NCBI GenBank assembly: GCA_022825505.1 | Contig: JAJDWR010000030.1 | Span: 39,169 to 103,168 of the forward strand | Source: Gammaproteobacteria bacterium | GTDB taxonomy: Bacteria > Pseudomonadota > Gammaproteobacteria > Steroidobacterales > Rariloculaceae | Length of the DNA: 64,000 nucleotides | Direction: 5' to 3' | Part shown: one piece after another, positions 1 through 64,000 of the stretch | Layout: each line of letters starts with the position of its first letter | Numbering within the stretch: the first letter of the stretch is position 1 | Position numbers and translations under genes: made by a program | The notes under the pieces: model-generated | What the model saw: the letters and a program-made list of their open reading frames with translations, nothing else | Told to the model about the DNA's origin: nothing | The model's database searches: none

Positions 1-836
1 ATCTGCTGCGCAGCGGCTTTGAGGTCACCGGTTTCGACATCAGGCCGGAGTGCGTGGAGGCGCAGATCGGGGCAGGACTCACGGCGGCCGGGTCATCGGC
101 CGAGGTGGCACAGGGCGCCGACGTTCTGGCGACGTCGCTGCCGAATATCGAGGCCCTGGAAGACGTGATGGACGGGGTGCTCCGGCAGCCGAAGCCGGGT
201 CAGATCCTGATCGAGTGCAGTACCCTGACCGTGGAGCAGAAAATTTCCGCTCACGCCCGGTTGCAGGCCGCGGGCATGCGCTTTCTCGATGCTCCAATCA
301 GCGGCACGCCGTCGATGCTGGCGAAAATGATGGCTTCCATCTACGTCAGCGGCGACGAGGGCGCCTATGACGAATCCGTGCCTGTTCTGGAGGGCTTCAC
401 CGCCACGAATTTCTACGTCGGCGAGGTGGGTAACGCCAGCCGCATGAAGTTCCTCGCCAACTACCTTGTCCATGTTCACACGACGGCGGCTGCCGAGTGC
501 ATGGTGCTGGGTCAGCAGGCCGGACTGGAGCCGGAACTCATCCACCGGGTCCTTACTGCCGGCGCGGGCGGATCGAAGATGCTCGACATTCGCGGCGCCA
601 TGATGGCGGCGTCGGATTACCGCGAGGGCGGGGGCACCATGTTCGACGTGTACGAAAAGGACGCGTCGATCATCACCGAATTTGCCGCCGGCGTTAAGGC
701 GCCCATCGATCTCTACGTTTCATCGCGACAGAAATTCAATTCCGCCATTGCCCTGGGGCTGAACCATCTGGATACGTCCGCCGTGTGCAAGGCGATCGAG
801 ACGGCGGTGGGTATCGACCGCGAACTGGTGGAGTAG
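1..836 (+). CDS. NAD(P)-dependent 3-hydroxyisobutyrate dehydrogenase-family oxidoreductase (5' end outside window)
   Basis: Frame 3 is open from the window edge (LLRSGFEVTGFDIRPE...) to TAG at 834-836. Mid and C-terminal motifs fit the HIBADH/6-PGDH-like family (FLDAPISGTP, GNASRMKFLANYL). The Rossmann N-terminus lies upstream of the window. Confidence 0.8.
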   Translation, partial: LLRSGFEVTGFDIRPECVEAQIGAGLTAAGSSAEVAQGADVLATSLPNIEALEDVMDGVLRQPKPGQILIECSTLTVEQKISAHARLQAAGMRFLDAPISGTPSMLAKMMASIYVSGDEGAYDESVPVLEGFTATNFYVGEVGNASRMKFLANYLVHVHTTAAAECMVLGQQAGLEPELIHRVLTAGAGGSKMLDIRGAMMAASDYREGGGTMFDVYEKDASIITEFAAGVKAPIDLYVSSRQKFNSAIALGLNHLDTSAVCKAIETAVGIDRELVE

Positions 837-944
837 GGCGCCGCCGCAGCTCCGACCGTGCCGGTGTGGATTCTCGCTTCTGCGGGATTCGCCGCGGTAG
901 TCCAGGTGTCGTCCGCGGGGGGCGAACGACACGGCAACGTGCCG

Positions 945-1241
945 TCAGTTCAGTTTGCCGTATAGCTGGGCGGTGCGCTCGACCTTGTCGCCCAGCGCCT
1001 GCAGCAGGTTCCAGTAGTTCAGGAAGTGCGGCGTCTGGCGGTGCCGCGCCAGGGCGTCGGCATCCTTGTAGACCTCGTAGAACAGGAACGTGCCGGGATC
1101 GTCCTCGGACACGTTCACATCGAAACCGTAGCAGTCCTCCTCGAGGCGGGATTTCGCGGCATTTTCGAGCATCGCGGGTTTCAGTTGCTCCACATGGTCG
1201 GGGTCGACGGTGACCGAAACGACGAGTACCAGGTCGGACAT
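945..1241 (-). CDS. antibiotic-biosynthesis-monooxygenase (ABM/YgiN-like) domain protein
   Basis: 98-aa ORF. Ferredoxin-like ABM pattern (VVSVTVDPDHVEQLKP..., FLFYEVYKDADALARHRQTPHF). Confidence 0.75.
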   Translation of the reverse strand: MSDLVLVVSVTVDPDHVEQLKPAMLENAAKSRLEEDCYGFDVNVSEDDPGTFLFYEVYKDADALARHRQTPHFLNYWNLLQALGDKVERTAQLYGKLN

Positions 1242-1355
1242 GTGCTTCCTCCGGATGGCGGTCCTGCTCTTGCCTGCGCGACGGATGCGGGCAGCAGACC
1301 GGGATGGGTTGCGGGCGGATTATTCCGGCGATCCGGGTCTGGCGCAAATCCTGCC

Positions 1356-2375
1356 TTATTCCGGCGTTGCGAGTATGTCGTACATCTCGCCCACGAGGTT
1401 GGCGCGCCGCTCCTCGTAGAGCAGCCAGTCGCTGTAGTCCGCCAGCAGGATCGTTTCCTGCAGCGTTTCCCGGTCAAGGCCCTCGGCGACCCCTGCCATG
1501 ACATCGGACTCCAGGTCGCGCAGTAATCCGAGAAAACCGTTGACGTCGGCTTTCGTGCCCGCGTTGCCGTGCCCGGCAACCAAAATGTCGAAGTCCAGCG
1601 CCTCGACGGTTGCCAGCGCCGCCTCGTATTCATCCACCGTGTAGCCGCTCAACGTCCCCGGAAATCGTTGGGCGTGGAGGAAATCCACCGTAAACGCCGC
1701 CCGTTCATTCGGGAACAGGACAATTGTGGTATCGGCCGAGTGGGCCGCGCTGGGATGGTGCAACTCTACGGTGCTGTCGCCCAGGGTCAACATCATCTGC
1801 TCCGTGTAGGTGACGTCCAGCGGCACGGTGGCGGCGTTGATCTCCGCACCGCTCAGGCTGCCGTCCCCATCGGTGTCCATGCTGTCGAAGCTGTTCAGGT
1901 AGCCGCCGGCGGCTTCGCTCCGTTCCAGCGTGCCGTTGCCGTTTGCGTCGGAAAGCGCCGCATTGCTTGGCAGCCCGCCCTCCAGCCTCGCGGCGGTATT
2001 CTCGTGACCGACAAAGATGGCCGTGTCGGCGAAGACCTGCCCACCGGCCACATGGTCGGGATGGTGATGGCTGTAAATCACGTACTCCACTTCGGAACCG
2101 AAGCGGGCCGCCAGTTCGCCCTCGAGCCACTCGGCAAAATCCGCCCGCAAGGGATCGACGACGATGATGCCTTCGGTCGTCGCGAGAAAAACCGCGTTAT
2201 GCGTAGCCGTGCGCGCCTCGTAGAGGTTGCCCGTGACGTTGCGGATGGTGAACGGAGGCTCGGCCGATCCGTCGGTCTGCGAATCCTCCTGGATCCCGCA
2301 CGCGGTCAGCGCGAGAGTGAGGCAGGCGACCGGGAATATCGCCGCTGAATTGATTGACCGTTCTGTTGTCGACAT
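1356..2375 (-). CDS. exported MBL-fold metallo-hydrolase with inserted EF-hand pair (paralogue A, lipoprotein)
   Basis: HxHxDH motif SHHHPDHVAGG. EF-hand-like loops DANGNGTLERSE (1914..1949) and DTDGDGSLSGAE (1842..1877). Start moved to the ATG at 2373-2375, which has GGGAGA upstream and gives a lipobox signal peptide (ACLTLALTAC). The longer ORF to 2480 has no support. Confidence 0.85.
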   Translation of the reverse strand: MSTTERSINSAAIFPVACLTLALTACGIQEDSQTDGSAEPPFTIRNVTGNLYEARTATHNAVFLATTEGIIVVDPLRADFAEWLEGELAARFGSEVEYVIYSHHHPDHVAGGQVFADTAIFVGHENTAARLEGGLPSNAALSDANGNGTLERSEAAGGYLNSFDSMDTDGDGSLSGAEINAATVPLDVTYTEQMMLTLGDSTVELHHPSAAHSADTTIVLFPNERAAFTVDFLHAQRFPGTLSGYTVDEYEAALATVEALDFDILVAGHGNAGTKADVNGFLGLLRDLESDVMAGVAEGLDRETLQETILLADYSDWLLYEERRANLVGEMYDILATPE

Positions 2376-2513
2376 GGTTTGTCTCCCAAGTTGGGTGCCG
2401 GGCATTTCGTCGCAGCCACTTTTCAAAGAAGGTTCTTCAGGGCCGCCATCGAAATCGTGGCCCCGGATCGGCGCGGGCACGTTTCCCGGACCGGCGAGCG
2501 GGCGCGCACCGGA

Positions 2514-3146
2514 TCAGCGGGAGCGCGTACCGCGGATCAGCGAGCCGTCTTCGGCCCAGTCGTAGCGAATGTTCATGCCTTCTTCGTCGATGAATCCAAG
2601 GGACTGCTGGAACTGGACCTGGGGCGGATAATTCTTCGGCACCGTCGCCTCAACGATGTACAGCCGGGCGTCGTGCAGATAAATCCCGATGTAACTGCGG
2701 GATTCGTCCGGATTGGTGATGTTGAGCTGGTGTCCGGCCACGCGGTCCACGTGGTGCCAGGCGTCGTACGTGACCTCGCCGCCGCGCTCGCGGAATTGCC
2801 GTGCCGCGTAGGCAATGGACGCAAGCACGTCGATTCGCCAATAGGAGTAATTGACCGGCGAATCGGCTTCCGTGCTGTTGGTCCGTGCCAGATGGATGCG
2901 ATGCGAGTCCGTGTAGTCGATCACCGTCACCGAATAGGCGGCCGGACCCTCCCGGAACGAATACACGCGCCCGGGAAATACCGCGCCATACTCCGACGGC
3001 CAGGTGATGTCCCGTACTTCCGGTTCAACGGACTCCGGCAGGTTGATGGAAAAGAAATCGGTCGTGTTCTTGTAGTTGACCCAGTTCTGCGCCAGCAGCG
3101 TGCCTGCCGGAACGAGTGCCAGAACGGCCAGAAACAGCGTGCGCAT
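2514..3146 (-). CDS. hypothetical secreted protein
   Basis: ORF with a Sec signal peptide from the internal ATG at 3144-3146 (MRTLFLAVLALVPAGTLLAQ). I recognise no motif. Confidence 0.65.
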   Translation of the reverse strand: MRTLFLAVLALVPAGTLLAQNWVNYKNTTDFFSINLPESVEPEVRDITWPSEYGAVFPGRVYSFREGPAAYSVTVIDYTDSHRIHLARTNSTEADSPVNYSYWRIDVLASIAYAARQFRERGGEVTYDAWHHVDRVAGHQLNITNPDESRSYIGIYLHDARLYIVEATVPKNYPPQVQFQQSLGFIDEEGMNIRYDWAEDGSLIRGTRSR

Positions 3147-3363
3147 GGGTTCTGCCTGCGATAGTGCCAATCGTCGGATTGATTCTACCTGCTGTCGCCG
3201 GGGAGCCCAACTGCCGAACCGGCAGGATGGACCCGGCGCCAGGAACCTCAACATCCGACCCGGCGCTTCCGGCCCGCCCCGATCGGCCCGGCGCGACCGG
3301 CCTGCCGCGACCGGTCCGGCCCCCGCGGCCGGCCGTGCGAAATCGGGTCAGCCCACCCCGATG

Positions 3364-4494
3364 CTACGCGGCGGTGGCCGTCTCGATCCCGCAGTGGTAA
3401 TCGTCCCCGGTAGCCGAGGCCAGCGCTTCGGCAACGGCCCGATGCCTGATCTCCCCCGCGCTGACATTGACTCCGTTGCGAAGGTGCGGGTCGCGCTGAA
3501 CCGCTTGCCGCCATCCCAGTCGCGCCAGCGAGCGAACATGGGGAATTGTCGCGTTCGTCAACGCCAGCGTCGCGGTTCGGGGAACGGCGCCGGGCATGTT
3601 GGTCACGGCGTAGTGAACGGCGCCGCTCTCAACGTAGACCGGGTCGGCGTGACTGGTGGGACGGCTGGTTTCGAAGCATCCGCCCTGGTCGATGGCAATG
3701 TCCACCAGCACCGAGCCCGGCCTCATGGACCGGACCATTTCGCGGGTGACCAGCTTGGGTGCGGAGGCCCCCGGAATCAGAACGGAGCCGATGACGAGAT
3801 CGGCCGTTCGCACTTCGCGGGCGATGGCTTCAGGGGTGGAGTAAAGCGTTCGGATACGGTTCCCGAATCGGGTTGCCAACTCCTCGAGTCTGGCGAGATC
3901 GATGTCGAGCACGGTGACGTCGGCCTGCAGGCCCACGGCCATTTCCAGGGCATTCGTGCCGGCCGCGCCGGCGCCCACCACCACCACTCGCGCCGGCGCC
4001 ACTCCGGGCACACCGCCGAGCAGCACGCCGCGGCCGGACGGCATCTCCAGGTAGTGAGCGCCGACCTGCGTGGCCATTCGGCCGGCGATGCAGCTCATGG
4101 GCTTCAACAGGGGCAGCGTCCCATGCGCATCGGTGACGGTCTCGTAGGCGATGGCGGTGGCGCCGGATCGCATCAGTGCGCGTGCCTGTTCGGGATCCGC
4201 CGCCAGGTGCAGGTAGGTGAACAGGACCTGGTCCGGCGAGAGCATGGCGCACTCTTCGAGTTGCGGCTCCTTGACCTTGACGATCAATTCCGCAGCGCCG
4301 AAAACCGAGCTGCCATCGGCCATGATCTCGGCACCGGCGGCGGTGTACTCCTGGTCGTCGAACCCGGCGCCTGCGCCGGCTCCGGTCTCGACCAGGACTC
4401 GGTGACCTTCCCGCGTGAGGCGGGCCGCGGCATCCGGCGTCAGCCCAACCCGATATTCGTGAATCTTGATTTCTTTCGGAACGCCTATTTGCAT
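3364..4494 (-). CDS. ald: alanine dehydrogenase
   Basis: 376 aa. N-terminus MQIGVPKEIKIHEYRVGLTP and NAD-binding VVVVGAGAAGTNA are characteristic of L-alanine dehydrogenase. Confidence 0.95.
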   Translation of the reverse strand: MQIGVPKEIKIHEYRVGLTPDAAARLTREGHRVLVETGAGAGAGFDDQEYTAAGAEIMADGSSVFGAAELIVKVKEPQLEECAMLSPDQVLFTYLHLAADPEQARALMRSGATAIAYETVTDAHGTLPLLKPMSCIAGRMATQVGAHYLEMPSGRGVLLGGVPGVAPARVVVVGAGAAGTNALEMAVGLQADVTVLDIDLARLEELATRFGNRIRTLYSTPEAIAREVRTADLVIGSVLIPGASAPKLVTREMVRSMRPGSVLVDIAIDQGGCFETSRPTSHADPVYVESGAVHYAVTNMPGAVPRTATLALTNATIPHVRSLARLGWRQAVQRDPHLRNGVNVSAGEIRHRAVAEALASATGDDYHCGIETATAA

Positions 4495-4625
4495 TTCTTG
4501 TCTTCCCGTCAGGTTGCACCACTAGCCTATCCGAATCGGAGATCAAGGCGCTTGCAAATTCAGCGTAATTCGGCCCACAATTAGCAAGATTAGTTCAAGC
4601 TACTACGAAATATGGAAAGAAAATT

Positions 4626-5087
4626 TTGAGTATTGACCGTAAAGACACAATTATCCTCAATCAGCTTCAGAAAGACGGGCGCGTCAGCAACGTCAGGTTG
4701 GCCGAGGCCGTCGGATTATCCGAAGCGGCGTGCCTGCGCCGTGTGCGCGCGCTGGAGAGTGACGGTTACATCACAGGCTACGCAGCAAGGGTGAATGCTT
4801 CCAAGCTGGGGTTGGGAAGCAACGTCTTCGTGGAAATTACGCTGCACCAGGAGCAGCAGCGAGACTTGCACGCCTTCGAAGTCGCCGTGGCGCGCGTGCC
4901 CGAGGTGATGGAGTGTTACCTGGTGACCGGGCAGTACGACTACCTGCTGCGGGTTGTGGTGAGGAGCCTTGAGGATTTCGAGCGCATACACCGGGAAGCC
5001 ATCACCAGCCTTCCCGGCGTATCTCGCGTTCAGACCAGCTTCGCTCTGCGGGCGGTCAAGAAGGAATCGAGCCTGCCGATCGGGTAG
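4626..5087 (+). CDS. Lrp/AsnC-family transcriptional regulator
   Basis: 153 aa. HTH (ILNQLQKDGRVSNVRLAEAVGLSEAACLRRVRALE) plus a C-terminal RAM/AsnC_trans_reg domain. TTG start. Divergent from ald, the usual regulator-target layout. Confidence 0.9.
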   Translation: MSIDRKDTIILNQLQKDGRVSNVRLAEAVGLSEAACLRRVRALESDGYITGYAARVNASKLGLGSNVFVEITLHQEQQRDLHAFEVAVARVPEVMECYLVTGQYDYLLRVVVRSLEDFERIHREAITSLPGVSRVQTSFALRAVKKESSLPIG

Positions 5088-5170
5088 GGCGGACTTCTCA
5101 CGAGACCGGCCGATCGGGCCGCACGTACTCCCCTCACGGGAGTCCGTGAGCGCAATGGGCGGTGTTGCCG

Positions 5171-5533
5171 TTACAACCGCCTGGGGTACAGGTCGTAGTT
5201 GCTGTCCTGGACGGTGATCCGCCGGGTCTTCATCTCCAGCGTGCCGGGATTGGCATGACGGTTGCCGAGCATGGTAACCGTGTCGCCAACCTTGACGATG
5301 CCGTCGGCGAAGCCCGCTTGCCGGCTGCGGTCCGGCGGGCTCAGGACCACGTTCCACATCTCGCCATCCACGTCAACGGTCAGACGATCGTGTGGATTCC
5401 CGAGGTGCGTGTCGACTACTGTTCCGGTGAGGGTGAAATCCGCCGATGTGTAGCCGCCCCAGCCGTGATGCGCGAGTGCGCTGCCGGTCAACAGGCCAAA
5501 AACAATCGCTGCTGCTGCCAGGTATCTGGTCAT
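5171..5533 (-). CDS. exported stand-alone 'HH...NPH' module protein (DUF6152-like, function unknown)
   Basis: 120 aa. Signal peptide ends ALA, followed directly by HHGW. Later motifs LGNPHDRL and GDTVTM match six other copies in the window. Confidence 0.8.
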   Translation of the reverse strand: MTRYLAAAAIVFGLLTGSALAHHGWGGYTSADFTLTGTVVDTHLGNPHDRLTVDVDGEMWNVVLSPPDRSRQAGFADGIVKVGDTVTMLGNRHANPGTLEMKTRRITVQDSNYDLYPRRL

Positions 5534-5636
5534 CTCTGCTTCCTCCGCAAAGGGGTTTCAATGCGTTCCTTCTCTTCAGTCACCATTTATGAACTAAATC
5601 CTCGCGCGACGCAACTGTGCCGACGATCGGCCGCTG

Positions 5637-5663
5637 CTTTCCGGCTCATCCGTTGCCGGAAGG
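5637..5663 (-). terminator. hairpin immediately 3' of the pyruvate carboxylase stop (terminator-like, no U-tract)
   Basis: CTTTCCGGC (5637-5645) pairs with GCCGGAAGG (5655-5663): 9 bp including one G-U, with a 9-nt loop. It abuts the TAG at 5664-5666. Confidence 0.35.
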
Positions 5664-8600
5664 CTATTGAAGTTCCAGCAGCAGGTCCTGGGTTTCGAGC
5701 TGCATGCCAACCCGGGCGGGGATGGATGCGACCGTGCCGGGGCCTTCGGCGCGGATCAGCATCTGCATCTTCATCGCCTCGATGGTGAGCAGCGCGGTCC
5801 CCTTGTCGACGCCCTGGCCGGGCTTGACGCTGATTTCCACGACCTTGCCGGGCATGGGCGCGGCCACGTGGTTGGGATTGGATGGGTCGGCCTTGGGGTG
5901 TGCCGTCACGCTGGCCGTGGCCTGGCGATTCACCAGTTCGACCGTCCGCGGTTGGCCATTGAGTTCGAAGAACACGCGTTGCTCGCCGCGCTGGTCCACA
6001 TCGCTGACGGCCAGCAGGCGGATGACAAGCGTCTTTCCCCGCTCGATTTCCACCGCGATCTCTTCCTGGTTCTTGAGGCCGTGAAAGAAAATCGGCGTCG
6101 GCAGCGTACTGACGTCGGAATAGTTCCTGAGATGATCCGCAAACTCCTCGAAGACCCGCGGATAGAGCAGCCAGGATGAGAACTCCGTCTCGCTGACGCG
6201 GCGGCGGACGCGCTTTTCCGCCCGTTTGCGCTCGGTGTCAAGGTCCACGGGCGGCAGCGTTGCTCCGGGCCTTTCGGTCAGCGGTTCGCGCCCCTGGAGT
6301 ATTTTGCGCTGCAGTGCCTCAGGGAAGCCGCCTACGGGCTGACCCAAGTCGCCCCGGAATAACGACACCACCGATTCGGGGAAGGCGACTTCCTTGTCCG
6401 GATCGATCACGTCTTCGGCACTCAACCCGCCGGAGACCATGGCCAGCGCCATGTCGCCGACGACCTTGGAGGTCGGCGTGACCTTGACCACGTCTCCGAA
6501 CATCTCGTTGACTTCCGCGTAGCGGTCGGCTACCTCCGGCCAGCGATGGGCGATCCCCAGCGAGCGCGCCTGCTCGCGCAGGTTCGTGTACTGCCCGCCC
6601 GGCATGGCGTGACGGTAGACGTCCGCCGTTCCCGAACGAATTTCGCTCTCGAAACCCGAATAGTGCTCCCGCACCAGCTCCCAATAACGCGAGATCCTCC
6701 GCATTGCCGCCCGATTCAGCCCGGGGTCGCGTTCATGGCCGTGCAGCGCATCGACGATGGATCCCAGGTTGGGTTGCGAGGTCAGGCCGCTCATGGCGTC
6801 CATGGCGCCGTCGACGGCATCCACGCCGGCATCCACCGCCGCCAGCACCGCCGCCGCGCCGATGCCGCTGGTGTCGTGGGTGTGGAAGTGGATCGGAATG
6901 CCCACCTCCTGTTTGAGCGCCCGGACCAGGCGGCTTGCGGCAGCCGGCTTGCATACGCCCGCCATGTCCTTGATGCCGAGGATGTGAGCGCCCGCCTTCT
7001 CTAGTTCTCGCGCCATGCCGACGTAGTACGCCAGATCGTACTTGTTCGGCTCCGGCGCCAGCATGTCGCCGGAGTAGCAGATGGCGGCCTCGCAGAGCTT
7101 GCCCGATTCGAGCACGGCGTCCATGGCGATACGCATGTTCCCGACCCAGTTCAGCGAATCGAAAACCCTGAAAAGATCCACACCGCCTTCTGCAGCCTGC
7201 GCGACAAAGTGCTCTACCACGTTGTCGGGGTAGTTCTTGTAACCGACGGCGTTCGCCGAGCGCAGCAGCATCTGCAAGAGAATGTTGGGCGCACGCTTCT
7301 TCAATGCCGCGAGCCTTTCCCACGGGTCTTCCCTGAGGAATCGCATGGCCACGTCGAAGGTGGCGCCGCCCCAGCACTCGAGCGATAGCAGTTGCGGCAG
7401 GCGTTCGGCGTAGGCCGGAGCGATCCGCAGCAGGTCGTAACTGCGCATTCGGGTCGCCAGCAGCGACTGGTGGGCGTCGCGCATGGTGGTATCGGTCAGC
7501 AGTACGGCTTTCTGATCGAGCATCCAGCGGGCGAATCCCTCGGGACCCAGTCTGTCCAGTCGCTGTACGCTGCCGGGCGGACAGGTGCCTGAGTACTCCG
7601 GCACCGGCGCCGGCGTTCGGGCGCCGGCCTCGACGCGTCCGGTGACCTCCGGATTGCCATTGACGATGATTTCGGCAAGAAATTTGAGCAGGCGGCTGGC
7701 GCGGTCCCGCGGCTTTCGGAATTCGAATAGCTCTGGAGTCCGGTCGATGAATCGTGTCGTGTAATCTGCCTGCAGGAACCGCGGGTGGCGGATCACCTGC
7801 ACCAGGAAAGCCAGGTTGCTGGCCACGCCCCGGATACGGAATTCCCTCAGCGCCCGGACCATCCGGCTGACGGCTTCCCCGGGTCTTGGCGCCCAGGCGG
7901 TGACCTTGACCAGCAGGGAATCGTAATAGGGCGTGATCAACGCACCGGCGTAGGCGGTTCCTCCGTCAAGCCGTATCCCGAACCCCGATGCGCTGCGGTA
8001 GGTGCGGATGCGCCCGTAGTCGGGGATGAACTGGTTTTCCGGATCCTCGGTGGTGACCCGGCACTGCAGCGCGTGGCCGTTCAGGCGGATGTTCTTCTGG
8101 GTCAGCACGCCGCTGTCCGCGTCGCCGATGCGCGCGCCCCGGGCCAGGCATATCTGGGCCTTGACGATGTCGATGCCGGTCACTTCCTCGGTCACCGTGT
8201 GTTCCACCTGAACACGCGGATTGACTTCTATGAAATAGAACGCCCCGGTATCGGCGTCCATAAGGAATTCCACTGTGCCGGCGTTACGGTAACCGGCCGC
8301 GGCTGCCAGCCTGAGGGCGTGGCCGCAGAGCTCTTCGCGCTGCCCGTCGTCCAGATAGGGGGCCGGCGCGCGCTCCACGACCTTCTGGTTGCGCCGCTGC
8401 ACCGTGCAGTCGCGCTCGAAGAGGTGGACCAGGTTGCCGTGGGTATCGCCGAGGACCTGCACCTCCACATGACGGGCACGCTCCACCAGTTTCTCAAGGT
8501 AAACCTCGTCGTTGCCGAACGCCGCCAGCGCCTCGCGGCGCGCCACGGCGATATCCTCGCTCAGGCTTGCAGGGTCGCGAATCACCCGCATGCCGCGGCC

Positions 8601-9104
8601 GCCGCCGCCCCAACTGGCCTTGAGCATCAGCGGATAGCCCACGGCTTCGGCCATTTCCTTCGCAGCGTCGGGATCCTCAGGCAGCGGGTCCGTGGCCGGC
8701 ATCACCGGCACGCCCGCCGACTTCGCCAGTTCCCGTGCGCTCACCTTGTTGCCGACCTTGCGCATCACATCGGCCGGCGGGCCGATGAAGATCAGCCCCG
8801 CCTCGCTGCAGGCGTCGGCAAATTCGGGATTCTCGGAAAGGAAGCCGTAGCCCGGGTGGACGGCGTCGACCCTGGCTTCCCTGGCGACGCGCAGGATGGA
8901 TTGGATGTCCAGGTAGGCGCCAAGCGCTTGACCCGCTTCCCCCACCGGATAGCTCTCGTCGGCCTTGAACCGGTGCAGCGCGAATCGATCCTCGTCCGCG
9001 TAAATGGCGACCGTGCCGATACCCAGTTCCGTGGCCGCGCGCATCACGCGGATGGCGATCTCGCTGCGATTGGCGACGAGGAGCTTGTTGATTTTCCGGG
9101 ACAT
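5664..9104 (-). CDS. pyc: pyruvate carboxylase (single-chain, biotin-dependent)
   Basis: From the ATG at 9102-9104 (MSRKINKLLVANRSEIAIRVMRAA) this gives 1147 aa. Contains a biotin carboxylase ATP-grasp, a carboxyltransferase TIM domain, and the C-terminal biotinyl motif EAMKM. The ORF extension to 9536 has no homology-like features. Confidence 0.95.
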   Translation of the reverse strand: MSRKINKLLVANRSEIAIRVMRAATELGIGTVAIYADEDRFALHRFKADESYPVGEAGQALGAYLDIQSILRVAREARVDAVHPGYGFLSENPEFADACSEAGLIFIGPPADVMRKVGNKVSARELAKSAGVPVMPATDPLPEDPDAAKEMAEAVGYPLMLKASWGGGGRGMRVIRDPASLSEDIAVARREALAAFGNDEVYLEKLVERARHVEVQVLGDTHGNLVHLFERDCTVQRRNQKVVERAPAPYLDDGQREELCGHALRLAAAAGYRNAGTVEFLMDADTGAFYFIEVNPRVQVEHTVTEEVTGIDIVKAQICLARGARIGDADSGVLTQKNIRLNGHALQCRVTTEDPENQFIPDYGRIRTYRSASGFGIRLDGGTAYAGALITPYYDSLLVKVTAWAPRPGEAVSRMVRALREFRIRGVASNLAFLVQVIRHPRFLQADYTTRFIDRTPELFEFRKPRDRASRLLKFLAEIIVNGNPEVTGRVEAGARTPAPVPEYSGTCPPGSVQRLDRLGPEGFARWMLDQKAVLLTDTTMRDAHQSLLATRMRSYDLLRIAPAYAERLPQLLSLECWGGATFDVAMRFLREDPWERLAALKKRAPNILLQMLLRSANAVGYKNYPDNVVEHFVAQAAEGGVDLFRVFDSLNWVGNMRIAMDAVLESGKLCEAAICYSGDMLAPEPNKYDLAYYVGMARELEKAGAHILGIKDMAGVCKPAAASRLVRALKQEVGIPIHFHTHDTSGIGAAAVLAAVDAGVDAVDGAMDAMSGLTSQPNLGSIVDALHGHERDPGLNRAAMRRISRYWELVREHYSGFESEIRSGTADVYRHAMPGGQYTNLREQARSLGIAHRWPEVADRYAEVNEMFGDVVKVTPTSKVVGDMALAMVSGGLSAEDVIDPDKEVAFPESVVSLFRGDLGQPVGGFPEALQRKILQGREPLTERPGATLPPVDLDTERKRAEKRVRRRVSETEFSSWLLYPRVFEEFADHLRNYSDVSTLPTPIFFHGLKNQEEIAVEIERGKTLVIRLLAVSDVDQRGEQRVFFELNGQPRTVELVNRQATASVTAHPKADPSNPNHVAAPMPGKVVEISVKPGQGVDKGTALLTIEAMKMQMLIRAEGPGTVASIPARVGMQLETQDLLLELQ

Positions 9105-9339
9105 CGACTTCGGACGTGCGTGAACCGTGGCGCAGTATAGTGCATTGGACCGCGAATTCGATGTGACGGTCTGACCGCTCTGAACGATCGCCGGGAGGCG
9201 ACTGCTGAACGTGCGCGGGGAGAGTTTACGCAAGGAAAGTCTTGCGCGGTACCGGATCGCACCGTCACAATTCGCGGCACTTGAATCGGTCCGGGCAGCC
9301 GGGACGGAACTCCATGATGCGGAATTCGGCAACGCTTCG

Positions 9340-10539
9340 ATGGTAAGAAACCAAAGACGCAACCTGACGATCCTGTTTTTTTCGCAGGGCATACTCGGGG
9401 CGCAGATTCCCGTCAATTTCATCCTTGGCGGGCTGGCGGGCGCCTTGCTCGCCGGGAATCCCGCGCTGGCCACTTTGCCGATCTCGATCATCGTTCTGGT
9501 CGCAATGTTCGTCTCCCCCGGCGCGTCGCTGTTCATGGGCCGCTACGGGCGTCGCGCCGGGTTTCTTCTGGGAAGCGCTGCCGGGGCGGTGGGCGGCACG
9601 CTCGCCGTTCTCGCGCTGTTCGAAGGGCGGTTCGACTGGCTGTTGCTGGGCGCCGGATTCACCGGCGTGTTTCAGGCGTTCCAGGTGTTTTTCCGATTCG
9701 CGGCGGCCGACGCGGCGTCGGAGGAATTCAAGCCCAAGGCGATTTCCCTGGTACTGGGCGCCGGCCTGATCAACGCGATACTCGCCGGAGAGGTCGTGCG
9801 CCTGCTGGGCGATGCGCTGGATCCGGTGCCCTATGCAGGCGCGTACGCGGGCGTCATCGCGCTGAATTTCATCGGCGCCAGCATCGTGATGTTCCTGCGG
9901 ATCCCGAGGCCTCCGCGGCAATCCGAATCCGGCGGTGTCGCGCGCCCGCTAGGGGTTATTTTCAGGCAGCCCAGGGTCATCACGGCCGTGCTCTGTGCCA
10001 TGGTGAGCTACGCGGTGATGAATCTCGTCATGACATCAACTCCCCTGGCGATCGTTGGCAATGGATTTACCACCAACCATGCCGCGGACATCGTTCGCTG
10101 GCACGTCGTGGCCATGTTTGCGCCGAGCTTTGTCACCGGGCACATCATCGCCCGCGTCGGCCATCTGCCGGTCATCGGCACGGGATTGATGCTGCTCGGC
10201 GTCTGTTCGGCGATCGCGCTGACCGGCATGGATCTGCACCACTTCTATCTCGCGCTGGTGGCGCTGGGTGTCGGCTGGAACTTTGGTTTCGTCGGCGCCA
10301 CCAGCCTGCTCGCCTCGGCGCATACCCCCGAGGAGCAGGCGAAGGTCCAGGGCCTCAACGACTTCCTGGTATTCGGGCTGGTGGCATTTGCCTCGTTCAG
10401 TTCGGGCGCACTGCTCAACGCGTTCGGATGGACGGCGGTGCAGTTGGCAGTCCTGCCCAGCGTACTGGTCGCGCTGGCGGCCATCGCCTGGTACCGGCTG
10501 GTCCGTTCTCAGCAAAGAACGGCCGATACGCTGGCTTGA
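9340..10539 (+). CDS. MFS transporter
   Basis: About 12 hydrophobic segments, and the MGRYGRR loop typical of MFS. Start taken at the ATG at 9340 (MVRNQRRNLTILFF). The upstream part of the ORF is not hydrophobic. Confidence 0.8.
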   Translation: MVRNQRRNLTILFFSQGILGAQIPVNFILGGLAGALLAGNPALATLPISIIVLVAMFVSPGASLFMGRYGRRAGFLLGSAAGAVGGTLAVLALFEGRFDWLLLGAGFTGVFQAFQVFFRFAAADAASEEFKPKAISLVLGAGLINAILAGEVVRLLGDALDPVPYAGAYAGVIALNFIGASIVMFLRIPRPPRQSESGGVARPLGVIFRQPRVITAVLCAMVSYAVMNLVMTSTPLAIVGNGFTTNHAADIVRWHVVAMFAPSFVTGHIIARVGHLPVIGTGLMLLGVCSAIALTGMDLHHFYLALVALGVGWNFGFVGATSLLASAHTPEEQAKVQGLNDFLVFGLVAFASFSSGALLNAFGWTAVQLAVLPSVLVALAAIAWYRLVRSQQRTADTLA

Positions 10540-10609
10540 CCTTTTCGGGAAACCGCGGGCGCCATGGTCAATGCTAAACTTGGCCCCGTGGCATTAGAGG
10601 CTTGGGCTG

Positions 10610-11110
10610 ATGAGTGCCGGTTTGCCCCCAGACATTTCCAATCTGCTGACAAGGCAGCTCGCTGCCCTGCCCGAAGTGCGGTTGGCGTACCTGCACGGGA
10701 GTCGTGCCAGTGGCTCGGCGCGGCCCGCCAGCGACGTGGACGTTGCCATACTTGTCGATGATCCGCTTGCGGCGACGCCCGGCAGGATCAATCGCACGAT
10801 CCGCCGGCTTGCAGGCCGGCTGAGCGGCGAAATACCGAGTGATTCGCTGGACATCGTTCTGCTGAACAACGCGCCCGCCCTGTTGCGGCATCGGGTATTG
10901 CGCGACGGAACCTTGCTGCATGCCCGCAGCGAAACCGAGCGCGTGCGATTCGCGATCCATTCCATGCGCGAGTACCAGGACATCGAGCCTCGTCTCGCGG
11001 AGCACCGGCGGCGCCGAATCGCGCGCCTGAAAGGAGGAAGAATCCGTGGTCGATCGGGAGATATTCTCGAGGCGGCTCGACGCGCTCGACTTGTACCTGG
11101 AGCGGGTTGA
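10610..11110 (+). CDS. nucleotidyltransferase-domain antitoxin (MNT/MntA-like)
   Basis: Minimal NTase motif LHGSRASGSARPASDVDVAILV. Lies immediately upstream of a HEPN gene. Confidence 0.8.
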   Translation: MSAGLPPDISNLLTRQLAALPEVRLAYLHGSRASGSARPASDVDVAILVDDPLAATPGRINRTIRRLAGRLSGEIPSDSLDIVLLNNAPALLRHRVLRDGTLLHARSETERVRFAIHSMREYQDIEPRLAEHRRRRIARLKGGRIRGRSGDILEAARRARLVPGAG

Positions 11111-11459
11111 ACACCTCGGCGGCGTCCCGGAAGCCGAGTTCGCGGAAACGCCCACCATCCACGATCTCGCCGAGCGCTACCTGCATCTGGCAATGGAGGC
11201 GGCCATCGATCTGGCAAACCACTGGATAGCCGATCATGCGCTTCGCACTCCCGAGTCCAACCGCGATGCCTTTTCCGTACTCGAGGAAGACGGAGAAATC
11301 GAGGCGGCTCTTGCCGAACGGCTGCGCGGTTGGGCGGGGTTCCGAAACATTCTGGTTCACCAATACGTCAATATCGATCACCGTATCGTGTATCGGGCAA
11401 TCCAGGAAGACCTGGACGATCTCGTGGCGTTGCGCAGATGGGCGGCGGGCAAGCTCTGA
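11046..11459 (+). CDS. HEPN/DUF86 toxin (HepT-like)
   Basis: 137 aa with the Rx4-6H HEPN motif (RNILVHQY). GTG start overlaps the MNT ORF by 65 nt. Confidence 0.85.
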   Translation: MVDREIFSRRLDALDLYLERVEHLGGVPEAEFAETPTIHDLAERYLHLAMEAAIDLANHWIADHALRTPESNRDAFSVLEEDGEIEAALAERLRGWAGFRNILVHQYVNIDHRIVYRAIQEDLDDLVALRRWAAGKL

Positions 11460-11598
11460 ACCAATAATCGAAGCCGGTCGCTGTGGCGGTGCCAGGCGGT
11501 TCCTGCGAAAGCTGCCTGGCGGCGCCTGGCTCCACATTTCCTCCACATGGAGTCGGTAAGCTATTGGCAACAAGCGTCCGGGAGGCTGAGCGCGCTCA

Positions 11599-12735
11599 GT
11601 GCAGAACATGAACCGAATTTGCATCACCATCATTGCCTTTGGAATCGCCGCAGGCGCCTACGCGCATCATTCCGCTGCGCCGCATTTCGACATGGACAAT
11701 CCCGTAACGGTCGAAGGCGTCATCACCGAGCTCAGGCTGGTGAATCCGCACGCCTACGTGTATTTCGACGTGACCGACGACACCGGGGAGGTTGCCAACT
11801 GGCGTTGCGAGCTGGCCGGGGGAACAGGCATGAGACGGCGCGGCTGGACCGACGATTCCCTGGTGCCGGGCCAGGCGATTACCATGACCGGTGCGCCCGC
11901 CCGCCGCGAGGACCGCGTCTGCTATACGAACTTCATCGAATTCGAGGACGGCACCCGAATCGCCCGGAACGATCCTCCGCCGGGCTTCGAAACGGCTCCG
12001 CCGGCGGACGCTCCGGAAGCGCCGGAGACCTGGACGGCCTACCTGCCCAACGGTCAACCCAACCTCGGCGGCCCCTGGGTCCGGCAGGGGATGGGCGGCG
12101 GCATGGGGCCTCCTCCCGGGGGAGCGGCCGCGGGTCCGGGCGGAATGGGCCCGGCGCCGGGCGGCATGGCAGGCGGTGCGCCGGGAGGCGGGCGCCCGGC
12201 GCCCACCGAGGCCGGTCTGGCCGCGGCCGCGGATTACGAGCAGCCGTTCGACGATCCCGCCATACACTGTCACCCGGCGAACATCATCTTCGGCTTCACC
12301 CACGACAGTCATGTGAACGACATCTACCAGGCTGACGATACCGTCACGATCCAGTACGGCTACATGGATCTGGTCAGAACGGTTCACCTGGACCGGACGG
12401 AACACCCGGACGACATCGTGCCCAGCGTCGGCGGCCACTCCATCGGCCGGTGGGAGGGCGACGTGCTGGTGGTCGACACGGTGGGATTCGAGCAGGGCAT
12501 CGTGTTTCCGCTCGGCGACGGACTCATGCACAGCGCGGACATGCAGGTGACCGAGCGGTTCGAGGTCAGGGACGAAGGCCAGACCCTGGTGCGCGCCTAC
12601 GTCGCTCACGATCCGGCTTTCCTGCAGACCGACTGGGTCGGAGAGAGTGTCTTTCTGCGCACGAGCGAGCCCTACAGACCTTACAACTGCACGGAGCTGA
12701 GCGGCGACAACAACCGCCGGCCGGCGCCGGAGTAG
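11599..12735 (+). CDS. exported two-domain protein: HH...NPH module + Met/Gly/Pro linker + two-Cys 'GRWEGD' domain
   Basis: Signal peptide ends AYA, followed by HHSA. Motifs LVNPHAYV, HCHPANI...GGHSIGRWEGDVLVVDT...YNCTE. Alternative start at the ATG at 11608. Confidence 0.85.
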   Translation: MQNMNRICITIIAFGIAAGAYAHHSAAPHFDMDNPVTVEGVITELRLVNPHAYVYFDVTDDTGEVANWRCELAGGTGMRRRGWTDDSLVPGQAITMTGAPARREDRVCYTNFIEFEDGTRIARNDPPPGFETAPPADAPEAPETWTAYLPNGQPNLGGPWVRQGMGGGMGPPPGGAAAGPGGMGPAPGGMAGGAPGGGRPAPTEAGLAAAADYEQPFDDPAIHCHPANIIFGFTHDSHVNDIYQADDTVTIQYGYMDLVRTVHLDRTEHPDDIVPSVGGHSIGRWEGDVLVVDTVGFEQGIVFPLGDGLMHSADMQVTERFEVRDEGQTLVRAYVAHDPAFLQTDWVGESVFLRTSEPYRPYNCTELSGDNNRRPAPE

Positions 12736-12778
12736 AACGCCGTCATCGGAGTAGTTGTCAGCGATGGGGTGCTCTTGA

Positions 12779-13855
12779 GTGATTCGGGTGGCTGTAGCGT
12801 CGCGGGACCGGCAAGCTGATCCCCTGCGGAGGGCGGGACCCTTCATCTCGCGCATTCTGAGCGTGCTGACGCTTTCAGTCGCGCCGGCGGTCGCCGACGC
12901 CCATCATTCCTTCGCGATATACACTGACGAGATCACCGAAATCGAGGGTGAACTGGTCGACATTCACTGGGGCAATCCCCATGTGCACCTGACGGTTCGC
13001 GTTGCCGATTCGGGCCAGGACGCGGATTGGACGCTGGAGACCGGCAATCCCTATGTTCTGCAGCGCAGAGGGTTGCCGCAGGAACTTTTCCGCCGGGGCG
13101 ACACGATCAGAGCCGCCGGCCGGATTCACCGGGCGCAGGCCGCGCAGCTCTGGCTGCACAATTTGATGCTCGGTGACGGGCAGGAACTGCTGATGATCGC
13201 CGGCGTCGAGCCCCGTTGGAATGAAGTCGCCCTGGGCGGGGACGGCAGCGGCGTACCCGTCGAGGATGCAATCGCCCAGGATCGCGGTCTGTTCCGGACC
13301 TGGAGCCGGCCTGTGCTGCGGCCGATCGCCTACGGTGAGGGCCTTCCTTACCGGCGGGAACCTGGTTCAGGTGGTGCGGAGTGGCTCGCGCGAATGGACG
13401 AGTTCGCCGCCCGCTGCGAATCGGTGGGCATGCCCGGGGTGATGGCGACTCCCTATCCGATCGAGTTCCGCGACAATGGGTCATGGATCCGCTTGATCGG
13501 GTTTTCCAACAATGCGCTGATCGACCGCACCATCCATATGGAGAGTGCTGCGGCCGCAGCGGTACGCGAACCGAGCCGCTTCGGCCATTCGACAGGCCGC
13601 TGGGCAGCCGCCAACCGGCTCGAGGTCACGACGACGCATATAGACTGGCCTTATTTCGATGACAGCCTGGGGACACTCCAGAGCGATCTGGTCGAGACGC
13701 ATGAAACCTTTATCCTGAGCGAAGATCAGCGGCGTCTGGACTACGAAATGATCGTTTCCGATCCGGAAACGTTTACCCAGCCCGCCACGGCCATGGAAAC
13801 CCATTGGCTTGCGCTGGGGGAGTCGCTCGCCGAGCCGACGCATTGCGTGGAGTAA
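12779..13855 (+). CDS. exported two-domain protein: HH...NPH module + two-Cys 'GRW' domain
   Basis: Signal peptide ends ADA, followed by HHSF. Motifs WGNPHVHL, ARCESVGMP...FGHSTGRW...THCVE. The GTG start at 12779 is uncertain. Confidence 0.8.
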   Translation: MIRVAVASRDRQADPLRRAGPFISRILSVLTLSVAPAVADAHHSFAIYTDEITEIEGELVDIHWGNPHVHLTVRVADSGQDADWTLETGNPYVLQRRGLPQELFRRGDTIRAAGRIHRAQAAQLWLHNLMLGDGQELLMIAGVEPRWNEVALGGDGSGVPVEDAIAQDRGLFRTWSRPVLRPIAYGEGLPYRREPGSGGAEWLARMDEFAARCESVGMPGVMATPYPIEFRDNGSWIRLIGFSNNALIDRTIHMESAAAAAVREPSRFGHSTGRWAAANRLEVTTTHIDWPYFDDSLGTLQSDLVETHETFILSEDQRRLDYEMIVSDPETFTQPATAMETHWLALGESLAEPTHCVE

Positions 13856-14008
13856 TGCACGCGCCAGCTCCTGGCACGTCCACAGATTGTTGGTCGCTTG
13901 CTGCGACCGCGCGGCGAAAAGGGAAATTGCCCAGCGTTAATGAGTGCAATTAGACCATGACGTTATAATCAGTTGCCATAAGGAAGAACGCGTTTCCCGC
14001 GGAGGTGA

Positions 14009-15553
14009 ATGGACATGTGGAGACTACTGGTTTGCGCAGTTGTTTTATTGATCGGATCGGCTTGTTCGCAGTCCGATGGCACATCGGAAATGGCTTCGGA
14101 TGCCGAAGTCCAGCCTGCAGCCGTTGGAGACTCGGCGTCCCCGGAAGCCCTGACGACCTATGGCGAAACCGATTTTGAAGCTACGGGCTCCCCCGAGGCC
14201 TATCCCACTTTCCTCCGGGGCCTGCTGCAATTGCACAACTTCGAATTCGAGGACGCCCGGGCGAGCTTTGTCGAAGCGCAGCAAATCGACCCCGAGTTCT
14301 ACATGGCCTACTGGGGCGAAGCGCTCTCCCACAAGCAGCCACTCTGGAACCGGGAGGACCTCCCGGCGGGTCGGGCAGCATTGGCGAAGCTGGCTCCCAC
14401 CGCCGCGGAACGGCTGGAACTTGCGCCGACCGAGCGCGAGCGTGCCTACATGGCTGCGGCCAACCGGCTCTTCTCCGAAGACGGCACGGAGCTTGAGATC
14501 GAGACGGACTACGCCGAGATGCTCGGAGGGATCTACGAACGCTGGCCGGACGATCTCGACGCCGGTGCGCTGTACGCTCTGGGGATCCTGACCACCAGCC
14601 ACAACGGCCGCGAGTTCGACAAATACATGCGGGCAGGGGCGATAACCGAGGAAATCCTCGACAAGAATCCGCTCCACCCCGGCGCGCTGCATTACAACAT
14701 CCACAGCTTCGACGACCCGATCCATGCGCCGCTGGGCCTGCGTGCGGCGCGCGTCTACTCCGACGTCGCGCCGGATGCCGTACATGCCCTGCACATGCCG
14801 TCCCATATCTTCCTGGCGCTGGGCGATTTCGAGGGTACCCGGGACCTCAATCGGCGTGCCTACAACGTCTCTGTGGAGCGTAGCTCGGGACAGGACGGCG
14901 TGCTGTTCCGCAACGAGGCCTACCATACCCATAGCTGGCTGCTGTATGCGCTGGTCCAGTTGCACGAACTGGACGAAGCCAGGGAGATGCTGGATTTCCT
15001 GGCGAGCCAGATCGAGAAGGGCGACGACATGGCGCCTGGGCAGCTCATCATGGGCCGGGCGTTCTACATGCTGGAAACCGGCGCCTGGGACGATCCGCTG
15101 ATGGACCTGGAGGTCGACCTGGGTGGGGTCAGCCCCATGCACCTTGCCACGGAACACTACATCCGTGCCCGCCAGGCTCTGGCGCAGAATGACCTGGAGT
15201 CGATGGAGCGGCACGTGAACGAAATTGCCGTTCCGGATAGTTCCGGTCCGGCGGCGCGGGATGCGGTACCGCGTGTGCTGAAGGACATCGGCCAGGGGCA
15301 ACTGTTGATTGCCCAAGGCAATGGCGACGACGGCATGGAACTGCTGAAGGCCGCGGCAGAGCTGGAGCACTCCCTGCCACCGTTCATCGGCCCACCGGTC
15401 ATCGTGCAGCCCGCGGGCGAGGCGGCCGGCGATGCCTTGCGGGCGATGGGCGACGATGAGGAGGCCGCCCGTTACTACAACATGACCCTGGAGCGCGCCG
15501 TCAACAAGACACGCTCGCAAATTGCGGTCGACGCGATTCGCGCAGGCGGCTGA
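14009..15553 (+). CDS. TPR-like lipoprotein, function unknown
   Basis: 514 aa. Lipobox LLIGSAC. Helical-repeat composition with a His-rich core (HYNIHSFDDPIHAP...HALHMPSHIF). Confidence 0.75.
   Translation: MDMWRLLVCAVVLLIGSACSQSDGTSEMASDAEVQPAAVGDSASPEALTTYGETDFEATGSPEAYPTFLRGLLQLHNFEFEDARASFVEAQQIDPEFYMAYWGEALSHKQPLWNREDLPAGRAALAKLAPTAAERLELAPTERERAYMAAANRLFSEDGTELEIETDYAEMLGGIYERWPDDLDAGALYALGILTTSHNGREFDKYMRAGAITEEILDKNPLHPGALHYNIHSFDDPIHAPLGLRAARVYSDVAPDAVHALHMPSHIFLALGDFEGTRDLNRRAYNVSVERSSGQDGVLFRNEAYHTHSWLLYALVQLHELDEAREMLDFLASQIEKGDDMAPGQLIMGRAFYMLETGAWDDPLMDLEVDLGGVSPMHLATEHYIRARQALAQNDLESMERHVNEIAVPDSSGPAARDAVPRVLKDIGQGQLLIAQGNGDDGMELLKAAAELEHSLPPFIGPPVIVQPAGEAAGDALRAMGDDEEAARYYNMTLERAVNKTRSQIAVDAIRAGG
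15490..15553 (+). repeat. direct repeat copy 1 (3' end of TPR-lipoprotein gene including stop)
   Basis: 58/64 nt identical to 17474..17537 by manual alignment. Encodes ERAVNKTRSQIAVDAIRAGG*. Confidence 0.85.
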
Positions 15554-15606
15554 CGCAATTCGGCATCGAGCGGCCTCGTCAGAGGGCGAGCCGCCCGGTT
15601 CCAGGC

Positions 15607-17361
15607 TTACAGCGCGGCCAGGGGATCGGTCCCGTGGTGAAAGCCGCCCTGATCCCGCACCACTCGGGCGGTCCCTGACTCGTCGTAGTGCACCCAGACC
15701 AGGCCATGCAGGTCCCCGCCGCCCGGGATATCGATGATGCCCTTGCGCTCCCGCGTCAGCGCATCGAAGACGTAGATGGCGCCTTCGTAGTTGCTGGTTG
15801 CCCAGAATTCGTTGCCGCCCGGCGACAACAGGATGTGGTCGACCCGATACGCGGAAAACAGAACGTCCAGGCTGTTGCCGGTGGCGGTTTCGTACACGGT
15901 GACGGTGCGTCCGCCCACCAGGCCCGTGGCTTCGCCCTTGTCGGCGATCCAGACTTCCGAAGAGTCCGCATTCACGCTGCAGCCGTAGGGGCCGGGTCCC
16001 GTGGGCCGGGCCCAGGCGATCTCGCCAGTGTCGATGTTGATCCGGCTCACGGTGTTGTTGCCGGTGCTGGGCACGTACATGTGGCTGGAATCGTGATCGA
16101 AACAGATCCAGTCGGCGCGGTGCCCCGGATGGGGGTACTCCTGCAATACCTCCCAGGTGTCCGGGTCAATCCTTGCCACCCAGGATGCGGGCACCATGGT
16201 GAGTTCGCCGCGCAGGTACCGGCGCGCCGCCTGCATTCCGTAACCGTTGGGCTCGACGAGTACATAGATGAATTCGTTGTCGGTCCAGGCCGTATAGGCG
16301 TTGCCGCCCAGGTCCGACTCGTGGAATCCGCCGATGATCGTGTCGGTTTCGGGATCGAAGAGATAGGCGGTCAGCCCGTCCTCGTCCTGTGCGAATGAAT
16401 CGATGAGCATGTAGCGATCCCGGAAGACCTGGGCGTGGTGCATGCGTCCGCCGACGGCCAGTTGCCTGACCGGCTGCAGGGTGAGGGCATCGACCTTGAG
16501 AATGCTGGCCGCGGCTCTCGACAGTCCGGGCGGTGCACCCGTGGGTTCCAGGTCTCCGTCAGGCGCCGCACCGGAGATGTAGACATAGCGGCCGTCCGGC
16601 GACAACGCAGTGGAATGAACGGAGCTGCGAAGCTCGGCCGGAATCTCGTAGTAGGCGATGACTTCAAGGGTTTCGGCATCGCCCACCACCACCTTCATGC
16701 CTTCAGGCGTGAAGGTCTCGCCTGTTGTGAGATTCCGGGTTCCGCGCGTGCCGACGTTTTCATAGAAGTAGGTCTTGCCGGGCTCGGGCGTGAACTTGGG
16801 CTCTCCGGAGTCGAATTCCGCTGTCACGGTGACGTCGTAGGTGCGCAGCAGACTGCCTGGGCGGGCCCGCCTCTCCCAGGTGTCCACCACCGCCGAGAAG
16901 TCCTCGACGGCCCGGATCATCGCGTCGCGCTCGCTGGCGGTTGCGGATGGTGCGGTGGCCGGTTCCGCCGGCGCATCGGCCGTTTCGGGCTCAGGCGCCT
17001 GGGCCTGCAATGCGGCTACGTCTATGGCGCCCTCTTCACCGCCCGTCAATTCCCGAATGAAGACGGACAGTGCCAGCAGATCATCCGGCGTGGCGTTCAG
17101 CATATCGGCCAGTTCGGCCATTTCCGGATTGGTTCGGAGCTGGTAGTCGATCGCGCGAGGGGTGACGCTCGCATCGAGCGACGGGGCGAGCAGGCCGCCG
17201 GCCCCGTCCGCGCCGTGGCAGTCCACGCACGAATCCGTCAGGAAGAACAGTTCGCGTCCGCGCTCGGACAATTCGGCGACACTGTGTGTGGTGTCCTGGG
17301 GCGCATTGGTACAGGACACCAACGCAATGGAAACCAATGGAAGAACGGACAAATCTCTCAT
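15607..17361 (-). CDS. lipoprotein: N-terminal c-type cytochrome domain fused to a beta-propeller
   Basis: Lipobox IALVSC. Heme motif CVDCH. The C-terminal ~400 aa resemble YVTN/lactonase-like propeller repeats (DGRYVYISG, SEVWIADKG, NEFWATSNYEGAIYVFD). Confidence 0.8.
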   Translation of the reverse strand: MRDLSVLPLVSIALVSCTNAPQDTTHSVAELSERGRELFFLTDSCVDCHGADGAGGLLAPSLDASVTPRAIDYQLRTNPEMAELADMLNATPDDLLALSVFIRELTGGEEGAIDVAALQAQAPEPETADAPAEPATAPSATASERDAMIRAVEDFSAVVDTWERRARPGSLLRTYDVTVTAEFDSGEPKFTPEPGKTYFYENVGTRGTRNLTTGETFTPEGMKVVVGDAETLEVIAYYEIPAELRSSVHSTALSPDGRYVYISGAAPDGDLEPTGAPPGLSRAAASILKVDALTLQPVRQLAVGGRMHHAQVFRDRYMLIDSFAQDEDGLTAYLFDPETDTIIGGFHESDLGGNAYTAWTDNEFIYVLVEPNGYGMQAARRYLRGELTMVPASWVARIDPDTWEVLQEYPHPGHRADWICFDHDSSHMYVPSTGNNTVSRINIDTGEIAWARPTGPGPYGCSVNADSSEVWIADKGEATGLVGGRTVTVYETATGNSLDVLFSAYRVDHILLSPGGNEFWATSNYEGAIYVFDALTRERKGIIDIPGGGDLHGLVWVHYDESGTARVVRDQGGFHHGTDPLAAL

Positions 17362-17473
17362 GACTTTCCCTGGATTTCTCCCTCGCTGCCGAGTGGGCTA
17401 ACTTACTCCACCCGCCGGCGATTTGCGAACGCCAATCCACAGGAAGGCGGCATCGCGCGCGGCGCCAGGCGCC

Positions 17474-17537
17474 GGAACGCGCCGTCAACAAGACACGGTC
17501 GCAAATGGCGGTCGGCGCGATTCGCGCAGGAGCCTGA
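17474..17537 (+). repeat. direct repeat copy 2 (orphan copy of the TPR-gene 3' end)
   Basis: Would encode ERAVNKTRSQMAVGAIRAGA* in the same frame as copy 1, with the TGA conserved. It lies in an intergenic region. Confidence 0.85.
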
Positions 17538-17602
17538 AATAATATTGATTTGGCGTTTGGATTGGACTATGTTTATTGAAATTCACAAAGGTACAGTCCG
17601 CC

Positions 17603-18565
17603 ATGGACCTGCGCCAGATCCGATACTTCGTCGCTGTTGCCGAATCGAAAAGCCTGACGCGGGCGGTCGACCGGCTGGATGTTGCGCAGCCGGCGCTGAG
17701 CCTCAACATCAAGAGCCTCGAGCAGGAACTGGACGCACAGTTGTTCAACCGCAGCCAGCGCGGCATGGAACTGACCGACGCCGGCGGCGAGTTCCTGAAT
17801 CACGCCTACGGCATTCTTCGCCAGGTCGCCCAGGCTCAGCGCAGTGTCAACGACCTGGAGAGGGACCCGCACGGCAGCGTGGCCGTGGCCATGCCCCCGA
17901 GCCTCAGTCACGCACTCACGGTGCCGCTGTTCAATTACGTAAACGACCGGTTTCCGCGAATCGAACTGGATCTGGAAGAAGGGTTGCAGGCCAGCGTGCT
18001 GCCTGCCTTCGAACGCGGACAGTTCGACCTGCTCGTCCATTTCGATATTCCGAGGTCGAAGTCCCGGACCATCACCCCCATTTTTCGCGAACATCTGTAT
18101 CTGATCAGTCCGCTGGAAAATGGCGGTGAATCGGATGGATCGGACGTTTCCTTCCGCGAACTGGCCCGGCATCCGATCCTCAAGCCGTCGGACCGCAATA
18201 CCCTTGGCGCGCTGTTGGCGCGGCATGCCGCGAAGCAGGGTATCGAATTGAAGGGTCCCCCGATTCATACGCCGTACCATCAGACGATGCTGTTGATCAA
18301 GGCCGGAATCACCAGTGCCGTGTTGCCGTATTCCGCGGTCCACGACCTGGTGGGCAAGTCGGTCACCGCGCGCAAGATCGTACGGCCCGCGATTCGGCGG
18401 GACGTGGGCATCATCGCGCAGGCCGACCGTGCGCAGTCGTTTGCGACCCAGCAAGTCGCGCAGGCGATCAAGTCTGTCGTGACGCAACTGTGGCAATCGC
18501 GCAAGTGGCGCGGGGACTTGCTGATCGAGTCGGATGACGGGGCGGATGCCGCAATTGCGAGGTGA
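17603..18565 (+). CDS. LysR-family transcriptional regulator
   Basis: MDLRQIRYFVAVAESKSLTRAVDRLDVAQPALS HTH plus a LysR substrate-binding domain. ATG at 17603. Confidence 0.9.
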   Translation: MDLRQIRYFVAVAESKSLTRAVDRLDVAQPALSLNIKSLEQELDAQLFNRSQRGMELTDAGGEFLNHAYGILRQVAQAQRSVNDLERDPHGSVAVAMPPSLSHALTVPLFNYVNDRFPRIELDLEEGLQASVLPAFERGQFDLLVHFDIPRSKSRTITPIFREHLYLISPLENGGESDGSDVSFRELARHPILKPSDRNTLGALLARHAAKQGIELKGPPIHTPYHQTMLLIKAGITSAVLPYSAVHDLVGKSVTARKIVRPAIRRDVGIIAQADRAQSFATQQVAQAIKSVVTQLWQSRKWRGDLLIESDDGADAAIAR

Positions 18566-18569
18566 CGTT

Positions 18570-19292
18570 ATGAAAGTGCTGTTATCTGTCGCGTTGGCGA
18601 TTTGTTTGTTCGGCGCACTCCCGGCCGATGCCCAGCAGGGCTCGGATTCCGGAATGGACTTCCTGGGCGTCTACGCGCCACCGATCTTCGATGGCGGCGG
18701 TCCGCCCCGCCGCCAGCCGGAGATCATCCCGCTCTCCGAGGCCGGCCGCCAAGCGGTGGCGGATTACGATCCGGTGCTCGACAACCCGAGACTCCAGGAT
18801 GACTGCGCGCCGGAATTCATGCCAAGGCTCCTGTGGACCGGTAACCCCATCGAACTCCGCCAGGAAGACGGCGGCACGCTGATCATTCACTACGAACGGG
18901 GAGACACGTACCGTTACGTCGCCATGAACGGCGAGCCGCCGCCGGCTGACCGGGAAAATGCGCCTCTCGGTTACTCGGTCGGGCGCTGGGACGGCGATAT
19001 CCTTGTCATCGAAACGTCCCACATGGTGGGAGAACCCATTTCGGGCGGCTCACAGCCCCTCAGCCTTGAGGCCCGGGTCACGGAACGGTACTGGCGGGAA
19101 CCGGGCTCCATGGATCTGCAACTGGAGCTTGAGATCGATGACCCGGTGTATTACACGGAGACCTTCACCATGGGACGGGAATTCATCTGGGCGCCCGAAG
19201 AGGAGATTCGGGACTGGACCTGCGTCGATTTCGGGGACAGCACCGAACCGCCCGACATCGAGGAATTTCTGCGCATGCTGGAGGAACTCTAG
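18570..19292 (+). CDS. exported two-Cys 'GRWDGD' domain protein (no HH module)
   Basis: Signal peptide MKVLLSVALAICLFGALPADA. Motifs DDCAPEFMP...LGYSVGRWDGDILVIET...WTCVD. The start is 4 nt after the LysR stop. Confidence 0.8.
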   Translation: MKVLLSVALAICLFGALPADAQQGSDSGMDFLGVYAPPIFDGGGPPRRQPEIIPLSEAGRQAVADYDPVLDNPRLQDDCAPEFMPRLLWTGNPIELRQEDGGTLIIHYERGDTYRYVAMNGEPPPADRENAPLGYSVGRWDGDILVIETSHMVGEPISGGSQPLSLEARVTERYWREPGSMDLQLELEIDDPVYYTETFTMGREFIWAPEEEIRDWTCVDFGDSTEPPDIEEFLRMLEEL

Positions 19293-19317
19293 TGCGGTCC
19301 GTTGCCCGGAGGTCGTC

Positions 19318-21204
19318 ATGAGGTCTTTGAAACTTCTTCCGTTTCCGTTGCTGGCCTTGCTTCCGTATGCAGTGCACGCTCACCACGGAACCGTTACCAA
19401 CCCGCTCCTGTACCAGTCGGAACTCGTCGAGCTTCAGGGTGAGATCGTCGAGGTCTTTTGGCGCAACCCGCACACACGTGCAAAGCTGAGCGTTGTCGAC
19501 GAATTCGGCGCCGAAACGCTCTGGGAGATCGAATTCGGACCGAATCCCCGGCGCCTGGAAAACATGGGGCTCGCCCCCCACCATCTTCTCGGTACCGTTC
19601 GCGTGGCAGGCTTTGTGGCAAGGAACAATCCGCAGTCCCTCGGCATGCTGCACATCCTGATGCCCGACGGCAGGGAATACGTGCAGGGCGCCGGCCGCGA
19701 GATGCTCTGGTCGAACGACCGGCTGGTAGAACAGCCCGAACGTATCGATCCGGAAAAGGCGGTAACGGATGCCCTCGAAGCGGACGGAATATTTCGAAGT
19801 TGGGATACCCATTCCGGACCGTGGTTTGCCGGCGCTTTGCAGGAATTGGACTACACGGAGCGCGGCGCCGAACTCAATGCCGCATACGATCCGCTGACGG
19901 ACAATCGCCAGCTTCACTGCGAGCATGGCATGCCGGATGCGATGTTCGATCCGCGGCCGATGGGAATCTTTCGGGAAGGTAACGATATCCGCATCCAACT
20001 GGTCCAGTACGACATTCGGAGACTGATCCACATGGGTGAACCGGACCCGAATCCCGAGCCGTCCAACGTGGGCTACTCGGTGGGGAGGTGGGAAGGCGAT
20101 ACGCTGTTGGTTACCACCACACAAGTCGACTGGCCCTATTACTCCGACTACGGCACGCCGCAGTCGGATCAGGCTCGCTACGAAGAGAGCTTCCGGGTAG
20201 CCGAGGTAGACGGTGAGCCGGTGTTGCATTACGCGATCACGATCAGCGACCCGGTGGTATTCCCGGAGCCGCTGCATTTCGAGACCACCCGCACGCCGCT
20301 GCCCGGATACGAGTTCAGGCCCTACGACTGTACGGCCGAGTGGGAGGACTTCGCCCGGGCGGACGAATCAGAAATTCGTGCGGCAGTGGCGGCAATGGTG
20401 GACGAGTTTCTGAACGACAGGCCGGTTCAGCCCTTCGCCCCCGAGTTGTCCCTGGAAGAGGCGTATCGCTGGCAGGATGAACTGGTGGAGATGCTGCGCC
20501 CGACCCTGGGTGAAGTGGTGGGCTACAAGACCGGCGGCCATAGTCCGGGACCCGCCAACCCCAATTTCCCGGCCGGCGGAATCAGGGCGCAATTGCTTTC
20601 CGGCATGTTTCTGGAGAACGGCGCCGCCGTCCGCCTGGACGAAATGGGGGCGGTCAGCTTCCTGGAAGCCGATTTCGCGTTTCGCGTGGGCAGTGCCGAC
20701 ATCAATGACGCCGAGTCGGATCTGGAGATTCTTGCCGGTCTCGATGCCGTCGTCCCGTTCGCCGAGATTCCGGACCCGACGTCCGAGCCGGACGAGAACG
20801 GCATGATCAGGGGCATCGTCGGAAACATGTCGACACGCATCGCCCTGGCCGGCGAGCCCGTCGCCATCGGCTCGACGGAAGAGTGGCTGCAACGCCTGAA
20901 CAACATGGAGTATGCGGTGCTCGACGAGAACGGGACGGTCATCCAACGGAGGTCGATGGCGGACTGGTACCGGCCCATCGACGCTGTTCGATGGCTCAGG
21001 GACCACTTGCAGTCCCACGGCAAGGACCTGATGCCGGGGCAACTCCTCTCATTGGGTAATCTCGGCATCAATCGGCCGTTCTTCGACGGAACCGCGCGGG
21101 GCGACGTCTACACCGGTGACCGGTACCACGTCGAGTACTACGGCCTGCGCGACGACGGCGCGCCTGCCACGGTGACCATCAACATCATTCGCGGCGGCGA
21201 CTGA
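19318..21204 (+). CDS. exported three-domain fusion: HH...NPH module + two-Cys 'GRWEGD' domain + MhpD/HpcG-like hydratase/decarboxylase (FAH-superfamily) domain
   Basis: Signal peptide ends VHA, followed by HHGT. Motifs WRNPHTRA, HCEHGMP...VGYSVGRWEGDTLLVTT...YDCT. The C-terminal ~280 aa align by eye with 2-keto-4-pentenoate hydratase (EEAYRWQ..VVGYKTGG, FLEADFAFRV, VVPFAEIPD, PIDAVRWLRDHL..GQLLSLGNLG). Confidence 0.85.
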   Translation: MRSLKLLPFPLLALLPYAVHAHHGTVTNPLLYQSELVELQGEIVEVFWRNPHTRAKLSVVDEFGAETLWEIEFGPNPRRLENMGLAPHHLLGTVRVAGFVARNNPQSLGMLHILMPDGREYVQGAGREMLWSNDRLVEQPERIDPEKAVTDALEADGIFRSWDTHSGPWFAGALQELDYTERGAELNAAYDPLTDNRQLHCEHGMPDAMFDPRPMGIFREGNDIRIQLVQYDIRRLIHMGEPDPNPEPSNVGYSVGRWEGDTLLVTTTQVDWPYYSDYGTPQSDQARYEESFRVAEVDGEPVLHYAITISDPVVFPEPLHFETTRTPLPGYEFRPYDCTAEWEDFARADESEIRAAVAAMVDEFLNDRPVQPFAPELSLEEAYRWQDELVEMLRPTLGEVVGYKTGGHSPGPANPNFPAGGIRAQLLSGMFLENGAAVRLDEMGAVSFLEADFAFRVGSADINDAESDLEILAGLDAVVPFAEIPDPTSEPDENGMIRGIVGNMSTRIALAGEPVAIGSTEEWLQRLNNMEYAVLDENGTVIQRRSMADWYRPIDAVRWLRDHLQSHGKDLMPGQLLSLGNLGINRPFFDGTARGDVYTGDRYHVEYYGLRDDGAPATVTINIIRGGD

Positions 21205-21280
21205 CAAGCGATTTTCTGCAGTCTTGCAGCCGCGACGTTGCGCAGGTTCGTTCTTCGTTGGCTGTATTAGGAGATGAACA

Positions 21281-22612
21281 GTGAGTGTTGAACGATCCGG
21301 CGGCCTTCAGGCGGCTGACAGTGCTTACATGACCGGATTCGGTAACGAGCACGCTACTGAAGCCGAGGCCGGTGCACTGCCCATCGGCCGCAGTTCGCCG
21401 CAGAAGGCACCGCTGGGGCTCTATGCGGAAAAGTACAGCGGCACCGCGTTCACCGCGCCAAAGGCGAGGAATTTCCGCTCGTGGTTCTACCGGATCCGGC
21501 CGTCCGTGGCGACGGTCGGGTTCGAGGCCGTCGGCCATTCACGGCTGCTGAATGCCCCGGTCGGCGGTGCGGCGACGCCGCCGGACCCGATGCGATGGCA
21601 TCCCTTCCCGTTGCCCGACGAGCCGGCGGATTTCGTCGATGGCCTGTTCACCCTGGCCGCCTGCGGCGACGCGCACGCCCAGATCGGCGCCGGCGTGCAT
21701 ATCTATTGTGCGAACCGTTCCATGGACGACCGGTATTTCTACGACTGCGATGGCGAACTGCTGATCGTTCCCCAGGCCGGGACGCTGCGGATCCATACCG
21801 AGTGCGGCGTGCTGGACGTGCCGCCAAAGTCGATCGCGGTGATTCCCCGGGGACTCAAGTTTCGGGTGGAACTCACCGATGGGACCGCCCGCGGTTATGT
21901 CTGCGAGAACTACGGAGCCTTGCTCGAACTGCCGGAGCGCGGGCCGATCGGATCGGACTGTTTGGCCAACAGCAGAGACTTTGAGGCGCCGGTCGCCGCC
22001 TACGAGGATCGCGACGGGGACTTCGAATTGCTCTGCAAGCTGGACGGGCAGCTATACGTTTCCCGCGTGAAGCACTCGCCGCTGGACGTGGTGGCATGGC
22101 ATGGCAGCCTCTATCCCTACCGATACGATCTGGATCGATTCAATGTCATCGGGTCCGTGAGTTACGACCACCCCGATCCCTCGATCTTCACCGTCCTCAC
22201 ATCCCAATCGGATTCGCCGGGTACGGCGAACGTGGATTTCGTCATTTTCCCGCCCCGGTGGCTGACGATGGAGGACACCTTTCGCCCGGCCTGGTACCAC
22301 CGCAACGTCATGTCGGAGTACATGGGCCTGATCACCGGCGTTTACGATGCCAAGACCTCGGGCGGATTCACGCCCGGCGCGTCGAGCCTGCACAACTGCA
22401 TGGTGCCCCACGGTCCCGACGGGGAAGCCTACGAGCGGGCCACCACCATGGAACTGAAGCCCGAACGCCTGCGGGATACGATGGCGTTTATGTTCGAGTC
22501 GCGCTACCTGATCCGACCGACTCGGCTTGCGCTGGACGCGCCGGAGCACCAGTTGGACTACCCGGGCGTCTGGGACGGGCTCAGGCGGCATTTCGGGCAG
22601 CCCGGTAGTTGA
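21281..22612 (+). CDS. hmgA: homogentisate 1,2-dioxygenase
   Basis: 443 aa. [45 protein letters not shown] is the canonical HmgA N-terminus. GTG start with AGGAGA 6 nt upstream. Confidence 0.95.
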
Positions 22613-22679
22613 GTCGGGCAGCCTGGTAGTTGTGTCGGGTGGCCTGGTAGTTGTGTCGGGTGGCCCGATCATTGAGGCG
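22598..22679 (+). repeat. 21-bp tandem repeat, 3 good units plus 1 degenerate unit, overlapping the hmgA stop codon
   Basis: Units: cagcccggtagttgagtcggg / cagcctggtagttgtgtcggg / tggcctggtagttgtgtcggg / tggcccgatcattgaggcg. The hmgA TGA (22610-22612) sits inside unit 1. Confidence 0.9.
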
Positions 22680-22883
22680 AACGGGCACAGGGGACGCGCA
22701 CCGGTAGTTCGACGTTGCCGAACCGCCCCGGCTGACTGACGTTTAACGAAACCAAAAGACACTATTAGGCTCGCGGGGTGTTACGGGAGTGGCCAAGCGG
22801 ATATTGTTCGGTGCTGCTCGGCTTGGGTAGTCCAATGCCCGCGGCAACTGCGAGAATGCCGACCGAGCGAATTGGAGGTAAAC

Positions 22884-24395
22884 ATGGTGGCAAGTCTGGC
22901 GAACGATTTCGGTCAACTGCGCGGAGATGTCCGCAACTATCTGGATTGCGAACGGCGTCTTCTGATCGGCGGGGAGTGGGTACCCGCGTCCAGCGGCGCG
23001 ACGTTTCCGGTAATCGACCCTTCATCGGGGAAGGAGATCGCGCGCGTCGCCGAGGCGGGCGCCGCCGATGTCGATGCCGCCGTGGCGGCCGCGCGCAAGG
23101 CGTTCGAGGATCCGGCCTGGCGCGGCATGGCGCCGGAAGCCCGCGAACGCCTGCTCTGGCGTCTGGCGGACCTGGTCGAACAGAACGCAGACGAACTCGG
23201 ACAGATCGAAACCGTCGACAACGGCATGCTCGGATTCGTGGCGCGCAACCTCAATGTCATGGGCGCGGCCGGGGCCATTCGAAGCATCGGCGGATGGTCC
23301 AGCAAGATTTTCGGCAAGACTGCAGACATCGTGGCTCCGTTCCCCGGTGCTGAATGCTTCGGATACACGGTCAAGGAACCGGTTGGCGTCGTGGGCGCCA
23401 TCATTCCGTGGAACGTACCGTTGATGCTGGCGTCCTGGAAGCTCGCACCGGCGCTCGCCGCCGGCTGCACGGTGGTGCTTAAGCCGGCGGAGCAGACGCC
23501 GCTGTCGGCGTTGCGGCTGGGCGAACTGGCCGTGGAGGCCGGGTTCCCGCCTGGCGTAATCAACATCGTCACCGGATACGGAGAAACCGCGGGAGCGGCC
23601 CTGGTGGAGCACCCCGCCGTGGACAAGATTTCGTTCACCGGGTCCACCGTCACCGGCAAGCTCATCAACCGGGCCGCCACCGAGACGGTCAAGCGGGTCA
23701 CTCTGGAACTCGGCGGCAAGTCGCCGACCATCGTTTTCGACGACGCCGATATCGAAACCGCCATCGGCGGAGCGGCCGACTCGATCTTCTTCAACGCCGG
23801 ACAGGTTTGCGTGGCAGGCTCGCGCCTCTACGTGCAGCGGCGCAGGTTCGATGAGGTCGTATCCGGCGTAGCGGACCACGCCAACCGCCTCCGGCTGGGC
23901 GCCGGCCTGGATCCGGAGTCGCAGTTGGGCCCCCTGGTTTCGCACGACCAGCAGCAGCGCGTCTCCGGCTACATCCGGGTCGGTACCGAGGAGGGTGCGG
24001 AAGTGATCGCCGGCGGCAAGCCGGTCGACGCGGACGGGTACTACGTGCCACCCACCGTGCTGGTGAACACGAAGCCGACTTCGACGGTGGTTCAGGAAGA
24101 GATCTTCGGCCCGGTGCTGGTGGCGATGCCCTTCGACGATATCGACGAAGTCGTGGCGCAGGCCAATTCGACCATTTACGGGCTGGCGGCCACGGTGTGG
24201 AGCAACAACCTGTCGACCGTGCACCGGATCGTGCGCCGGCTGCGCTGCGGCAAGGTGAGCGTCAACACGGGTGGTTTCCCCCATGCAACGCTGCCCGAAG
24301 GAGGTTTCAAGCAGTCCGGGTTCGGGCGGGACCTCGGCTACGAGTCCGTGCTCGGCTATCTCGAGAACAAGAGCGTTCTGATCCGACTGCAATAG
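22884..24395 (+). CDS. NAD(P)+-dependent aldehyde dehydrogenase
   Basis: ALDH motifs ELGGKSP and catalytic FFNAGQVCVAGSR. ATG at 22884 with GGAGG upstream. Confidence 0.93.
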   Translation: MVASLANDFGQLRGDVRNYLDCERRLLIGGEWVPASSGATFPVIDPSSGKEIARVAEAGAADVDAAVAAARKAFEDPAWRGMAPEARERLLWRLADLVEQNADELGQIETVDNGMLGFVARNLNVMGAAGAIRSIGGWSSKIFGKTADIVAPFPGAECFGYTVKEPVGVVGAIIPWNVPLMLASWKLAPALAAGCTVVLKPAEQTPLSALRLGELAVEAGFPPGVINIVTGYGETAGAALVEHPAVDKISFTGSTVTGKLINRAATETVKRVTLELGGKSPTIVFDDADIETAIGGAADSIFFNAGQVCVAGSRLYVQRRRFDEVVSGVADHANRLRLGAGLDPESQLGPLVSHDQQQRVSGYIRVGTEEGAEVIAGGKPVDADGYYVPPTVLVNTKPTSTVVQEEIFGPVLVAMPFDDIDEVVAQANSTIYGLAATVWSNNLSTVHRIVRRLRCGKVSVNTGGFPHATLPEGGFKQSGFGRDLGYESVLGYLENKSVLIRLQ

Positions 24396-24496
24396 GGTCC
24401 GACCGCCTGGAGCCGTTGTGTCTGGTTCCAGTCGCCGAAGAGCCTTTATCTGTACAAGCCATCCATTTCACCTATTCAAAATAACCGGGAGAGCGC

Positions 24497-25480
24497 ATGA
24501 AGCTTGCGACATTGCGCGGCGAGAGCCGCGACGGCGACCTGATCGTCGTAAACAGGGACCTGAACACGGGCGTCCGTGTGCCGAACGTCGCTGCGAATCT
24601 GCAGGCCGCACTGGACAATTGGGCCGTGGCCGAACAGCCGCTGGCAGACGCCTATGAGCAACTCAACACGGGTGAAATGCCGGATTCGTTTCCCATCGTC
24701 ACCAGCGATCTCACATCGCCGCTCCCCCGTTGCTACCAGTTCCTGGACGGCTCGGTCTATCCGAACCACATGGCGGTGATCCGCAAGGCGCGGGGAGACT
24801 CGCTGCCGGAGGACTTTTACGAAAAGCCGCTGCTCTACCAGGGGATGTCCCACGAGATTCTCGGGCCGTACGAACCGCTCCTGTTGCCGGATGATGCCCC
24901 CTACGGCGTCGATTTCGAGGCGGAAGTGGTCGTGATCACCGACGACGTGCCCATGGGCGTTTCCCGCGAAGAGGCCTCCGGTCACATCAAGCTGCTCGGC
25001 CTGCTCAACGATTTCTCGCTGCGGGCAATCATTCCGCCGGAAATCGGCCGCAAGTTCGGCTTCATGCAGGGCAAGCCCGCCAACGCGCTGGGTCCCTTCG
25101 TGGTGACGCCCGACGAGTTGGGCGAGTCCTGGAACGGCGGACTCCTTAGCGGGCGGTACGTATGCGAACTCAACGGCGAGCGGTTCGGCGAACTGGACCC
25201 GGGCAGGGACAACGCGTTCGACTACCTCGATCTCATCGTCCACGCGACACTTACCCGCGGCCTTTGCGCCGGTACGGTCATCGGCGCCGGCGCGCTCGGC
25301 AACGAAGACCGCTCGACCGGAACCGGATGCATCGCGGAAAAACGCGCCAGGGAGTTCCTCGAGACCGGCGAGGCAAAGTCCCCGTTCATGAATTTCGGCG
25401 ACGTTGTCCGCCTGGAAATGTTCCACGACGACGGCCGCTCGATGTTCGGCGCCATAGAGCAGACGGTCAAACGCGCGTAG
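24497..25480 (+). CDS. fumarylacetoacetate hydrolase (FAH)-family protein, ~330-aa bacterial type
   Basis: 327 aa. FAH-fold pattern (DFEAEVVVITDD, FSLRAI, GTVIGAGAL). Lies in an hmgA context. Confidence 0.88.
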   Translation: MKLATLRGESRDGDLIVVNRDLNTGVRVPNVAANLQAALDNWAVAEQPLADAYEQLNTGEMPDSFPIVTSDLTSPLPRCYQFLDGSVYPNHMAVIRKARGDSLPEDFYEKPLLYQGMSHEILGPYEPLLLPDDAPYGVDFEAEVVVITDDVPMGVSREEASGHIKLLGLLNDFSLRAIIPPEIGRKFGFMQGKPANALGPFVVTPDELGESWNGGLLSGRYVCELNGERFGELDPGRDNAFDYLDLIVHATLTRGLCAGTVIGAGALGNEDRSTGTGCIAEKRAREFLETGEAKSPFMNFGDVVRLEMFHDDGRSMFGAIEQTVKRA

Positions 25481-25606
25481 ACGTCGTAACAGATCGCGGG
25501 ACGTACCGGCGACTCTGACATATGCCACGCGACCGTTGCCGAACTTGCCATGCGAGCGCGCCTGGCCATAATTTTCGTATAACCGGTGCCTGCCTGGCGG
25601 ACTCAC

Positions 25607-26503
25607 ATGCTTCAGACTCGAAGGCTTTATCACTTTCTCGCTATCGCGAATTCCGGTTCCATCACGCAGGCGGCCGATCAGATCGGCGTAACGCAGCCGG
25701 CATTGACCCGCAGTTTGAAGCAACTGGAAAACGAACTGAACGTCTTGCTCGTGGAGCGCAAGCCGAGCGGTATCGAACTGACGCCCGAGGGAAAGATCCT
25801 GGCGCGCCGGGTCAAGCTGATGAACCTCGAGTATCAGCACGCGCTCGCCGAAATAACCGAGTGGTCCCGGGGCGTGCGGGGTCGCCTGAATATCGCCGCC
25901 GGCCCGACCTGGATTTGCTGGATCCTGCCGCCGGTCATTGCCGAGTTCCAGCAGGCCTATCCGGACATCCGAGTGTCGCTGACGGGAGGGGGGTTCGAAT
26001 CCCAGTTGGAGCGATTGCTTTCCGGAGACGTGGATGCCGTCTGCGGTACCCTGGACTTTCCCGCCCACGCGGAACTCGTCAAGGAACCTCTCACGAGGCT
26101 GAGACACACGATCGTCGCTCGCGACGGGCACCCCCTGGCAGGCGAGGAAATCGTTTCACCCCGGGACATCGCCCGATACTCGTGGGTGATCCTGTCGGAT
26201 GATCATGTGAGTTCCGGCCGTATCGGCGCCTACTTCGTAGCCAACGGACTCGAGCCCCCGAAGGTCGTCGTGGAGACCAACGCTTTCGGCGCCTTGTTCC
26301 TGGTCCGGAGTTCGGACCTGCTCACGACATTCGCTTCTGCCGCGAAACCGGTTCTGAAAGATCTGTCGCTTACGACGATCCGCCACCCGGGAACGTTCTG
26401 GGACTTCGAGGCGGGCCTCACGCGCCTCAAAACGACGCGGCCCAGTGCCGCGCTGAACGCGTTCAGAACGATTCTGCGCAGCCATCTCGCCGACGCCAAT
26501 TAA
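25607..26503 (+). CDS. LysR-family transcriptional regulator
   Basis: MLQTRRLYHFLAIANSGSITQAADQIGVTQPALTRSLKQLE HTH plus an effector domain. Confidence 0.9.
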   Translation: MLQTRRLYHFLAIANSGSITQAADQIGVTQPALTRSLKQLENELNVLLVERKPSGIELTPEGKILARRVKLMNLEYQHALAEITEWSRGVRGRLNIAAGPTWICWILPPVIAEFQQAYPDIRVSLTGGGFESQLERLLSGDVDAVCGTLDFPAHAELVKEPLTRLRHTIVARDGHPLAGEEIVSPRDIARYSWVILSDDHVSSGRIGAYFVANGLEPPKVVVETNAFGALFLVRSSDLLTTFASAAKPVLKDLSLTTIRHPGTFWDFEAGLTRLKTTRPSAALNAFRTILRSHLADAN

Positions 26504-26526
26504 AGCCGCAAAACGCCCCGGTGCGC

Positions 26527-26850
26527 TCAGCGCCCATCGGCGACATGGTCGAGGACATCCGATTTTCTGAACCGGTAGCGATTCCCCTTCATGGTGTATC
26601 TGATTTTCTTCCCCTTGATCTTGCGGCGGACGGTCGACTCGGAAACGCCCAGAAATTCGCAAACCTCCCGCAGCGTCATGAGGTCGGATTCGCCGAACAA
26701 CCTCATGGAATCGGTGATGTCGACTCCGATTACATGCCCCGCCTTGTCGTAGCGAACAATGATGCCTTCGGCATAGACGGACCTGGCTTCGACCTGCTCG
26801 AAGAAGTCGATCGAAAGGTAATCCCGTGCGGCGTCGTGATGTATTTTCAT
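26527..26850 (-). CDS. DUF2283-like domain fused to excisionase/MerR-type HTH (putative antitoxin)
   Basis: MKIHHDAARDYLSIDF...GHVIGVDI (DUF2283-like) followed by MTLREVCEFLGVSESTVRRKIKGKK (HTH_17-like). ATG at 26848-26850 overlaps the upstream stop by 4 nt. Confidence 0.75.
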   Translation of the reverse strand: MKIHHDAARDYLSIDFFEQVEARSVYAEGIIVRYDKAGHVIGVDITDSMRLFGESDLMTLREVCEFLGVSESTVRRKIKGKKIRYTMKGNRYRFRKSDVLDHVADGR

Positions 26851-27095
26851 TCCCGTACCTCGAAGTGAGTCATGACGGTGATCACCGACCATGCCCGCCC
26901 GTCGTCCACGGCAACCACGGCAATCGTGTTGTCGCTCCGGCCTCCCAGGCGCTTGAAGGCGATGACCTTGTCCCTCGATTGTGCGATGACGCCATCCGGA
27001 TTCCGGAGCACGTCCTGAACTTCCTGTGGCGAAATGCCTCGCTGTATCATCCGCTCCACAGCGTGGGACCCGTATCGGATTTCCATGTTCCGCAC
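26847..27095 (-). CDS. DUF4258-like putative toxin
   Basis: 82 aa. The HAVERMIQRGISPQEVQDVL pattern is typical of DUF4258. Forms a bicistron with the following small gene. Confidence 0.72.
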   Translation of the reverse strand: MRNMEIRYGSHAVERMIQRGISPQEVQDVLRNPDGVIAQSRDKVIAFKRLGGRSDNTIAVVAVDDGRAWSVITVMTHFEVRE

Positions 27096-27277
27096 AGGAT
27101 ACAGGGGCGCCTTAAACTGGTCAAAAACTTGTCATTGTTCCTTCAAAACCATCGGTGCGTTCCATGGAGGAAAGCGGCGAAACGCATAAGCGCCGATTAT
27201 GGTGGAAGGCGGAGATTGCATTAGTTTCGCGCGGGACACGCAGTTATGATCGGATTGCGGTGTTTCAGGGAGATCAT

Positions 27278-28972
27278 GTGAACTCAGCAGCAGTACCTTC
27301 CCCGGACCCGGCGAGCATTCCGTCCGCGGCATCGGCGCCCGGCGGGATACCGGTTCGAATGACCGCCGGCGAGGCGGTTGCCAGGTCGTTGCTCGCGCAC
27401 GGCGTGGACACCCTGTTCGGTATCCCCGGCGTGCACATGTACGGTTTCAACGATGCGGTGGCACGGGAGCCGATCGACTTCATCACCACCCGCCACGAGC
27501 AGGGCGCAGGCTACATGGCGTTCGGCTACGCCAAGTCCAGCGGCAGGACCGGCGTCTACACTGTTGTGCCCGGTCCCGGCATGCTCAACTCGTCTGCCGC
27601 GCTCTGCACCGCCTACGGGGCCAATACGCCGGTGCTCTGCGTCACCGGGAACATCATGTCCCACCTGATCGGGCAGGGGAGAGGGCAATTGCACGAATTG
27701 CCCGACCAACTGGCCACGATGCGTGGCTTCACGGGTTGGGCCGAGCGAATCGACCACCCGAGCCAGGCGCCGGGCGTGGTGGCCGAGGCGTTTCGCCAGA
27801 TGCACACGGGCCGTATCCGCCCCGCGGCCATCGAGGCGCCGTGGGATGTGTTCGAGACTTCCGCCGATGTTGTGCTGGATGTCGACCGCGAAGTACCGCC
27901 GCCGCCGCCGCCGGATCAGGACCAGATTGCAAAGGCGGCAAAGTTGATCCGTAAAGCCGGCAACCCGCTGATCGTTGTCGGCGCCGGCGCGTATCATGCA
28001 GGCGAGGAGATCGAAGCGCTGGCGAAACTGCTCCAGGCGCCGGTGACGGCCCATCGCAGCGGCAAGGGTATCGTCAGCAACCGAAGCCCCTACGGGCTAT
28101 TGTCCACGGCTGCGTTCGAGTATTGGCCCAGGTGCGATCTACTCATTGGCATCGGAAGCCGCCTGGAACTGGCGCATATGCGCTGGAATTGGTTGCCCGA
28201 AGGCCTCCGGACCGTGCGCGTGGATATCGATCCGACGGAGTTTGTTCGCCTGCCGCCCGATGTGGGCGTGGTCGCCGATTCAAGGGAGGGTACCCGGGCG
28301 CTGCTGGATGTGCTGGAGAAGACGATCGGCAAGCGCGATGATCGCACCGAAGAGTTCGCCGGTTACAAGGCCTCCGCCGAAGCCTCGCTCGAAACCCTGC
28401 AGCCGCAGGTTCAGTACCTGAAGGCGATTCGCAGGGCGCTGCCGGATGACGGTTTCTTCGTGGAAGAGATCACCCAGACCGGGTTCGCGGCCCGGGTGGC
28501 CTTTCCCGTCTACGGACCGCGGCAATACGTGACCTGCGGCTACCAGGACAATCTGGGTTACGGTTTTCACACCGCCCTGGGCGTCAAGGTGGCCAATCCC
28601 GACAAGGGCGTCGTCGCCGCCTGCGGTGACGGCGGCTTCATGTTCGGCGTCCAGGAACTGGCGACGGCGGTTCAGTTCAATATCAACCTCGTTACCGTGA
28701 TCTTCGACAACGGCGGTTTCGAAAACGTGCGCCGCGATCAATCGCAGCGGTTCGGGGGCCGCGATTTCGGGGCGGACCTGGTCAATCCGGACTTCGTGAA
28801 GATGGCGGAGAGTTTCGGCGCCAAGGGCGTCAAGGTCAGCGGGCCGGACGCGCTGACGCGGGCGATCGAGGAGGGTTTCCGGGAACAGGGGCCGGTGATC
28901 ATCGTGGTGCCCGTCGATGCCCGGACCGAGTCGTCACCCTGGCCGTTCGTCCATCCGGCGCCCCCGGCCTGA
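27278..28972 (+). CDS. thiamine-diphosphate-dependent enzyme (acetolactate synthase/benzoylformate decarboxylase-like)
   Basis: N-terminal Pyr domain (GEAVARSLLAHGVDTLFGIPGVH). C-terminal ThDP motif GDGGFMF...N. GTG at 27278 has AGGGAG upstream. The ATG at 27359 is an alternative start. Confidence 0.88.
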   Translation: MNSAAVPSPDPASIPSAASAPGGIPVRMTAGEAVARSLLAHGVDTLFGIPGVHMYGFNDAVAREPIDFITTRHEQGAGYMAFGYAKSSGRTGVYTVVPGPGMLNSSAALCTAYGANTPVLCVTGNIMSHLIGQGRGQLHELPDQLATMRGFTGWAERIDHPSQAPGVVAEAFRQMHTGRIRPAAIEAPWDVFETSADVVLDVDREVPPPPPPDQDQIAKAAKLIRKAGNPLIVVGAGAYHAGEEIEALAKLLQAPVTAHRSGKGIVSNRSPYGLLSTAAFEYWPRCDLLIGIGSRLELAHMRWNWLPEGLRTVRVDIDPTEFVRLPPDVGVVADSREGTRALLDVLEKTIGKRDDRTEEFAGYKASAEASLETLQPQVQYLKAIRRALPDDGFFVEEITQTGFAARVAFPVYGPRQYVTCGYQDNLGYGFHTALGVKVANPDKGVVAACGDGGFMFGVQELATAVQFNINLVTVIFDNGGFENVRRDQSQRFGGRDFGADLVNPDFVKMAESFGAKGVKVSGPDALTRAIEEGFREQGPVIIVVPVDARTESSPWPFVHPAPPA

Positions 28973-29159
28973 CGGCGGGCCGGTCTTGCTGCGGGTCTCG
29001 TCGAGACCTCTCCCGGTCGGGCGAGTTGGCATTTCGGTGTCGAATCGTCCAGTCGGTGTCGAATCGACGAGCAACTGATCGCGATTCGCCAGGCCAATGC
29101 CAGGTCAGAGCGAGGTCAATGCGAGGCCGGTACGAGCTCAGCACGTAGTCTGCGCGAGA

Positions 29160-29804
29160 TCAGAGCGTGACGCGCTCATCGACGTAGAGTTTCCAGTCAC
29201 TCTTCTGTTTCGGTTTGGTGCGCAGCCAGACCGCGGTGTCCGGACGTCCCTCGAACTCCAGCGGCAACAGCATCCCACGCAGGAAATGCACATCCTGCGC
29301 GGTTGCCGGCGTGGAAATCACCGCTTCGGGTCCCGTTTCCCACCACGGGTCCCCCGGGTAGGCGCCTCCGCCGCTCTCCGATGTCTGTTCAATGATGAAA
29401 GGACCGGACAACAGCGCGCGGATACCGGGGCCCGGATGCGTGTGACAGTCTGCCGCGTCCGGGGAAGGGTGGTTGATCCGGTCCAGGCGAAAGATCCATT
29501 CGCTTCCGGCCGGGATATCCAGCGACCAGATATGCCGGGACATTCGCATCATGGTCTCGATGTTGGCCGGCGCCGGTGCAGGACCGTCCGTCAATTCCCA
29601 TCGGAAAATTCGCGCACCTTCCGGACCGGCCATGACGGTCACCGCGTCGTCAAAGTACGCGGCCTCATCCGTGGGGATTGCCTGCCCATTGACGTCGGCC
29701 GTGCCCTGGTGCGTATAGAGAATCCTGTGTCCGCCGAGCCGTGGCAGCGACAGGCCGGCGTTCGGACCGATCACGTCGTTGAGGTAGTTGAGGTAGTAGG
29801 ACAT
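29160..29804 (-). CDS. cupin-like hypothetical protein
   Basis: 214 aa from the ATG at 29802-29804 (AGGGAGA upstream). DCHTHPGPGIRALLSG resembles cupin motif 1. The functional call is weak. Confidence 0.6.
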   Translation of the reverse strand: MSYYLNYLNDVIGPNAGLSLPRLGGHRILYTHQGTADVNGQAIPTDEAAYFDDAVTVMAGPEGARIFRWELTDGPAPAPANIETMMRMSRHIWSLDIPAGSEWIFRLDRINHPSPDAADCHTHPGPGIRALLSGPFIIEQTSESGGGAYPGDPWWETGPEAVISTPATAQDVHFLRGMLLPLEFEGRPDTAVWLRTKPKQKSDWKLYVDERVTL

Positions 29805-29829
29805 GACGAAAATTCTCCCTGCCGAAACC

Positions 29830-29869
29830 CATTGGCCGTTATAGACAATTGCGGTGCAAACGGCCAATG
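29830..29869. promoter_or_regulatory. perfect 11-bp inverted repeat with 18-nt spacer in the leader/promoter of the cupin-like gene
   Basis: CATTGGCCGTT (29830-29840) and AACGGCCAATG (29859-29869), located 26-65 nt upstream of the start codon at 29804. Confidence 0.5.
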
Positions 29870-30106
29870 CGAAAGTAACCGAATCGCATAAACAATGGTA
29901 ATGCGAGAGGGCTCCTGACCGCCGAAAGCTGCATGGGTCCGTTGTCCGTGCCGGGTACCATAATGGAATTTTATGGCCTGCCGCAGATAATGCATTTTCG
30001 GAACGGGAATAAACGCGTCAATATTTGATTCGGATCAGTCCCGATCGTCAGGATGGAACGTATGCTGGTTCTGATCGGGTACCCTGCGCAACGGGAGGGG
30101 GCGAAC

Positions 30107-31867
30107 ATGTTTTTCAGAAGAATGGCTCCGTCGGTTTCAGTATTGTTCCTTGCGTTGGCCGGTTGCACGGGCGAACGGGAACCAGCGGTTACGGACGATG
30201 CCGCCGAATCCCCGGTTTCTCAGGACGCGGGGGCGGTTGCCGGGTCTTCCGGCGAAGCCGGATCGACCGCCGGCCAGGCCCCCAACGTGTTGTTGATCGT
30301 GATGGACGATGTGGGCTACACGGATCTCGGCGCTTACGGCAGCGAGATCGCCACGCCCAATATCGACGCCCTGGCCGAGGAAGGCGTACTGCTGACGAGT
30401 TTCTACGGCACGCCGCTGTGTACGCCGACGCGCGCGATGCTTCTCACCGGCGTCAACAATCACCGCGCCGGTGTGGGCGTCATGTCCCATGAGCAGGTGC
30501 CCAACCTTCAGGGCCTGCCGGGATACGAGGGCTATCTCAACCAGCGCGTGGCGACGGTCTCGGAAATTCTGCTCGACGCGGGTTACCACACCTACATGAC
30601 CGGCAAATGGGACCTCGGGTTCGCCGAAGACCAGAGCCCTGCGGCGCGGGGCTTCGAGAAGTCCTTCGCGCTGTTGCCCGGAGGGGCAGGGCACTTCACC
30701 ATGCTGGGGACCTTCGGCCCGGGCAATGTGCCTTACCGTGAAGACGGCCAGATGGTCGAAGCCCTGCCCGAGGACTTCTACTCCACCGCCTTCTACGCCG
30801 ACCGGATGATCGAGTACATCGACTCGAATCTGGGTGACGGGCGCCCGTTCTTCGGTTACCTGGCCTTCTCGGCGACCCACTGGCCCGTACAGGCGCCCCG
30901 GGAATCGGTGGACAAGTACAACGGCGTTTACGACCAGGGCTACGATGCGGTACATGCCGGGCGGATGGCCGGGCTCCGGGAACGCGGCCTCATTTCCGCC
31001 GACACCGAAGGCGCCCCGCATGTGCCCGGTACGGTGCCCTGGGACGAACTGACCGAAGAAGAACAGCGCTACGAGGCGCGGATGATGCAGATCTACGCGG
31101 CCATGGTCGACGATATCGACCAGTACGTCGGCAAGCTGCTCGACTACCTGCGGTCCGCCGGTGTCTACGACGACACCCTCGTCATGCTGATCTCCGACAA
31201 CGGCGCGGAAGGACACGATGTCGGCGGCATCCTGCTCGATGCCGGTGCCTGGAGCCGCGAATGCTGCGACAACAGCTACGAGAACATCGGCAACGCGGAT
31301 TCCTACGTGTGGATGCGGCAGGAATGGGCCCGCGCCAGCAACGCGCCGTTCAACTGGTACAAGGGTTTCGGCTACGAGGGCGGAATCCGGGTCCCCGCGG
31401 TATTCCGTTATCCGGACTTCCCGGCGGGCGCGGTCGACGGGAGCTTTTCCACGGTCATGGATATCGTGCCGACCATTCTGGATGTCACCGCTGTCGAGCA
31501 CCCGGGGACGTCATTTCAGGGTCGCGAGGTCTATCCTGTGGAGGGCGTATCCATGATGCCGGCGCTCAGCGGCGAGGCAGATGCGGTTCACCCGGACGAC
31601 TACGTGATGGTGTGGCAGATCAACTGGCGCAAGGCCGTTCGCCAGGGCGACTGGAAGATCGTGAGCCAGGCCGACGAACTGTTCGTCCGCCACGATCCGC
31701 GGACCGACCCCTATAGCTGGAGGCTCTACAACCTGGCGGAGGACCCGGCGGAACAGAACGATCTTTCCGAGGAGTATCCGGATGTCTTCGCGGAGATGCT
31801 CGGGCACTGGGATGCCTACGTCGAAGAGAACGACATCGTGGTACCCAGTTCCCTTTCGGGATTCTGA
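30107..31867 (+). CDS. arylsulfatase (Cys-type, formylglycine-dependent), lipoprotein
   Basis: Lipobox FLALAGC. Sulfatase signature VMDDVGYTDLG...PLCTPTRAMLLTG (CxPxR). Confidence 0.92.
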   Translation: MFFRRMAPSVSVLFLALAGCTGEREPAVTDDAAESPVSQDAGAVAGSSGEAGSTAGQAPNVLLIVMDDVGYTDLGAYGSEIATPNIDALAEEGVLLTSFYGTPLCTPTRAMLLTGVNNHRAGVGVMSHEQVPNLQGLPGYEGYLNQRVATVSEILLDAGYHTYMTGKWDLGFAEDQSPAARGFEKSFALLPGGAGHFTMLGTFGPGNVPYREDGQMVEALPEDFYSTAFYADRMIEYIDSNLGDGRPFFGYLAFSATHWPVQAPRESVDKYNGVYDQGYDAVHAGRMAGLRERGLISADTEGAPHVPGTVPWDELTEEEQRYEARMMQIYAAMVDDIDQYVGKLLDYLRSAGVYDDTLVMLISDNGAEGHDVGGILLDAGAWSRECCDNSYENIGNADSYVWMRQEWARASNAPFNWYKGFGYEGGIRVPAVFRYPDFPAGAVDGSFSTVMDIVPTILDVTAVEHPGTSFQGREVYPVEGVSMMPALSGEADAVHPDDYVMVWQINWRKAVRQGDWKIVSQADELFVRHDPRTDPYSWRLYNLAEDPAEQNDLSEEYPDVFAEMLGHWDAYVEENDIVVPSSLSGF

Positions 31868-32020
31868 CCCGGCGATCCGGACGGCAAGACACGAAAAACG
31901 ACGAAAGCGCAAGTTAACACGCCATAAAACACGCAAGCGCGCGAAAACAGACGCACAAACACTCACGCGTACAGCAACGCACGAACGAGCACGCAATCGC
32001 AATTCGACAAACGGAAAACA
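31868..32020 (+). other. T-depleted A/C-rich spacer with ~10-nt periodicity between the sulfatase and permease genes
   Basis: 9 T in 153 nt by manual count. From 31881 the sequence reads as about 14 degenerate decamers, most starting ACG (acgaaaaacg, acgaaagcgc, acgcaagcgc, acgcacaaac, acgaacgagc, acgcaatcgc, acggaaaaca). Confidence 0.7.
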
Positions 32021-33523
32021 ATGAACGAAGCAACATCGGCATCGCCGAACAAAATCCAGCAAACTTACTTCTTCTCGGTGATCGGCATCGCCATCATGCT
32101 GCTCTTCCCTCTCCTGCCGGCGCCCGAGCCCATCACCCCGGCCGGGATGACGGTCATCGGATTGTTCATCGGGCTGGTATTTCTCTGGTCGCTGGTCGAC
32201 CTGCTCTGGCCGACCTTCATCGCCATTGTGCTGTTTGGCACGGTAGCGCAGGATGTGTTTCCCGACTCATTTCAGAACCGGGGCATCTACGAGGCGGGCA
32301 TGCAGTCCTTCGGCAACTGGATCGTGCTCTTCGTGCTGGGGTGCCTGATACTGACGGTGGCCCTGCACAAGGTCGGGACGATCCGGCGCATCGCCTTCTG
32401 GTTCATGACCCGGGAGTTCGCCAAGCGGGGGCTTTGGGCGTTCACGTTCATGTTCCTCCTGGCGACGCTGGTCGTCGGCTGCTTCGTCGACGTGACACCG
32501 GTGCAAATCTTCATGCTGGGTATCGCCTACGAAATCTTCGAGGACCTGGGCTACGACAAGAGCGATCACTGGCCCCGGATCGTCGTCGTCGGCGTCACCT
32601 TCAGCGCGATCATCTCCTTCGTCATGACGCCCATTTCGCACCCTCTGCCGATCCTGTTCCTCGGGATCATGCAGGACATCTCCGGCGTGCCGGTCAACCT
32701 GCTGCTCTACATGCTGGTGGGGGTGCCGGTGGGCCTGGTGATTTTCCTGCTGATGTTCGCCTGGTTCCGCTATTTCGTGAAGCTCGATCCGCAGCAGTTC
32801 GAAAAGTTCGACCTGGCGGCGATCGAAGCCAAGCGCCCCGGCCCCATGGACAGCCGCGAGCGGGCGACGAACATCATCTGCCTGATCGTGCTGGCGGCAT
32901 GGATCGTTCCCGGCTTCACGCTTCTGGTGGCGCCCGATTCGGGCATCAACGCGCTGATGCAGCAGATCGGCATTACCGCGCCGCTGTTCGTGGCCATCTC
33001 CGCATTGGCGTTGCTCTACGTGGATGAGCGTCCGCTGCTCAATCTGAAGGAGGCCTTTGCAGACCTTGAGTGGACACCTGTGGTTTTCCTGGCGTCCGTC
33101 ATCATGGTTGCCGGCTGCATGGGCGAGCGAACCACCGGCATCCCCGGCTTCATGGAGGTGAATTTCATACCGCTTCTGGAAGGCTTGAGTCCCTTTGCCG
33201 TGGTGGCCGGTATCGCCGTGCTTTGCTGCCTGATTACCAACATCGCCAATAACGTGGCCGTGGGCATCATCTTCATCGTCGCGGGCACGCCGCTGGCGCT
33301 GTCCATGGGCATGAACCCGATCCTGATCGGCATGGCGGTCTGCATCGGCGCGAATCTCGCCTACACGATTCCGCCGTCGTTCGTGCCGGTCGGTATCGCC
33401 TACGCCTCTCCATGGGGCGGCGGCGCCGTGACGTTCCGCAATGGGCTGGCCATGACCGCGATCAGTTGCATCGTCATGGCGGTGCTCCTGTATCCGCTCA
33501 GCCTGCTGGTTTTCGGACGGTAG
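32021..33523 (+). CDS. anion permease of the ArsB/NhaD-DASS (SLC13-like) superfamily
   Basis: 500 aa, highly hydrophobic with about 12-14 TM segments. Repeat architecture typical of DASS/CitT-like permeases. Adjacent to the sulfatase. Confidence 0.8.
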   Translation: MNEATSASPNKIQQTYFFSVIGIAIMLLFPLLPAPEPITPAGMTVIGLFIGLVFLWSLVDLLWPTFIAIVLFGTVAQDVFPDSFQNRGIYEAGMQSFGNWIVLFVLGCLILTVALHKVGTIRRIAFWFMTREFAKRGLWAFTFMFLLATLVVGCFVDVTPVQIFMLGIAYEIFEDLGYDKSDHWPRIVVVGVTFSAIISFVMTPISHPLPILFLGIMQDISGVPVNLLLYMLVGVPVGLVIFLLMFAWFRYFVKLDPQQFEKFDLAAIEAKRPGPMDSRERATNIICLIVLAAWIVPGFTLLVAPDSGINALMQQIGITAPLFVAISALALLYVDERPLLNLKEAFADLEWTPVVFLASVIMVAGCMGERTTGIPGFMEVNFIPLLEGLSPFAVVAGIAVLCCLITNIANNVAVGIIFIVAGTPLALSMGMNPILIGMAVCIGANLAYTIPPSFVPVGIAYASPWGGGAVTFRNGLAMTAISCIVMAVLLYPLSLLVFGR

Positions 33524-33575
33524 CGGCGTGCAGGGCGGCCCGATTGCGCGCAGCGGCCAGGAAGGGGGCTGCCTG

Positions 33576-34634
33576 GTGACGACGCGCCAACGCCGGTCGG
33601 TGCGGGGCTGCTGGGCGTCCCTGGCGCTGTTGTGCTGGTGTTCGGTGGCTGCGCCGCAGGACAGCACACTGGATGGCACGCTGGTCGTCGCAAACCGCAC
33701 CGGCGGCAGCATCTCCTTCATCGATCTGCCGACCGGCGTCGAGATCGCCCGGGTCCCCATCGGCCCGATCATCCCGCACGAGGTCGATGTTTCGCCCGAC
33801 GGCGCCAAGGCGCTGACCGGGGAATACGGTCCCGAGGACGACCACGGCAGTCATCTGGTCCTGATCGATGTCGCAACCGCCAGTATCGACGGCCGCATCG
33901 ACCTGGGTCCGGAATCCCGTCCGCACACGCCGTTGTTCCTGCCCGACGGGCGGCACGCAGTGGCCACCATGCAGGAATCGGATCGGCTTGCGCTGGTGGA
34001 TCTCGAAGCGCGCGCCGTGGTACGGACGTACCCAACCGGCGGTCGCGACGGCCACATGGTGAGGCTCAGTCCCGACGGTACGCGCGCCTATGTCACGAGC
34101 CGGGGCGCCGAGGGCACCTTGTCGGTGATTTTCCTTGACGAGGACCGAGCACCCGTGGTGATCCCGACAGGTCTCGGGGCAGAAGGGCTGGACGTCAGCG
34201 CCGACGGCAGCGAAATCTGGGTTGCGAACCGGCGCGAGGAAACCATTTCCGTGATCGACGCGGCGTCCCTGGAGGTTGTCGCCACACTGGAGTCAAGGCC
34301 GTTCTCGGGGCGGATCGAAATGGGGCCCGACGGCTATGCCATCGTACCCAACGGGGGTGGACGCGCGGCACCGGTCCCAAGGCACGTTCGCCTGTGGGAC
34401 GTGAATACCCGAACGCTGGTCACCGAGGTACCGCTGCCCGGCGAGCCCTTTGAGGGCAATTTCGGCGCCCTCATCCACGGCGGCCTGGCGTTCGTCGCCG
34501 ACCCCGGTGAAGGCCTGATCAACGTCTTCGATCTGGACGGTCTCGGCTCTCGCCGCGTGCTGATCGACAACCACGATGCACCCGACGGCATGGCGTGGAC
34601 GCCTGTCCGCGTCCGTGTGATGAACAGCGATTAG
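33576..34634 (+). CDS. exported YVTN/YncE-like beta-propeller protein
   Basis: Repeated xxVxVIDxxT-type blades (SISFIDLPTG, LVLIDVATAS, LALVDLEARA, ISVIDAASLE, INVFDLDG). GTG at 33576 has GGAAGGGGG upstream. GTG at 33528 is an alternative and would give an RR-containing n-region. Confidence 0.75.
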   Translation: MTTRQRRSVRGCWASLALLCWCSVAAPQDSTLDGTLVVANRTGGSISFIDLPTGVEIARVPIGPIIPHEVDVSPDGAKALTGEYGPEDDHGSHLVLIDVATASIDGRIDLGPESRPHTPLFLPDGRHAVATMQESDRLALVDLEARAVVRTYPTGGRDGHMVRLSPDGTRAYVTSRGAEGTLSVIFLDEDRAPVVIPTGLGAEGLDVSADGSEIWVANRREETISVIDAASLEVVATLESRPFSGRIEMGPDGYAIVPNGGGRAAPVPRHVRLWDVNTRTLVTEVPLPGEPFEGNFGALIHGGLAFVADPGEGLINVFDLDGLGSRRVLIDNHDAPDGMAWTPVRVRVMNSD

Positions 34635-34682
34635 CTGGCTTGCGGTACACGCGATCGATTTGCTCGCGTGCTACATCGGGCG

Positions 34683-36893
34683 CTAAAACCGGAACGTTTG
34701 CGTGTACTTGACGGACAGTTGCGACTCGAGGGAGCGCAGTCCCGAGAATGCGCCGGTCGACTCGAAGCCGTGGTTCAGGACGATGAAGAGATCCTGACCG
34801 GCTCTGGGCGTCCAGCGCAGGCGGCTGTTGATGCCGACGGATTCGGACTCGTTGTCGTACTGGATCAGGTTCAGCCAGGACCAGCGCACGTCGAAGGCGA
34901 CGTCGGCCCTGATGGCAATGAGCTGCGCCGCGAATGCTCCGCCGGGAAGCTCGATGTCATTGTACTCGTACTCGATGCCCCCGACGAAACGGCTGTTAGG
35001 GCGGCATTGCAGGCCGGCGCCGATTTCGGTGCGATCGCCACCCAGAAAGCTGCCCTTGCCGTACTCGAATGACGGGGCGCAGATTCTGTCATTCGCACCG
35101 GATACTTCGAACGAGTACTGATCGTATTCATAATCCCCCGGCGGGACGATGACGCCATCGAAAATCTCGAATTCCTCCAGCAGAACCTCGCGCTCCCGCT
35201 GCATCGCGAATCCACCCTGGTCACCGGAGTTGGTCTCCAGTTCGACCAGTTCGATGTACCAGCTTTCGCTCTCGACGCCTCCGGCGATTCTTTCGAAGCG
35301 CTCGTAATTCACGCCGTGCTGGAGTTCCCGGATCCATCGGTGCGTCGGCCGTGACGTGTACCCGGCGCTCACCTCCGAGCGCTCGATACCCCTGCGGTTC
35401 ACGAATCCCAGGGCAGGATTGAAGTCATCGTGAAACTTCTCGAATCCGAACTCGCCCCGGAGCCCGGTGTTGTTGGGTGAGGCCAGGCGGATACCCCAGG
35501 CAGTCTCATCGCCATCCACGTTTTCGGTATCCGACTGCTGGAACCACGCCTCCCCCTCAAGCGTGCGGCCCCCGGGGAGCCGCGTGTTGCGATACCGAAA
35601 ATCCGCACCCATCAGCGAGTTATCGTTATTTGACCGGGGGTCGCCGCCGGTGACGATCAGGCCGACGCTGGACTCCTGGAGCACGTTTGCCGAGACCCTC
35701 CCGACAAAGACATTGGAGCTGTCCGTATCCTGAAAATCATCCAGGGCGACTCCCAGAAAGCCCATGTTCCAGCGCCCGACACGGCCCGTGAGCTTCGTTC
35801 CCAGGTCGAGATCCACGGGCTGGCCTCTGCGGCTCAGACCGATGCGCCGGGAGAAGAACGGAATGCCGTTTCTGCGCAGGCCTCCGAACGAGAAAATATC
35901 CACGTCCTGAAGGAAGAAGTCCCGCTTCTCGGGAAAGAACAGATTGAATCGGGTGAGATTGATCTGGCGATCGTCGACTTCGGTGGCCGAAAAATCGGTG
36001 TTCAGCGTGAGGACGCCGGTGAGCGACGGCGTAAAGTTGTAGAAAACATCGAGGGACGGTTCAAAGCCCGAGTCGTTGACTTTTGTCTCGTAGTCCCGGG
36101 ACCCCGACGCCACGACCGCAGGCACGACATCGAGCCCGCGGCCCTGCTGCAACCCTGTCAGACCGGAAATCGTTCCCGTGGTGGCGGGACTGACCTCCCG
36201 GTTGTAGGACACCCAGGCGATGTCCTCCTGGTTACGCGTGATGCTGCGCTCGAGGGTGAAGCCCCAGTCCGGATTTTGCGGATCGAAATTCAAGGTCTTG
36301 AACGGAATCGCCATTTCCGTCGTCCAGCCCTCGGAATCCATGTTGGACGCCGCGTGCCAGATGCCCTCCCAGTCCCGGTTGATCCGGCTCGCCGTTTCGA
36401 ACACGGCTTCGGTACGGACACCGTTTGCATTGACCTGAAACTGGTACCCGGTTCGGCTATTGTTGAACGGGTCGAGAATGACATTCAGCGCGTCATCCCA
36501 ACGCAGGTCCTGCCCCTGAGCCAGGCTGCGGGCCCGGATCTCCTCCGGTTCCGTGTCCCACATCCGGCCCGCCACGTACAGGTTGTTGTCGTCGTAGACA
36601 AGGTACACCGTCGTCTTCTGGGTCGGCTCGACGTGATCCGCCGGCCGAAACTGGTGCATGTCCTCGATGAAGGGGGCGTCCTGCCAAACGGGATCGTCAA
36701 GCAGTCCGTCGATATTGGGCGGCGCAGACGTGCGAACGATTCGCACGATCTTGTCCGCTCCGAGCGGCGCGATCTGTTCCGGTCGTTCTTGCGGCACGGC
36801 GGGAACGGCAACCAGAAGCACGGTGGCGCCGATGGCAACCTGAATCAAATTACGAAGAATGGTCTGTCCTTGTTTGGCTATTCGGTCGGCCAC
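34683..36893 (-). CDS. outer-membrane protein, CBM9-like N-domain + DUF5916-like beta-barrel
   Basis: PPNIDGLLDDPVWQDAPFIEDMHQF...DDNNLYVAGRMWD is CBM9-like. A long beta-rich C-terminal region ends KYTQTFRF (terminal aromatic). Start uncertain: GTG at 36893 gives a signal peptide, and the ORF is open to 36995. Confidence 0.78.
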   Translation of the reverse strand: MADRIAKQGQTILRNLIQVAIGATVLLVAVPAVPQERPEQIAPLGADKIVRIVRTSAPPNIDGLLDDPVWQDAPFIEDMHQFRPADHVEPTQKTTVYLVYDDNNLYVAGRMWDTEPEEIRARSLAQGQDLRWDDALNVILDPFNNSRTGYQFQVNANGVRTEAVFETASRINRDWEGIWHAASNMDSEGWTTEMAIPFKTLNFDPQNPDWGFTLERSITRNQEDIAWVSYNREVSPATTGTISGLTGLQQGRGLDVVPAVVASGSRDYETKVNDSGFEPSLDVFYNFTPSLTGVLTLNTDFSATEVDDRQINLTRFNLFFPEKRDFFLQDVDIFSFGGLRRNGIPFFSRRIGLSRRGQPVDLDLGTKLTGRVGRWNMGFLGVALDDFQDTDSSNVFVGRVSANVLQESSVGLIVTGGDPRSNNDNSLMGADFRYRNTRLPGGRTLEGEAWFQQSDTENVDGDETAWGIRLASPNNTGLRGEFGFEKFHDDFNPALGFVNRRGIERSEVSAGYTSRPTHRWIRELQHGVNYERFERIAGGVESESWYIELVELETNSGDQGGFAMQREREVLLEEFEIFDGVIVPPGDYEYDQYSFEVSGANDRICAPSFEYGKGSFLGGDRTEIGAGLQCRPNSRFVGGIEYEYNDIELPGGAFAAQLIAIRADVAFDVRWSWLNLIQYDNESESVGINSRLRWTPRAGQDLFIVLNHGFESTGAFSGLRSLESQLSVKYTQTFRF

Positions 36894-37042
36894 TACATTA
36901 AAGCATTTGATACCGAAGTATGATTTTTTTGTGTTCAATTCGCTCAATTTGATGGCTATGATGCTTTCAGGCAACCAATACTGAACTCCGGGCATTTCTC
37001 AGGCGAATCTGCGCTAGAGCCTTGGGTTGGGGGTGAAACAAG

Positions 37043-38107
37043 ATGAAGAGATTAGTCAGGGTCTGTCATTTGGCTGTAGCGCTTTGCGCGATGTATCCGC
37101 TCTTGGGTACTGCGCAGGTTCCGGAAGGACGAATATTGTTGGAGGACTTCCCGTTTGAGGAAGGATTCGTCGCGACGGGCATCAAGGTCATCGAGCGTAC
37201 CTGGCTGGTCAGCGGGGGAAACGCCGCGCCCATGCGCTGGCCCGGCCTGGGTCAGATGTCCTGGGGTCCCGAATCCCATGTGCCGGTGGAGTACTTTCTG
37301 CCGCTCCGCAATCAAAAGCCCGTTTCGGTCGTGATGGTTCCCGGCCCCGCCATGACGTCAGAGTTGTTTACCGCTACGCCCGATGGCCGCGATGGCTGGG
37401 CGCAACAGTTTTCGCGTGCGGGTTTCCCGGTATACGTACTGAATCCCGGTGGCGAGATCAGGCCCTTTACGCTGCCAAGGACAATCGAAGAGGTCTGGGT
37501 TCTCTGGGGAATCGGGCCGGAACCCGGTGTCCCCTTCAGCGACAGCCAGTTTCCGATCGAACATGTGGGTGTGCTGGACAACAACTGGTTCAAGATGCCT
37601 CATCTCGCGTTCGTGGAGCACACCATACCGTTGCTGGAGGAGATCGGGCCGACCGTGTTCATTGGTCACGGTATCCGGTCCGACACCTTTTTCCGCACAC
37701 TTTGGGAGGATCATCGAAACGTGAGGGGGGGCGTAACCATCGAGCCCATGGAATGCCCGATCGGCGAGGAAGCGGACGTCACGCGGCTGTATGTCGATGC
37801 GGAAAGGGCGCTGATGACGCTCTGGGGCGACAACCGCGATCGTGGCCAGCCCTTTGCGAGCGAGCGGCTTGTGCAATGCGAGGCATTGGTCGACGCCGTC
37901 AATGCCGCCGGTGGATACGCCGAGACCGTGCTGCTTCCCGAACACAAGGGAATCCACGGGAATACAAATATGATGTTCCTGGACCGGAACAGCGAAGAAA
38001 TCGCTGAATTCGTCATGGCGTGGATCGATGAGCACGTCCAGGCCGAGGCGCCGGTAGTCGAGCAACCCGCTCGTCGCGCTGCAGAGCGTCCTCCGCAGCA
38101 GGAGTGA
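37043..38107 (+). CDS. hypothetical secreted protein (possibly alpha/beta-hydrolase-like; no canonical GxSxG seen)
   Basis: Signal peptide MKRLVRVCHLAVALCAMYPLLGTAQV. 354-aa ORF. Confidence 0.65.
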   Translation: MKRLVRVCHLAVALCAMYPLLGTAQVPEGRILLEDFPFEEGFVATGIKVIERTWLVSGGNAAPMRWPGLGQMSWGPESHVPVEYFLPLRNQKPVSVVMVPGPAMTSELFTATPDGRDGWAQQFSRAGFPVYVLNPGGEIRPFTLPRTIEEVWVLWGIGPEPGVPFSDSQFPIEHVGVLDNNWFKMPHLAFVEHTIPLLEEIGPTVFIGHGIRSDTFFRTLWEDHRNVRGGVTIEPMECPIGEEADVTRLYVDAERALMTLWGDNRDRGQPFASERLVQCEALVDAVNAAGGYAETVLLPEHKGIHGNTNMMFLDRNSEEIAEFVMAWIDEHVQAEAPVVEQPARRAAERPPQQE

Positions 38108-38136
38108 ATACCGACTGAAGATCGAGGACCATTAGC

Positions 38137-38877
38137 ATGAAAGGATTGCGTTCGACTGCATTTGCGGCCATAGCGACGTTGGGAACACTTTTCGTGCCTC
38201 CACTGATGGCCCAGACCGACGGGCCTGCCTATGTGAGGCACGTGATGACCACTGTGAAACCCGAGCGAGTGGCGGAATTCGAGAGCCTTCTCGAGGAGCG
38301 CGCGGCGACCCTGAGTGAGTCGGGTCAGCAGGGCTTCCGCAATGTTTACGAGTCGGTACAGGGCGATCTCTACACCTATCTCATTGAAGACCCCGTGCCG
38401 TCAATTGCCACGCTCGATGAGCCGCCAGCCGCGATGCCGTCCCTGGACTGGACTCGTCGAGTCCAGGAGGCCGTCACCGCTCAGAGGTCGGTCATCATCC
38501 GCGCGTACCCCGATCTTTCGATCCCAGCAGGGGCGGGGACGGAGCCGGGCCTGGTGCACTACAGACTCCGGCGCAACATACCGGCCCGGACGCAGGAGTA
38601 CTACCAGTGGCAAGCCAACGAGTTGGTGCCCGCCATGAGGGAATCCGGACGTCCCGCCTGGTTCTTCACCGGCAGAGTCATCGCAGGCGGAAGTCCCCAG
38701 AGCTGGATTTCCCTCGCCCACGTCGACAACTGGGCGTCTCTGGAGGTCAACAATTTTGCGGAAACAATGACGCCGGCGGAGCGGGGGCAGATGTTCTCGC
38801 GAGGCTCCTCGGTGCTCTCTTATTCGGAAGACTCGTTTTTTCGAATTCGGCCGGATTTGAGTTTCGCTGCAGATTGA
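38137..38877 (+). CDS. hypothetical secreted protein
   Basis: Signal peptide ending PLMAQT. Two similar halves of about 100 aa that look ferredoxin-like. Confidence 0.65.
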   Translation: MKGLRSTAFAAIATLGTLFVPPLMAQTDGPAYVRHVMTTVKPERVAEFESLLEERAATLSESGQQGFRNVYESVQGDLYTYLIEDPVPSIATLDEPPAAMPSLDWTRRVQEAVTAQRSVIIRAYPDLSIPAGAGTEPGLVHYRLRRNIPARTQEYYQWQANELVPAMRESGRPAWFFTGRVIAGGSPQSWISLAHVDNWASLEVNNFAETMTPAERGQMFSRGSSVLSYSEDSFFRIRPDLSFAAD

Positions 38878-38991
38878 GCACTGCACTCATCTCGCCTCCG
38901 GAGGAGGCAGCGAATTGGCGTCGGATGTACGGATACGTGCGATAGCTGATAGACGGATGATGAGGCGACGTCAGCCGCATCGGAGAACGCG

Positions 38992-39636
38992 CTACCGAAA
39001 CAGGCTGACAAGCATGTTGCCGACGCGGTGTGAGAACCAGCGTTGGTTCGTCATCATGTAGTCGACATAGTCAGCGGTGGCCTCGTGAAAGGCGTTGTCG
39101 GCGACGACCAGCGCACTGGGCGCCAGCAACGGTTCGACACTCTTCAGCAGCGGCAGGTACTGGCTCTTCCAGCCATCCAGGAACAGCATATCGATTCCGG
39201 GTTCCTGCGCCGGGATCGTTTCGCGGGCGTCGCCTTCCAGCAGCGTGACGACGGAGTCAAGTTCAGCCTCGCGAAGCGTCTGTCGAATTGCACGACACTT
39301 GTCGGGATGCACTTCGGTCGTGACGAGACGTGCCTCATTGTCCGCGGCAGCGGCCCCGAGAAACAGCGTGCTGACGCCGTATGAAGCGCCAAACTCGACG
39401 ATATACCTGGCTCGGGCGGCCCGCGCCAGAAGATAGAGCAGGCGCCCTTCATCCGGATTTACGGCGAGGAAGAACTCACCCATCCGAATGAGCGGGTCGT
39501 GCGCGCCGGAGCGTTGGCCGGACTGGCGCGCCCGCCGCCTCTGCCAGCGATCGCGATCGCCGCCGGCGGCTGCCTGCAGGCGTTTGAGTTCCCGTTGCCA
39601 CGACCTGTTGTCGAGATGGCTGCCCGATCGTCCCAT
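38992..39636 (-). CDS. class I SAM-dependent O-methyltransferase (family 3-like)
   Basis: SAM motif IVEFGASYGVSTLFLG, and a post-motif DMLFLDGWKSQY typical of caffeoyl-CoA-type OMTs. Confidence 0.8.
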   Translation of the reverse strand: MGRSGSHLDNRSWQRELKRLQAAAGGDRDRWQRRRARQSGQRSGAHDPLIRMGEFFLAVNPDEGRLLYLLARAARARYIVEFGASYGVSTLFLGAAAADNEARLVTTEVHPDKCRAIRQTLREAELDSVVTLLEGDARETIPAQEPGIDMLFLDGWKSQYLPLLKSVEPLLAPSALVVADNAFHEATADYVDYMMTNQRWFSHRVGNMLVSLFR

Positions 39637-39759
39637 CGGTTTCCTTCAAATATCAATTATCGTAATGCAGAGCATCAGCGACCCTAAACGCTGTTAAATC
39701 GCGTGGGTGCGCCACTATACTCGTTATTGGGTTGATCCATCGAGCGGAGGAAATCGGAC

Positions 39760-40779
39760 ATGTTGAGTCGAACACTTTCGGTTGCCGTGCTTTCCACCAT
39801 TGGGCTGTGTGCGCATGCACAGCAGGAATACTCCATTACGCACCTTGCCGGTGACGTCTACATGTTTTCCGGTGGCGGGCAGAACACCTTCATGGTCACG
39901 CCCGAGGGGGCGGTTGTGGCCGATCCCCTGAGTGCCGAAGCTGCGGGATGGCTCAAGGCCGAGATCAGGGACCGGTTCGGACTGCCTGTCACCTACGTGC
40001 TGTATTCGCACTTTCACTGGGATCACGTTTCCGGGGGAGCAGTCTACGATGATGCAATTGTCATCGCCCACGAGAATACGGCAAGGAACCTGGCGGGGCC
40101 GGCGCCGGACGAGCCGTTGAATCAAAGCCGCGACTACTACGATGGCAGGTTCGCCTACTACGATGCACAGGGAAACGACGATGGCGTGTTGCAGTTCGAT
40201 GAACTGGCGGCTCGCTATGTTGGACTGCTGGGCGATGCCGACCTCGACGGCGACGGAGTGCTCTCCTACTACGAGGTGCACCAGGGGCAGCATCGGGATG
40301 TCCGTCCCCCGGACGAGACTTTCGACTCGGAGGTCCACAGACTGGAAGTCGGCGGCAAGACCGTGGAGATGCACTACATCTACAACGGCCACAGCGATGA
40401 CATGAGCTTCATCCACTATCCCGAAGAACGTGTCCTGATGGTCGTGGACATCATTTCCTTGCGGCGTCTGCCCTGGTTCAACATGGGTTCGTACAATCCG
40501 GAAGAAGCCGAGGAGGCTGTGGAACTGGCATTCAGCCTGGCCCCGGATATCGTCGTGCCCGGTCACGGAGATGTCGGCAATACCAAGGATCTGGCCGATT
40601 TCTACTCATATTTGCAGGCGTTGAAAGCGGGAGTCGCGGCGGGCATTGCCGCCGGACATTCCGTCGACGAGATCAAGGCAAACCTGCTGCTGGATGACTA
40701 TTCCCAGTGGGGCGCGTTCCCGAATTGGCGGCCGACCAATATCGAGGGCATGTACGCCTACCTGACTCGGGATGAATAG
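39760..40779 (+). CDS. exported MBL-fold metallo-hydrolase with inserted EF-hand pair (paralogue B)
   Basis: Signal peptide ...GLCAHAQQ. SHFHWDHVSGG. EF-like loops DAQGNDDGVLQFDE (degenerate, 40162..40203) and DLDGDGVLSYYE (40240..40275). Confidence 0.88.
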   Translation: MLSRTLSVAVLSTIGLCAHAQQEYSITHLAGDVYMFSGGGQNTFMVTPEGAVVADPLSAEAAGWLKAEIRDRFGLPVTYVLYSHFHWDHVSGGAVYDDAIVIAHENTARNLAGPAPDEPLNQSRDYYDGRFAYYDAQGNDDGVLQFDELAARYVGLLGDADLDGDGVLSYYEVHQGQHRDVRPPDETFDSEVHRLEVGGKTVEMHYIYNGHSDDMSFIHYPEERVLMVVDIISLRRLPWFNMGSYNPEEAEEAVELAFSLAPDIVVPGHGDVGNTKDLADFYSYLQALKAGVAAGIAAGHSVDEIKANLLLDDYSQWGAFPNWRPTNIEGMYAYLTRDE

Positions 40780-41081
40780 AGCCACGGCGCGCTAATGAGC
40801 AGCGCGGGCGAACGCCCGCCGCTCCGAACGAGATCCATTCCGAAAACGGGACTCTTCCCCTTCGGATGCTGGTGCGGTTGCAGCAAGGCTGCCCCATAAA
40901 TTTTGGTAATGCCGTAACGCCAAAGTCTCATTTCCGCTAAAAGAACTCGGGGAATAGTATTGAAATTCCAATAGCGTCTCGGAATACGGTCGGACCTGCG
41001 CATGATTCTTCCAACATCGAGCCGAACAATTGGCTGCGCACTAGTTCCGCTTGGCCGTTTGGTCCGACGCGCCGCATAAGT

Positions 41082-41176
41082 GACTACGCGATCAAGCGTA
41101 TTGCTGGCGGTCTGTACATGTTCTCGGGTAAGGCATTGGCACGTTCATGGTCACCCCCGAATGTGCCGTCACAAAC
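41082..41176 (+). pseudogene. relic of the N-terminus of an MBL-EF paralogue (frameshifted, in-frame stop)
   Basis: DYAIKRIAGGLYMFSG (41082-41129) then, after a 1-nt frameshift and a TAA, GIGTFMVTPECAVT. Compare paralogue B: EYSITHLAGDVYMFSGGGQNTFMVTPEGAVV. Similarity stops about 13 nt before the TBDR start. Confidence 0.6.
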
Positions 41177-41188
41177 CAGGTGAGAAAA

Positions 41189-44035
41189 ATGAAAACTCGC
41201 AAGAAACAAATCGCCGTGGGATTGTCTGCGGCGATTGCTCTAATTGCTACTGCAACTGCTTCAGCTCAAGACGCTGGCGAAGGCATTCTCGAAGAGGTCG
41301 TCGTGACCGGGTCGAACGTTGCACGGCCCGCCGATAGCCCTCGACAGGTTGTCACTCTGGACCAGGCTCAGATACAAAATGAGCAGTCCCTGTCGATCTC
41401 CGAAGTGTTTCGCGACCTGAGCATCACCCAGGGTAATTTCAATGGGTCGGGAGGCGTGACCGTTGCTACAGACAACAACAACGGTTCGATCAATCTGCGC
41501 GGTCTGGGCGCCCGGGCGACCTTGACGTTGTTGAATGGGCGTCGCCACACGGTTGGCGCCATTGCCTCCGGCTCGGATGGCTTCACTACAACGGATCCGA
41601 ATGTACTGGCCCCCTCGATCATGCTGGATCGTGTCGAGGTGCTGACGGACGGCGCCTCGGCCATCTATGGATCCGATGCTGTCGCCGGTGTGGTCAACCT
41701 CATGACGAACAACGACTTTGAGGGCATCAGGGCCGAGTACAGCCAGAACATCCTTGACCGCTCCAGCGATACGGAGCAAGTGTTCAATCTGATGCTCGGC
41801 GCTCAGGGAGAGCGCACCGGAATCGTTGCGGGCGTCGAATACGTCACCCGTCCCGAATCCCTGACCGACGATCTTCTCGACTATTCGCGTGTGACGAGTG
41901 GACGGCTTCTGGGTGTCGGTCAGCCGGGCAGCCTCAGACGGGCGCCCAATCGTCGGCAGAGTGGCCCGTGGCAGCATGATCCACTCTGCGAGGACTCTTC
42001 CATCGGCGGTATTGAATCTGCCGGCGTCATTCGACCGTTTGGACCGGGAACCCGATGCTTCTTCCGGCTGACGCTGAATCGGACGCTGGTGGCCGAGACG
42101 GGCCGGCTGGTTGCGTTGACCGTTGCGAACCATGAGTTCGAAAACGGCATTCGGGCTGAATTTGAAGTTGGGGGGGCGACGTCGGAGTACTCCAACCTTC
42201 TCAACACCAGCCCGATCCTCGGGTCGCCCACCTTTATTCCGATCGACCATCCCGGTCTGACGTCCTACGTAAACGACGGACTCCTGACACCGCGGGCAGG
42301 CACGGACTACTATAGGGTCCTGATGCGAATGCGCAAACCCGACGCGCCGAACTTCAATCCCACGAACGACATCGAAAAACGGGATAATCGTTTCGCGGCA
42401 AATTTCAGCGGGGAGTTAGGCGCCGACTACGAATGGGAAGCCACCTACGCAAGATCCCGCGCCACGTACAACAGGTCCGGCGGCAACACTGTCCTGAACC
42501 GCTTGAACAACGGCCTGATGGGCTACGGCGGCGCCGGCTGCGACCTGGGCTCAGGCGGCGCGTCCGGCTACGGCCCCGATGGCCTCGCTGGAACAGCGGA
42601 TGACTCAGCGGCCGATCCCGGTTGCTCGTGGTACAACCCGCTGGGCAATCAATGGAGCGCCCAACCGGGGGACGCAACCTACAACAGCCAGGAACTGCTG
42701 AACTTCATCTGGGCCGCCCCGACGCTCGCCGGTGTTGCGGAACTCGATACCCTCGACTTTCTTGTACGCGGCAACCCGTCCGATCTGCTCGGCTTTGCGG
42801 TGGGCGTTCAAACGCGGTCTCAGGATTTCAGCCAGGATTACGACCTGATATCCAATGCCGGTGGCTTCGTATTTGCCTCGTTCCCCGTGGAAGACTATTC
42901 GGGGACCATCCAGTCCGATGCCGTTTTCGGCGAGGTGGTGTTGTTCCCGACCGACAGTCTCGAGTTCCAGCTTGCCGTGCGTTCCGAAAGCTATGAGACC
43001 GGACAGAGCTCCACCGACCCGAAGGTAGGTTTCCTTTGGAGCCCAACGGACAACTTCAGACTTCGAGGCAACTGGGGAACCTCATTCCGCATCGCGAATC
43101 CGCCACAGCAGTTTGGCGCAACAGGCGGAGCTGGCGCGACCATCGAGATCATTCCGGACGGCGGAACCAATGCCCAGGATAGTGCGGCCGGCGCCTTCAC
43201 CCGAGGTAACCCGAACGTGCAGCCCGAAGAATCGGAGAATTTTTCTTTCGGGTTCGCCCTGGACATCACCGACAGGCTGAGCGTCGGGCTGAATTACTGG
43301 TCTTTCGAGTTCGACAACATCATCTTTCGGGAGTCCCCCGATATCGTGGCGATCGAAGACATCGTCGCGGATGGCATCTTCGGCAACGACCCGCGGGTGA
43401 GAACGGTTGGGGATGCGTCGTTCGCGGTAACGCCGGGCGCGAATGCGCTGCAATGGGCCGCAGCGCCGGGAAGCGGCGGCTCGATCGACATTCTTGCCGG
43501 ATTCGACCTGACTTATTCCAATAGCGATTTCCTCCATACGTCAGGCCTGGATTTCGATGTCAACTACTTCTGGGACGCGTTCGGCGGTGAGTTCGGCGTC
43601 ACGTTCAATGGAACCCAGACGCTCTCTTACGACATCCCCGGGCTTGCGGGCACAAGCTTCGCCACCGTGGACGGTGTTGGCCAGACAAACCTGCTCAACA
43701 ACGGTGCTCCGGTTGCCGAGATGAAGGGAACGCTGCGGCTCAGCTACGCCAGCAACAACCATTTCTTCCAGTTGACCGGAAGGCACACGAGTGGGCTGCG
43801 GCAGGATGACATTACCGTTCCGACGGATGACTCGGATTTCAACACCATCGATTTGCTGTACACCTATGACTTCGAGACTCTGTTGGGCACGGGTCCGTTC
43901 AGCGCCTCGCTCGGTGTAATCAATGCGCTGGATCAAGATCCTCCCGTTGACGGGGATGAGTTGTCCACGGTACAGACCCGGCTCTATGATCCTCGTGGAC
44001 GCGTCCTCCGCTTTACGCTGAGCAAGACGTTCTAG
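41189..44035 (+). CDS. TonB-dependent receptor (TBDR1)
   Basis: Signal peptide ...ATASAQD. TonB-box/plug EEVVVTGSNVARPADSP...INLRGLG...LLNGRR...VEVLTDGASAIYGSDAVAGVVN. Long barrel ending LSKTF. ATG at 41189; the longer ORF from 41147 is the relic read-through. Confidence 0.93.
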   Translation: MKTRKKQIAVGLSAAIALIATATASAQDAGEGILEEVVVTGSNVARPADSPRQVVTLDQAQIQNEQSLSISEVFRDLSITQGNFNGSGGVTVATDNNNGSINLRGLGARATLTLLNGRRHTVGAIASGSDGFTTTDPNVLAPSIMLDRVEVLTDGASAIYGSDAVAGVVNLMTNNDFEGIRAEYSQNILDRSSDTEQVFNLMLGAQGERTGIVAGVEYVTRPESLTDDLLDYSRVTSGRLLGVGQPGSLRRAPNRRQSGPWQHDPLCEDSSIGGIESAGVIRPFGPGTRCFFRLTLNRTLVAETGRLVALTVANHEFENGIRAEFEVGGATSEYSNLLNTSPILGSPTFIPIDHPGLTSYVNDGLLTPRAGTDYYRVLMRMRKPDAPNFNPTNDIEKRDNRFAANFSGELGADYEWEATYARSRATYNRSGGNTVLNRLNNGLMGYGGAGCDLGSGGASGYGPDGLAGTADDSAADPGCSWYNPLGNQWSAQPGDATYNSQELLNFIWAAPTLAGVAELDTLDFLVRGNPSDLLGFAVGVQTRSQDFSQDYDLISNAGGFVFASFPVEDYSGTIQSDAVFGEVVLFPTDSLEFQLAVRSESYETGQSSTDPKVGFLWSPTDNFRLRGNWGTSFRIANPPQQFGATGGAGATIEIIPDGGTNAQDSAAGAFTRGNPNVQPEESENFSFGFALDITDRLSVGLNYWSFEFDNIIFRESPDIVAIEDIVADGIFGNDPRVRTVGDASFAVTPGANALQWAAAPGSGGSIDILAGFDLTYSNSDFLHTSGLDFDVNYFWDAFGGEFGVTFNGTQTLSYDIPGLAGTSFATVDGVGQTNLLNNGAPVAEMKGTLRLSYASNNHFFQLTGRHTSGLRQDDITVPTDDSDFNTIDLLYTYDFETLLGTGPFSASLGVINALDQDPPVDGDELSTVQTRLYDPRGRVLRFTLSKTF

Positions 44036-44142
44036 GGGACAACGCACATCAGCCCTGGCTCGCACGTCCGTTAGCGCTCGCTTGGGCCTCGAGAAGGGGA
44101 GCCTCCTCCCTTGCGGGTATCGGGGGAGGCCGTAAGGAAAAA

Positions 44143-44172
44143 CAGTCCCCGGCCGCAGGGGTCCGGGGACTG
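44143..44172. terminator. bidirectional hairpin between the convergent TBDR genes
   Basis: CAGTCCCCGG (44143-44152) pairs perfectly with CCGGGGACTG (44163-44172), 10-nt loop. A second GC-rich imperfect hairpin lies at 44101-44130. Confidence 0.6.
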
Positions 44173-44198
44173 CTCAAGTGGATGCTTTCGGATTCGAT

Positions 44199-46958
44199 CT
44201 ACTGCCCGAAACTCATCGTGGCGCCGATGCGAAACATTCGTCCGCGGGCATCGTATATCTGGCCTACGTACGACGAAATATTGTCACCGTCGATGGGGGC
44301 TTCCTCATCGGCGATATTGACGATGCCGGCGTTGAGATCCAGCGCATTCCCGGCCAGTTCGGTCGAGTACCGGTACATGAGATCGAAAATGTTGTAGTCG
44401 AATACGGTTGAGTCCGGCAGTTCGGACAGCACGTCCTGGTCGAGTGCGCTCGTGTGGCGGGCGGTAATCTGGGCGAAGTGGTTGCCGCGCGCCCAGCTAA
44501 AGCGCAGCGATGCCTTGGTTGCCGCCGTCGGTTCGCCGTTGTTGGTGTGGTTCAGCCAGCCGACGCCATCGACGATCCCGCCGACCCCCGGTATCTCATA
44601 CGATAGCGTCTGGGTGGCGTCCAAACGCAGCCCGAAGTTGTTTGCTCCGCTCTCGAAGCGGTAATCGACGCCGATGTCCACTCCATCGGTATTCAGGAAG
44701 GCGTCATTGAAGTACGAAATTTCGAAGCCGATAATTTCGTTCGTTGTCAGGTCGCCGCAGGACGTATAGGTACCCGACCCGGGCGCCGTCTCCCGAACGC
44801 AGGGGTTCGTCACTGTGGGGGAAAGCTTGATGCGCGGGTCGCTGATGATGCCATCGGCCGCGTCGGCCCGGATGATGATGTTTGGGCTTTCCTGGACGAT
44901 GATGTTGGTGAAGTCGATCGACCAGTAATTCAGGTCCAGCGTCAGACTGTCGGTCACGTCCCATGTCAGGCCCAACGTCAGGGTGTCCGCTTCTTCGGGT
45001 TCGAGATCGGGACTTCCCTTGATCAACGTGCCGGCCACGGGATCCTCGCCGTCAATTTCGAAGCTGATGCCGCCGGCCATGCCGATGCCGAAAAACTGCG
45101 TAGGGTTGGCGACGCGGAATGACGTACCCGCCGTTGCGCGGACGAACAGATTGTCGGTCGGAGTCCAGAGTAATCCGAATTTCGGGTCGGTTGAACCCTG
45201 GCCGTTTTCGTATTCCTCGTTACGCGCTGCAAACTGAACCTCCAGGTCGTCGGTCGGGAAAAACACGGCTTCGGCAAACAGGGCGTCGCTTCCAATGTCC
45301 CCGCTGTAATCGAGTTGGGCTTCGTCCCTGAAGACATAACCGCCGGCTTCGGTGATCGGGTCGAAGTCGATACCGAAATCCTGATCCCGGGACTGCGCGC
45401 CGACCGCAACGCCGAGCCATTCGGCCGGATTTCCCGTCACCAGGAATTCAAGCGTGCGAAGCGCAGCGTTGCCTTCGGCTTGCTGGATCACGTAGATGAA
45501 GTCCTTGATCTCCAGGCTGTTGTGGCGTGGGTCGCCCGGCGATGCCGTGTAGTTATTGGCGAGCGGGTTGAACCACATGCAGTTGGTGTCGATGGATCCG
45601 TCGTCTGCAGTTCCGGGAATCGCGTCTCTTCCGTAACCTGAGGCGCCGCCGCTCGATGGGTTGCAGGCCGAACCGCCGTAGCCGAGGAGCGCATCGTCCA
45701 CGCGATCGTGAATGTAGTCGCGGTTCTTCAGGAGCATCCTGTTCTTGGAAATCGTGCCGGTCGCCTGCCAGTTCCACGTGTCGTTGATTGCGCCGTTCAG
45801 GCTTGAGGCCAGCCGCCAATGATTGGAATTCTGCGTCTCCCGCGCATCGAACTCGTCCTCCGGCTTGCGAATCCGGAACCAGACGCGGTGGGGTCTGTCG
45901 GCGAGGTTTCCGTTCGCGATCTCGTAGGCCAGTCCGGGATGACCCGTTTGCAGGACGGGGCGGGTGGGGTCGTTGACGGGAACCGAGTTCAGGATTCTCG
46001 ACGTATCGATGGTGCTGAATCCCAGTTCCAACTGCCCGTTGATGCCGCCGCCGAAATCGTGCGTCGCCACGGCCAGGCCCGTCGCTCTTTTGGCCTCGGA
46101 TACGATGGATCGATCCAGGGACAAACGATATCCGCAACCGCCGATGGTCGAGCTGAGATCCACGCCTCCGATTTCCGGGCCGCCAACGCTGGGGTCCTCG
46201 CAAAGCGGGTCGGGAATCCGTCTCGCCATCCCGCCGGCGCCCGGTTGCAGGCTCGGGGGATTGCTGAAGGGCAGCGCCCGGATCTTCTGGATCCGGTCCA
46301 GGTCGAATATGTCCTGCGACAGGACTTCGGGCCGGTCCGTGTAGTCCAGCCCGAACACGACGCCGGACCGTTCGTTCTGCGCGCCGACCAACAATCCCAG
46401 TGTCGAGTTGACCGCACCCGCGCGATCCACCTGGCTGCTGCTGTAGTCGATCTCCACGCCTTCGAAGTCGTTCCGCGTGATGAGGTTGACGACCCCGGCC
46501 ACTGCGTCGGAGCCGTACAGCGCCGAGGCGCCGTCCGTCAGCACCTCGACCCTGTCAATCATGATGGACGGAGTGAGCGAGTTGATATCCACCCAGGCGG
46601 ACTGTTGACTTCCGTCAATGGTCTGACGGCGGCCGTTCAACAGCGTGAGCGTCGCACGCGGTCCAAGCCCGCGCAGATTGACCGCAGCCGCCGGTGAAGT
46701 CTGATTCTCGCCAAAGGCATTCATGCCGTTGAAGTTGCCCTGGGTCACGTTCAGGTCGCGGAATATCTCACCGACAGTGAGCCGTTGCTCGTTGCCGATC
46801 GATACGGAATCCAGGATGGTGACGGGTTGCGGCCGATCCGCCGGGCGGGCGACGTAGGAACCCGTAACCACGACCTCCTCGAGGCCGTCGTCCTGTCCGA
46901 ATGCGGGTAGGGCCAGACTCACCGCAAGAATGACAGTCCAGGTAGTTCCCGATTTCAT
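44199..46958 (-). CDS. TonB-dependent receptor (TBDR2), paralogue of TBDR1
   Basis: Signal peptide ...LPAFGQDD. EEVVVTGSYVARPADRPQPVTILD...VNLRGLG...LLNGRR...VEVLTDGASALYGSDAVAGVVN. Shares internal blocks with TBDR1 (GYGGSACNPSSGGASGYGRD vs GYGGAGCDLGSGGASGYGPD). Confidence 0.93.
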   Translation of the reverse strand: MKSGTTWTVILAVSLALPAFGQDDGLEEVVVTGSYVARPADRPQPVTILDSVSIGNEQRLTVGEIFRDLNVTQGNFNGMNAFGENQTSPAAAVNLRGLGPRATLTLLNGRRQTIDGSQQSAWVDINSLTPSIMIDRVEVLTDGASALYGSDAVAGVVNLITRNDFEGVEIDYSSSQVDRAGAVNSTLGLLVGAQNERSGVVFGLDYTDRPEVLSQDIFDLDRIQKIRALPFSNPPSLQPGAGGMARRIPDPLCEDPSVGGPEIGGVDLSSTIGGCGYRLSLDRSIVSEAKRATGLAVATHDFGGGINGQLELGFSTIDTSRILNSVPVNDPTRPVLQTGHPGLAYEIANGNLADRPHRVWFRIRKPEDEFDARETQNSNHWRLASSLNGAINDTWNWQATGTISKNRMLLKNRDYIHDRVDDALLGYGGSACNPSSGGASGYGRDAIPGTADDGSIDTNCMWFNPLANNYTASPGDPRHNSLEIKDFIYVIQQAEGNAALRTLEFLVTGNPAEWLGVAVGAQSRDQDFGIDFDPITEAGGYVFRDEAQLDYSGDIGSDALFAEAVFFPTDDLEVQFAARNEEYENGQGSTDPKFGLLWTPTDNLFVRATAGTSFRVANPTQFFGIGMAGGISFEIDGEDPVAGTLIKGSPDLEPEEADTLTLGLTWDVTDSLTLDLNYWSIDFTNIIVQESPNIIIRADAADGIISDPRIKLSPTVTNPCVRETAPGSGTYTSCGDLTTNEIIGFEISYFNDAFLNTDGVDIGVDYRFESGANNFGLRLDATQTLSYEIPGVGGIVDGVGWLNHTNNGEPTAATKASLRFSWARGNHFAQITARHTSALDQDVLSELPDSTVFDYNIFDLMYRYSTELAGNALDLNAGIVNIADEEAPIDGDNISSYVGQIYDARGRMFRIGATMSFGQ

Positions 46959-47109
46959 GCTTTTACTCCCCTCAGAAGATAGTCGTTGTGTTCAAACTAC
47001 GATCCGAACAGCATTTGCAGTGCTGCATCATCAGAATGTTGTTGTAGATGCAACAGCTTCCAAAGCGTAGTCTAGGCACGCTGTATGCACAGCGCAATTC
47101 CAAAAAATT

Positions 47110-47126
47110 GTAATAGTAACTATTAC
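47110..47126. promoter_or_regulatory. perfect 17-bp palindrome GTAATAGT-A-ACTATTAC upstream of TBDR2 (candidate operator)
   Basis: 8-bp arms around a central A, in the AT-rich 237-bp gap, about 150 nt upstream of the TBDR2 ATG (46958). Confidence 0.45.
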
Positions 47127-47195
47127 TTATTTTGATACAAGAGAGGAAGCTGCCGACAGCTCACCATGAAGTCACGAATGAGGGCCGTGACGTTT

Positions 47196-48206
47196 CTACT
47201 GTTCGCGGATGAACAGCGAGGCGCTGTCGACCTCGCAGGTGTAGTCGTAGATCGGTTCGTCGTCCGAGACGCGCGCAAAGTTCGCGTGGGCGGAATAGGG
47301 CTCGGAAAGATAGACCGGATCTTCCAATGTGTAGTCGATCGTGAGCGTGCTGCCGTCGTCGTTCACGGAATAGCGCTCGATCACCCGCTTCCCTGCGCTG
47401 GACGGTACGTCCTCCATGTCTCGAAGCGCCAGGCCCCAGGCCGACTCCGGGTAGCCGAAGCTCTCTACGACGAGTTCATCGTCCTCGACCCGGCCGGAAA
47501 CCATTCCGAAGCGTCCGGACGGCTCTGCCTGCCTCGGCGCCGAATCCAGCGGTACCGTGCGGGTGACGTTGTAAGACTCATGCTGCAGGACGGCCTGCTC
47601 GTCCGTTATCCGTATGTCCAGCAGATACAACCCGTAAAATATCTTCGGTATGTTGGCGGGCTCGCAGGTGACCGTCGGCGATTGGCCGGGGTCGAAATTC
47701 GCAAGAGCCGCAGCGCCGGCGGGTGTGATGGGCAACGGCTCCAGTTGCGGACGAAACGTCGCGGTCCAACGGCCTGCCAGGCTTTCGATACCCGTTGACC
47801 TGTCGGTCCCTGTCTGTGCAGTCAGCGAGATGGATCCGGCGTCGCCCTTCAGGACCCGACCGTCGGCCGCGGTCACGGCCCGTCCCCATACTCGAGGGAG
47901 CGGTCGCCGATTCGGCCACGCGAGTACCGTGACCTCGTCACCGGGTTCGAACGAATCGGCCTCGAAGCCGAGCCGCCTCAACATGGCCAGGGAGGCCAGT
48001 TCCACCTCGTAGCGCTCCACCATGCCGTCTGCGCCCGTTACGTCGAGTTGCAGCAACGAATGCGGAGACCGCAGCATGTAGTCGACAACGACGCCCGTGA
48101 TTTCCATCTCCCGGTTTGCGTCGTAGGTCGTACGGAACGAGTGGTGACCCGAGGCGCTGCTCACGCCAAGCAGCAGGATCAGAAGTGCGAATCTGTTTGT
48201 GTTCAT
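47196..48206 (-). CDS. exported two-domain protein: HH...SPH module + two-Cys domain
   Basis: MNTNRFALLILLLGVSSASG followed by HHSF. Motifs LRSPHSLL, VTCEPANIP...GMVSGRVEDDELVVES...YTCEVD. ATG at 48204-48206. Confidence 0.85.
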   Translation of the reverse strand: MNTNRFALLILLLGVSSASGHHSFRTTYDANREMEITGVVVDYMLRSPHSLLQLDVTGADGMVERYEVELASLAMLRRLGFEADSFEPGDEVTVLAWPNRRPLPRVWGRAVTAADGRVLKGDAGSISLTAQTGTDRSTGIESLAGRWTATFRPQLEPLPITPAGAAALANFDPGQSPTVTCEPANIPKIFYGLYLLDIRITDEQAVLQHESYNVTRTVPLDSAPRQAEPSGRFGMVSGRVEDDELVVESFGYPESAWGLALRDMEDVPSSAGKRVIERYSVNDDGSTLTIDYTLEDPVYLSEPYSAHANFARVSDDEPIYDYTCEVDSASLFIREQ

Positions 48207-48444
48207 TCTCGATAAACCGTTGAAATCTGTGATCGACTTTCGACCTGGAACCGACCGCAAGAAACATCGCGGCGGCCACAAGGCTGTCCCCCCGGAACTG
48301 ACCGGTTTTCGTTCCTAGCTTAGACCAGGCGAACGAACTGGAACATTACGGATTGCATATGGAATCTATTGGTCATACTAATACAGCGACAAGAAAGTAT
48401 TGACCGGGGTAGAATCCCCGGGAACGAGAAAAAAAGAGGGAGCC

Positions 48445-49032
48445 ATGAAATATCAGAAGCGTCAATCGCGAGTTGGGCCTGGCATTTTTGCAATACTTGC
48501 CGCGGTCGTGGCGTGGTCGCATCCGGCGGCTTCGCACCATTCCTTCAGTGCTCTGCAGACTCCGGAAGGCGAGGACGCCGTTTACGCGTTTGAGGGCACC
48601 GTCCGGGCGTTCCGGATCCTCAATCCCCACGGTGCCCTGATCATTGACACCGTGGACGAGGCGGGCACCAGCGATACGTGGCTCATCGAACTCAGTCCGG
48701 CGGCCCAACTGGCGCGGGAGGGTTGGCACGACGATATCATTGCGCCCGGCGATGCCGTCACGGTTTCGATATTCCCGGCCGTCACGCCCAATCGGGCCCG
48801 TCTCAGGGCACTGCAGATCCCCGGCGAGGCCGAGGGCGAGCCGGCCCAGCTCCTCGTTTCCTACGGAATTCGCGGCGATACGCCCATCATGCGCCGGCTC
48901 AGGGAACGCCTCCCGGTCTGCGGTACGATCGACTCCAGTTTCCAGCGAACCGAGTGCTTTCTCATCAATGCCGAAACGTCAGCAGCACTTGCGGAGGAGT
49001 TTCCGGGTACGATGGGCTATGTGATTCCGTAG
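48445..49032 (+). CDS. exported HH...NPH module protein with short Cys-containing tail
   Basis: Signal peptide ...HPAAS followed by HHSF. Motifs ILNPHGAL, GDAVTV. Tail PVCGTIDSSFQRTEC. GAGGGAG RBS before the ATG at 48445. Confidence 0.8.
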   Translation: MKYQKRQSRVGPGIFAILAAVVAWSHPAASHHSFSALQTPEGEDAVYAFEGTVRAFRILNPHGALIIDTVDEAGTSDTWLIELSPAAQLAREGWHDDIIAPGDAVTVSIFPAVTPNRARLRALQIPGEAEGEPAQLLVSYGIRGDTPIMRRLRERLPVCGTIDSSFQRTECFLINAETSAALAEEFPGTMGYVIP

Positions 49033-49059
49033 GCCCGCTTGCGTCCCCGGGGAGATTCG

Positions 49060-50148
49060 ATGTCCATGCTGAAGATCCGGACTTCAAATTGCGTGATCGC
49101 GATCTCCATGCTTGTTGCGGTCCAGGGCCTTGCCCAGGCGCCCGAATTGCGCCGCGCATCTCTTGAAGAGGAAGTCGTCCGGACGATCTCGCATATCAAC
49201 GGAGATGTGTACCATGCGCAGACCAATCGGTCCGGAACGGCGTTTCTCGTGACGCCGGAGGGGATCATCCTCGCCGACCCGCTCAGCCGCGACTTTGCCC
49301 AGTGGCTCAAGGAGGAGTTCGCGACGCGTTTCGGCGTGCCCGTGCGCTACGTGGTCTACAGCCACCACCACTGGGATCACGGTTCAGGCGGAGCGGTCTT
49401 CGCGGATACGGCTGAATTCGTAGGCCACGCCAACATGCTTTCCTACCTGGAAATGCCCCCGCCGACGACAACGCTTGCCGACGTCGTCGGACAATACGAG
49501 CCTGTCGCCGCGCTGGACTCCAATGGCAACGGCGTGGTCGAGTTCAGCGAGACGCCCGAAGACATGCAGCGCTTTCCGGGCAGCCGACAGAACATCTTCG
49601 AAGGATTCGACGCCAATCGGGACGGTGAGCTGAGCGGTGCGGAGATCGTGCGCGGCGCCATCAGCTTCGTCCACCCGCCGACGATCCGGTATACCGACGA
49701 GATCGAGGTCCGACTGGGCGGCAAGCGCGTCAGGCTCACCTGGATGGGCAACATGAACCACTCCAACGATACGAGCCTCATCACGTTTCCCGACGACGAC
49801 GTGATGCTGATCGTGGACTACGTGTCGCGGCGCCTGCCGAATCGGGAGATGGACTATGAGCTTGGGGGCTTCCCCGAGTGGATGGAAGCCATCGCAAGGA
49901 CGGAAGAGATGGCCATGGACTACGGCTATGTGCTGACCGCCCACGGCCCCGTCGGAACCTGGGAAGATGTCAGGGCCTGGCGGGAGTACCTCGAGGATCT
50001 GCGCGATGCGGTAGCCGCGGGAATCGCAGCAGGGCAAACCCTCGAGGAGATGCAGCGGACCGTCACCATGGATGAATACAGCCATTGGGAACGCTTCGAC
50101 TGGGTCGACGAAAACGTCCTCGGCATGTATCACTTCCTGACCGACTGA
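49060..50148 (+). CDS. exported MBL-fold metallo-hydrolase with inserted EF-hand pair (paralogue C)
   Basis: Signal peptide ...VQGLAQA. SHHHWDHGSGG. EF loops DSNGNGVVEFSE (49516..49551) and DANRDGELSGAE (49609..49644). Confidence 0.88.
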   Translation: MSMLKIRTSNCVIAISMLVAVQGLAQAPELRRASLEEEVVRTISHINGDVYHAQTNRSGTAFLVTPEGIILADPLSRDFAQWLKEEFATRFGVPVRYVVYSHHHWDHGSGGAVFADTAEFVGHANMLSYLEMPPPTTTLADVVGQYEPVAALDSNGNGVVEFSETPEDMQRFPGSRQNIFEGFDANRDGELSGAEIVRGAISFVHPPTIRYTDEIEVRLGGKRVRLTWMGNMNHSNDTSLITFPDDDVMLIVDYVSRRLPNREMDYELGGFPEWMEAIARTEEMAMDYGYVLTAHGPVGTWEDVRAWREYLEDLRDAVAAGIAAGQTLEEMQRTVTMDEYSHWERFDWVDENVLGMYHFLTD

Positions 50149-50186
50149 CTTCAGGCACTCCGCGTCACACCGATAGACCGTTGTCC

Positions 50187-51734
50187 CTAACCTCTGTTCG
50201 ACTGAATGGTGATATCAAAGGCAAGCGTAGCGGTATCGCCGTCCTCATCGGTCACGGTATAGGTCATTTCGAAGGTTTGCGACCGGGCCATCGGCGTACC
50301 GGAAAGTTGGCGCGTAGTGGCGTCGAACGTCAGTCCATTGATGGACGGTTCGAGGCTGTACGTCAACGTCCCGTCGCCGCCCGTCGCCTCCGGCAGTGTC
50401 AGCGTTTCGATGGCGGTGCCTGCGCGATATTCCTGGTCTTCAATTTCGCTCCCGCTGGGGAAACTCGGTTCGGAATTCTCCGGCTCCGCAAGCACCCAAC
50501 TGCCGCCCAGCCAGTAGCCGTCATCCGGGTAGTCGGTTCCGGTGCATTCCGACACCAGCCAGCCGGACTCGCGGGAGGCAAAGAACAGGTTCGCCACGCA
50601 TACGTCGCCGTCGTCGTGGGTGAGCGTAAGGCGCCCGGTTTCCGGCCCGAGCGCTTCATACGCGTAGCCGCCGGGGGATTCGTCGGTCACTCCGTCTGAC
50701 GTTTCCGACTCCGTGAACTTGTTTTCAGACTGGACGGCGAGCGAAACGGTATCTCCTTCGGATCGGTATTCGATCGTGTTTCCGGCGAAGCGGTCGTTGA
50801 ACGCTTCCGGACTCACCGGCGCCGCCCCGGAAATTGCCGTGGTCGAGAGATTGTTCCAGTAGCCAGCGGTGGCCGCGACAATGTTGACCACCTGAAGCGG
50901 ATGGTCCGACGATACCTTCAACCGCCACTTGCCGGTGCCGGCGCCCAGCCGGCCCGTGAACGTAGTGTCGTCGTTCTCGTTGTTTTCATTCATGTTGGTG
51001 GTGTCACCCGCCTCAAGCTGCTGCGCGGTTAACGTCCTGGCGCCGCCCGCTGACAATGCCAGCGTCACGTCGCCGCCCGTAGCGGCATTGCCGCTGTCAT
51101 CGCGCCCGCTGATCGTCACCGCCGCTGACGCGCCCCCCGGGTTGATCAGGCGCAGTCGGCTCACGTGGGTTACTTCGCTTGCCGGATTGAAGACTGGCAC
51201 GTCGTAGATGTACGCGACTGAGCCGCCGTTCGTCTCGTCCGACTCGCCATTCATCCCCTCCGACTCGCTGGTTTCCCCGTCCGACCCGTCCGTCGCACCG
51301 CCGCGCACCGTATGGTGCATCGCGCTCAGCGTGCCATCGGCAGCGCGGACGAAGGCCAGCGAAACGATATCGAGATCCGATTCGATCTCCAGCCGCACAT
51401 CGCCCAAATCCGTACCGATTCCGCCGGTCAGTCCCAGCGTGTCGTTTCCGGATTGAAGATCCGTGGCAGTGAACTCGGCCGCCGCAGAAGCGTTCAGAGT
51501 GAACGTGGCGGGTCCCGAACGCGTGCCCGAATCGTCTATGGCGTAAATCTCCACCGTCCCGGACTCGGCCGTATCGTTGAGGATTCGAAGCATGCCCTGC
51601 GGTTCGCTGGAAGTGCCTGCCGGCACCAGCAGCGGCACGATCAGGGATTCGCCATGCGCTGCCGCCATGGACGATAGAAGACCCGCCGCCGCCAGACGAC
51701 GAATCATGCAGTAATTCTTTCGCAGTGTTTTCAT
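50187..51734 (-). CDS. exported repeat protein: two ~115-aa beta-sandwich-like repeats, acidic linker, C-terminal cadherin-like/putative Ig domain
   Basis: Internal duplication (LRILNDTAESGTVEIYAIDDSG... vs LRLINPGGASAAVTISGRDDSG...). The C-terminus TLPEATGGDGTLTYSLEPSINGLTFDATTRQLSGTP...YTVTDEDGDTA is typical of dystroglycan-type cadherin-like domains. Start at 51734 (MKTL) or 51707 (MIRR). Confidence 0.72.
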   Translation of the reverse strand: MKTLRKNYCMIRRLAAAGLLSSMAAAHGESLIVPLLVPAGTSSEPQGMLRILNDTAESGTVEIYAIDDSGTRSGPATFTLNASAAAEFTATDLQSGNDTLGLTGGIGTDLGDVRLEIESDLDIVSLAFVRAADGTLSAMHHTVRGGATDGSDGETSESEGMNGESDETNGGSVAYIYDVPVFNPASEVTHVSRLRLINPGGASAAVTISGRDDSGNAATGGDVTLALSAGGARTLTAQQLEAGDTTNMNENNENDDTTFTGRLGAGTGKWRLKVSSDHPLQVVNIVAATAGYWNNLSTTAISGAAPVSPEAFNDRFAGNTIEYRSEGDTVSLAVQSENKFTESETSDGVTDESPGGYAYEALGPETGRLTLTHDDGDVCVANLFFASRESGWLVSECTGTDYPDDGYWLGGSWVLAEPENSEPSFPSGSEIEDQEYRAGTAIETLTLPEATGGDGTLTYSLEPSINGLTFDATTRQLSGTPMARSQTFEMTYTVTDEDGDTATLAFDITIQSNRG

Positions 51735-52039
51735 TTGCTCAGCCACCCTGAAACAGGCACAAGGACGCATACAAGCGGGCCAGTGTAAAATCAACGGGTT
51801 AGCGACACAATGCAGAAAACCTAATATAAGCCATTTCGAGCGCTAATATCAGATGCGGTTGTGCATGCGACAAGACACATCGTTTCGCGCGGTGTGTCAG
51901 AGATCAATTCCAGCCCTGCACGTCGGTCATCCTATTGATTTTCGAAATACCGTGTATTGATCAACAAGGATTGAGGTCTGGTTCCGCAAACGCTAGTGTT
52001 TTGGTGGTTCATCAGAGCGCGGAAGCTGGGCGAACGGAT

Positions 52040-53086
52040 ATGAGAGAAACGGTCATCGGAAGGGCTGTCGGTACAGCGGTCAAGTTTTCAAGGCTGCTCC
52101 TTTGCGGTTGTCTGCTCGCCGCTGTGCAGGTTGCATCCGCTCACCACAATTTCAACGCCATTTTTGAAATGGAGCGTTATGAAATCCTCGACTTGACGGT
52201 TACCAGCATTCGTTGGACGAACCCGCATGTGCTGATACGGGGCGATACGGAAACCGGAGATTCCTGGACGGTGGAGACGGGGCCCGTCAATGTCCTGGCG
52301 AGGTCGGGAGTCAGCACCGAGACACTCGTGGAGGGCGATCGGGTGATGTTTCGGGGCAACCCCAGCCGTGCCGGCCGAAACCTGCTCTGGTTGAGAAACA
52401 TGCTGACGCCCGAGGGTCAGGAAATACTATTCGCCAACGGCCAGCCGTACTGGGGCGCCGGCGAGGACGCGCAAAGGGTCGGGAGCAGGGCCGCCCTGTC
52501 CAACAGCGGCCGGGCCGACGACGAGATCACCTTGTTCCGCGTCTGGGGGTCGTTGGGCGACGGGCCGAACAGCTCTTACAGACCGCAATTCAATGAAACC
52601 GCCGGGCAGATTCAGGCAAGCTACGAGCGCCCGGAAGGCTTCGACTGCATGCCGCCCGGTATGCCGCGTGCCTTCAACCAGCGGCACCCCATCGAGTTTA
52701 TCGACCAGGGGGACCGCATGCTGCTGCGCGGCGAGGAATTCGATGCGGAGCGCATCATCTGGCTGACGCCGCCGGAGGAAGCCCCGGAGCCCTCCTTGTA
52801 CGGTTACTCGGTTGGCACTCTCGACGGCAACGTCCTGACGATCGAGACGACGCGCATCGACTACCCGCGCTTCACGGTCCAGGGCCCGTATGAGGGCATG
52901 CCCATGAGTCCGGACGCGCGAGTCGTGGAAACCTACCGGCTCGTCGACGACGGCCTGAACCTGGAGTACGAGTCGACCCTGTACGACGAAATGTACCTGG
53001 CGGAGCCCTTCTACTTCGCACAGACCTACATGCAGGTACCGGGTCTGGAAATCCTACCCTGGGCGTGCATCTACGAGAACGAATAG
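52040..53086 (+). CDS. exported two-domain protein: HH...NPH module + two-Cys 'GYSVG' domain
   Basis: Signal peptide ...VASA followed by HHNF. Motifs WTNPHVLI, FDCMPPGMP...YGYSVGTLDGNVLTIETT...WACIYE. Confidence 0.85.
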   Translation: MRETVIGRAVGTAVKFSRLLLCGCLLAAVQVASAHHNFNAIFEMERYEILDLTVTSIRWTNPHVLIRGDTETGDSWTVETGPVNVLARSGVSTETLVEGDRVMFRGNPSRAGRNLLWLRNMLTPEGQEILFANGQPYWGAGEDAQRVGSRAALSNSGRADDEITLFRVWGSLGDGPNSSYRPQFNETAGQIQASYERPEGFDCMPPGMPRAFNQRHPIEFIDQGDRMLLRGEEFDAERIIWLTPPEEAPEPSLYGYSVGTLDGNVLTIETTRIDYPRFTVQGPYEGMPMSPDARVVETYRLVDDGLNLEYESTLYDEMYLAEPFYFAQTYMQVPGLEILPWACIYENE

Positions 53087-53123
53087 TCCGGCGCCGGACA
53101 GATCGACGTAAAGGAACGGGCGG

Positions 53124-53852
53124 CTACAGGACGAGCGCGTAGTAGAGCGTTCCCAACAACATGCTGCCGGCGAGCCCCAAGGCTAGCATGCGCGGACCCG
53201 TCAACCGCGACCAGAGCAACAGTCCCGTGAGCGACAGCACCACCATGGCAACGGACAGCGCATCGATGACAAAGACCCACACATTTCCGCTGAAATTGGC
53301 CAGGTGCAGCCGGTTGAACGTCTGGAAAATCCCCCGGGTCGTATACGTGACATCAATGTAGGTGTTGCCTTCAACATAGCGAATGTCGTACTGCTCGTTG
53401 GCTGATGCAAAGTGCGTCACGAGGCGTTGCGGCTGTTCCACCAGCCGGCTGCCCAGTTCGGCCGCTGCGGGCGCTAAACGCTGAGCCAGTCTTTCTGCGT
53501 CTTCTTCTTCAGGCACGAACGTCTGCCCATTGATCCCCAACGAGCCGATCAGGAACCGTTCGAAGTCCGCCTGGGCAGCGAATCCGTCGGCGGGCGCCTC
53601 AAGCTGGAAGTTCTCGACACCCTGGATCACCTGGAGATTGAAGTCTGTACGGTGATTCAACGTAATGCCGCTGATGCCGATGATCACGCCCCCGGCGGCG
53701 CAGGTGATGCCTACCCAGGAATGCGTCTTGCGCAGCACCTGCAACGCCTGCCGATTATGCAGAGCCCGGGGCAGAAACGGATGTGCTCTAAGGGGACGCG
53801 CCGAAGCGGTTTTTGGTCTCTTGTCTGCGTTTGCCGTTGAAGTGTTCACCAT
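53124..53852 (-). CDS. PepSY-associated TM-helix protein (short form)
   Basis: LRKTHSWVGITCAAGGVIIGISGITLNHR and FNRLHLANFSGNVWVFVIDALSVAMVVLSLTGLLLW match the PepSY_TM pattern. Lies directly downstream of TBDR3. Confidence 0.68.
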   Translation of the reverse strand: MVNTSTANADKRPKTASARPLRAHPFLPRALHNRQALQVLRKTHSWVGITCAAGGVIIGISGITLNHRTDFNLQVIQGVENFQLEAPADGFAAQADFERFLIGSLGINGQTFVPEEEDAERLAQRLAPAAAELGSRLVEQPQRLVTHFASANEQYDIRYVEGNTYIDVTYTTRGIFQTFNRLHLANFSGNVWVFVIDALSVAMVVLSLTGLLLWSRLTGPRMLALGLAGSMLLGTLYYALVL

Positions 53853-53962
53853 GCCCCCGCCTTCGCGCGATTGACCGCGGTCAGGATTTCGTCACCGCCC
53901 GGGCCGACGGTGGTCAGGCGCGCAACGTCCACAGTCGGCTCCACCTCTTCGAGTTTCGGAAA

Positions 53963-56797
53963 CTACAGGCCGTAACGGAATCCGACCGTATAGAACCGGC
54001 CCATCTTGTCGAACTGGTTGAAACTGCCTTGCGCGCAGAAGCCTTGTTGGCAGTTGGATTGCCCTGGCGGAGGATCGCGGTCGAAGAGATTGTTCACCGT
54101 TGCGAAGACCTCCAGCGCTTTTTCCTCGCCAAAGCGGTAGCGCGCCGTAAAGTTCGTATACCACGTCGGATCGACTTCGTTGAATTCGTCGACGATGGGT
54201 GCCCTGCTTGACCAGGGTACATTGCGCTCAACCCCGTGGATGTACCTTTGCTGCACGGCTGCAACAAAGGGCCCCCTCGAGTAATTCAGGTTCAGATTGA
54301 CATAGAGTCGCGGACGCTGCTGATAACCGACGCGGTTGAATCGTTCCTCTTCGAACCTGTACTGCAAATACTCATCCTGAACGGTTGCGACCAGCCGCGA
54401 GGCGAGCGTGCCACCGCCCAGCTCCGCGCGGTGCCGCAACGAGACATCGTATCCGGAGAGGCTGAAGTTCTGTACGTTGCCGAGAAGCGCAATGACCTCC
54501 GTGGGTTCGCCTGCCCGATTTCGGGTGATCAAGTCGCAGACTGGCCCCACGCCGCCACCGGCGTGGCATTCGAAAAGCAGACTCTCAGCATCCACACCGC
54601 GAATCGAATTGTCGATCTCGATGTCGTAGTAGTCCACTGCCAGGCTGAAATCCTGCAGGAATTCCGGAGACCAGATCAACCCGGCGGAGAATGTATCTGC
54701 CTCCTCGGACAGCAATTCGGGATTCGAGCCCGAAACAAGGATGACGCCGCCCACTTCATAGCCCACCGCAGGATCGTAAAATCGTTGGGCCCGGGTCGTC
54801 TGATCCCCATACAGCTCCGAAATATTGGGTGCTCGAATATCGCGGGAGCTTGAAACCCGCAGGCGAAAACCGCCGCCAAAATCGTTTGTGAGGCCCGTTT
54901 TCCAGGTTGTCACCGTTCCGCTCGCACTATGATCCGTGCGTCGAATTGCGGCGTTGATATCGAGCTGTCGAAAAATGGGAACGCCTTCCACAAGCGGCAC
55001 CAGGGCCTCTGCAAACAGTTCCGAGGTATCGAACGCGCCCCGATTGCCCGTGCGGTTTGCATCCTGAAAACCACGCACATCCGATATCGGGTCGTTTTCC
55101 GCTGCGGTCTGGACGTCTCTGAACTCAATGCCGGCTGCGGCCGAGATCGGGGCATATCCAAACGAGGGAAGGCCATGGTGATCCAGGCTGACTTCCAATA
55201 CTTTCTGCTCGGTTTCGGCTTGGGACCAGGCCGTACCGACCATGTAGGCACGCTGTGCGTCCGTGAGCGGGTTCGTGCCCATCGGGTTCCAGGGGACACA
55301 GCCATTGTTCGGGTCGCTCAAGGTCGATCGACAGGTAATTGTGCCGCCGGAGTCAACCGCATCGGTCGCCAGAAGAATATGGTCCGAGATGACCAGATTT
55401 TCCGATCGCTGCGCCAAGTCAGCTTTTGAGTACGCGTAATAGGCTGAAACGGCGGAATCCTCGTTGAGCTGATAATCGAATCCGAAAGTTGCCGCCGATA
55501 CCGTTTGCTCGGCCACGCCGAGAATGCGCCCGATCTCGGAGGAAATCTTGCCGAGGTTGAAAGAGGCAAGTCTGCGTTGCCTCATCGTCGCGGCCATTGC
55601 GGGATCCAGAAACGCGTTGTCGTTCCGAATCACGAACTCATTGCGCGTGACGGACGAATTTGCCGCTGATCGTCCCCGATATTCGGAAAAGGTTTCTGCT
55701 GTGGCAACTTCTCCGAAAATTGTGAAGTCTTCCGACAGATCGTAGTCCAGATGCGCGAAAAAACTGTCCTGCGCGTTCTCGGCAACGAGATCGCCAACGT
55801 ACCAGGCGCCGTCCCCGCCAACGGACAGGGGGCTGGGCGGAGCGGCAGGCATGCCGGGATCGAAGGGAATCAGGGAACCGTCTGCAGCGAACTGCATATT
55901 CTCGAAGGGGTTGGCGGGACCGTCTGTGCCACCCATGCCGCGGCCACCTCCGGGTCGACCCCCGCCGCCGCCGCCCATGGCGCTGGCAGCAGTCACAGAG
56001 GTTATGACGCCGGTCTCGGTAGCGACGCGCAATCTCACGTCATCGGTAAAGCGGAATCTCTCTTCCCCATCGAGAAGCGCGGAGACTCTGTTGGAATTCG
56101 CCCAATCCCGGTTCTCCGCCTCGACGCGGTCGCGGGCACGCGTTCTGGCGCTCAGGAGCAGGTGACCGTTGCCGTCTGCAAAGGACGTTCCAAAGGCGAT
56201 ATCGCCAATCATCGAATTGCCATCGCCGGCTGCCGAGGTGCCGCCGGAGAGATTGACCTTGAGGCCCTCGTAGTCGGTGTCCAGAATGTAGTTCACCACT
56301 CCGGCCACGGCATCCGATCCATAGACGGCCGAGGCGCCGCCGGTCACTACATCGACCCGCTGCACCAGGTTGAGGGGCAGGACGTTGGCATCGGAAACAC
56401 CGGTTGCCCCATTGATGGCAAGTCGGCGCCCATTGACCATGGTCAGCGTTCTGACGGCGCCCAGATTCCGCATGCTGGCTTGCGACCCCGTACTGGGAGG
56501 CTGGTCGAGCGCCCTGCTGAGCGATTGCTCGGAACTCGAACTCACGAGCTGCGGCAGTTGGCGCACCGCATCGACGATATTGGGATTGATGTTCAGCAAC
56601 TCCTCGCCCGTAACGACAGTCACCGGTGTTGGCGCACTGGTTCCGTCTATCTCCAGCCGCGTGCCGGTGATGACGATTTCCTCAATCTCGAGTCCCGCGG
56701 CGCCGTCCGCAGACTGTGCGAGCAAAGACCCGGGCGCAACAAAAAGCAATAGAGAAACAAGTCCGGAGAACTTGTTCAATTTCGGTAAATTATTCAT
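53963..56797 (-). CDS. TonB-dependent receptor (TBDR3)
   Basis: Signal peptide ...GSLLAQS. Plug IEEIVITGTRLE...MRNLG...MVNGRR...VDVVTGGASAVYGSDAVAGVVNY. Barrel ends FRYGL. ATG at 56795-56797 preferred over GTG at 56812. Confidence 0.92.
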   Translation of the reverse strand: MNNLPKLNKFSGLVSLLLFVAPGSLLAQSADGAAGLEIEEIVITGTRLEIDGTSAPTPVTVVTGEELLNINPNIVDAVRQLPQLVSSSSEQSLSRALDQPPSTGSQASMRNLGAVRTLTMVNGRRLAINGATGVSDANVLPLNLVQRVDVVTGGASAVYGSDAVAGVVNYILDTDYEGLKVNLSGGTSAAGDGNSMIGDIAFGTSFADGNGHLLLSARTRARDRVEAENRDWANSNRVSALLDGEERFRFTDDVRLRVATETGVITSVTAASAMGGGGGGRPGGGRGMGGTDGPANPFENMQFAADGSLIPFDPGMPAAPPSPLSVGGDGAWYVGDLVAENAQDSFFAHLDYDLSEDFTIFGEVATAETFSEYRGRSAANSSVTRNEFVIRNDNAFLDPAMAATMRQRRLASFNLGKISSEIGRILGVAEQTVSAATFGFDYQLNEDSAVSAYYAYSKADLAQRSENLVISDHILLATDAVDSGGTITCRSTLSDPNNGCVPWNPMGTNPLTDAQRAYMVGTAWSQAETEQKVLEVSLDHHGLPSFGYAPISAAAGIEFRDVQTAAENDPISDVRGFQDANRTGNRGAFDTSELFAEALVPLVEGVPIFRQLDINAAIRRTDHSASGTVTTWKTGLTNDFGGGFRLRVSSSRDIRAPNISELYGDQTTRAQRFYDPAVGYEVGGVILVSGSNPELLSEEADTFSAGLIWSPEFLQDFSLAVDYYDIEIDNSIRGVDAESLLFECHAGGGVGPVCDLITRNRAGEPTEVIALLGNVQNFSLSGYDVSLRHRAELGGGTLASRLVATVQDEYLQYRFEEERFNRVGYQQRPRLYVNLNLNYSRGPFVAAVQQRYIHGVERNVPWSSRAPIVDEFNEVDPTWYTNFTARYRFGEEKALEVFATVNNLFDRDPPPGQSNCQQGFCAQGSFNQFDKMGRFYTVGFRYGL

Positions 56798-56897
56798 TCC
56801 TGACTTCCCCACTCGCGGCGTCGTTCGACTTGCCCGTACCAGACCTGCAACAACCGTAACCGAGAATTACCTTAAGTTGTATTGCAGATGATCAAAC

Positions 56898-56921
56898 CCT
56901 ATTATTGGAAACATTAATAGG
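56898..56921. promoter_or_regulatory. inverted repeat CCTATTA-N10-TAATAGG upstream of TBDR3
   Basis: 7-bp perfect arms in the AT-rich region about 100 nt upstream of the TBDR3 start. Shares the CTATTA/TAATAG half-site with the 47110 palindrome. Confidence 0.35.
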
Positions 56922-56982
56922 ATTGCCAGGAGGCTGAGCGGCAGGAACTTGCAGCCGTGAATTGCTGCGGTGCAGCCGCCTA

Positions 56983-58545
56983 CTAGGCTTGGTTCCGCAG
57001 GCGCCGCAACAGCCATTCGGCCAACAGCGCCGCACCGGCGAGTGCGAACAGCAGCCAGAACAAGCGCTCATCGGGTGTGAACGCCGATTGTCTGTCGCCT
57101 GTGCCGAGATCGCCCGGTTGCGGCGGGCCGAAGGCAGCGTGCCATGCAGCCAGCGGTGCGGGGTCCGCCCGGAGAGCCCGCTCAGGGAGCAAAGCGTGCT
57201 CGCCGCGTGGAGCATGGGCCACACTGCTGACCAGGCCCGCGAACCAGGCGCGGTATGCCTCGGGCGCGGTCTCGTCCGGCGCCGACATCTGCCAGCGCCA
57301 GATGTCGGCATAGCCGACCTGCGTCACCCGCCCGTCACCGCGGCGGACGATGGCTACCGCCACGGACTCGCCGCGCCGCTCGAGCACGTGCGCCGCCGGG
57401 ACCAGATCGGTCAGCGGGTGCAGCTCCAGCCTGTCGCGCGGGTTCCGCGCAGGGCCGGCTCCGGTGTCCTGGGCACCCGGTAAATCCTGAAAGGGTTGCG
57501 CTTCCTCAACGACGCCACTGGCCCCTGCCGGCAGTAACGTCGCCAGCCCCGGTGTGTCGGTTGCATCGGCGAAAGCGAGCAGCCCTCCGCCCGACTCGAC
57601 ATAGGCGGCAAGCACCTCGGCCGGCTCGGTGGCGGTCTCGTCCAGCAGCAGAACCGCCGAGTAATTCTCGATGTCGATCTCCGGCCGAAGTACGCCCGGA
57701 TCAACCGGTGCGCCGATTGCTTCGGGCGCTCCCTGTGCGGCGCCGCCCCTCGCTGTACCGCCCGCTGCTGCACCGCCCCGGCCCGCACCGGCCCGTGCTG
57801 TGGCGTCCCGGCCGCCGCGAGCCTGGGCGGCCTGGGGCTGAGGGCTTTGCGCCGGCATCTGGCCAGCCACCTGCTCCGGGGAAAGTACCAGCCGTGCGTC
57901 CACCTGCCAGCCGTGTTCCTCCAGTGCCGCCGCGGTGAAGCGCGCTTCCCACGACGCGTGACCGAGCAACAGCAGCGGCTTCAGCGTGAGGTTGTCGCGC
58001 CGGTTCGCGACTGCTTCCGCCTGCGGGGTCTGCAACAACACGGCGCCGGCCAGGGACGGACGAATCAAGGTGGACGAGTCTTGCAGGGAGGCAACGGGCT
58101 CGGTCACCATGGGGTCGGCAGAAAGCCTTTCCAGAACTTCGCCGGCGGTCGCCGAGCCCAGGGCAGCCCATATCCGCATCGGCTGGTGCGGATCGGCAAC
58201 CGGTTCGACCGCCAGCCCCAGCGGCGGAAGCGCTTCTGCACCGGAGTTGCCCCAGACAACTTCGGTTCCCGCCGCATTCAATGCCGTCAGCCAGGCCCGA
58301 TCCTGAGCTTCGGGAAGCATGTCCAGACGGACCGACAGTTCCGACGGCGGGAAACGCGTCCATTCCTGCAGGCGGTTGGGCAGGTCCGAGGCATCCACCG
58401 GGCCTCCGGGGCGCGCGCCCTGTCCAAGCAGCATCGATACTGCCGCGGCAACCATCGCTGCGATGGCCACGGCGTGCAGGCCGTGCTCGATCCACCGCCG
58501 CATTGGGTGGTTCGAGAAAGCCAGGGATGTACTGGATTGGGTCAC
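56983..58545 (-). CDS. membrane-anchored hypothetical protein, last gene of the MoxR/DUF58 operon (possible GATase1-like/ThuA-like core)
   Basis: N-terminal TM (HAVAIAAMVAAAVSMLLG) and C-terminal TM (FWLLFALAGAALLAEWLL). GTG start 4 nt after the DUF4159 stop. The ATG at 58503 is an alternative. Confidence 0.68.
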   Translation of the reverse strand: MTQSSTSLAFSNHPMRRWIEHGLHAVAIAAMVAAAVSMLLGQGARPGGPVDASDLPNRLQEWTRFPPSELSVRLDMLPEAQDRAWLTALNAAGTEVVWGNSGAEALPPLGLAVEPVADPHQPMRIWAALGSATAGEVLERLSADPMVTEPVASLQDSSTLIRPSLAGAVLLQTPQAEAVANRRDNLTLKPLLLLGHASWEARFTAAALEEHGWQVDARLVLSPEQVAGQMPAQSPQPQAAQARGGRDATARAGAGRGGAAAGGTARGGAAQGAPEAIGAPVDPGVLRPEIDIENYSAVLLLDETATEPAEVLAAYVESGGGLLAFADATDTPGLATLLPAGASGVVEEAQPFQDLPGAQDTGAGPARNPRDRLELHPLTDLVPAAHVLERRGESVAVAIVRRGDGRVTQVGYADIWRWQMSAPDETAPEAYRAWFAGLVSSVAHAPRGEHALLPERALRADPAPLAAWHAAFGPPQPGDLGTGDRQSAFTPDERLFWLLFALAGAALLAEWLLRRLRNQA

Positions 58546-58549
58546 TGGG

Positions 58550-59161
58550 TCACCGCGTCAGAGCGTAGACGATGAGGTTCAGGCCGAAGCGGGTCGGGTC
58601 CAGCGACATGAACCGTTTCGTGTCGGGCCGCAAGTCCCATTCCGAGGAATAGTCCTTGTTGCTGTAGAGCAGGCAGATTCGCCCGTTGCGGGTGATCGCG
58701 AACAGTTCTTCGTGGATCAATTGATCGCCCCAACCGTTCAGTTCGTGGCTGGTGGTCGGCGGGCCGTCCTCGAACTCGAAGAAGCAGGTGTAGATCTCGT
58801 GATCGTTGGGCACGGTCTCCAGCGGGCCGAAGGTGCGGTTGATCTCCTCGACGACGCTGAGGTGAAAGGCCCCTTCGATGTCGTGGTTGTGATCGTCGAT
58901 GACGAAGAAGCCGCCGCGGTCGACGTAGCGCCTGAGGTTGGCGCGCTCGCGCTCGGTGAAACGCACAGGGAAATGCCCGGTCAGCCAGACGAAGGGATAC
59001 TCGAACAGCTCTTCGCTGCCCAGTTCGACAATCACCCCGGCGGGCGCGCAATCGATGGTCGTGTACTTCGCCATCAGGTCGAGCAGTGCGGCGGGCAGGT
59101 TCGGCGCGCTCTCCCAGTCGCCGGATTCGTATTTCGCGGTGGCAAAGATGAACCTCTTCAT
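58550..59161 (-). CDS. DUF4159 domain protein
   Basis: 203 aa. YPFVWLTGHFPVRFTERERANLRRYVDRGGFFVIDD is the characteristic DUF4159 core. ATGA overlap with the upstream gene. Confidence 0.85.
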   Translation of the reverse strand: MKRFIFATAKYESGDWESAPNLPAALLDLMAKYTTIDCAPAGVIVELGSEELFEYPFVWLTGHFPVRFTERERANLRRYVDRGGFFVIDDHNHDIEGAFHLSVVEEINRTFGPLETVPNDHEIYTCFFEFEDGPPTTSHELNGWGDQLIHEELFAITRNGRICLLYSNKDYSSEWDLRPDTKRFMSLDPTRFGLNLIVYALTR

Positions 59162-61119
59162 TCGGACCTCCCCGGGAGCGGCGCCCAGCCGCTCAGGCCC
59201 ACCTCAACCTGCGCCGGCCCCTCCAGCACCGCGCGGGCCTCGGCCAACGCCGGCCCCAGGCTCTCTCCCTGGCGAAGCGCCCGGGACAAGCCCTCCAATG
59301 CCGCGGCGGCCTCGGGAAGGTCCCTGAGTGCCGCGACCTGCATCAGGGCGACGTGCTCGTCGAGCCACTCCGCCGTCGCATCCAGGTTGCCGGACAGCAC
59401 GGCAAGCTGCGCCGCGAGTTGCTGCCGGACGCTGTCCTCCCGCTCGCGCTGGCTGCGGACGGTGGCATGGACCGGCTCCTCTCCCGTCATGCGTACCTCG
59501 TCCACTTCGGCATGGGCGGGCAGCATTTCGCCGCGCAGGAAATAGCGCGTAAGGTTGAACAGCGTCATCAGCGCGTCATAGGCGTTCCGCATGTGGACGA
59601 GCGCATCGTCGGTCTCGGCGATGGTCATCTGGCGGTTGGCTTCCCACATCTCGTCCAGCGCAAAGAGCAGCAGTTCGGGCACGTTGAAGGACCCGCCCAC
59701 GCTCGCTTCGTCCACAAAGCCCTGGACTTTCACGCGTATGTTCCCGGTGTGCATGAGCAACGGCGCGACCTCGGCCAGAAACACGGCGCGTTCCAGCTCC
59801 GGCCGCCGCGCCTCGAGCCGTTCGGTATCGCGAATCAGCATTCGCAGCGACATCAGGGATTCGTCAATCGGCGGCGGCGCGGGATTGATTTCCACATCCG
59901 CCTCCGGGATGTCGCGCAGAAAGCGGATGGTGCGGGTCTCGGAATAGCCGATCCCCGGCCCGGTGACATCGTTGACATCCTGCACCACGGCGCGCACCAA
60001 AATCTGGTCGCCCGGATTGAGGTTGAAGTTCCCCAGTTCCGTGGTGCCGCGCAGCTCGGCCTCGGCCGTGTCGAACGGCCTCTGGAACAGGCGTTCCTCG
60101 CTGAAGCCGTAATCGCCGCTTTCCGGGCCGCGGGCGACGAGAACCTCGAACCAGCCGGCGGCGAGGCCGATGTCGTCCCGCAGGCTCGCCGCAAGTTCCA
60201 GCTCGCCTGTGGTCTCCCGACGCTCCGCGTCGACCTCGGGCAGGGTCAGACGGACCTGCGGCGCCTCGTCCGGCCGCGGCTCCAGTACGATGACCCGGCG
60301 GTTGTCGCCATCGGTCAGGAGCAAGCCGCTGGGCAGGGCGGGCATCGCGAAGCCCAGCACCCAGCCGGAACGTTGCGGTGCTGCGTCCAGGCGCAACGGG
60401 TCGCCGTCGCCGATCCGCGCCTCGATTCCCCGCGTATCCTCTCCCTCTCCGCGAAGGGACACCTGCGATCCCACCAGCCCGCCGATCCGCTCGGGGTTGT
60501 CGAGCACCTCGGTCGGCCAGCCGGTATAGGCGGGCGGCGTCAACTCACCCTGCAGCACGGCAATCCGGTTGCCTGGCGCCCGCTGTCCGGGAACCGCTGC
60601 GCCGCCAGATACGAAGGCCCAGTTGTAGGTCCAGCCCGTGGCCAGGAGAATCTGCGCCAGCACGGCGGCAAATGCCAACGGCGCGACGGCCCGCAGCACA
60701 TGCCACCCGACACCGGGCAGCGACAGTGCCGCAGGCCAGCCTGCACGGCTGCGCACCGACTGGACCCGCTGCGCGATTTTTTCGGCGTAGGAGCTGTCCC
60801 TGGCGCTTCCATCCGCCAGGGTCACAAGTGAGTATCCCAGCTCGGGGATCTGCTCCTCCAGCCACAGCGCCACCCTGAGTGAGCTGCGCGCATGACGGTG
60901 CCGCCAAAGCACCACGCCCACCACGGCAGCCGCGGCCGGAAGCAACAGCAGGTTCAGCCACTCGGCGATGGACGGCAGCAGGGGCCGAAGCAGCGCCGAG
61001 AGCGTCAGCATCAGCCAGACAACGCCCGCCGCCGACAACAGGGAGATCATCGCCGCGCGCAGGAGCAGGCCGCGCCGGGTCTTTCGGAGAATGGCGAGAT
61101 CGTGGGATGCGGTAGTCAT
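59158..61119 (-). CDS. large membrane protein of the MoxR/DUF58 operon, function unknown
   Basis: 653 aa. Two N-terminal TM helices followed by a long soluble region. ATGA overlaps at both ends. Confidence 0.72.
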   Translation of the reverse strand: MTTASHDLAILRKTRRGLLLRAAMISLLSAAGVVWLMLTLSALLRPLLPSIAEWLNLLLLPAAAAVVGVVLWRHRHARSSLRVALWLEEQIPELGYSLVTLADGSARDSSYAEKIAQRVQSVRSRAGWPAALSLPGVGWHVLRAVAPLAFAAVLAQILLATGWTYNWAFVSGGAAVPGQRAPGNRIAVLQGELTPPAYTGWPTEVLDNPERIGGLVGSQVSLRGEGEDTRGIEARIGDGDPLRLDAAPQRSGWVLGFAMPALPSGLLLTDGDNRRVIVLEPRPDEAPQVRLTLPEVDAERRETTGELELAASLRDDIGLAAGWFEVLVARGPESGDYGFSEERLFQRPFDTAEAELRGTTELGNFNLNPGDQILVRAVVQDVNDVTGPGIGYSETRTIRFLRDIPEADVEINPAPPPIDESLMSLRMLIRDTERLEARRPELERAVFLAEVAPLLMHTGNIRVKVQGFVDEASVGGSFNVPELLLFALDEMWEANRQMTIAETDDALVHMRNAYDALMTLFNLTRYFLRGEMLPAHAEVDEVRMTGEEPVHATVRSQREREDSVRQQLAAQLAVLSGNLDATAEWLDEHVALMQVAALRDLPEAAAALEGLSRALRQGESLGPALAEARAVLEGPAQVEVGLSGWAPLPGRSE

Positions 61120-62321
61120 GGGCTATCCCCCGTGAGCTCCCGGCGGTCGGCGAGCACGCGGCGCAGCGCGGGTTCCGCGAGGGCCAGCACGATAGCGAGC
61201 AGCAGCACCCAGGGTGCCGCCGGCGTGATGCGTATTTCGGTTTCTTCCGGGTCTACCTCCTCGGCCGATTCAGGGTCCGATTGCAACAACCGTGCAAGTT
61301 CCATGTCGTCCACCGGAGTCACGCCGGAGTGCACTCGCGCAGGGTCATCGAGCCAATCGTGAAACCTCTCGAACGAGGGGCGCAGGGCGACATTGTCCTC
61401 ATCCGAAATGGCGAAGCCCAGGAAGGTACGGCGTACCCCGTCCTCGATCCGCTCGACTGCGGCGGGGGCGCCGTCAAGCCAGTTGGCAATCACTCGCAGA
61501 CCCGGTGCGTCCGGGTCGGCAAGCTGCCATTTGCGCTCGAACGGGGCGATGAGCGTTGCAACAGGCGTCAGCATACCTTCGGCACGGTCAGGCGCGGCGC
61601 GCAGTTGCCAGGGGCTTTCGCCGGAAGGGCCCGCCGCCCCGTCCCAGTGCAGGGTCAGGGATGTGGCGCCCAGGACCTCGGTCATGTCGGCGGCTTCGGC
61701 AGCCGGAACGCGTAGCGTTTCGAGCGGCCCCGGCCACAATGTGCGGAGCCTGTTCGTGGCCGCATCGAAGCCGGCCAGCGGGAAGGGCGAGAGGATCGTC
61801 AGGCTTACTGTCTCGGCCTGGTTCTTCAGCAGCTCGCCTTCGCGGATTGCGGCGGCAAGCGCCGCCGAAAGGTTGCCGGCGAGAGCCAGTGGTGCGGAAT
61901 CCCCGGCGGCAAACGCCGCATCCAGTGCGTCGGCCTCGATTCGGCGCGGAGCCTCGGCGTACGCGATCACGGTATCGGCGCCGGCTGCGGCCTCGTCGAC
62001 GCGCTCGCGCCAGGCGTCGTCCCTGGCCACCGCGGCAGAGACATCCACGAGTACGACACGCGCCTCGCTGTCCGGCGCCACCCAGAATGGCTGCGCCAGC
62101 GCGAGGCCCAACAGCAGCACGATGGCCAGGCGCAGCAGGAGCAGTTTCACGTCGCTGAGGCGAAAGTTGAGTTCGGCCGCGATCACTTCGCGCTCAGGCA
62201 CGAAACGCAACGTGGGGAAGGGCACGGGCTCGCGCAGCTCCCACGAGATCAGATGCAGCGCGGCAACGCCGGCGGCAACGCCGCACGAAGCCCAGAAGAA
62301 CCACGGGTACAGCAGGCTCAT
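61116..62321 (-). CDS. BatA_N (aerotolerance regulator N-terminal) domain membrane protein, no obvious VWA domain
   Basis: MSLLYPWFFWASCGVAAGVAALHLISWELREPVPFPTLRFVP matches the BatA N-terminal TM pattern. The ATG at 62321 overlaps the DUF58 stop (ATGA). Confidence 0.8.
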   Translation of the reverse strand: MSLLYPWFFWASCGVAAGVAALHLISWELREPVPFPTLRFVPEREVIAAELNFRLSDVKLLLLRLAIVLLLGLALAQPFWVAPDSEARVVLVDVSAAVARDDAWRERVDEAAAGADTVIAYAEAPRRIEADALDAAFAAGDSAPLALAGNLSAALAAAIREGELLKNQAETVSLTILSPFPLAGFDAATNRLRTLWPGPLETLRVPAAEAADMTEVLGATSLTLHWDGAAGPSGESPWQLRAAPDRAEGMLTPVATLIAPFERKWQLADPDAPGLRVIANWLDGAPAAVERIEDGVRRTFLGFAISDEDNVALRPSFERFHDWLDDPARVHSGVTPVDDMELARLLQSDPESAEEVDPEETEIRITPAAPWVLLLAIVLALAEPALRRVLADRRELTGDSP

Positions 62322-63202
62322 GACAGCCAACCGACGATGCGCCGCACGGCAACCGCCGGCGGCTCCGACGTCTGCACCAGCGTAAAGTCCGCGCCGCGCC
62401 GCCGGAAACGCCTGGCGAGATCCGCCCGCCAGGCGCCGAAGCGGTTTCGATATTCGCCAAGGCCCGTGGCATCGAAGTTTCGCCGGTACGACGGGTCTTC
62501 GACATCGAAGAGGGCGCGCGCCCTGCGCTCCGGAGCGAGTTCTTCCTGTGCAACGACATGAATCGCGAGCACCTCACCGCCCCGTTCGACAATCTCGCCC
62601 GTCAAGGCGATCAGGCGGGCGATTTCGGCTTCTTCCCCGAGGAAATCGCCGATGACGACAAGCCGGTGTTGTGCACGGGGCGTGTGAGGCAATCGATACG
62701 CAGCGCTTCCGCCGGGCGTAACGCCCTGCAACAACCGCGCCACGGTGTGCAGCGTGCCTGGCCGGCCTTCCATCGGAAGCGTGATGTCGCCCGAGCTGTC
62801 CTTTACGGTCAAGCCGACCGGATCGCCGGCAGCCCGCGCCGCCGCCGCGAGGCCAAGGGCGATCTGCCGGGCCTGACGCCACTTGCCCTGCGTAGCCACG
62901 GGCCAGCCCATGGATGCGGAGGCATCGAGACAGAACAGGGTAGGGGTCCGGCTGTAATCCTGCGCAAGCCGGATATAGGCGCGGTCCGTTCGCGCCAGCA
63001 GCTTCCAGTCGATGCGCCGCACCTCGTCGCCCTGACGGTAGGGCCGGTATTCGTTCAGCTCGGCGGACGGTCCCAGGTAGCGCGACACGTGCGCGCCGCT
63101 CACGGTCCGCCGGGGAGGGCGTGCCGCCTGCCAGCGCAACCCCCGCACCGCATCCAGAAGACGGCCGTCTTCGGGGTCGAGCCGGTGAGCAGGCTCCGCC
63201 AT
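62318..63202 (-). CDS. DUF58 domain protein
   Basis: 294 aa. YRPYRQGDEVRRIDWKLLARTD is the DUF58 signature. Directly follows MoxR. Confidence 0.88.
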   Translation of the reverse strand: MAEPAHRLDPEDGRLLDAVRGLRWQAARPPRRTVSGAHVSRYLGPSAELNEYRPYRQGDEVRRIDWKLLARTDRAYIRLAQDYSRTPTLFCLDASASMGWPVATQGKWRQARQIALGLAAAARAAGDPVGLTVKDSSGDITLPMEGRPGTLHTVARLLQGVTPGGSAAYRLPHTPRAQHRLVVIGDFLGEEAEIARLIALTGEIVERGGEVLAIHVVAQEELAPERRARALFDVEDPSYRRNFDATGLGEYRNRFGAWRADLARRFRRRGADFTLVQTSEPPAVAVRRIVGWLS

Positions 63203-63205
63203 GGA

Positions 63206-64000
<795 letters not shown>

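Follow-up and report, generated by a model that had tools for sequence, protein, structure and literature searches.

The 64,000-nucleotide stretch of DNA analysed here (the window) holds seven genes for predicted exported proteins in which the signal peptide is followed directly by two histidines. A (N/S)PH motif comes further on in each of them. The question raised by this locus is what a histidine pair placed at the very start of a mature protein is for. The sequence-only reading of the window had proposed a metal site, by analogy with the histidine brace of copper proteins such as LPMOs, CopC and PmoB.

Exactly seven ORFs of the window combine a predicted Sec signal peptide, an adjoining HH and an [N/S]PH located 22-27 residues later. 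Their coordinates, strands, cleavage sites and NPH contexts agreed with those given in the sequence-only reading, including the SPH variant in one copy. All seven also matched the Pfam family PF19649 (DUF6152) with 30.9-77.2 bits (E = 2.8e-7 to 1e-21). The curated gathering threshold for membership of the family is 27 bits, so the assignment to DUF6152 made in the sequence-only reading was right, and a chance match is excluded. No other Pfam family was found for the module of the seven ORFs. Two HMMs, one covering the whole module and one from which both histidine motifs were left out, each recovered the same seven copies in the window and no eighth.

The copies are called w1 to w7 in order of position. 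The first, w1 (5171-5533, minus strand, 120 aa, ALA before HHGW, Pfam E = 3.8e-8), is a bare DUF6152 module. In w2 (11599-12735, plus strand, 378 aa, AYA before HHSA, Pfam E = 1e-21) the module is connected by a Gly/Pro-rich linker to a second domain, which is described below as FABP-like and matches the HMM of this partner family with E = 1.6e-53; the protein shares 97% identity with P0144 from a genome of Candidatus Rariloculaceae. The same two-domain arrangement is found in w3 (12779-13855, plus strand, 358 aa, ADA before HHSF, Pfam E = 3.3e-13, partner HMM E = 8.7e-43). The true start of w3 is probably about 15 codons further downstream than annotated, because its presequence of 41 aa is unusually long and the orthologue in the related genome L086 has only 343 aa. 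The longest copy, w4 (19318-21204, plus strand, 628 aa, VHA before HHGT, Pfam E = 2.8e-7, partner HMM E = 3.9e-48), carries a hydratase-like domain behind the FABP-like one. Module and FABP-like domain are again fused in w5 (47196-48206, minus strand, 336 aa, ASG before HHSF, Pfam E = 4.7e-18, partner HMM E = 6.8e-43), the copy with SPH, and in w7 (52040-53086, plus strand, 348 aa, ASA before HHNF, Pfam E = 4.5e-15). Between them, w6 (48445-49032, plus strand, 195 aa, AAS before HHSF, Pfam E = 6.3e-17) has a short Cys-containing tail and no match to the partner HMM; orthologues of the same length occur in the related genomes L082 and L084. The earlier description of a bare module thus holds for w1, whereas five of the seven copies carry a fused second domain of ca. 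200 aa that had not been described.

The w1 gene is preceded by a Shine-Dalgarno sequence, GGAGGA, at 5541-5546, 7 nt ahead of the ATG, and its product scores 33.8 bits against the Pfam cut-off of 27. The predicted Sec signal peptide of 21 aa, MTRYLAAAAIVFGLLTGSALA (5471-5533, minus strand), has a basic n-region, a hydrophobic core with a best 10-residue Kyte-Doolittle mean of 2.59, and A-L-A at positions −3 to −1; it contains no lipobox Cys. His1 and His2 of the predicted mature protein are encoded by CAT CAC at 5465-5470 and Asn25-Pro26-His27 by AAT CCA CAC at 5390-5398, both on the minus strand. The mature w1 protein has 99 aa instead of the ca. 95 aa quoted for it before, and of the two downstream sequence blocks reported then, G-D-x-h-T is present (GDTVT) but W-x-h-E reads WNVV. 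Comparison with a 92% identical orthologue in the same synteny gave 23 synonymous versus 10 non-synonymous codon differences, and places w1 under purifying selection. It is an atypical copy all the same, having neither a partner domain in cis nor the conserved Glu49 of the family.

Cleavage was judged by the −3/−1 rule together with n- and h-region features, which are satisfied in all seven window copies and in 228 of 228 homologues with a full presequence. In these 228 sequences the residue preceding HH is Ala in 224 and Gly in 4, position −3 is occupied by A, V, L, T, S or G with two exceptions, the n-region is basic in 224, and the median presequence length is 22 aa. The predicted cleavage site lies directly before HH throughout, in line with the original claim that cleavage exposes His-His. 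Lipoprotein and Tat export were discarded as alternatives, there being no lipobox Cys and only a loose twin-arginine pattern in 8 of 240 homologues.

Both HH and xPH are present in 120/120 bare modules and in 117/120 fused proteins, the N-termini of the other three being different or truncated, apparently through miscalled starts. The same holds for 146 of 150 diverse representatives at 50% identity, and for 121 of the 128 matches of an HMM containing neither motif; each of the seven exceptions in the last set is cut by a contig end or a reading-frame break. Conservation across orthologues, which had been named as a check on the proposal, is therefore essentially complete. Within the second motif, Pro and His never vary across the family, and Asn is conserved at 97%. 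The only variant of His1 seen among the diverse representatives, ALA before NH, would still leave a free amine followed by His2. The distance from HH to NPH, previously put at 25-40 residues, is 22-27 in the window and 24 in most of the family (116/120 bare modules), and this fixed spacing speaks for a defined geometry and against a loose tail.

Proteins with tandem modules provide a further comparison. Every first module of these proteins has HH together with the xPH histidine, but none of the nine internal modules retains the two together; four internal modules keep HH although no signal peptide precedes them. Judged by these sequences, the full histidine set occurs only at a mature N-terminus. 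The reading as a metal site survives the comparisons of cleavage, invariance and internal copies at the sequence level. Other candidate ligands are less constant. Neither Met nor Cys is conserved in the module. A Glu at the end of β3 is 96% conserved in the family, and Asp9 is missing from five of the seven window copies; as w1 is without Glu49, these carboxylates cannot be essential ligands.

The AlphaFold2 model of mature w1 has a pLDDT of 91.4 and consists of strands at residues 7-22, 29-34 and 37-42, a helix at 46-51, and strands at 64-72 and 79-87, in the order β1-β2-β3-α-β4-β5. A Foldseek search with this model gave 85 PDB matches with E ≤ 1e-3, foremost among them OB domains such as those of LysRS and Stn1/Ten1. 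With a five-stranded Greek-key barrel, a helix between β3 and β4, and structural matches to OB domains, the DUF6152 module is confidently predicted to be an OB-fold. PDB searches by sequence, with single proteins and with profiles, produced no significant match for the module or its partner domain, and neither is matched in NCBIfam. The NPH histidine, in the β1-β2 loop of the w1 model, lies two residues ahead of β2, and the conserved Glu is located at the end of β3, the hairpin partner of β2. In a canonical OB-fold the barrel has the start of β1 at one end and the β1-β2 loop at the other, so the N-terminal segment of 6-12 residues would have to fold back for the histidines to meet, and the pLDDT of the first 10 residues is only ca. 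77. The secondary structure of the two models gives ambiguous hints here: in the model of the fused w7 protein, isolated β-bridges involving residue 8 and the Asn of NPH are compatible with such a packing of the N-terminal segment beside NPH.

The copper proteins with a histidine brace (LPMO families AA9-AA17, CopC/PmoF1, PmoB/AmoB, X325/Bim1, and YcnI with its mono-histidine brace) also acquire a His as residue 1 by signal-peptide removal and conserve a distal His. In CopC and X325 a carboxylate occupies the fourth coordination position (PMC10952591). DUF6152 proteins share this sequence layout and add a conserved Glu and Asp. The brace proteins are Ig/fibronectin-like β-sandwiches, in contrast to the predicted OB-fold, and no Pfam or PDB sequence relationship connects the two groups. 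The invariant adjacent His2, a near-obligate FABP-like partner and the lack of nearby copper genes also set DUF6152 apart. Of the analogy drawn in the sequence-only reading the layout therefore stands, with His1 placed by predicted cleavage and an invariant distal His, whereas assignment to the CopC, LPMO or PmoB structural families fails on the predicted OB strand order and the absence of a family match.

Closer in fold are some other proteins. The N-terminal domain of TIMP is a secreted OB-fold that requires an exact mature N-terminus. Its α-amine and the carbonyl of residue 1 chelate a metal, the catalytic zinc of the target metalloproteinase. TIMP differs in being eukaryotic and disulfide-linked, with Cys as residue 1 and the metal located in the target enzyme, whereas residue 1 of DUF6152 is His and no Cys is conserved; no TIMP was found among the best 50 Foldseek matches of the module. 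Among bacterial proteins, CusF and HypC are small OB-folds with a bound metal. Periplasmic CusF binds Cu(I)/Ag(I) by a Met2His set with a Trp cap, and cytoplasmic HypC holds Fe by an N-terminal Cys and a distal His. DUF6152 lacks the conserved Met or Cys of these proteins, and its ORFs have no Pfam match to either.

We propose that DUF6152 is a periplasmic, Sec-exported OB-fold whose function would depend on the new N-terminus made by signal peptidase. The likely site would comprise His1, with its free α-amine and imidazole, His2 and the loop histidine of NPH, with the Glu at the end of β3 and/or Asp9 as probable further components. Its most likely role would be to bind one metal ion. Cu(II) would be favoured on Irving-Williams grounds; Ni, Zn and Fe are also possible.

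Instead of a metal, the OB-fold might bind an anionic or polar ligand such as a sugar acid, a phosphate or sulfate ester, an oligosaccharide or a carboxylate, with the histidines acting as hydrogen-bond donors or as general acid/base. The classical ligands of OB-folds are oligosaccharides or oligonucleotides, bound at the face that β2, β3 and the β1-β2 loop make up, and this is where NPH, the conserved Trp and the conserved Glu are found. The surroundings of the modules, with TonB-dependent receptors, a sulfatase and ring-cleavage genes, are catabolic and also fit such a role. Metal-related functions have left no trace nearby: no metal-handling genes (CopC/CopD, multicopper oxidase, Zn/Ni transporter or other) are enriched among 119 neighbours, an Rfam search of the window matched no family and thus no riboswitch, and no Fur/Zur/CueR-like boxes were found in the window, the last being weak negative evidence because the consensus used is enterobacterial. 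Seven paralogues in 64 kb would also be unusual for metal homeostasis and count against the metal site. On the other hand, histidines acting only through their side chains would tolerate additional residues between the cleavage site and HH, of which there are none in several hundred sequences, and the decay of the histidine set whenever the module is internal is not what such a role would predict. We consider this explanation rather unlikely.

The second domain offers another view of the module. In a genome profile scan with a 127-sequence module alignment, the partner family was present at 74 of 80 module loci, in 39 cases immediately downstream on the same strand. These separate partner genes and the C-terminal domains that are fused to the module in the window copies are homologous. 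The window itself contains a stand-alone partner gene directly upstream of w4 (18534-19292, plus strand, 252 aa, partner HMM E = 4.8e-39), and BLASTP aligned its product with the C-terminal domains of w2, w4, w5 and w7 with E = 5e-10 to 6e-15. As far as these sequences tell, module and partner almost always occur together, by adjacency or fusion, in a Rosetta-stone relation suggestive of a near-obligate pair. The partner domain has no Pfam family. It has an invariant disulfide pair, invariant or near-invariant Arg, Glu and Asp, no conserved His, an N-terminal segment DGKPDLSG(I/V)W, and a G-x-W motif that is kept in 55-56 of 58 sequences.

For mature w7 the AlphaFold2 model has a pLDDT of 89.7 and a pTM of 0.87, which for a two-domain protein implies a defined interface. 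Foldseek matched its N-terminal domain to OB-folds and its C-terminal domain to CRABP2/FABP. The best matches of the partner were CRABP2, FABP3 and CRBP1, with E of ca. 4e-4 and a TM of ca. 0.5 on the target; the RMSD of ca. 7 Å means that the correspondence is at the level of fold only. From the model, the partner looks like a FABP/calycin-like β-barrel. Its predicted topology, with a βA strand containing the G-x-W motif, a helical segment and eight further antiparallel strands, would correspond to that of the FABP/CRABP/CRBP proteins, and the domain differs from them in being exported and larger, in having the disulfide pair and its own N-terminal segment, and in lacking sequence similarity.

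The module also has a hydratase-like domain and NHL repeats among its fusion partners. The C-terminal domain of w4 showed weak HpaH/DmpE matches (E = 6e-9), but remains well below the hydratase cut-off (TIGR02312, 35.8 bits versus 351.5) and has no Pfam match, so its resemblance to the FAH-fold 2-oxo-enoate hydratases HpaH/MhpD is a distant one. In some relatives a gene of 347 aa and a gene of 321-351 aa with its own signal peptide lie side by side, and by this comparison w4 represents a fusion of the two with a junction near nucleotide 20355. An assembly chimera is ruled out, since the complete related genome L086 has the same fusion (630 aa).

Such a choice of partners may suggest that the module is not metal-binding itself but a cofactor arm or regulator, the His-His N-terminus inserting into the partner to complete or block a metal or active centre there, much as residue 1 of TIMP does in its target enzyme. 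That the module is found fused or adjacent to no fewer than three kinds of unrelated partner (FABP-like, hydratase-like, NHL) would agree with this, as would the conserved Glu, Asp and Arg of a partner without conserved His, the interface implied by the high pTM of w7, and the MBL-fold genes that adjoin some modules, such as the one at 49039-50148 which begins 7 bp downstream of w6. FAH-fold hydratases, moreover, hold a divalent metal by carboxylates. However, no metalloenzymes are known among FABP-like barrels, conservation extends to orphan modules like w1 that have no partner in cis, and the opposed loss and retention of the module's own NPH histidine and HH in internal copies would be unexplained unless NPH belongs to the same site. 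Insertion into the partner seems unlikely.

In our preferred explanation, the N-terminal metal site would instead work 1:1 with the second exported domain, supplied by an adjacent gene or a C-terminal fusion. The usual partner would be the FABP/calycin-like barrel, a fold that holds a small hydrophobic or amphipathic ligand, and in other subfamilies a hydratase-like or NHL domain would take its place. The modules expand to many copies per genome within catabolic islands, and the occurrence of many paralogues beside TonB-dependent receptors suggests a substrate-diversified periplasmic step. This step may be the binding or processing of imported organic compounds, for which the His-His site would be the common reactive or cofactor-holding element.

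Two divergent TonB-dependent receptor genes with Plug and TonB_dep_Rec_b-barrel domains (41147-44035, plus strand, and 44199-46958, minus strand), 44% identical paralogues, adjoin w5/w6. A third receptor (53963-56812, minus strand) is followed by a PepSY_TM membrane protein gene (53124-53852, minus strand), both identified with Pfam and convergent with w7. The region at 53.9-57 kb was also considered as a non-coding stretch and rejected, as it is this receptor gene with a slightly lower GC3. Among the 119 neighbours no conserved third gene was found. The top families were TonB-dependent-receptor-like genes (7), FliD (4), PQQ dehydrogenase (3) and MBL (3), of which FliD probably reflects lineage synteny.

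The three receptors and the PepSY_TM protein in the window, together with receptor-like genes being the commonest extra neighbour (roughly 8% of cases), could point to handling of haem, another tetrapyrrole or a metallophore. The barrel would then hold the macrocycle with the N-terminal His as axial ligand, as a periplasmic shuttle downstream of the receptors; nitrobindins and nitrophorins are calycin barrels that bind haem. Yet an axial histidine need not be residue 1, the neighbours include no conserved genes for haem oxygenase, a haem ABC transporter or siderophores, and seven paralogues per 64 kb as well as hydratase-like and NHL fusions are ill-suited to a shuttle, which makes this function very improbable. 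HH at +1/+2 might also lie outside any functional site and serve as a signal, either for processing by signal peptidase or for onward sorting in the envelope. Despite its strict position relative to the cleavage site this is scarcely credible, because it would explain neither the invariant NPH 24 residues away nor the fact that internal copies lose either HH or the NPH histidine. Four of these copies keep HH without a preceding signal peptide, and no Sec sorting rule is known that uses His-His.

Taken as a whole, an N-terminal metal site on an exported OB-fold acting with a partner domain is an explanation that we hold tentatively, its chance of being correct falling a little short of even. 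In a more far-reaching version, DUF6152 proteins would be periplasmic mononuclear copper proteins and their class both new and very large, with a histidine-brace-type site on an OB-fold formed by the His1 amine and imidazole and the NPH histidine, to which His2 or Glu may or may not contribute. Together with the substrate-holding FABP-like barrel it would constitute a two-component or fused copper oxygenase or peroxygenase for hydrophobic or aromatic compounds delivered by TonB-dependent receptors, in Acidobacteriota and Gammaproteobacteria of soils and sediments. This version we regard as decidedly unlikely.

The family comprises 18,169 clusters at 50% identity and is carried by Acidobacteriota, Gammaproteobacteria and other soil and sediment bacteria. 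The literature searched contained no paper naming DUF6152 and none joining the terms histidine brace and OB-fold, and the recent histidine-brace papers found were silent on DUF6152. Three results are independent of any metal and open the question of function to direct tests, namely the Rosetta-stone relation between module and partner, the predicted OB-fold, and the incomplete histidine set of internal copies. Should HH and NPH turn out to form a metal site, the family would provide the first histidine-brace-like centre built on an OB-fold, and also the first to have an FABP-like domain as its dedicated partner. This would widen the structural range of brace chemistry and would suggest an unrecognised periplasmic step in organic-matter turnover.

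A six-frame motif scan of the window for HH (His1-His2 of the predicted mature protein) followed by [N/S]PH returned exactly seven ORFs, the same seven that the sequence-only reading had listed: w1 at 5171-5533(-), w2 at 11599-12735(+), w3 at 12779-13855(+), w4 at 19318-21204(+), w5 at 47196-48206(-), w6 at 48445-49032(+) and w7 at 52040-53086(+). All seven passed the Pfam gathering score of PF19649 (E 3.8e-8 to 1e-21), confirming the family named earlier, DUF6152. A whole-module HMM and, separately, an HMM without either motif recovered the seven copies and no eighth. The predicted Sec-type presequences of w1-w7 end directly before HH in ALA, AYA, ADA, VHA, ASG, AAS and ASA, with a small residue last in each, in agreement with the proposed exposure of HH by cleavage. 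The distance from HH to xPH was 22-27 residues in the window copies, not the 25-40 first estimated.

The w1 ORF (120 aa) had been described as a bare mature module of ~95 aa. It is indeed a single module without a partner, but the predicted mature protein has 99 aa and lacks the W-x-h-E glutamate, with WNVV at that place. Being an orphan without the family's conserved Glu49 and with a spacing of 22 residues, w1 is more atypical than any of the other six copies. Its ATG is preceded, at 7 nt, by a strong Shine-Dalgarno sequence (GGAGGA). A 92% identical orthologue occurs in the same pyruvate carboxylase/Lrp/alanine dehydrogenase synteny, and 23 synonymous against 10 non-synonymous codon differences between them show w1 to be a real gene under purifying selection. 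A complete 5.03-Mb genome (locus L086) is syntenic with the window, and its w2 orthologue is 97% identical. The longest ORFs for the pyruvate carboxylase (5664-9536(-), 1,290 aa) and an MFS transporter (9211-10539(+)) overlap by ~325 nt; the carboxylase orthologue in L086 has 1,146 aa, which places the true start ~144 codons past the first in-frame one.

Conservation of HH and NPH across homologues, which the earlier reading had left to be checked, proved nearly complete. When 1.84 billion cluster representatives were searched exhaustively with an HMM, 18,169 matched at E ≤ 1e-3 and 11,474 at E ≤ 1e-10; a profile search yielded, among the candidates scored, 2,987 relatives. Both elements were present in 120/120 of the best bare modules (spacing 24 residues in 116), in 117/120 fused proteins and in 146/150 diverse 50%-identity representatives. 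Two of the three fused exceptions start at an internal Met just past the HH position in the window's own paralogue, and the N-terminus of the third is likewise different. As a guard against circularity an HMM was built only from the region after NPH and run on all ORF segments of 80 genome loci and the window; 121 of its 128 matches had HH and xPH upstream, and each of the other seven was truncated by a contig end or a reading-frame break. Among 228 homologues with a full presequence (median 22 aa; Lys or Arg in the n-region of 224), position -1 was Ala in 224 and Gly in 4, and position -3 was A, V, L, T, S or G in all save two. The sole intact His1 variant found was ALA|NH, in the representative P0494.

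Some DUF6152 proteins carry two or three tandem modules (P0361, P0368, P0383, P0387, P0395, P0400, P0455 and P0479). Where a recognizable signal peptide precedes HH, the first module has A|HH and NPH. In the nine internal modules HH and the xPH histidine never occur together: four retain HH without the xPH histidine (NPR, KPR or motif absent), three retain the xPH histidine without HH, and two have lost both. The complete histidine set is therefore retained only in modules whose HH can begin the mature protein. Despite the small sample (n=9), this pattern is the strongest evidence here that HH works jointly with NPH and that a free N-terminus matters. The sequence HHSY persists in four internal modules that have no preceding signal peptide and have lost the NPH histidine.

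The mature w1 sequence was modeled by AlphaFold2 with 126 homologues (pLDDT 91.4, pTM 0.83). The model contains β1 (7-22), β2 (29-34), β3 (37-42), an α-helix (46-51), β4 (64-72) and β5 (79-87), and Foldseek against the PDB matched it to OB-folds (LysRS anticodon-binding domain, Stn1/Ten1; E ~1e-4, TM ~0.6). The module is thus predicted to be an OB-fold, and on this prediction fold kinship to CopC, LPMOs or PmoB is ruled out. Of the histidine-brace analogy drawn earlier, the sequence layout matches, whereas membership of those three families is excluded. NPH lies in the β1-β2 loop of the w1 model. The Glu conserved in 96% of the family is the last residue of β3, the hairpin partner of β2, and from this secondary structure it probably adjoins the NPH histidine. 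The N-terminal 6-12 residues are of lower confidence (pLDDT ~77). In the model of the fused w7, isolated β-bridges at residue 8 and at the Asn of NPH are compatible with, without proving, an N-terminal segment running alongside NPH.

A second domain, marked by EPS..G.S.GRW..L.V.T motifs and two invariant Cys, is common to five of the seven window proteins (336-628 aa). In 80 loci of other genomes, from Acidobacteriota (especially Bryobacterales, Terriglobia and Vicinamibacterales) and Gammaproteobacteria, the module is usually bare (~130 aa) and accompanied by an exported protein of ~270-285 aa. The BLAST cluster of this companion covers 51 loci, in 39 cases immediately downstream on the same strand, and the partner-family HMM matches 74 of the 80 loci. 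The adjacent-gene companion is homologous to the fused C-terminal domains of the window (E = 2e-12), a Rosetta-stone relationship. The partner HMM also detected a stand-alone gene at 18534-19292, directly upstream of w4. The partner, which matched no Pfam family, carries a signal peptide of its own and a DGKPDLSG(I/V)W segment; besides the invariant Cys pair, Arg, Glu and Asp residues are conserved in it, and no conserved His was found. The AlphaFold2 model of mature w7 (pLDDT 89.7) has a pTM of 0.87, which implies a defined inter-domain arrangement. Its C-terminal domain is modeled as one strand, a helix and eight antiparallel strands, and the best Foldseek matches were CRABP2, FABP3 and CRBP1 (E ~4e-4, TM ~0.5), suggesting at the fold level only a FABP/calycin-like barrel. 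Such barrels hold small hydrophobic ligands.

The 628-aa w4 combines the module and the FABP-like domain with a third domain distantly like HpaH/MhpD hydratases (E = 6e-9, far under the family cut-off). Some relatives have instead two adjacent genes (6001-8065 in locus L084), A (347 aa, module plus FABP-like domain) and B (321-351 aa, an exported hydratase-like protein bearing a signal peptide of its own). In the window and in L086 (17558-19450, a 630-aa fusion) A and B are fused in frame near 20355 (window position), with loss of the signal peptide of B. A separate abundant class of ~400 aa, 64 of 120 matches, joins signal peptide, HH and module to the same hydratase-like domain (P0258, P0279, P0316 and about 60 other clusters). 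This domain carries the JGI label '2-keto-4-pentenoate hydratase', has no Pfam match and resembles HpaH/DmpE only weakly; that an FAH-fold-like domain should be exported is itself unusual. A 498-aa protein with DUF6152 and NHL repeats was also found (locus L082, 8143-9639(-)). Since it occurs with FABP-like, hydratase-like and NHL domains, the module is a portable N-terminal unit serving several exported domains.

Among the neighbours there was no third conserved gene besides the partner and no metal-handling family; the commonest extra neighbours were TonB-dependent-receptor-like proteins (~8%). No Rfam elements or Fur/Zur/CueR-like boxes were found in the window, which contains three TonB-dependent receptors, one PepSY_TM protein, three paralogous exported MBL-fold genes, a sulfatase and a homogentisate pathway cassette. 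In L082, a cluster of four DUF6152 genes within 6 kb, where the NHL-repeat protein is encoded, adjoins LigAB ring-cleavage genes and also lies beside TonB-dependent receptor, BKACE, DUF3500 and short-chain dehydrogenase genes. As is typical of pairs for metal or siderophore uptake, the third TonB-dependent receptor of the window (53963-56812(-); GC3 0.68, below its neighbours) is followed by the PepSY_TM membrane protein (53124-53852(-)); the two are convergent with w7. The MBL-fold paralogues (1356-2480(-), 39760-40779(+) and 49039-50148(+)) are 36-39% identical; two have weak EF-hand-like matches in an insert, and one begins 7 bp past w6, a 195-aa module. Elsewhere MBL genes made up 3 of 119 neighbours. 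The cassette of homogentisate 1,2-dioxygenase, aldehyde dehydrogenase, fumarylacetoacetase and a LysR regulator (21281-26503(+)) lies between w4 and a TPP enzyme gene. It looks like an insertion, because in L084 and L086 the TPP enzyme gene directly follows the w4 orthologue or its parent gene pair.

Apparently exported proteins without a Pfam family are encoded at 2514-3254(-), 37043-38107(+), 38137-38877(+), 14009-15553(+), where a sub-threshold TPR match was the sole Pfam signal, and 56983-58545(-). As same-length homologues recur in related genomes (355-aa and 246-aa genes in L082, a 511-aa gene in L084 and L086), these are conserved, unannotated island members. A Bat/MoxR-type operon occupies 58550-63973(-), with a MoxR-like AAA ATPase cut by the window end, a DUF58 protein, a BatA N-terminal-domain protein, a 653-aa protein without a Pfam family and DUF4159.

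Our tentative reading, to which we give slightly less than an even chance, is an exported OB-fold with a mononuclear metal site that works 1:1 with a ligand-holding partner. Signal peptidase would create the N-terminus exposing His1 and His2, which would form the site jointly with the histidine of NPH and, probably, a carboxylate. The module would act 1:1 with the partner domain, and the many paralogues would have diversified for periplasmic handling of imported organic compounds. The nearest structural analogies to DUF6152 are TIMP, HypC and CusF, OB-folds that use the N-terminus or a histidine for a metal; there is no sequence kinship with any of them. The first alternative has the N-terminus inserting TIMP-like into a site on the partner. 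A second is that the histidines form a binding or catalytic site without a metal, and a third that they serve in haem axial ligation. The last is a sorting signal. If the preferred metal site exists, chemical considerations make copper the likeliest metal (PMC10952591), with no pointer to copper in the genomic context.

The literature search found no paper mentioning DUF6152, which is known only as a catalogued DUF. The OB-fold assignment from the models, the near-obligate FABP-like partner with its fusions, and a histidine set that in the sequences is complete only at the N-terminus all appear to be new. The finding is a candidate N-terminal-histidine site on a new scaffold, the predicted OB-fold, with a new partner.

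Follow-up and report, generated by a model that had tools for sequence, protein, structure and literature searches.

A gene in a sponge symbiont encodes a 628-amino-acid protein in which three modules follow a single predicted signal peptide: a DUF6152 module with a conserved His-His pair, a beta-barrel module with two Cys residues and a C-terminal domain resembling MhpD/HpcG-type enzymes of the FAH superfamily. It occupies positions 19318-21204 (+ strand) of the window, the whole 64-kb stretch of DNA that was analysed. Sequence comparison shows that this triple fusion formed recently, when a deletion joined two separately exported genes, and that the unfused form is the norm. We lean towards a single exported (periplasmic) polypeptide whose three modules normally cooperate as separate or differently fused proteins. 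Its C-terminal domain is an exported variant of the FAH superfamily not known before.

Reading frame, export signal and modules

The ORF is real, and the three domains originally called in it (HH, two-Cys and MhpD-like) are all correct. Its features, together with the gene for a stand-alone barrel immediately upstream, are as follows.

18570-19292, +: exported stand-alone two-Cys barrel paralogue, 240 aa, signal peptide ending ADA before QQ (BLASTP)
19308-19312, +: Shine-Dalgarno sequence GGAGG, read from the sequence, 5-nt spacer before ATG 19318
19318-19380, +: predicted Sec-type signal peptide, aa 1-21 (MRSLKLLPFPLLALLPYAVHA), predicted cleavage between VHA and HH
19381-19692, +: DUF6152 module, aa 22 to ~125, predicted OB-fold (Pfam, AF2, Foldseek)
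19750-20349, +: two-Cys module, aa ~145-344, predicted helical lead-in and calycin/FABP-like beta-barrel (AF2, Foldseek)
20350-20361, +: fusion junction F345-A346-R347-A348 (blastn and alignment to the unfused locus L001)
20359-21204, +: MhpD/HpcG/4-oxalocrotonate-decarboxylase-like domain, FAH superfamily, aa 348-628 plus stop
20527-20529, +: K404
20665-20667, +: E450
20671-20673, +: D452
20764-20766, +: E483

The longest mechanical ORF runs from 18958 to 21204, and the biological start was taken as ATG 19318. A mis-assigned start codon had been raised as a possible flaw, but GGAGG lies upstream of this ATG and the start Met is common to all homologues in the alignment. A scan for promoters and terminators gave nothing beyond chance level.

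In the signal peptide a basic n-region is followed by a hydrophobic core of 14 aa, and positions -3 and -1 are V and A, respectively. In about 100 homologues the N-terminal segment is variable and hydrophobic and always closes on an invariant A-H-H; AF2 confidence over aa 1-19 is low (pLDDT < 50). Sec export with cleavage between VHA and HH, as first proposed, is plausible from this pattern. A Tat signal was ruled out, as the twin-arginine motif is absent.

The DUF6152 module matches Pfam PF19649 over aa 15-85 (30.9 bits, cut-off 27) and is modelled with a pLDDT of ~90. Foldseek matched it to SSB and the LysRS N-domain at TMt 0.5-0.59, with every E > 1e-3. H22, H23, W48, N50-P51-H52 and W69 are invariant within the module, and A21, H22, H23, W48, N50, P51 and H52 show little or no variation in alignments of 52 and 53 sequences. 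It shares with the family the layout of signal peptide, HH and W.NPH; unlike most members, which are ~120 aa or 350-380 aa long, it is fused to two more modules. We know of no function for DUF6152, and a literature search found no paper mentioning DUF6152/PF19649 and nothing relevant on histidine-brace OB-folds.

Signal-peptide cleavage would leave His-His as the mature N-terminus, and with the NPH motif this pair probably forms a metal or ligand site. Histidine-brace proteins (LPMOs, CopC, YcnI) are periplasmic and use a post-cleavage N-terminal His as a metal ligand, while CusF is an OB-like copper chaperone with Met ligands. The predicted mature His22-His23, invariant with His52, on a small periplasmic beta-barrel may be reminiscent of both. 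In contrast, the DUF6152 module is OB-like where histidine-brace proteins have an Ig/fibronectin-like sandwich, and it lacks the Met ligands of CusF.

There are seven DUF6152 genes in the window, the six others scoring 34 to 77 bits (Pfam). They sit among TonB-dependent receptors, a sulfatase and MBL-fold proteins.

C201 and C338, the only Cys residues of the whole protein, are invariant in 52 homologues and lie in the second module, which may be disulfide-capable through a C201-C338 bond. Its motifs are C.HGMPD.MFDP and GYSVGRWEGDTL..TT..DWPYY..GTPQSD. No Pfam or NCBIfam model matched the module or any of 104 relatives, and a profile of aa 1-347 found no relative among PDB sequences. AF2 modelled the module with a pLDDT of 88 to 97, and Foldseek returned FABP1, CRABP2, avidins and a luciferase domain at TMt 0.45-0.62 and E of 3e-3 or weaker. 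The best match by E was FABP1 (2f73; E 2.9e-3, TMt 0.53, rmsd 7.8), none reaching E ≤ 1e-3, and CRABP2 superposed on the barrel at TMt 0.62. The likeness to calycins (FABP/CRABP, avidins and the dinoflagellate luciferase domain) lies in the predicted barrel topology of aa ~210-330; there is no sequence kinship, and the module differs from them in its extra helical lead-in and conserved Cys pair. The predicted topology suggests a small-molecule binding cup, and a pTM of 0.84 for aa 1-347 suggests that the OB and barrel modules pack as a single unit.

The 240-aa paralogue, which has no Pfam match, shows 30% identity to aa 180-364 of the fusion (BLASTP, E 6e-14). It is a conserved upstream partner, found in the same position in L001, L002, L006 and L007; in L009 a 240-aa barrel copy lies ~2.5 kb upstream.

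Sequence similarity of the C-terminal 281 aa to characterized enzymes is weak. NCBIfam gave matches to HpaH (E 6e-9) and DmpE (E 6e-7) that fall well short of the equivalog cut-offs (35.8 vs 351.5 bits and 29.1 vs 408.8 bits, respectively), Pfam did not match PF01557 at E up to 0.01, and HpcG (2eb4) was matched at E 0.0015 with the single sequence and 7e-5 with a profile. The AF2 model of the domain (pLDDT 84.9, pTM 0.86) has an FAH-type fold with an N-terminal helical segment. With it, Foldseek found AmnE/F, HpcG, NahK and MhpD at E ~3e-14 and TM 0.75-0.83, and the top 20 matches were exclusively 8ih6, 2eb4-6, 5d2f/5d2i, 1sv6 and 2wqt (E 3e-14 to 2e-12, TM 0.7-0.83).

The motifs on which the domain had been recognized by eye are present (GYKTGG at 402-407, FLEADFAF at 448-455, PFAEIPD at 480-486 and GQLLSLGN at 574-581). 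In the alignment K61 of HpcG and its metal ligands, which we take to be E106, E108 and E139 (the numbering was checked by counting), fall on K404, E450, D452 and E483. The MhpD metal ligands, for which a check had been proposed, are kept as E450/D452/E483, as is the active-site Lys404, and none of the four residues varies among 53 family members. The metal site reads Glu-x-Asp…Glu, the second ligand being Asp instead of the Glu of HpcG.

The domain is like the COG3971 branch (MhpD/HpcG/DmpE-XylJ and NahK/DmpH/AmnE) in its fold, in the Lys and three acidic positions and in retaining the C-terminal GQ..S.G motif. It is unlike that branch in its low identity (16 to 20%), in Glu-x-Asp rather than Glu-x-Glu and in scoring below the equivalog cut-offs. 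It is also predicted to be exported, through a signal peptide, lipobox or fusion, while the hydratases and decarboxylases of the FAH superfamily are known from textbooks as cytoplasmic enzymes that break down aromatic compounds, and it lies outside any meta-cleavage operon, partnered with DUF6152 and the two-Cys barrel. Canonical MhpD and HpcG assemble into large homo-oligomers, as in 2wqt ('dodecahedral assembly of MhpD'), and an N-terminal extension of 347 aa may not be compatible with such assemblies.

Origin and recurrence of the fusion

In L001 and L007, which share synteny and 93 to 95% nucleotide identity with the window, there are two genes, encoding a 347-aa DUF6152-barrel protein and a 315-aa hydratase-like protein. 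The first ends in EWE[E/N]FAG before its stop, and the second opens with a signal peptide (…NAPAQSDAPADESE). Window bases 20356-20357 stand in for 162 bp of the unfused locus, a net deletion of 160 bp that took with it the stop codon, 55 bp of spacer and the signal peptide of the hydratase gene itself.

Sequencing error as the explanation of the fusion, raised with the original prediction, is excluded. The junction (20355/20358) is spanned without gaps by contigs of four independent DNA runs from two studies and by contigs of two metatranscriptomes (X21 and X24), a sign that the fused allele is expressed. The long-read MAG chromosome L006 carries the fused allele as well, and an artefact of sequencing or assembly is thereby ruled out. 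An identical 628-aa protein is encoded on three public contigs, and unfused alleles were found in runs X22 and X17.

There are three types of junction, FA(R/Q)xDESE, FAQSEAPADESE and FSGSLAGQAVPSANGSD, and on NJ trees fused alleles are interspersed with unfused ones, showing that fusion recurred. By these sequence criteria it arose at least three times in one family-level lineage, always in frame, and the fused alleles have since diverged. A single common event for all fused alleles was rejected on the same grounds. The junctions of the window and L006, which are of equal length, may represent one event spread by recombination. As a whole-protein MAFFT alignment of all matches mixed barrel and hydratase domains, per-domain alignments were used instead.

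Orthologues, for which a survey of fused and split versions had been proposed, show both: the fusion occurs elsewhere, but the split two-gene form is the norm. Among the alleles listed there were 6 full-length fused proteins, compared with dozens of unfused 347-aa proteins. The fused allele P0161 lacks ~85 aa, including the Lys motif, nearly the entire hydratase domain is gone from the fused metagenomic alleles P0163 and P0444, and the hydratase gene is absent from L005, an 86% relative. From these eroded alleles and the loss in L005, the hydratase module is dispensable in some strains.

Such erosion, and the minority status of fused alleles among those listed, would fit a neutral or degenerative accident, in which loss of the signal peptide is a first step to losing the hydratase-like gene and the C-terminal domain contributes little or nothing. 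Divergence from another fused strain (X4) points the same way, since of 36 substitutions 12 are non-synonymous, and ten of these 12 are in the hydratase part. We nevertheless consider an accident unlikely. The window's domain retains all residues invariant in the family, the hydratase part has a dN/dS of 0.16 against L001 (N-terminal part, 0.07), the fusions, of which there were at least three, were all in frame and have diverged since, the fused junction is found in metatranscriptome contigs, and the domain is stably fused to DUF6152 in Woeseiaceae.

The exported family and its possible function

The linkage of HH, two-Cys and MhpD-like modules that was first claimed from this one gene is robust, with three fusion architectures plus adjacency. 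In Woeseiaceae a 231-aa barrel and a 399-aa DUF6152-hydratase fusion are encoded by overlapping genes, the stop of the first coinciding in part with the start of the second, and in other Gammaproteobacteria divergent DUF6152/barrel genes adjoin a hydratase gene. As in Rosetta-stone fusions, adjacent co-oriented genes were joined in frame by a small deletion, and other taxa have different fused combinations of the components. The present case differs in that the deletion must also take out an internal signal peptide and in having recurred at least three times. As a natural Rosetta stone, the fusions indicate which three proteins to study jointly and in which compartment.

Across 80 loci, every stand-alone hydratase homologue has either an SPase-I signal or a lipobox, and the same holds for distant relatives at 30 to 40% identity. 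Export, as predicted from these signals, is a trait of the whole hydratase-like family, and an extracytoplasmic MhpD-like domain is as unusual as was originally claimed. The exported clade comprises 17 representatives at E ≤ 1e-30 and 222 at E ≤ 1e-10 after clustering at 50% identity. It appears to be a clade of the FAH superfamily systematically exported, either soluble or lipid-anchored, which recurrent fusion ties to DUF6152 and an unannotated two-Cys barrel in several marine lineages. A literature search for periplasmic FAH proteins found nothing relevant, and Rariloculaceae were mentioned only in passing.

Neighbourhoods in the wider family are heterogeneous and point to no pathway. De novo clustering of neighbours at 80 loci, noisy because of spurious ORFs in high-GC DNA, gave lineage-specific partners and no universal one, and the contexts of two distant family members indicated no pathway. 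The conserved neighbourhood contains no meta-cleavage partner (ring-cleavage dioxygenase, aldolase or acylating dehydrogenase). Acidobacterial homologues are lipoproteins adjoining an MFS transporter and a TonB-like receptor.

Lipoproteins in that setting, the lack of a linked dioxygenase or aldolase and the receptors, sulfatase and MBL-fold proteins around the seven DUF6152 genes of the window would all suit a non-catalytic binding module, i.e. a pseudo-enzyme or a metal/oxo-acid receptor serving uptake or sensing with the OB and barrel modules, for instance behind TonB-dependent receptors. This is a doubtful reading, as the Lys and three metal ligands are strictly kept across two phyla, which is more typical of catalysis. 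Metal-mediated binding would conserve the same residues, so that their conservation is not decisive.

If, as we favour, the three modules cooperate as one exported polypeptide, the hydratase-like part would, after the deletion, ride out on the signal peptide of the DUF6152-barrel protein. The unit would act outside the cytoplasm on a metabolite of the 2-oxo-acid, dienol or 1,3-dicarbonyl type. Capture or presentation of the ligand would fall to the barrel and OB modules, the FAH-type domain would carry out Mg/Mn/Ca-assisted hydration, decarboxylation or C-C hydrolysis, and uptake of the product would come last.

A bolder proposal, which must be regarded as a long shot, is that DUF6152, barrel and MhpD-like domain make up a hitherto unrecognised machine for periplasmic catabolism in marine Gammaproteobacteria and Acidobacteriota, with a His-His redox or Lewis-acid centre, a barrel-held substrate and FAH-type turnover. 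In such a machine the His-His of DUF6152 would be a histidine-brace type metal centre on an OB fold, the barrel would hold a hydrophobic or aromatic substrate and the FAH-type domain would hydrate or decarboxylate the oxo-acid before uptake. Ring-fission-type chemistry would then be performed outside the cytoplasm. DUF6152-barrel genes are heavily expanded in sponge symbionts, as the seven in the window illustrate, and knowing their function would help to explain the processing of host-derived or dissolved organic matter by these bacteria.

Gene neighbourhood and the homogentisate cassette

The genes flanking the fusion and its upstream barrel paralogue are as follows.

17576-18565, +: LysR-family regulator (Pfam HTH_1 and LysR_substrate), kept with the locus in L001, L006 and L007
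21205-27348, +: strain-variable insertion (Pfam, NCBIfam and locus comparison), containing the next five entries
21281-22612, +: hmgA (Pfam/NCBIfam)
22872-24395, +: StyD-like ALDH (Pfam/NCBIfam)
24497-25480, +: FAH-family hydrolase (Pfam/NCBIfam)
25586-26503, +: downstream LysR (Pfam/NCBIfam)
26527-27095, -: small DUF2283/HTH genes
27350-28972, +: TPP-dependent enzyme of the NCBIfam NF006122/PRK08266 type, no signal peptide (Pfam TPP_enzyme_N/M/C)

The neighbours are those originally described, with hmgA, an ALDH and an FAH-family hydrolase next to the gene and a LysR on both sides (Pfam/NCBIfam). Of 85 loci, just three (the window, L001 and L007) have the hmgA-ALDH-FAH-LysR block; L006, L002, L008, L009 and L011 lack it, and there the TPP gene is directly next. 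The same loci showed no conserved co-occurrence with hmgA, fumarylacetoacetase or maleylacetoacetate isomerase. The homogentisate block is a mobile, strain-variable cassette that was inserted into the locus and does not belong to its conserved context. As it is missing from most relatives, the gene is not tied to ring cleavage by these neighbours, on which the first interpretation had relied. The wider idea of aromatic ring-cleavage chemistry would have to be read from remote homology at 16 to 20% identity.

An ordinary cytoplasmic hydratase/decarboxylase of a meta-cleavage or homogentisate pathway, given its N-terminal domains by a mis-assigned start, sequencing error or chimera, would agree with the adjoining hmgA, ALDH and FAH-family hydrolase and with the label '2-keto-4-pentenoate hydratase' attached to relatives by JGI, but it is extremely improbable given the junction in DNA runs, RNA runs and a long-read chromosome, the lack of an internal Met/RBS for a stand-alone domain, the domain's own signal peptide in unfused relatives and the inserted state of the cassette. 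For annotation, the gene should not be named after the adjacent cassette, and '2-keto-4-pentenoate hydratase' goes beyond present knowledge.

In Ca. Rariloculaceae the locus has a conserved neighbour downstream, the gene for the TPP-dependent enzyme; in L006 the orthologue of this enzyme reaches 805 bits (cut-off 571).

Start and modules of the fused gene

The mechanical ORF runs from 18958 to 21204, and the true start is ATG 19318, giving a product of 628 amino acids. A GGAGG sequence (19308-19312) lies 5 bases 5' of this ATG, and the same Met is the start in all aligned homologues. The first 21 residues (MRSLKLLPFPLLALLPYAVHA) show the n/h/c pattern expected of a Sec signal peptide, and positions -3 and -1 are occupied by V and A. 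AlphaFold pLDDT is < 50 for this segment; two alignments, one of 52 and one of 53 homologues, show it as variable and hydrophobic, ending every time in an invariant A-H-H. The ribosome-binding site, shared Met and A-H-H end, with matches to DUF6152 and MhpD-like proteins, confirm the original observation of a triple-module ORF with a predicted signal peptide.

The N-terminal module belongs to DUF6152 (residues 15-85, 30.9 bits; cut-off 27), the only domain found by Pfam in the 628-residue protein; no mention of DUF6152 (PF19649) was found in the literature searched. The model of residues 1-347 is confident (pLDDT 88.5, pTM 0.84), and a sequence profile of this region had no match in the PDB. 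Structure matches of the DUF6152 part are to OB folds (SSB, LysRS N-domain; TMt 0.5-0.59) and those of the second module to calycin-type barrels (TMt 0.45-0.62), none in either set reaching E ≤ 1e-3. The predicted barrel resembles FABP1, CRABP2, avidins and a dinoflagellate luciferase domain, and it lies outside every described family. C201 and C338, the sole cysteines of the protein, are both in the barrel and both invariant in the alignment. A related gene lies directly upstream of the fused gene:

18570-19292: 240-residue ORF, an exported barrel paralogue (30% identity, E 6e-14)

None of its 104 relatives has a Pfam domain or an informative name.

Origin and recurrence of the fusion

The best database relatives of the 628-residue query span just half of it and are of two kinds: 347-residue DUF6152-barrel proteins (72-95% identical, C-terminus …EWE[D/E]FAG*) and proteins of 315-351 residues that match the C-terminal part at 82% identity and each start with a signal peptide. 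The related locus L001 has 95% DNA identity and synteny as in the window, yet carries two separate genes. In the alignment, 162 bp of L001 (3583-3744) correspond to two bases of the window (20356-20357), a net loss of 160 bp. With it went the stop codon, a spacer of 55 bp and the signal peptide of the second gene, and the two reading frames became one. From this comparison the triple fusion is very probably a recent deletion-fusion of two genes.

The junction is spanned without a gap by contigs of three sponge metagenomes from one study and by a marine metagenome contig (~97% identical) from a second. L006, a long-read MAG chromosome of Ca. Rariloculaceae, has the same fused structure, and the exact 628-residue protein is present on three public contigs. 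Metatranscriptome contigs of X21 and X24 also span the junction, with DNA carry-over in RNA libraries possible; X22 and X17 have the unfused form. An artefact is rejected, as four DNA runs, L006, the public contigs and the transcript contigs all carry the junction, and sequencing error, raised originally as a possible source of the fusion, is ruled out by the independent DNA data.

A survey of orthologues found both fused and split versions, unfused alleles being by far the more numerous in the protein clusters. Fused alleles have three junction types.

Junction types of fused alleles (L, related loci; P, metagenomic proteins)
FA(R/Q)xDESE: window, L006, P0422, P0425
FAQSEAPADESE: L009, P0458, P0443; entire mature N-terminus of the second protein kept
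FSGSLAGQAVPSANGSD: L011/P0451

In NJ trees of both gene halves, fused and unfused alleles are interleaved (the window groups with L001 or L002, L006 with L007 and L009 with L008, and L011 stands apart). Given the junction types and these trees, the most economical account is at least three independent in-frame fusions. The junctions of the window and L006 match in length, have two base differences and may go back to a single event. The gene-half trees conflict over the window's nearest relative, and among relatives at ~90-95% identity (window, L001, L002, L006, L007) all four combinations of fused or unfused gene with presence or absence of the downstream hmgA cassette occur. Together these suggest recombination inside the symbiont population.

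The window copy of the hydratase part is probably functional; every family-invariant residue is retained. Its dN/dS against L001 is 0.16; the values for the N-terminal part and hmgA are 0.07 and 0.05. Other observations speak against a functional hydratase part. Of the 36 substitutions between the window and the fused strain X4, 12 are amino-acid-changing. The fused allele P0161 has lost ~85 residues in frame, including the GYKTGG Lys motif, while P0163 and P0444 keep the fused junction and have an in-frame loss of nearly the whole hydratase domain. These three may reflect true variation between strains or short contigs that collapsed in assembly (two are on contigs of 1.8-2.9 kb). L005 has no hydratase gene. 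From these cases the module is judged dispensable in some strains.

A probably exported relative of MhpD and HpcG

In NCBIfam, residues 366-590 weakly match HpaH (E 6e-9, 35.8 bits against a cut-off of 351.5), and the C-terminal part also weakly matches DmpE. A PDB sequence search found HpcG (2eb4) at E 0.0015, and at 7e-5 with the family profile. The domain's AlphaFold model (pLDDT 84.9, pTM 0.86) best matches AmnE/F (8ih6), HpcG (2eb4-6), the 4-oxalocrotonate decarboxylase NahK (5d2f) and MhpD (1sv6, 2wqt), with E ~3e-14 to 2e-12, TM 0.75-0.83 and 16-20% identity; further FAH-superfamily members match at E ~1e-7 to 1e-8. In HMMER alignments K404, E450, D452 and E483, all invariant across the hydratase family, occupy the positions of HpcG K61, E106, E108 and E139. 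The last three are presumably metal ligands in HpcG, a role with which the PDB titles of 2eb6 ('with Mg ion') and 2eb5 ('with oxalate') are consistent. Retention of the MhpD ligands, which the original prediction had marked for checking, therefore holds, with Asp at the second position.

In modelled fold and in its Lys and acidic-ligand positions the domain resembles the MhpD/HpcG/4-OD branch. Its scores lie below all the curated sequence thresholds, and it lacks the cytoplasmic, operon-embedded life style of that branch. It is therefore treated as a new, exported form of the branch rather than the orthologue of a named enzyme.

A hydratase-profile scan of species-representative genomes gave 80 loci, many from sponge MAGs, in Gammaproteobacteria (Ca. 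Rariloculaceae, Pseudohongiella, Woeseiaceae, Azotimanducaceae and others) and Acidobacteriota (Vicinamibacteria and Ca. Marinacidobacterium). In Woeseiaceae the stop of a 231-residue barrel gene overlaps the start of a 399-residue DUF6152-hydratase fusion. Other Gammaproteobacteria have a ~128-residue DUF6152 gene and one or two barrel-containing genes, divergent and adjoining the hydratase gene; at one locus the modules are three separate consecutive genes, and the hydratase gene of Acidobacteriota and Pseudohongiella stands alone. All stand-alone homologues carry either a lipobox (L-x-G/A-C) or a signal peptide (…ALA|QSEAP) at the N-terminus. When 1.84 billion cluster representatives were searched exhaustively with HMMER, 17 proteins matched at E ≤ 1e-30, 222 at ≤ 1e-10 and 425 at ≤ 1e-3. 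Sampled homologues at 30-40% identity have signal peptides and K/E-x-D/E motifs, no Pfam match and unrelated neighbourhoods. With export signals on stand-alone and distant homologues alike, export is in all likelihood a trait of the entire hydratase clade and not a by-product of the window fusion.

In Vicinamibacteria (Acidobacteriota loci L020-L059) the gene codes for a lipoprotein. An MFS transporter adjoins it in 18 loci and a 957-residue TonB-like outer-membrane protein is nearby in 21 (examples at these loci: L033, 10797-12017, minus strand; L036, 2083-4956, plus strand); no DUF6152 or barrel gene was detected ≤ 10 kb from it.

Gene neighbourhood and possible role

The window gene order is LysR, the 240-residue ORF, the fused gene, hmgA (628 bits), a StyD-like ALDH, an FAH-family hydrolase and a second LysR, so the neighbours originally named stand (Pfam, NCBIfam). 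The link to aromatic ring cleavage drawn from them is not supported. The hmgA-ALDH-FAH-LysR block is confined to the window, L001 and L007, and is part of one of two insertions relative to L006:

21205-27348: hmgA-ALDH-FAH-LysR cassette and small DUF2283/HTH genes
28973-33631: 235-residue ORF, sulfatase and CitMHS transporter

Given this confinement and insertion, the homogentisate adjacency is read as no evidence of the fused gene's function. Over the stretch that its locus covers, L007 has both blocks too.

A TPP-dependent enzyme lies directly 3' of the hydratase gene in L002, L006, L008, L009 and L011, and 3' of a 359-residue gene in L005. This conserved enzyme (NCBIfam NF006122, 805 bits; nearest named relative 5-guanidino-2-oxopentanoate decarboxylase) has no signal peptide in its sequence; it fits a 2-oxo-acid theme, if weakly.

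The fused gene encodes one polypeptide of three modules, predicted to be exported, with the metal/Lys site of the FAH-type domain intact, and recurrent fusion and operon neighbourhood link the modules. They may form a single periplasmic unit in which the barrel, perhaps with the His-His/NPH site of the OB module, would bind or present a small molecule. The FAH-type domain would then perform divalent-metal-assisted hydration, decarboxylation or C-C hydrolysis on a 2-oxo-acid, dienol or 1,3-dicarbonyl compound, processed before uptake. Functional coupling of the modules is likely; the proposed chemistry is tentative. The fusion tells more than the original prediction saw and the homogentisate link less, and it offers a testable handle on three uncharacterised exported modules whose functions are so far predicted.

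In all, the 64-kb window contains seven DUF6152 genes, which are interspersed with genes for a sulfatase, a CBM9/DUF5916 protein, two TonB-dependent receptors and two MBL-fold proteins.

The other six DUF6152 genes (34-77 bits)
5171-5533, minus strand
11599-12735, plus strand
12779-13855, plus strand
47196-48281, minus strand
48400-49032, plus strand
51935-53086, plus strand

Four of these six have a C-terminal part like the two-Cys barrel, and in this symbiont the DUF6152 paralogues have expanded strongly.

Further features of the window
15607-17361, minus strand: 584-residue predicted lipoprotein, N-terminal cytochrome c motif CVDCH, beta-propeller-like C-terminus
22593-22667: 21-bp tandem repeat (3.6 copies, 90% matches), hmgA 3' end and the spacer after it
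26527-26892, minus strand: DUF2283+HTH_17 protein
26847-27095, minus strand: 82-residue ORF, overlapping the preceding gene

In both L006 and L007 the lipoprotein gene is likewise found 5' of LysR, and the tandem-repeat region differs in length from L001. The overlapping pair at the edge of the hmgA cassette looks like a toxin-antitoxin/addiction-type module, and is also found 5' of the TPP gene in L011 (90% identity).
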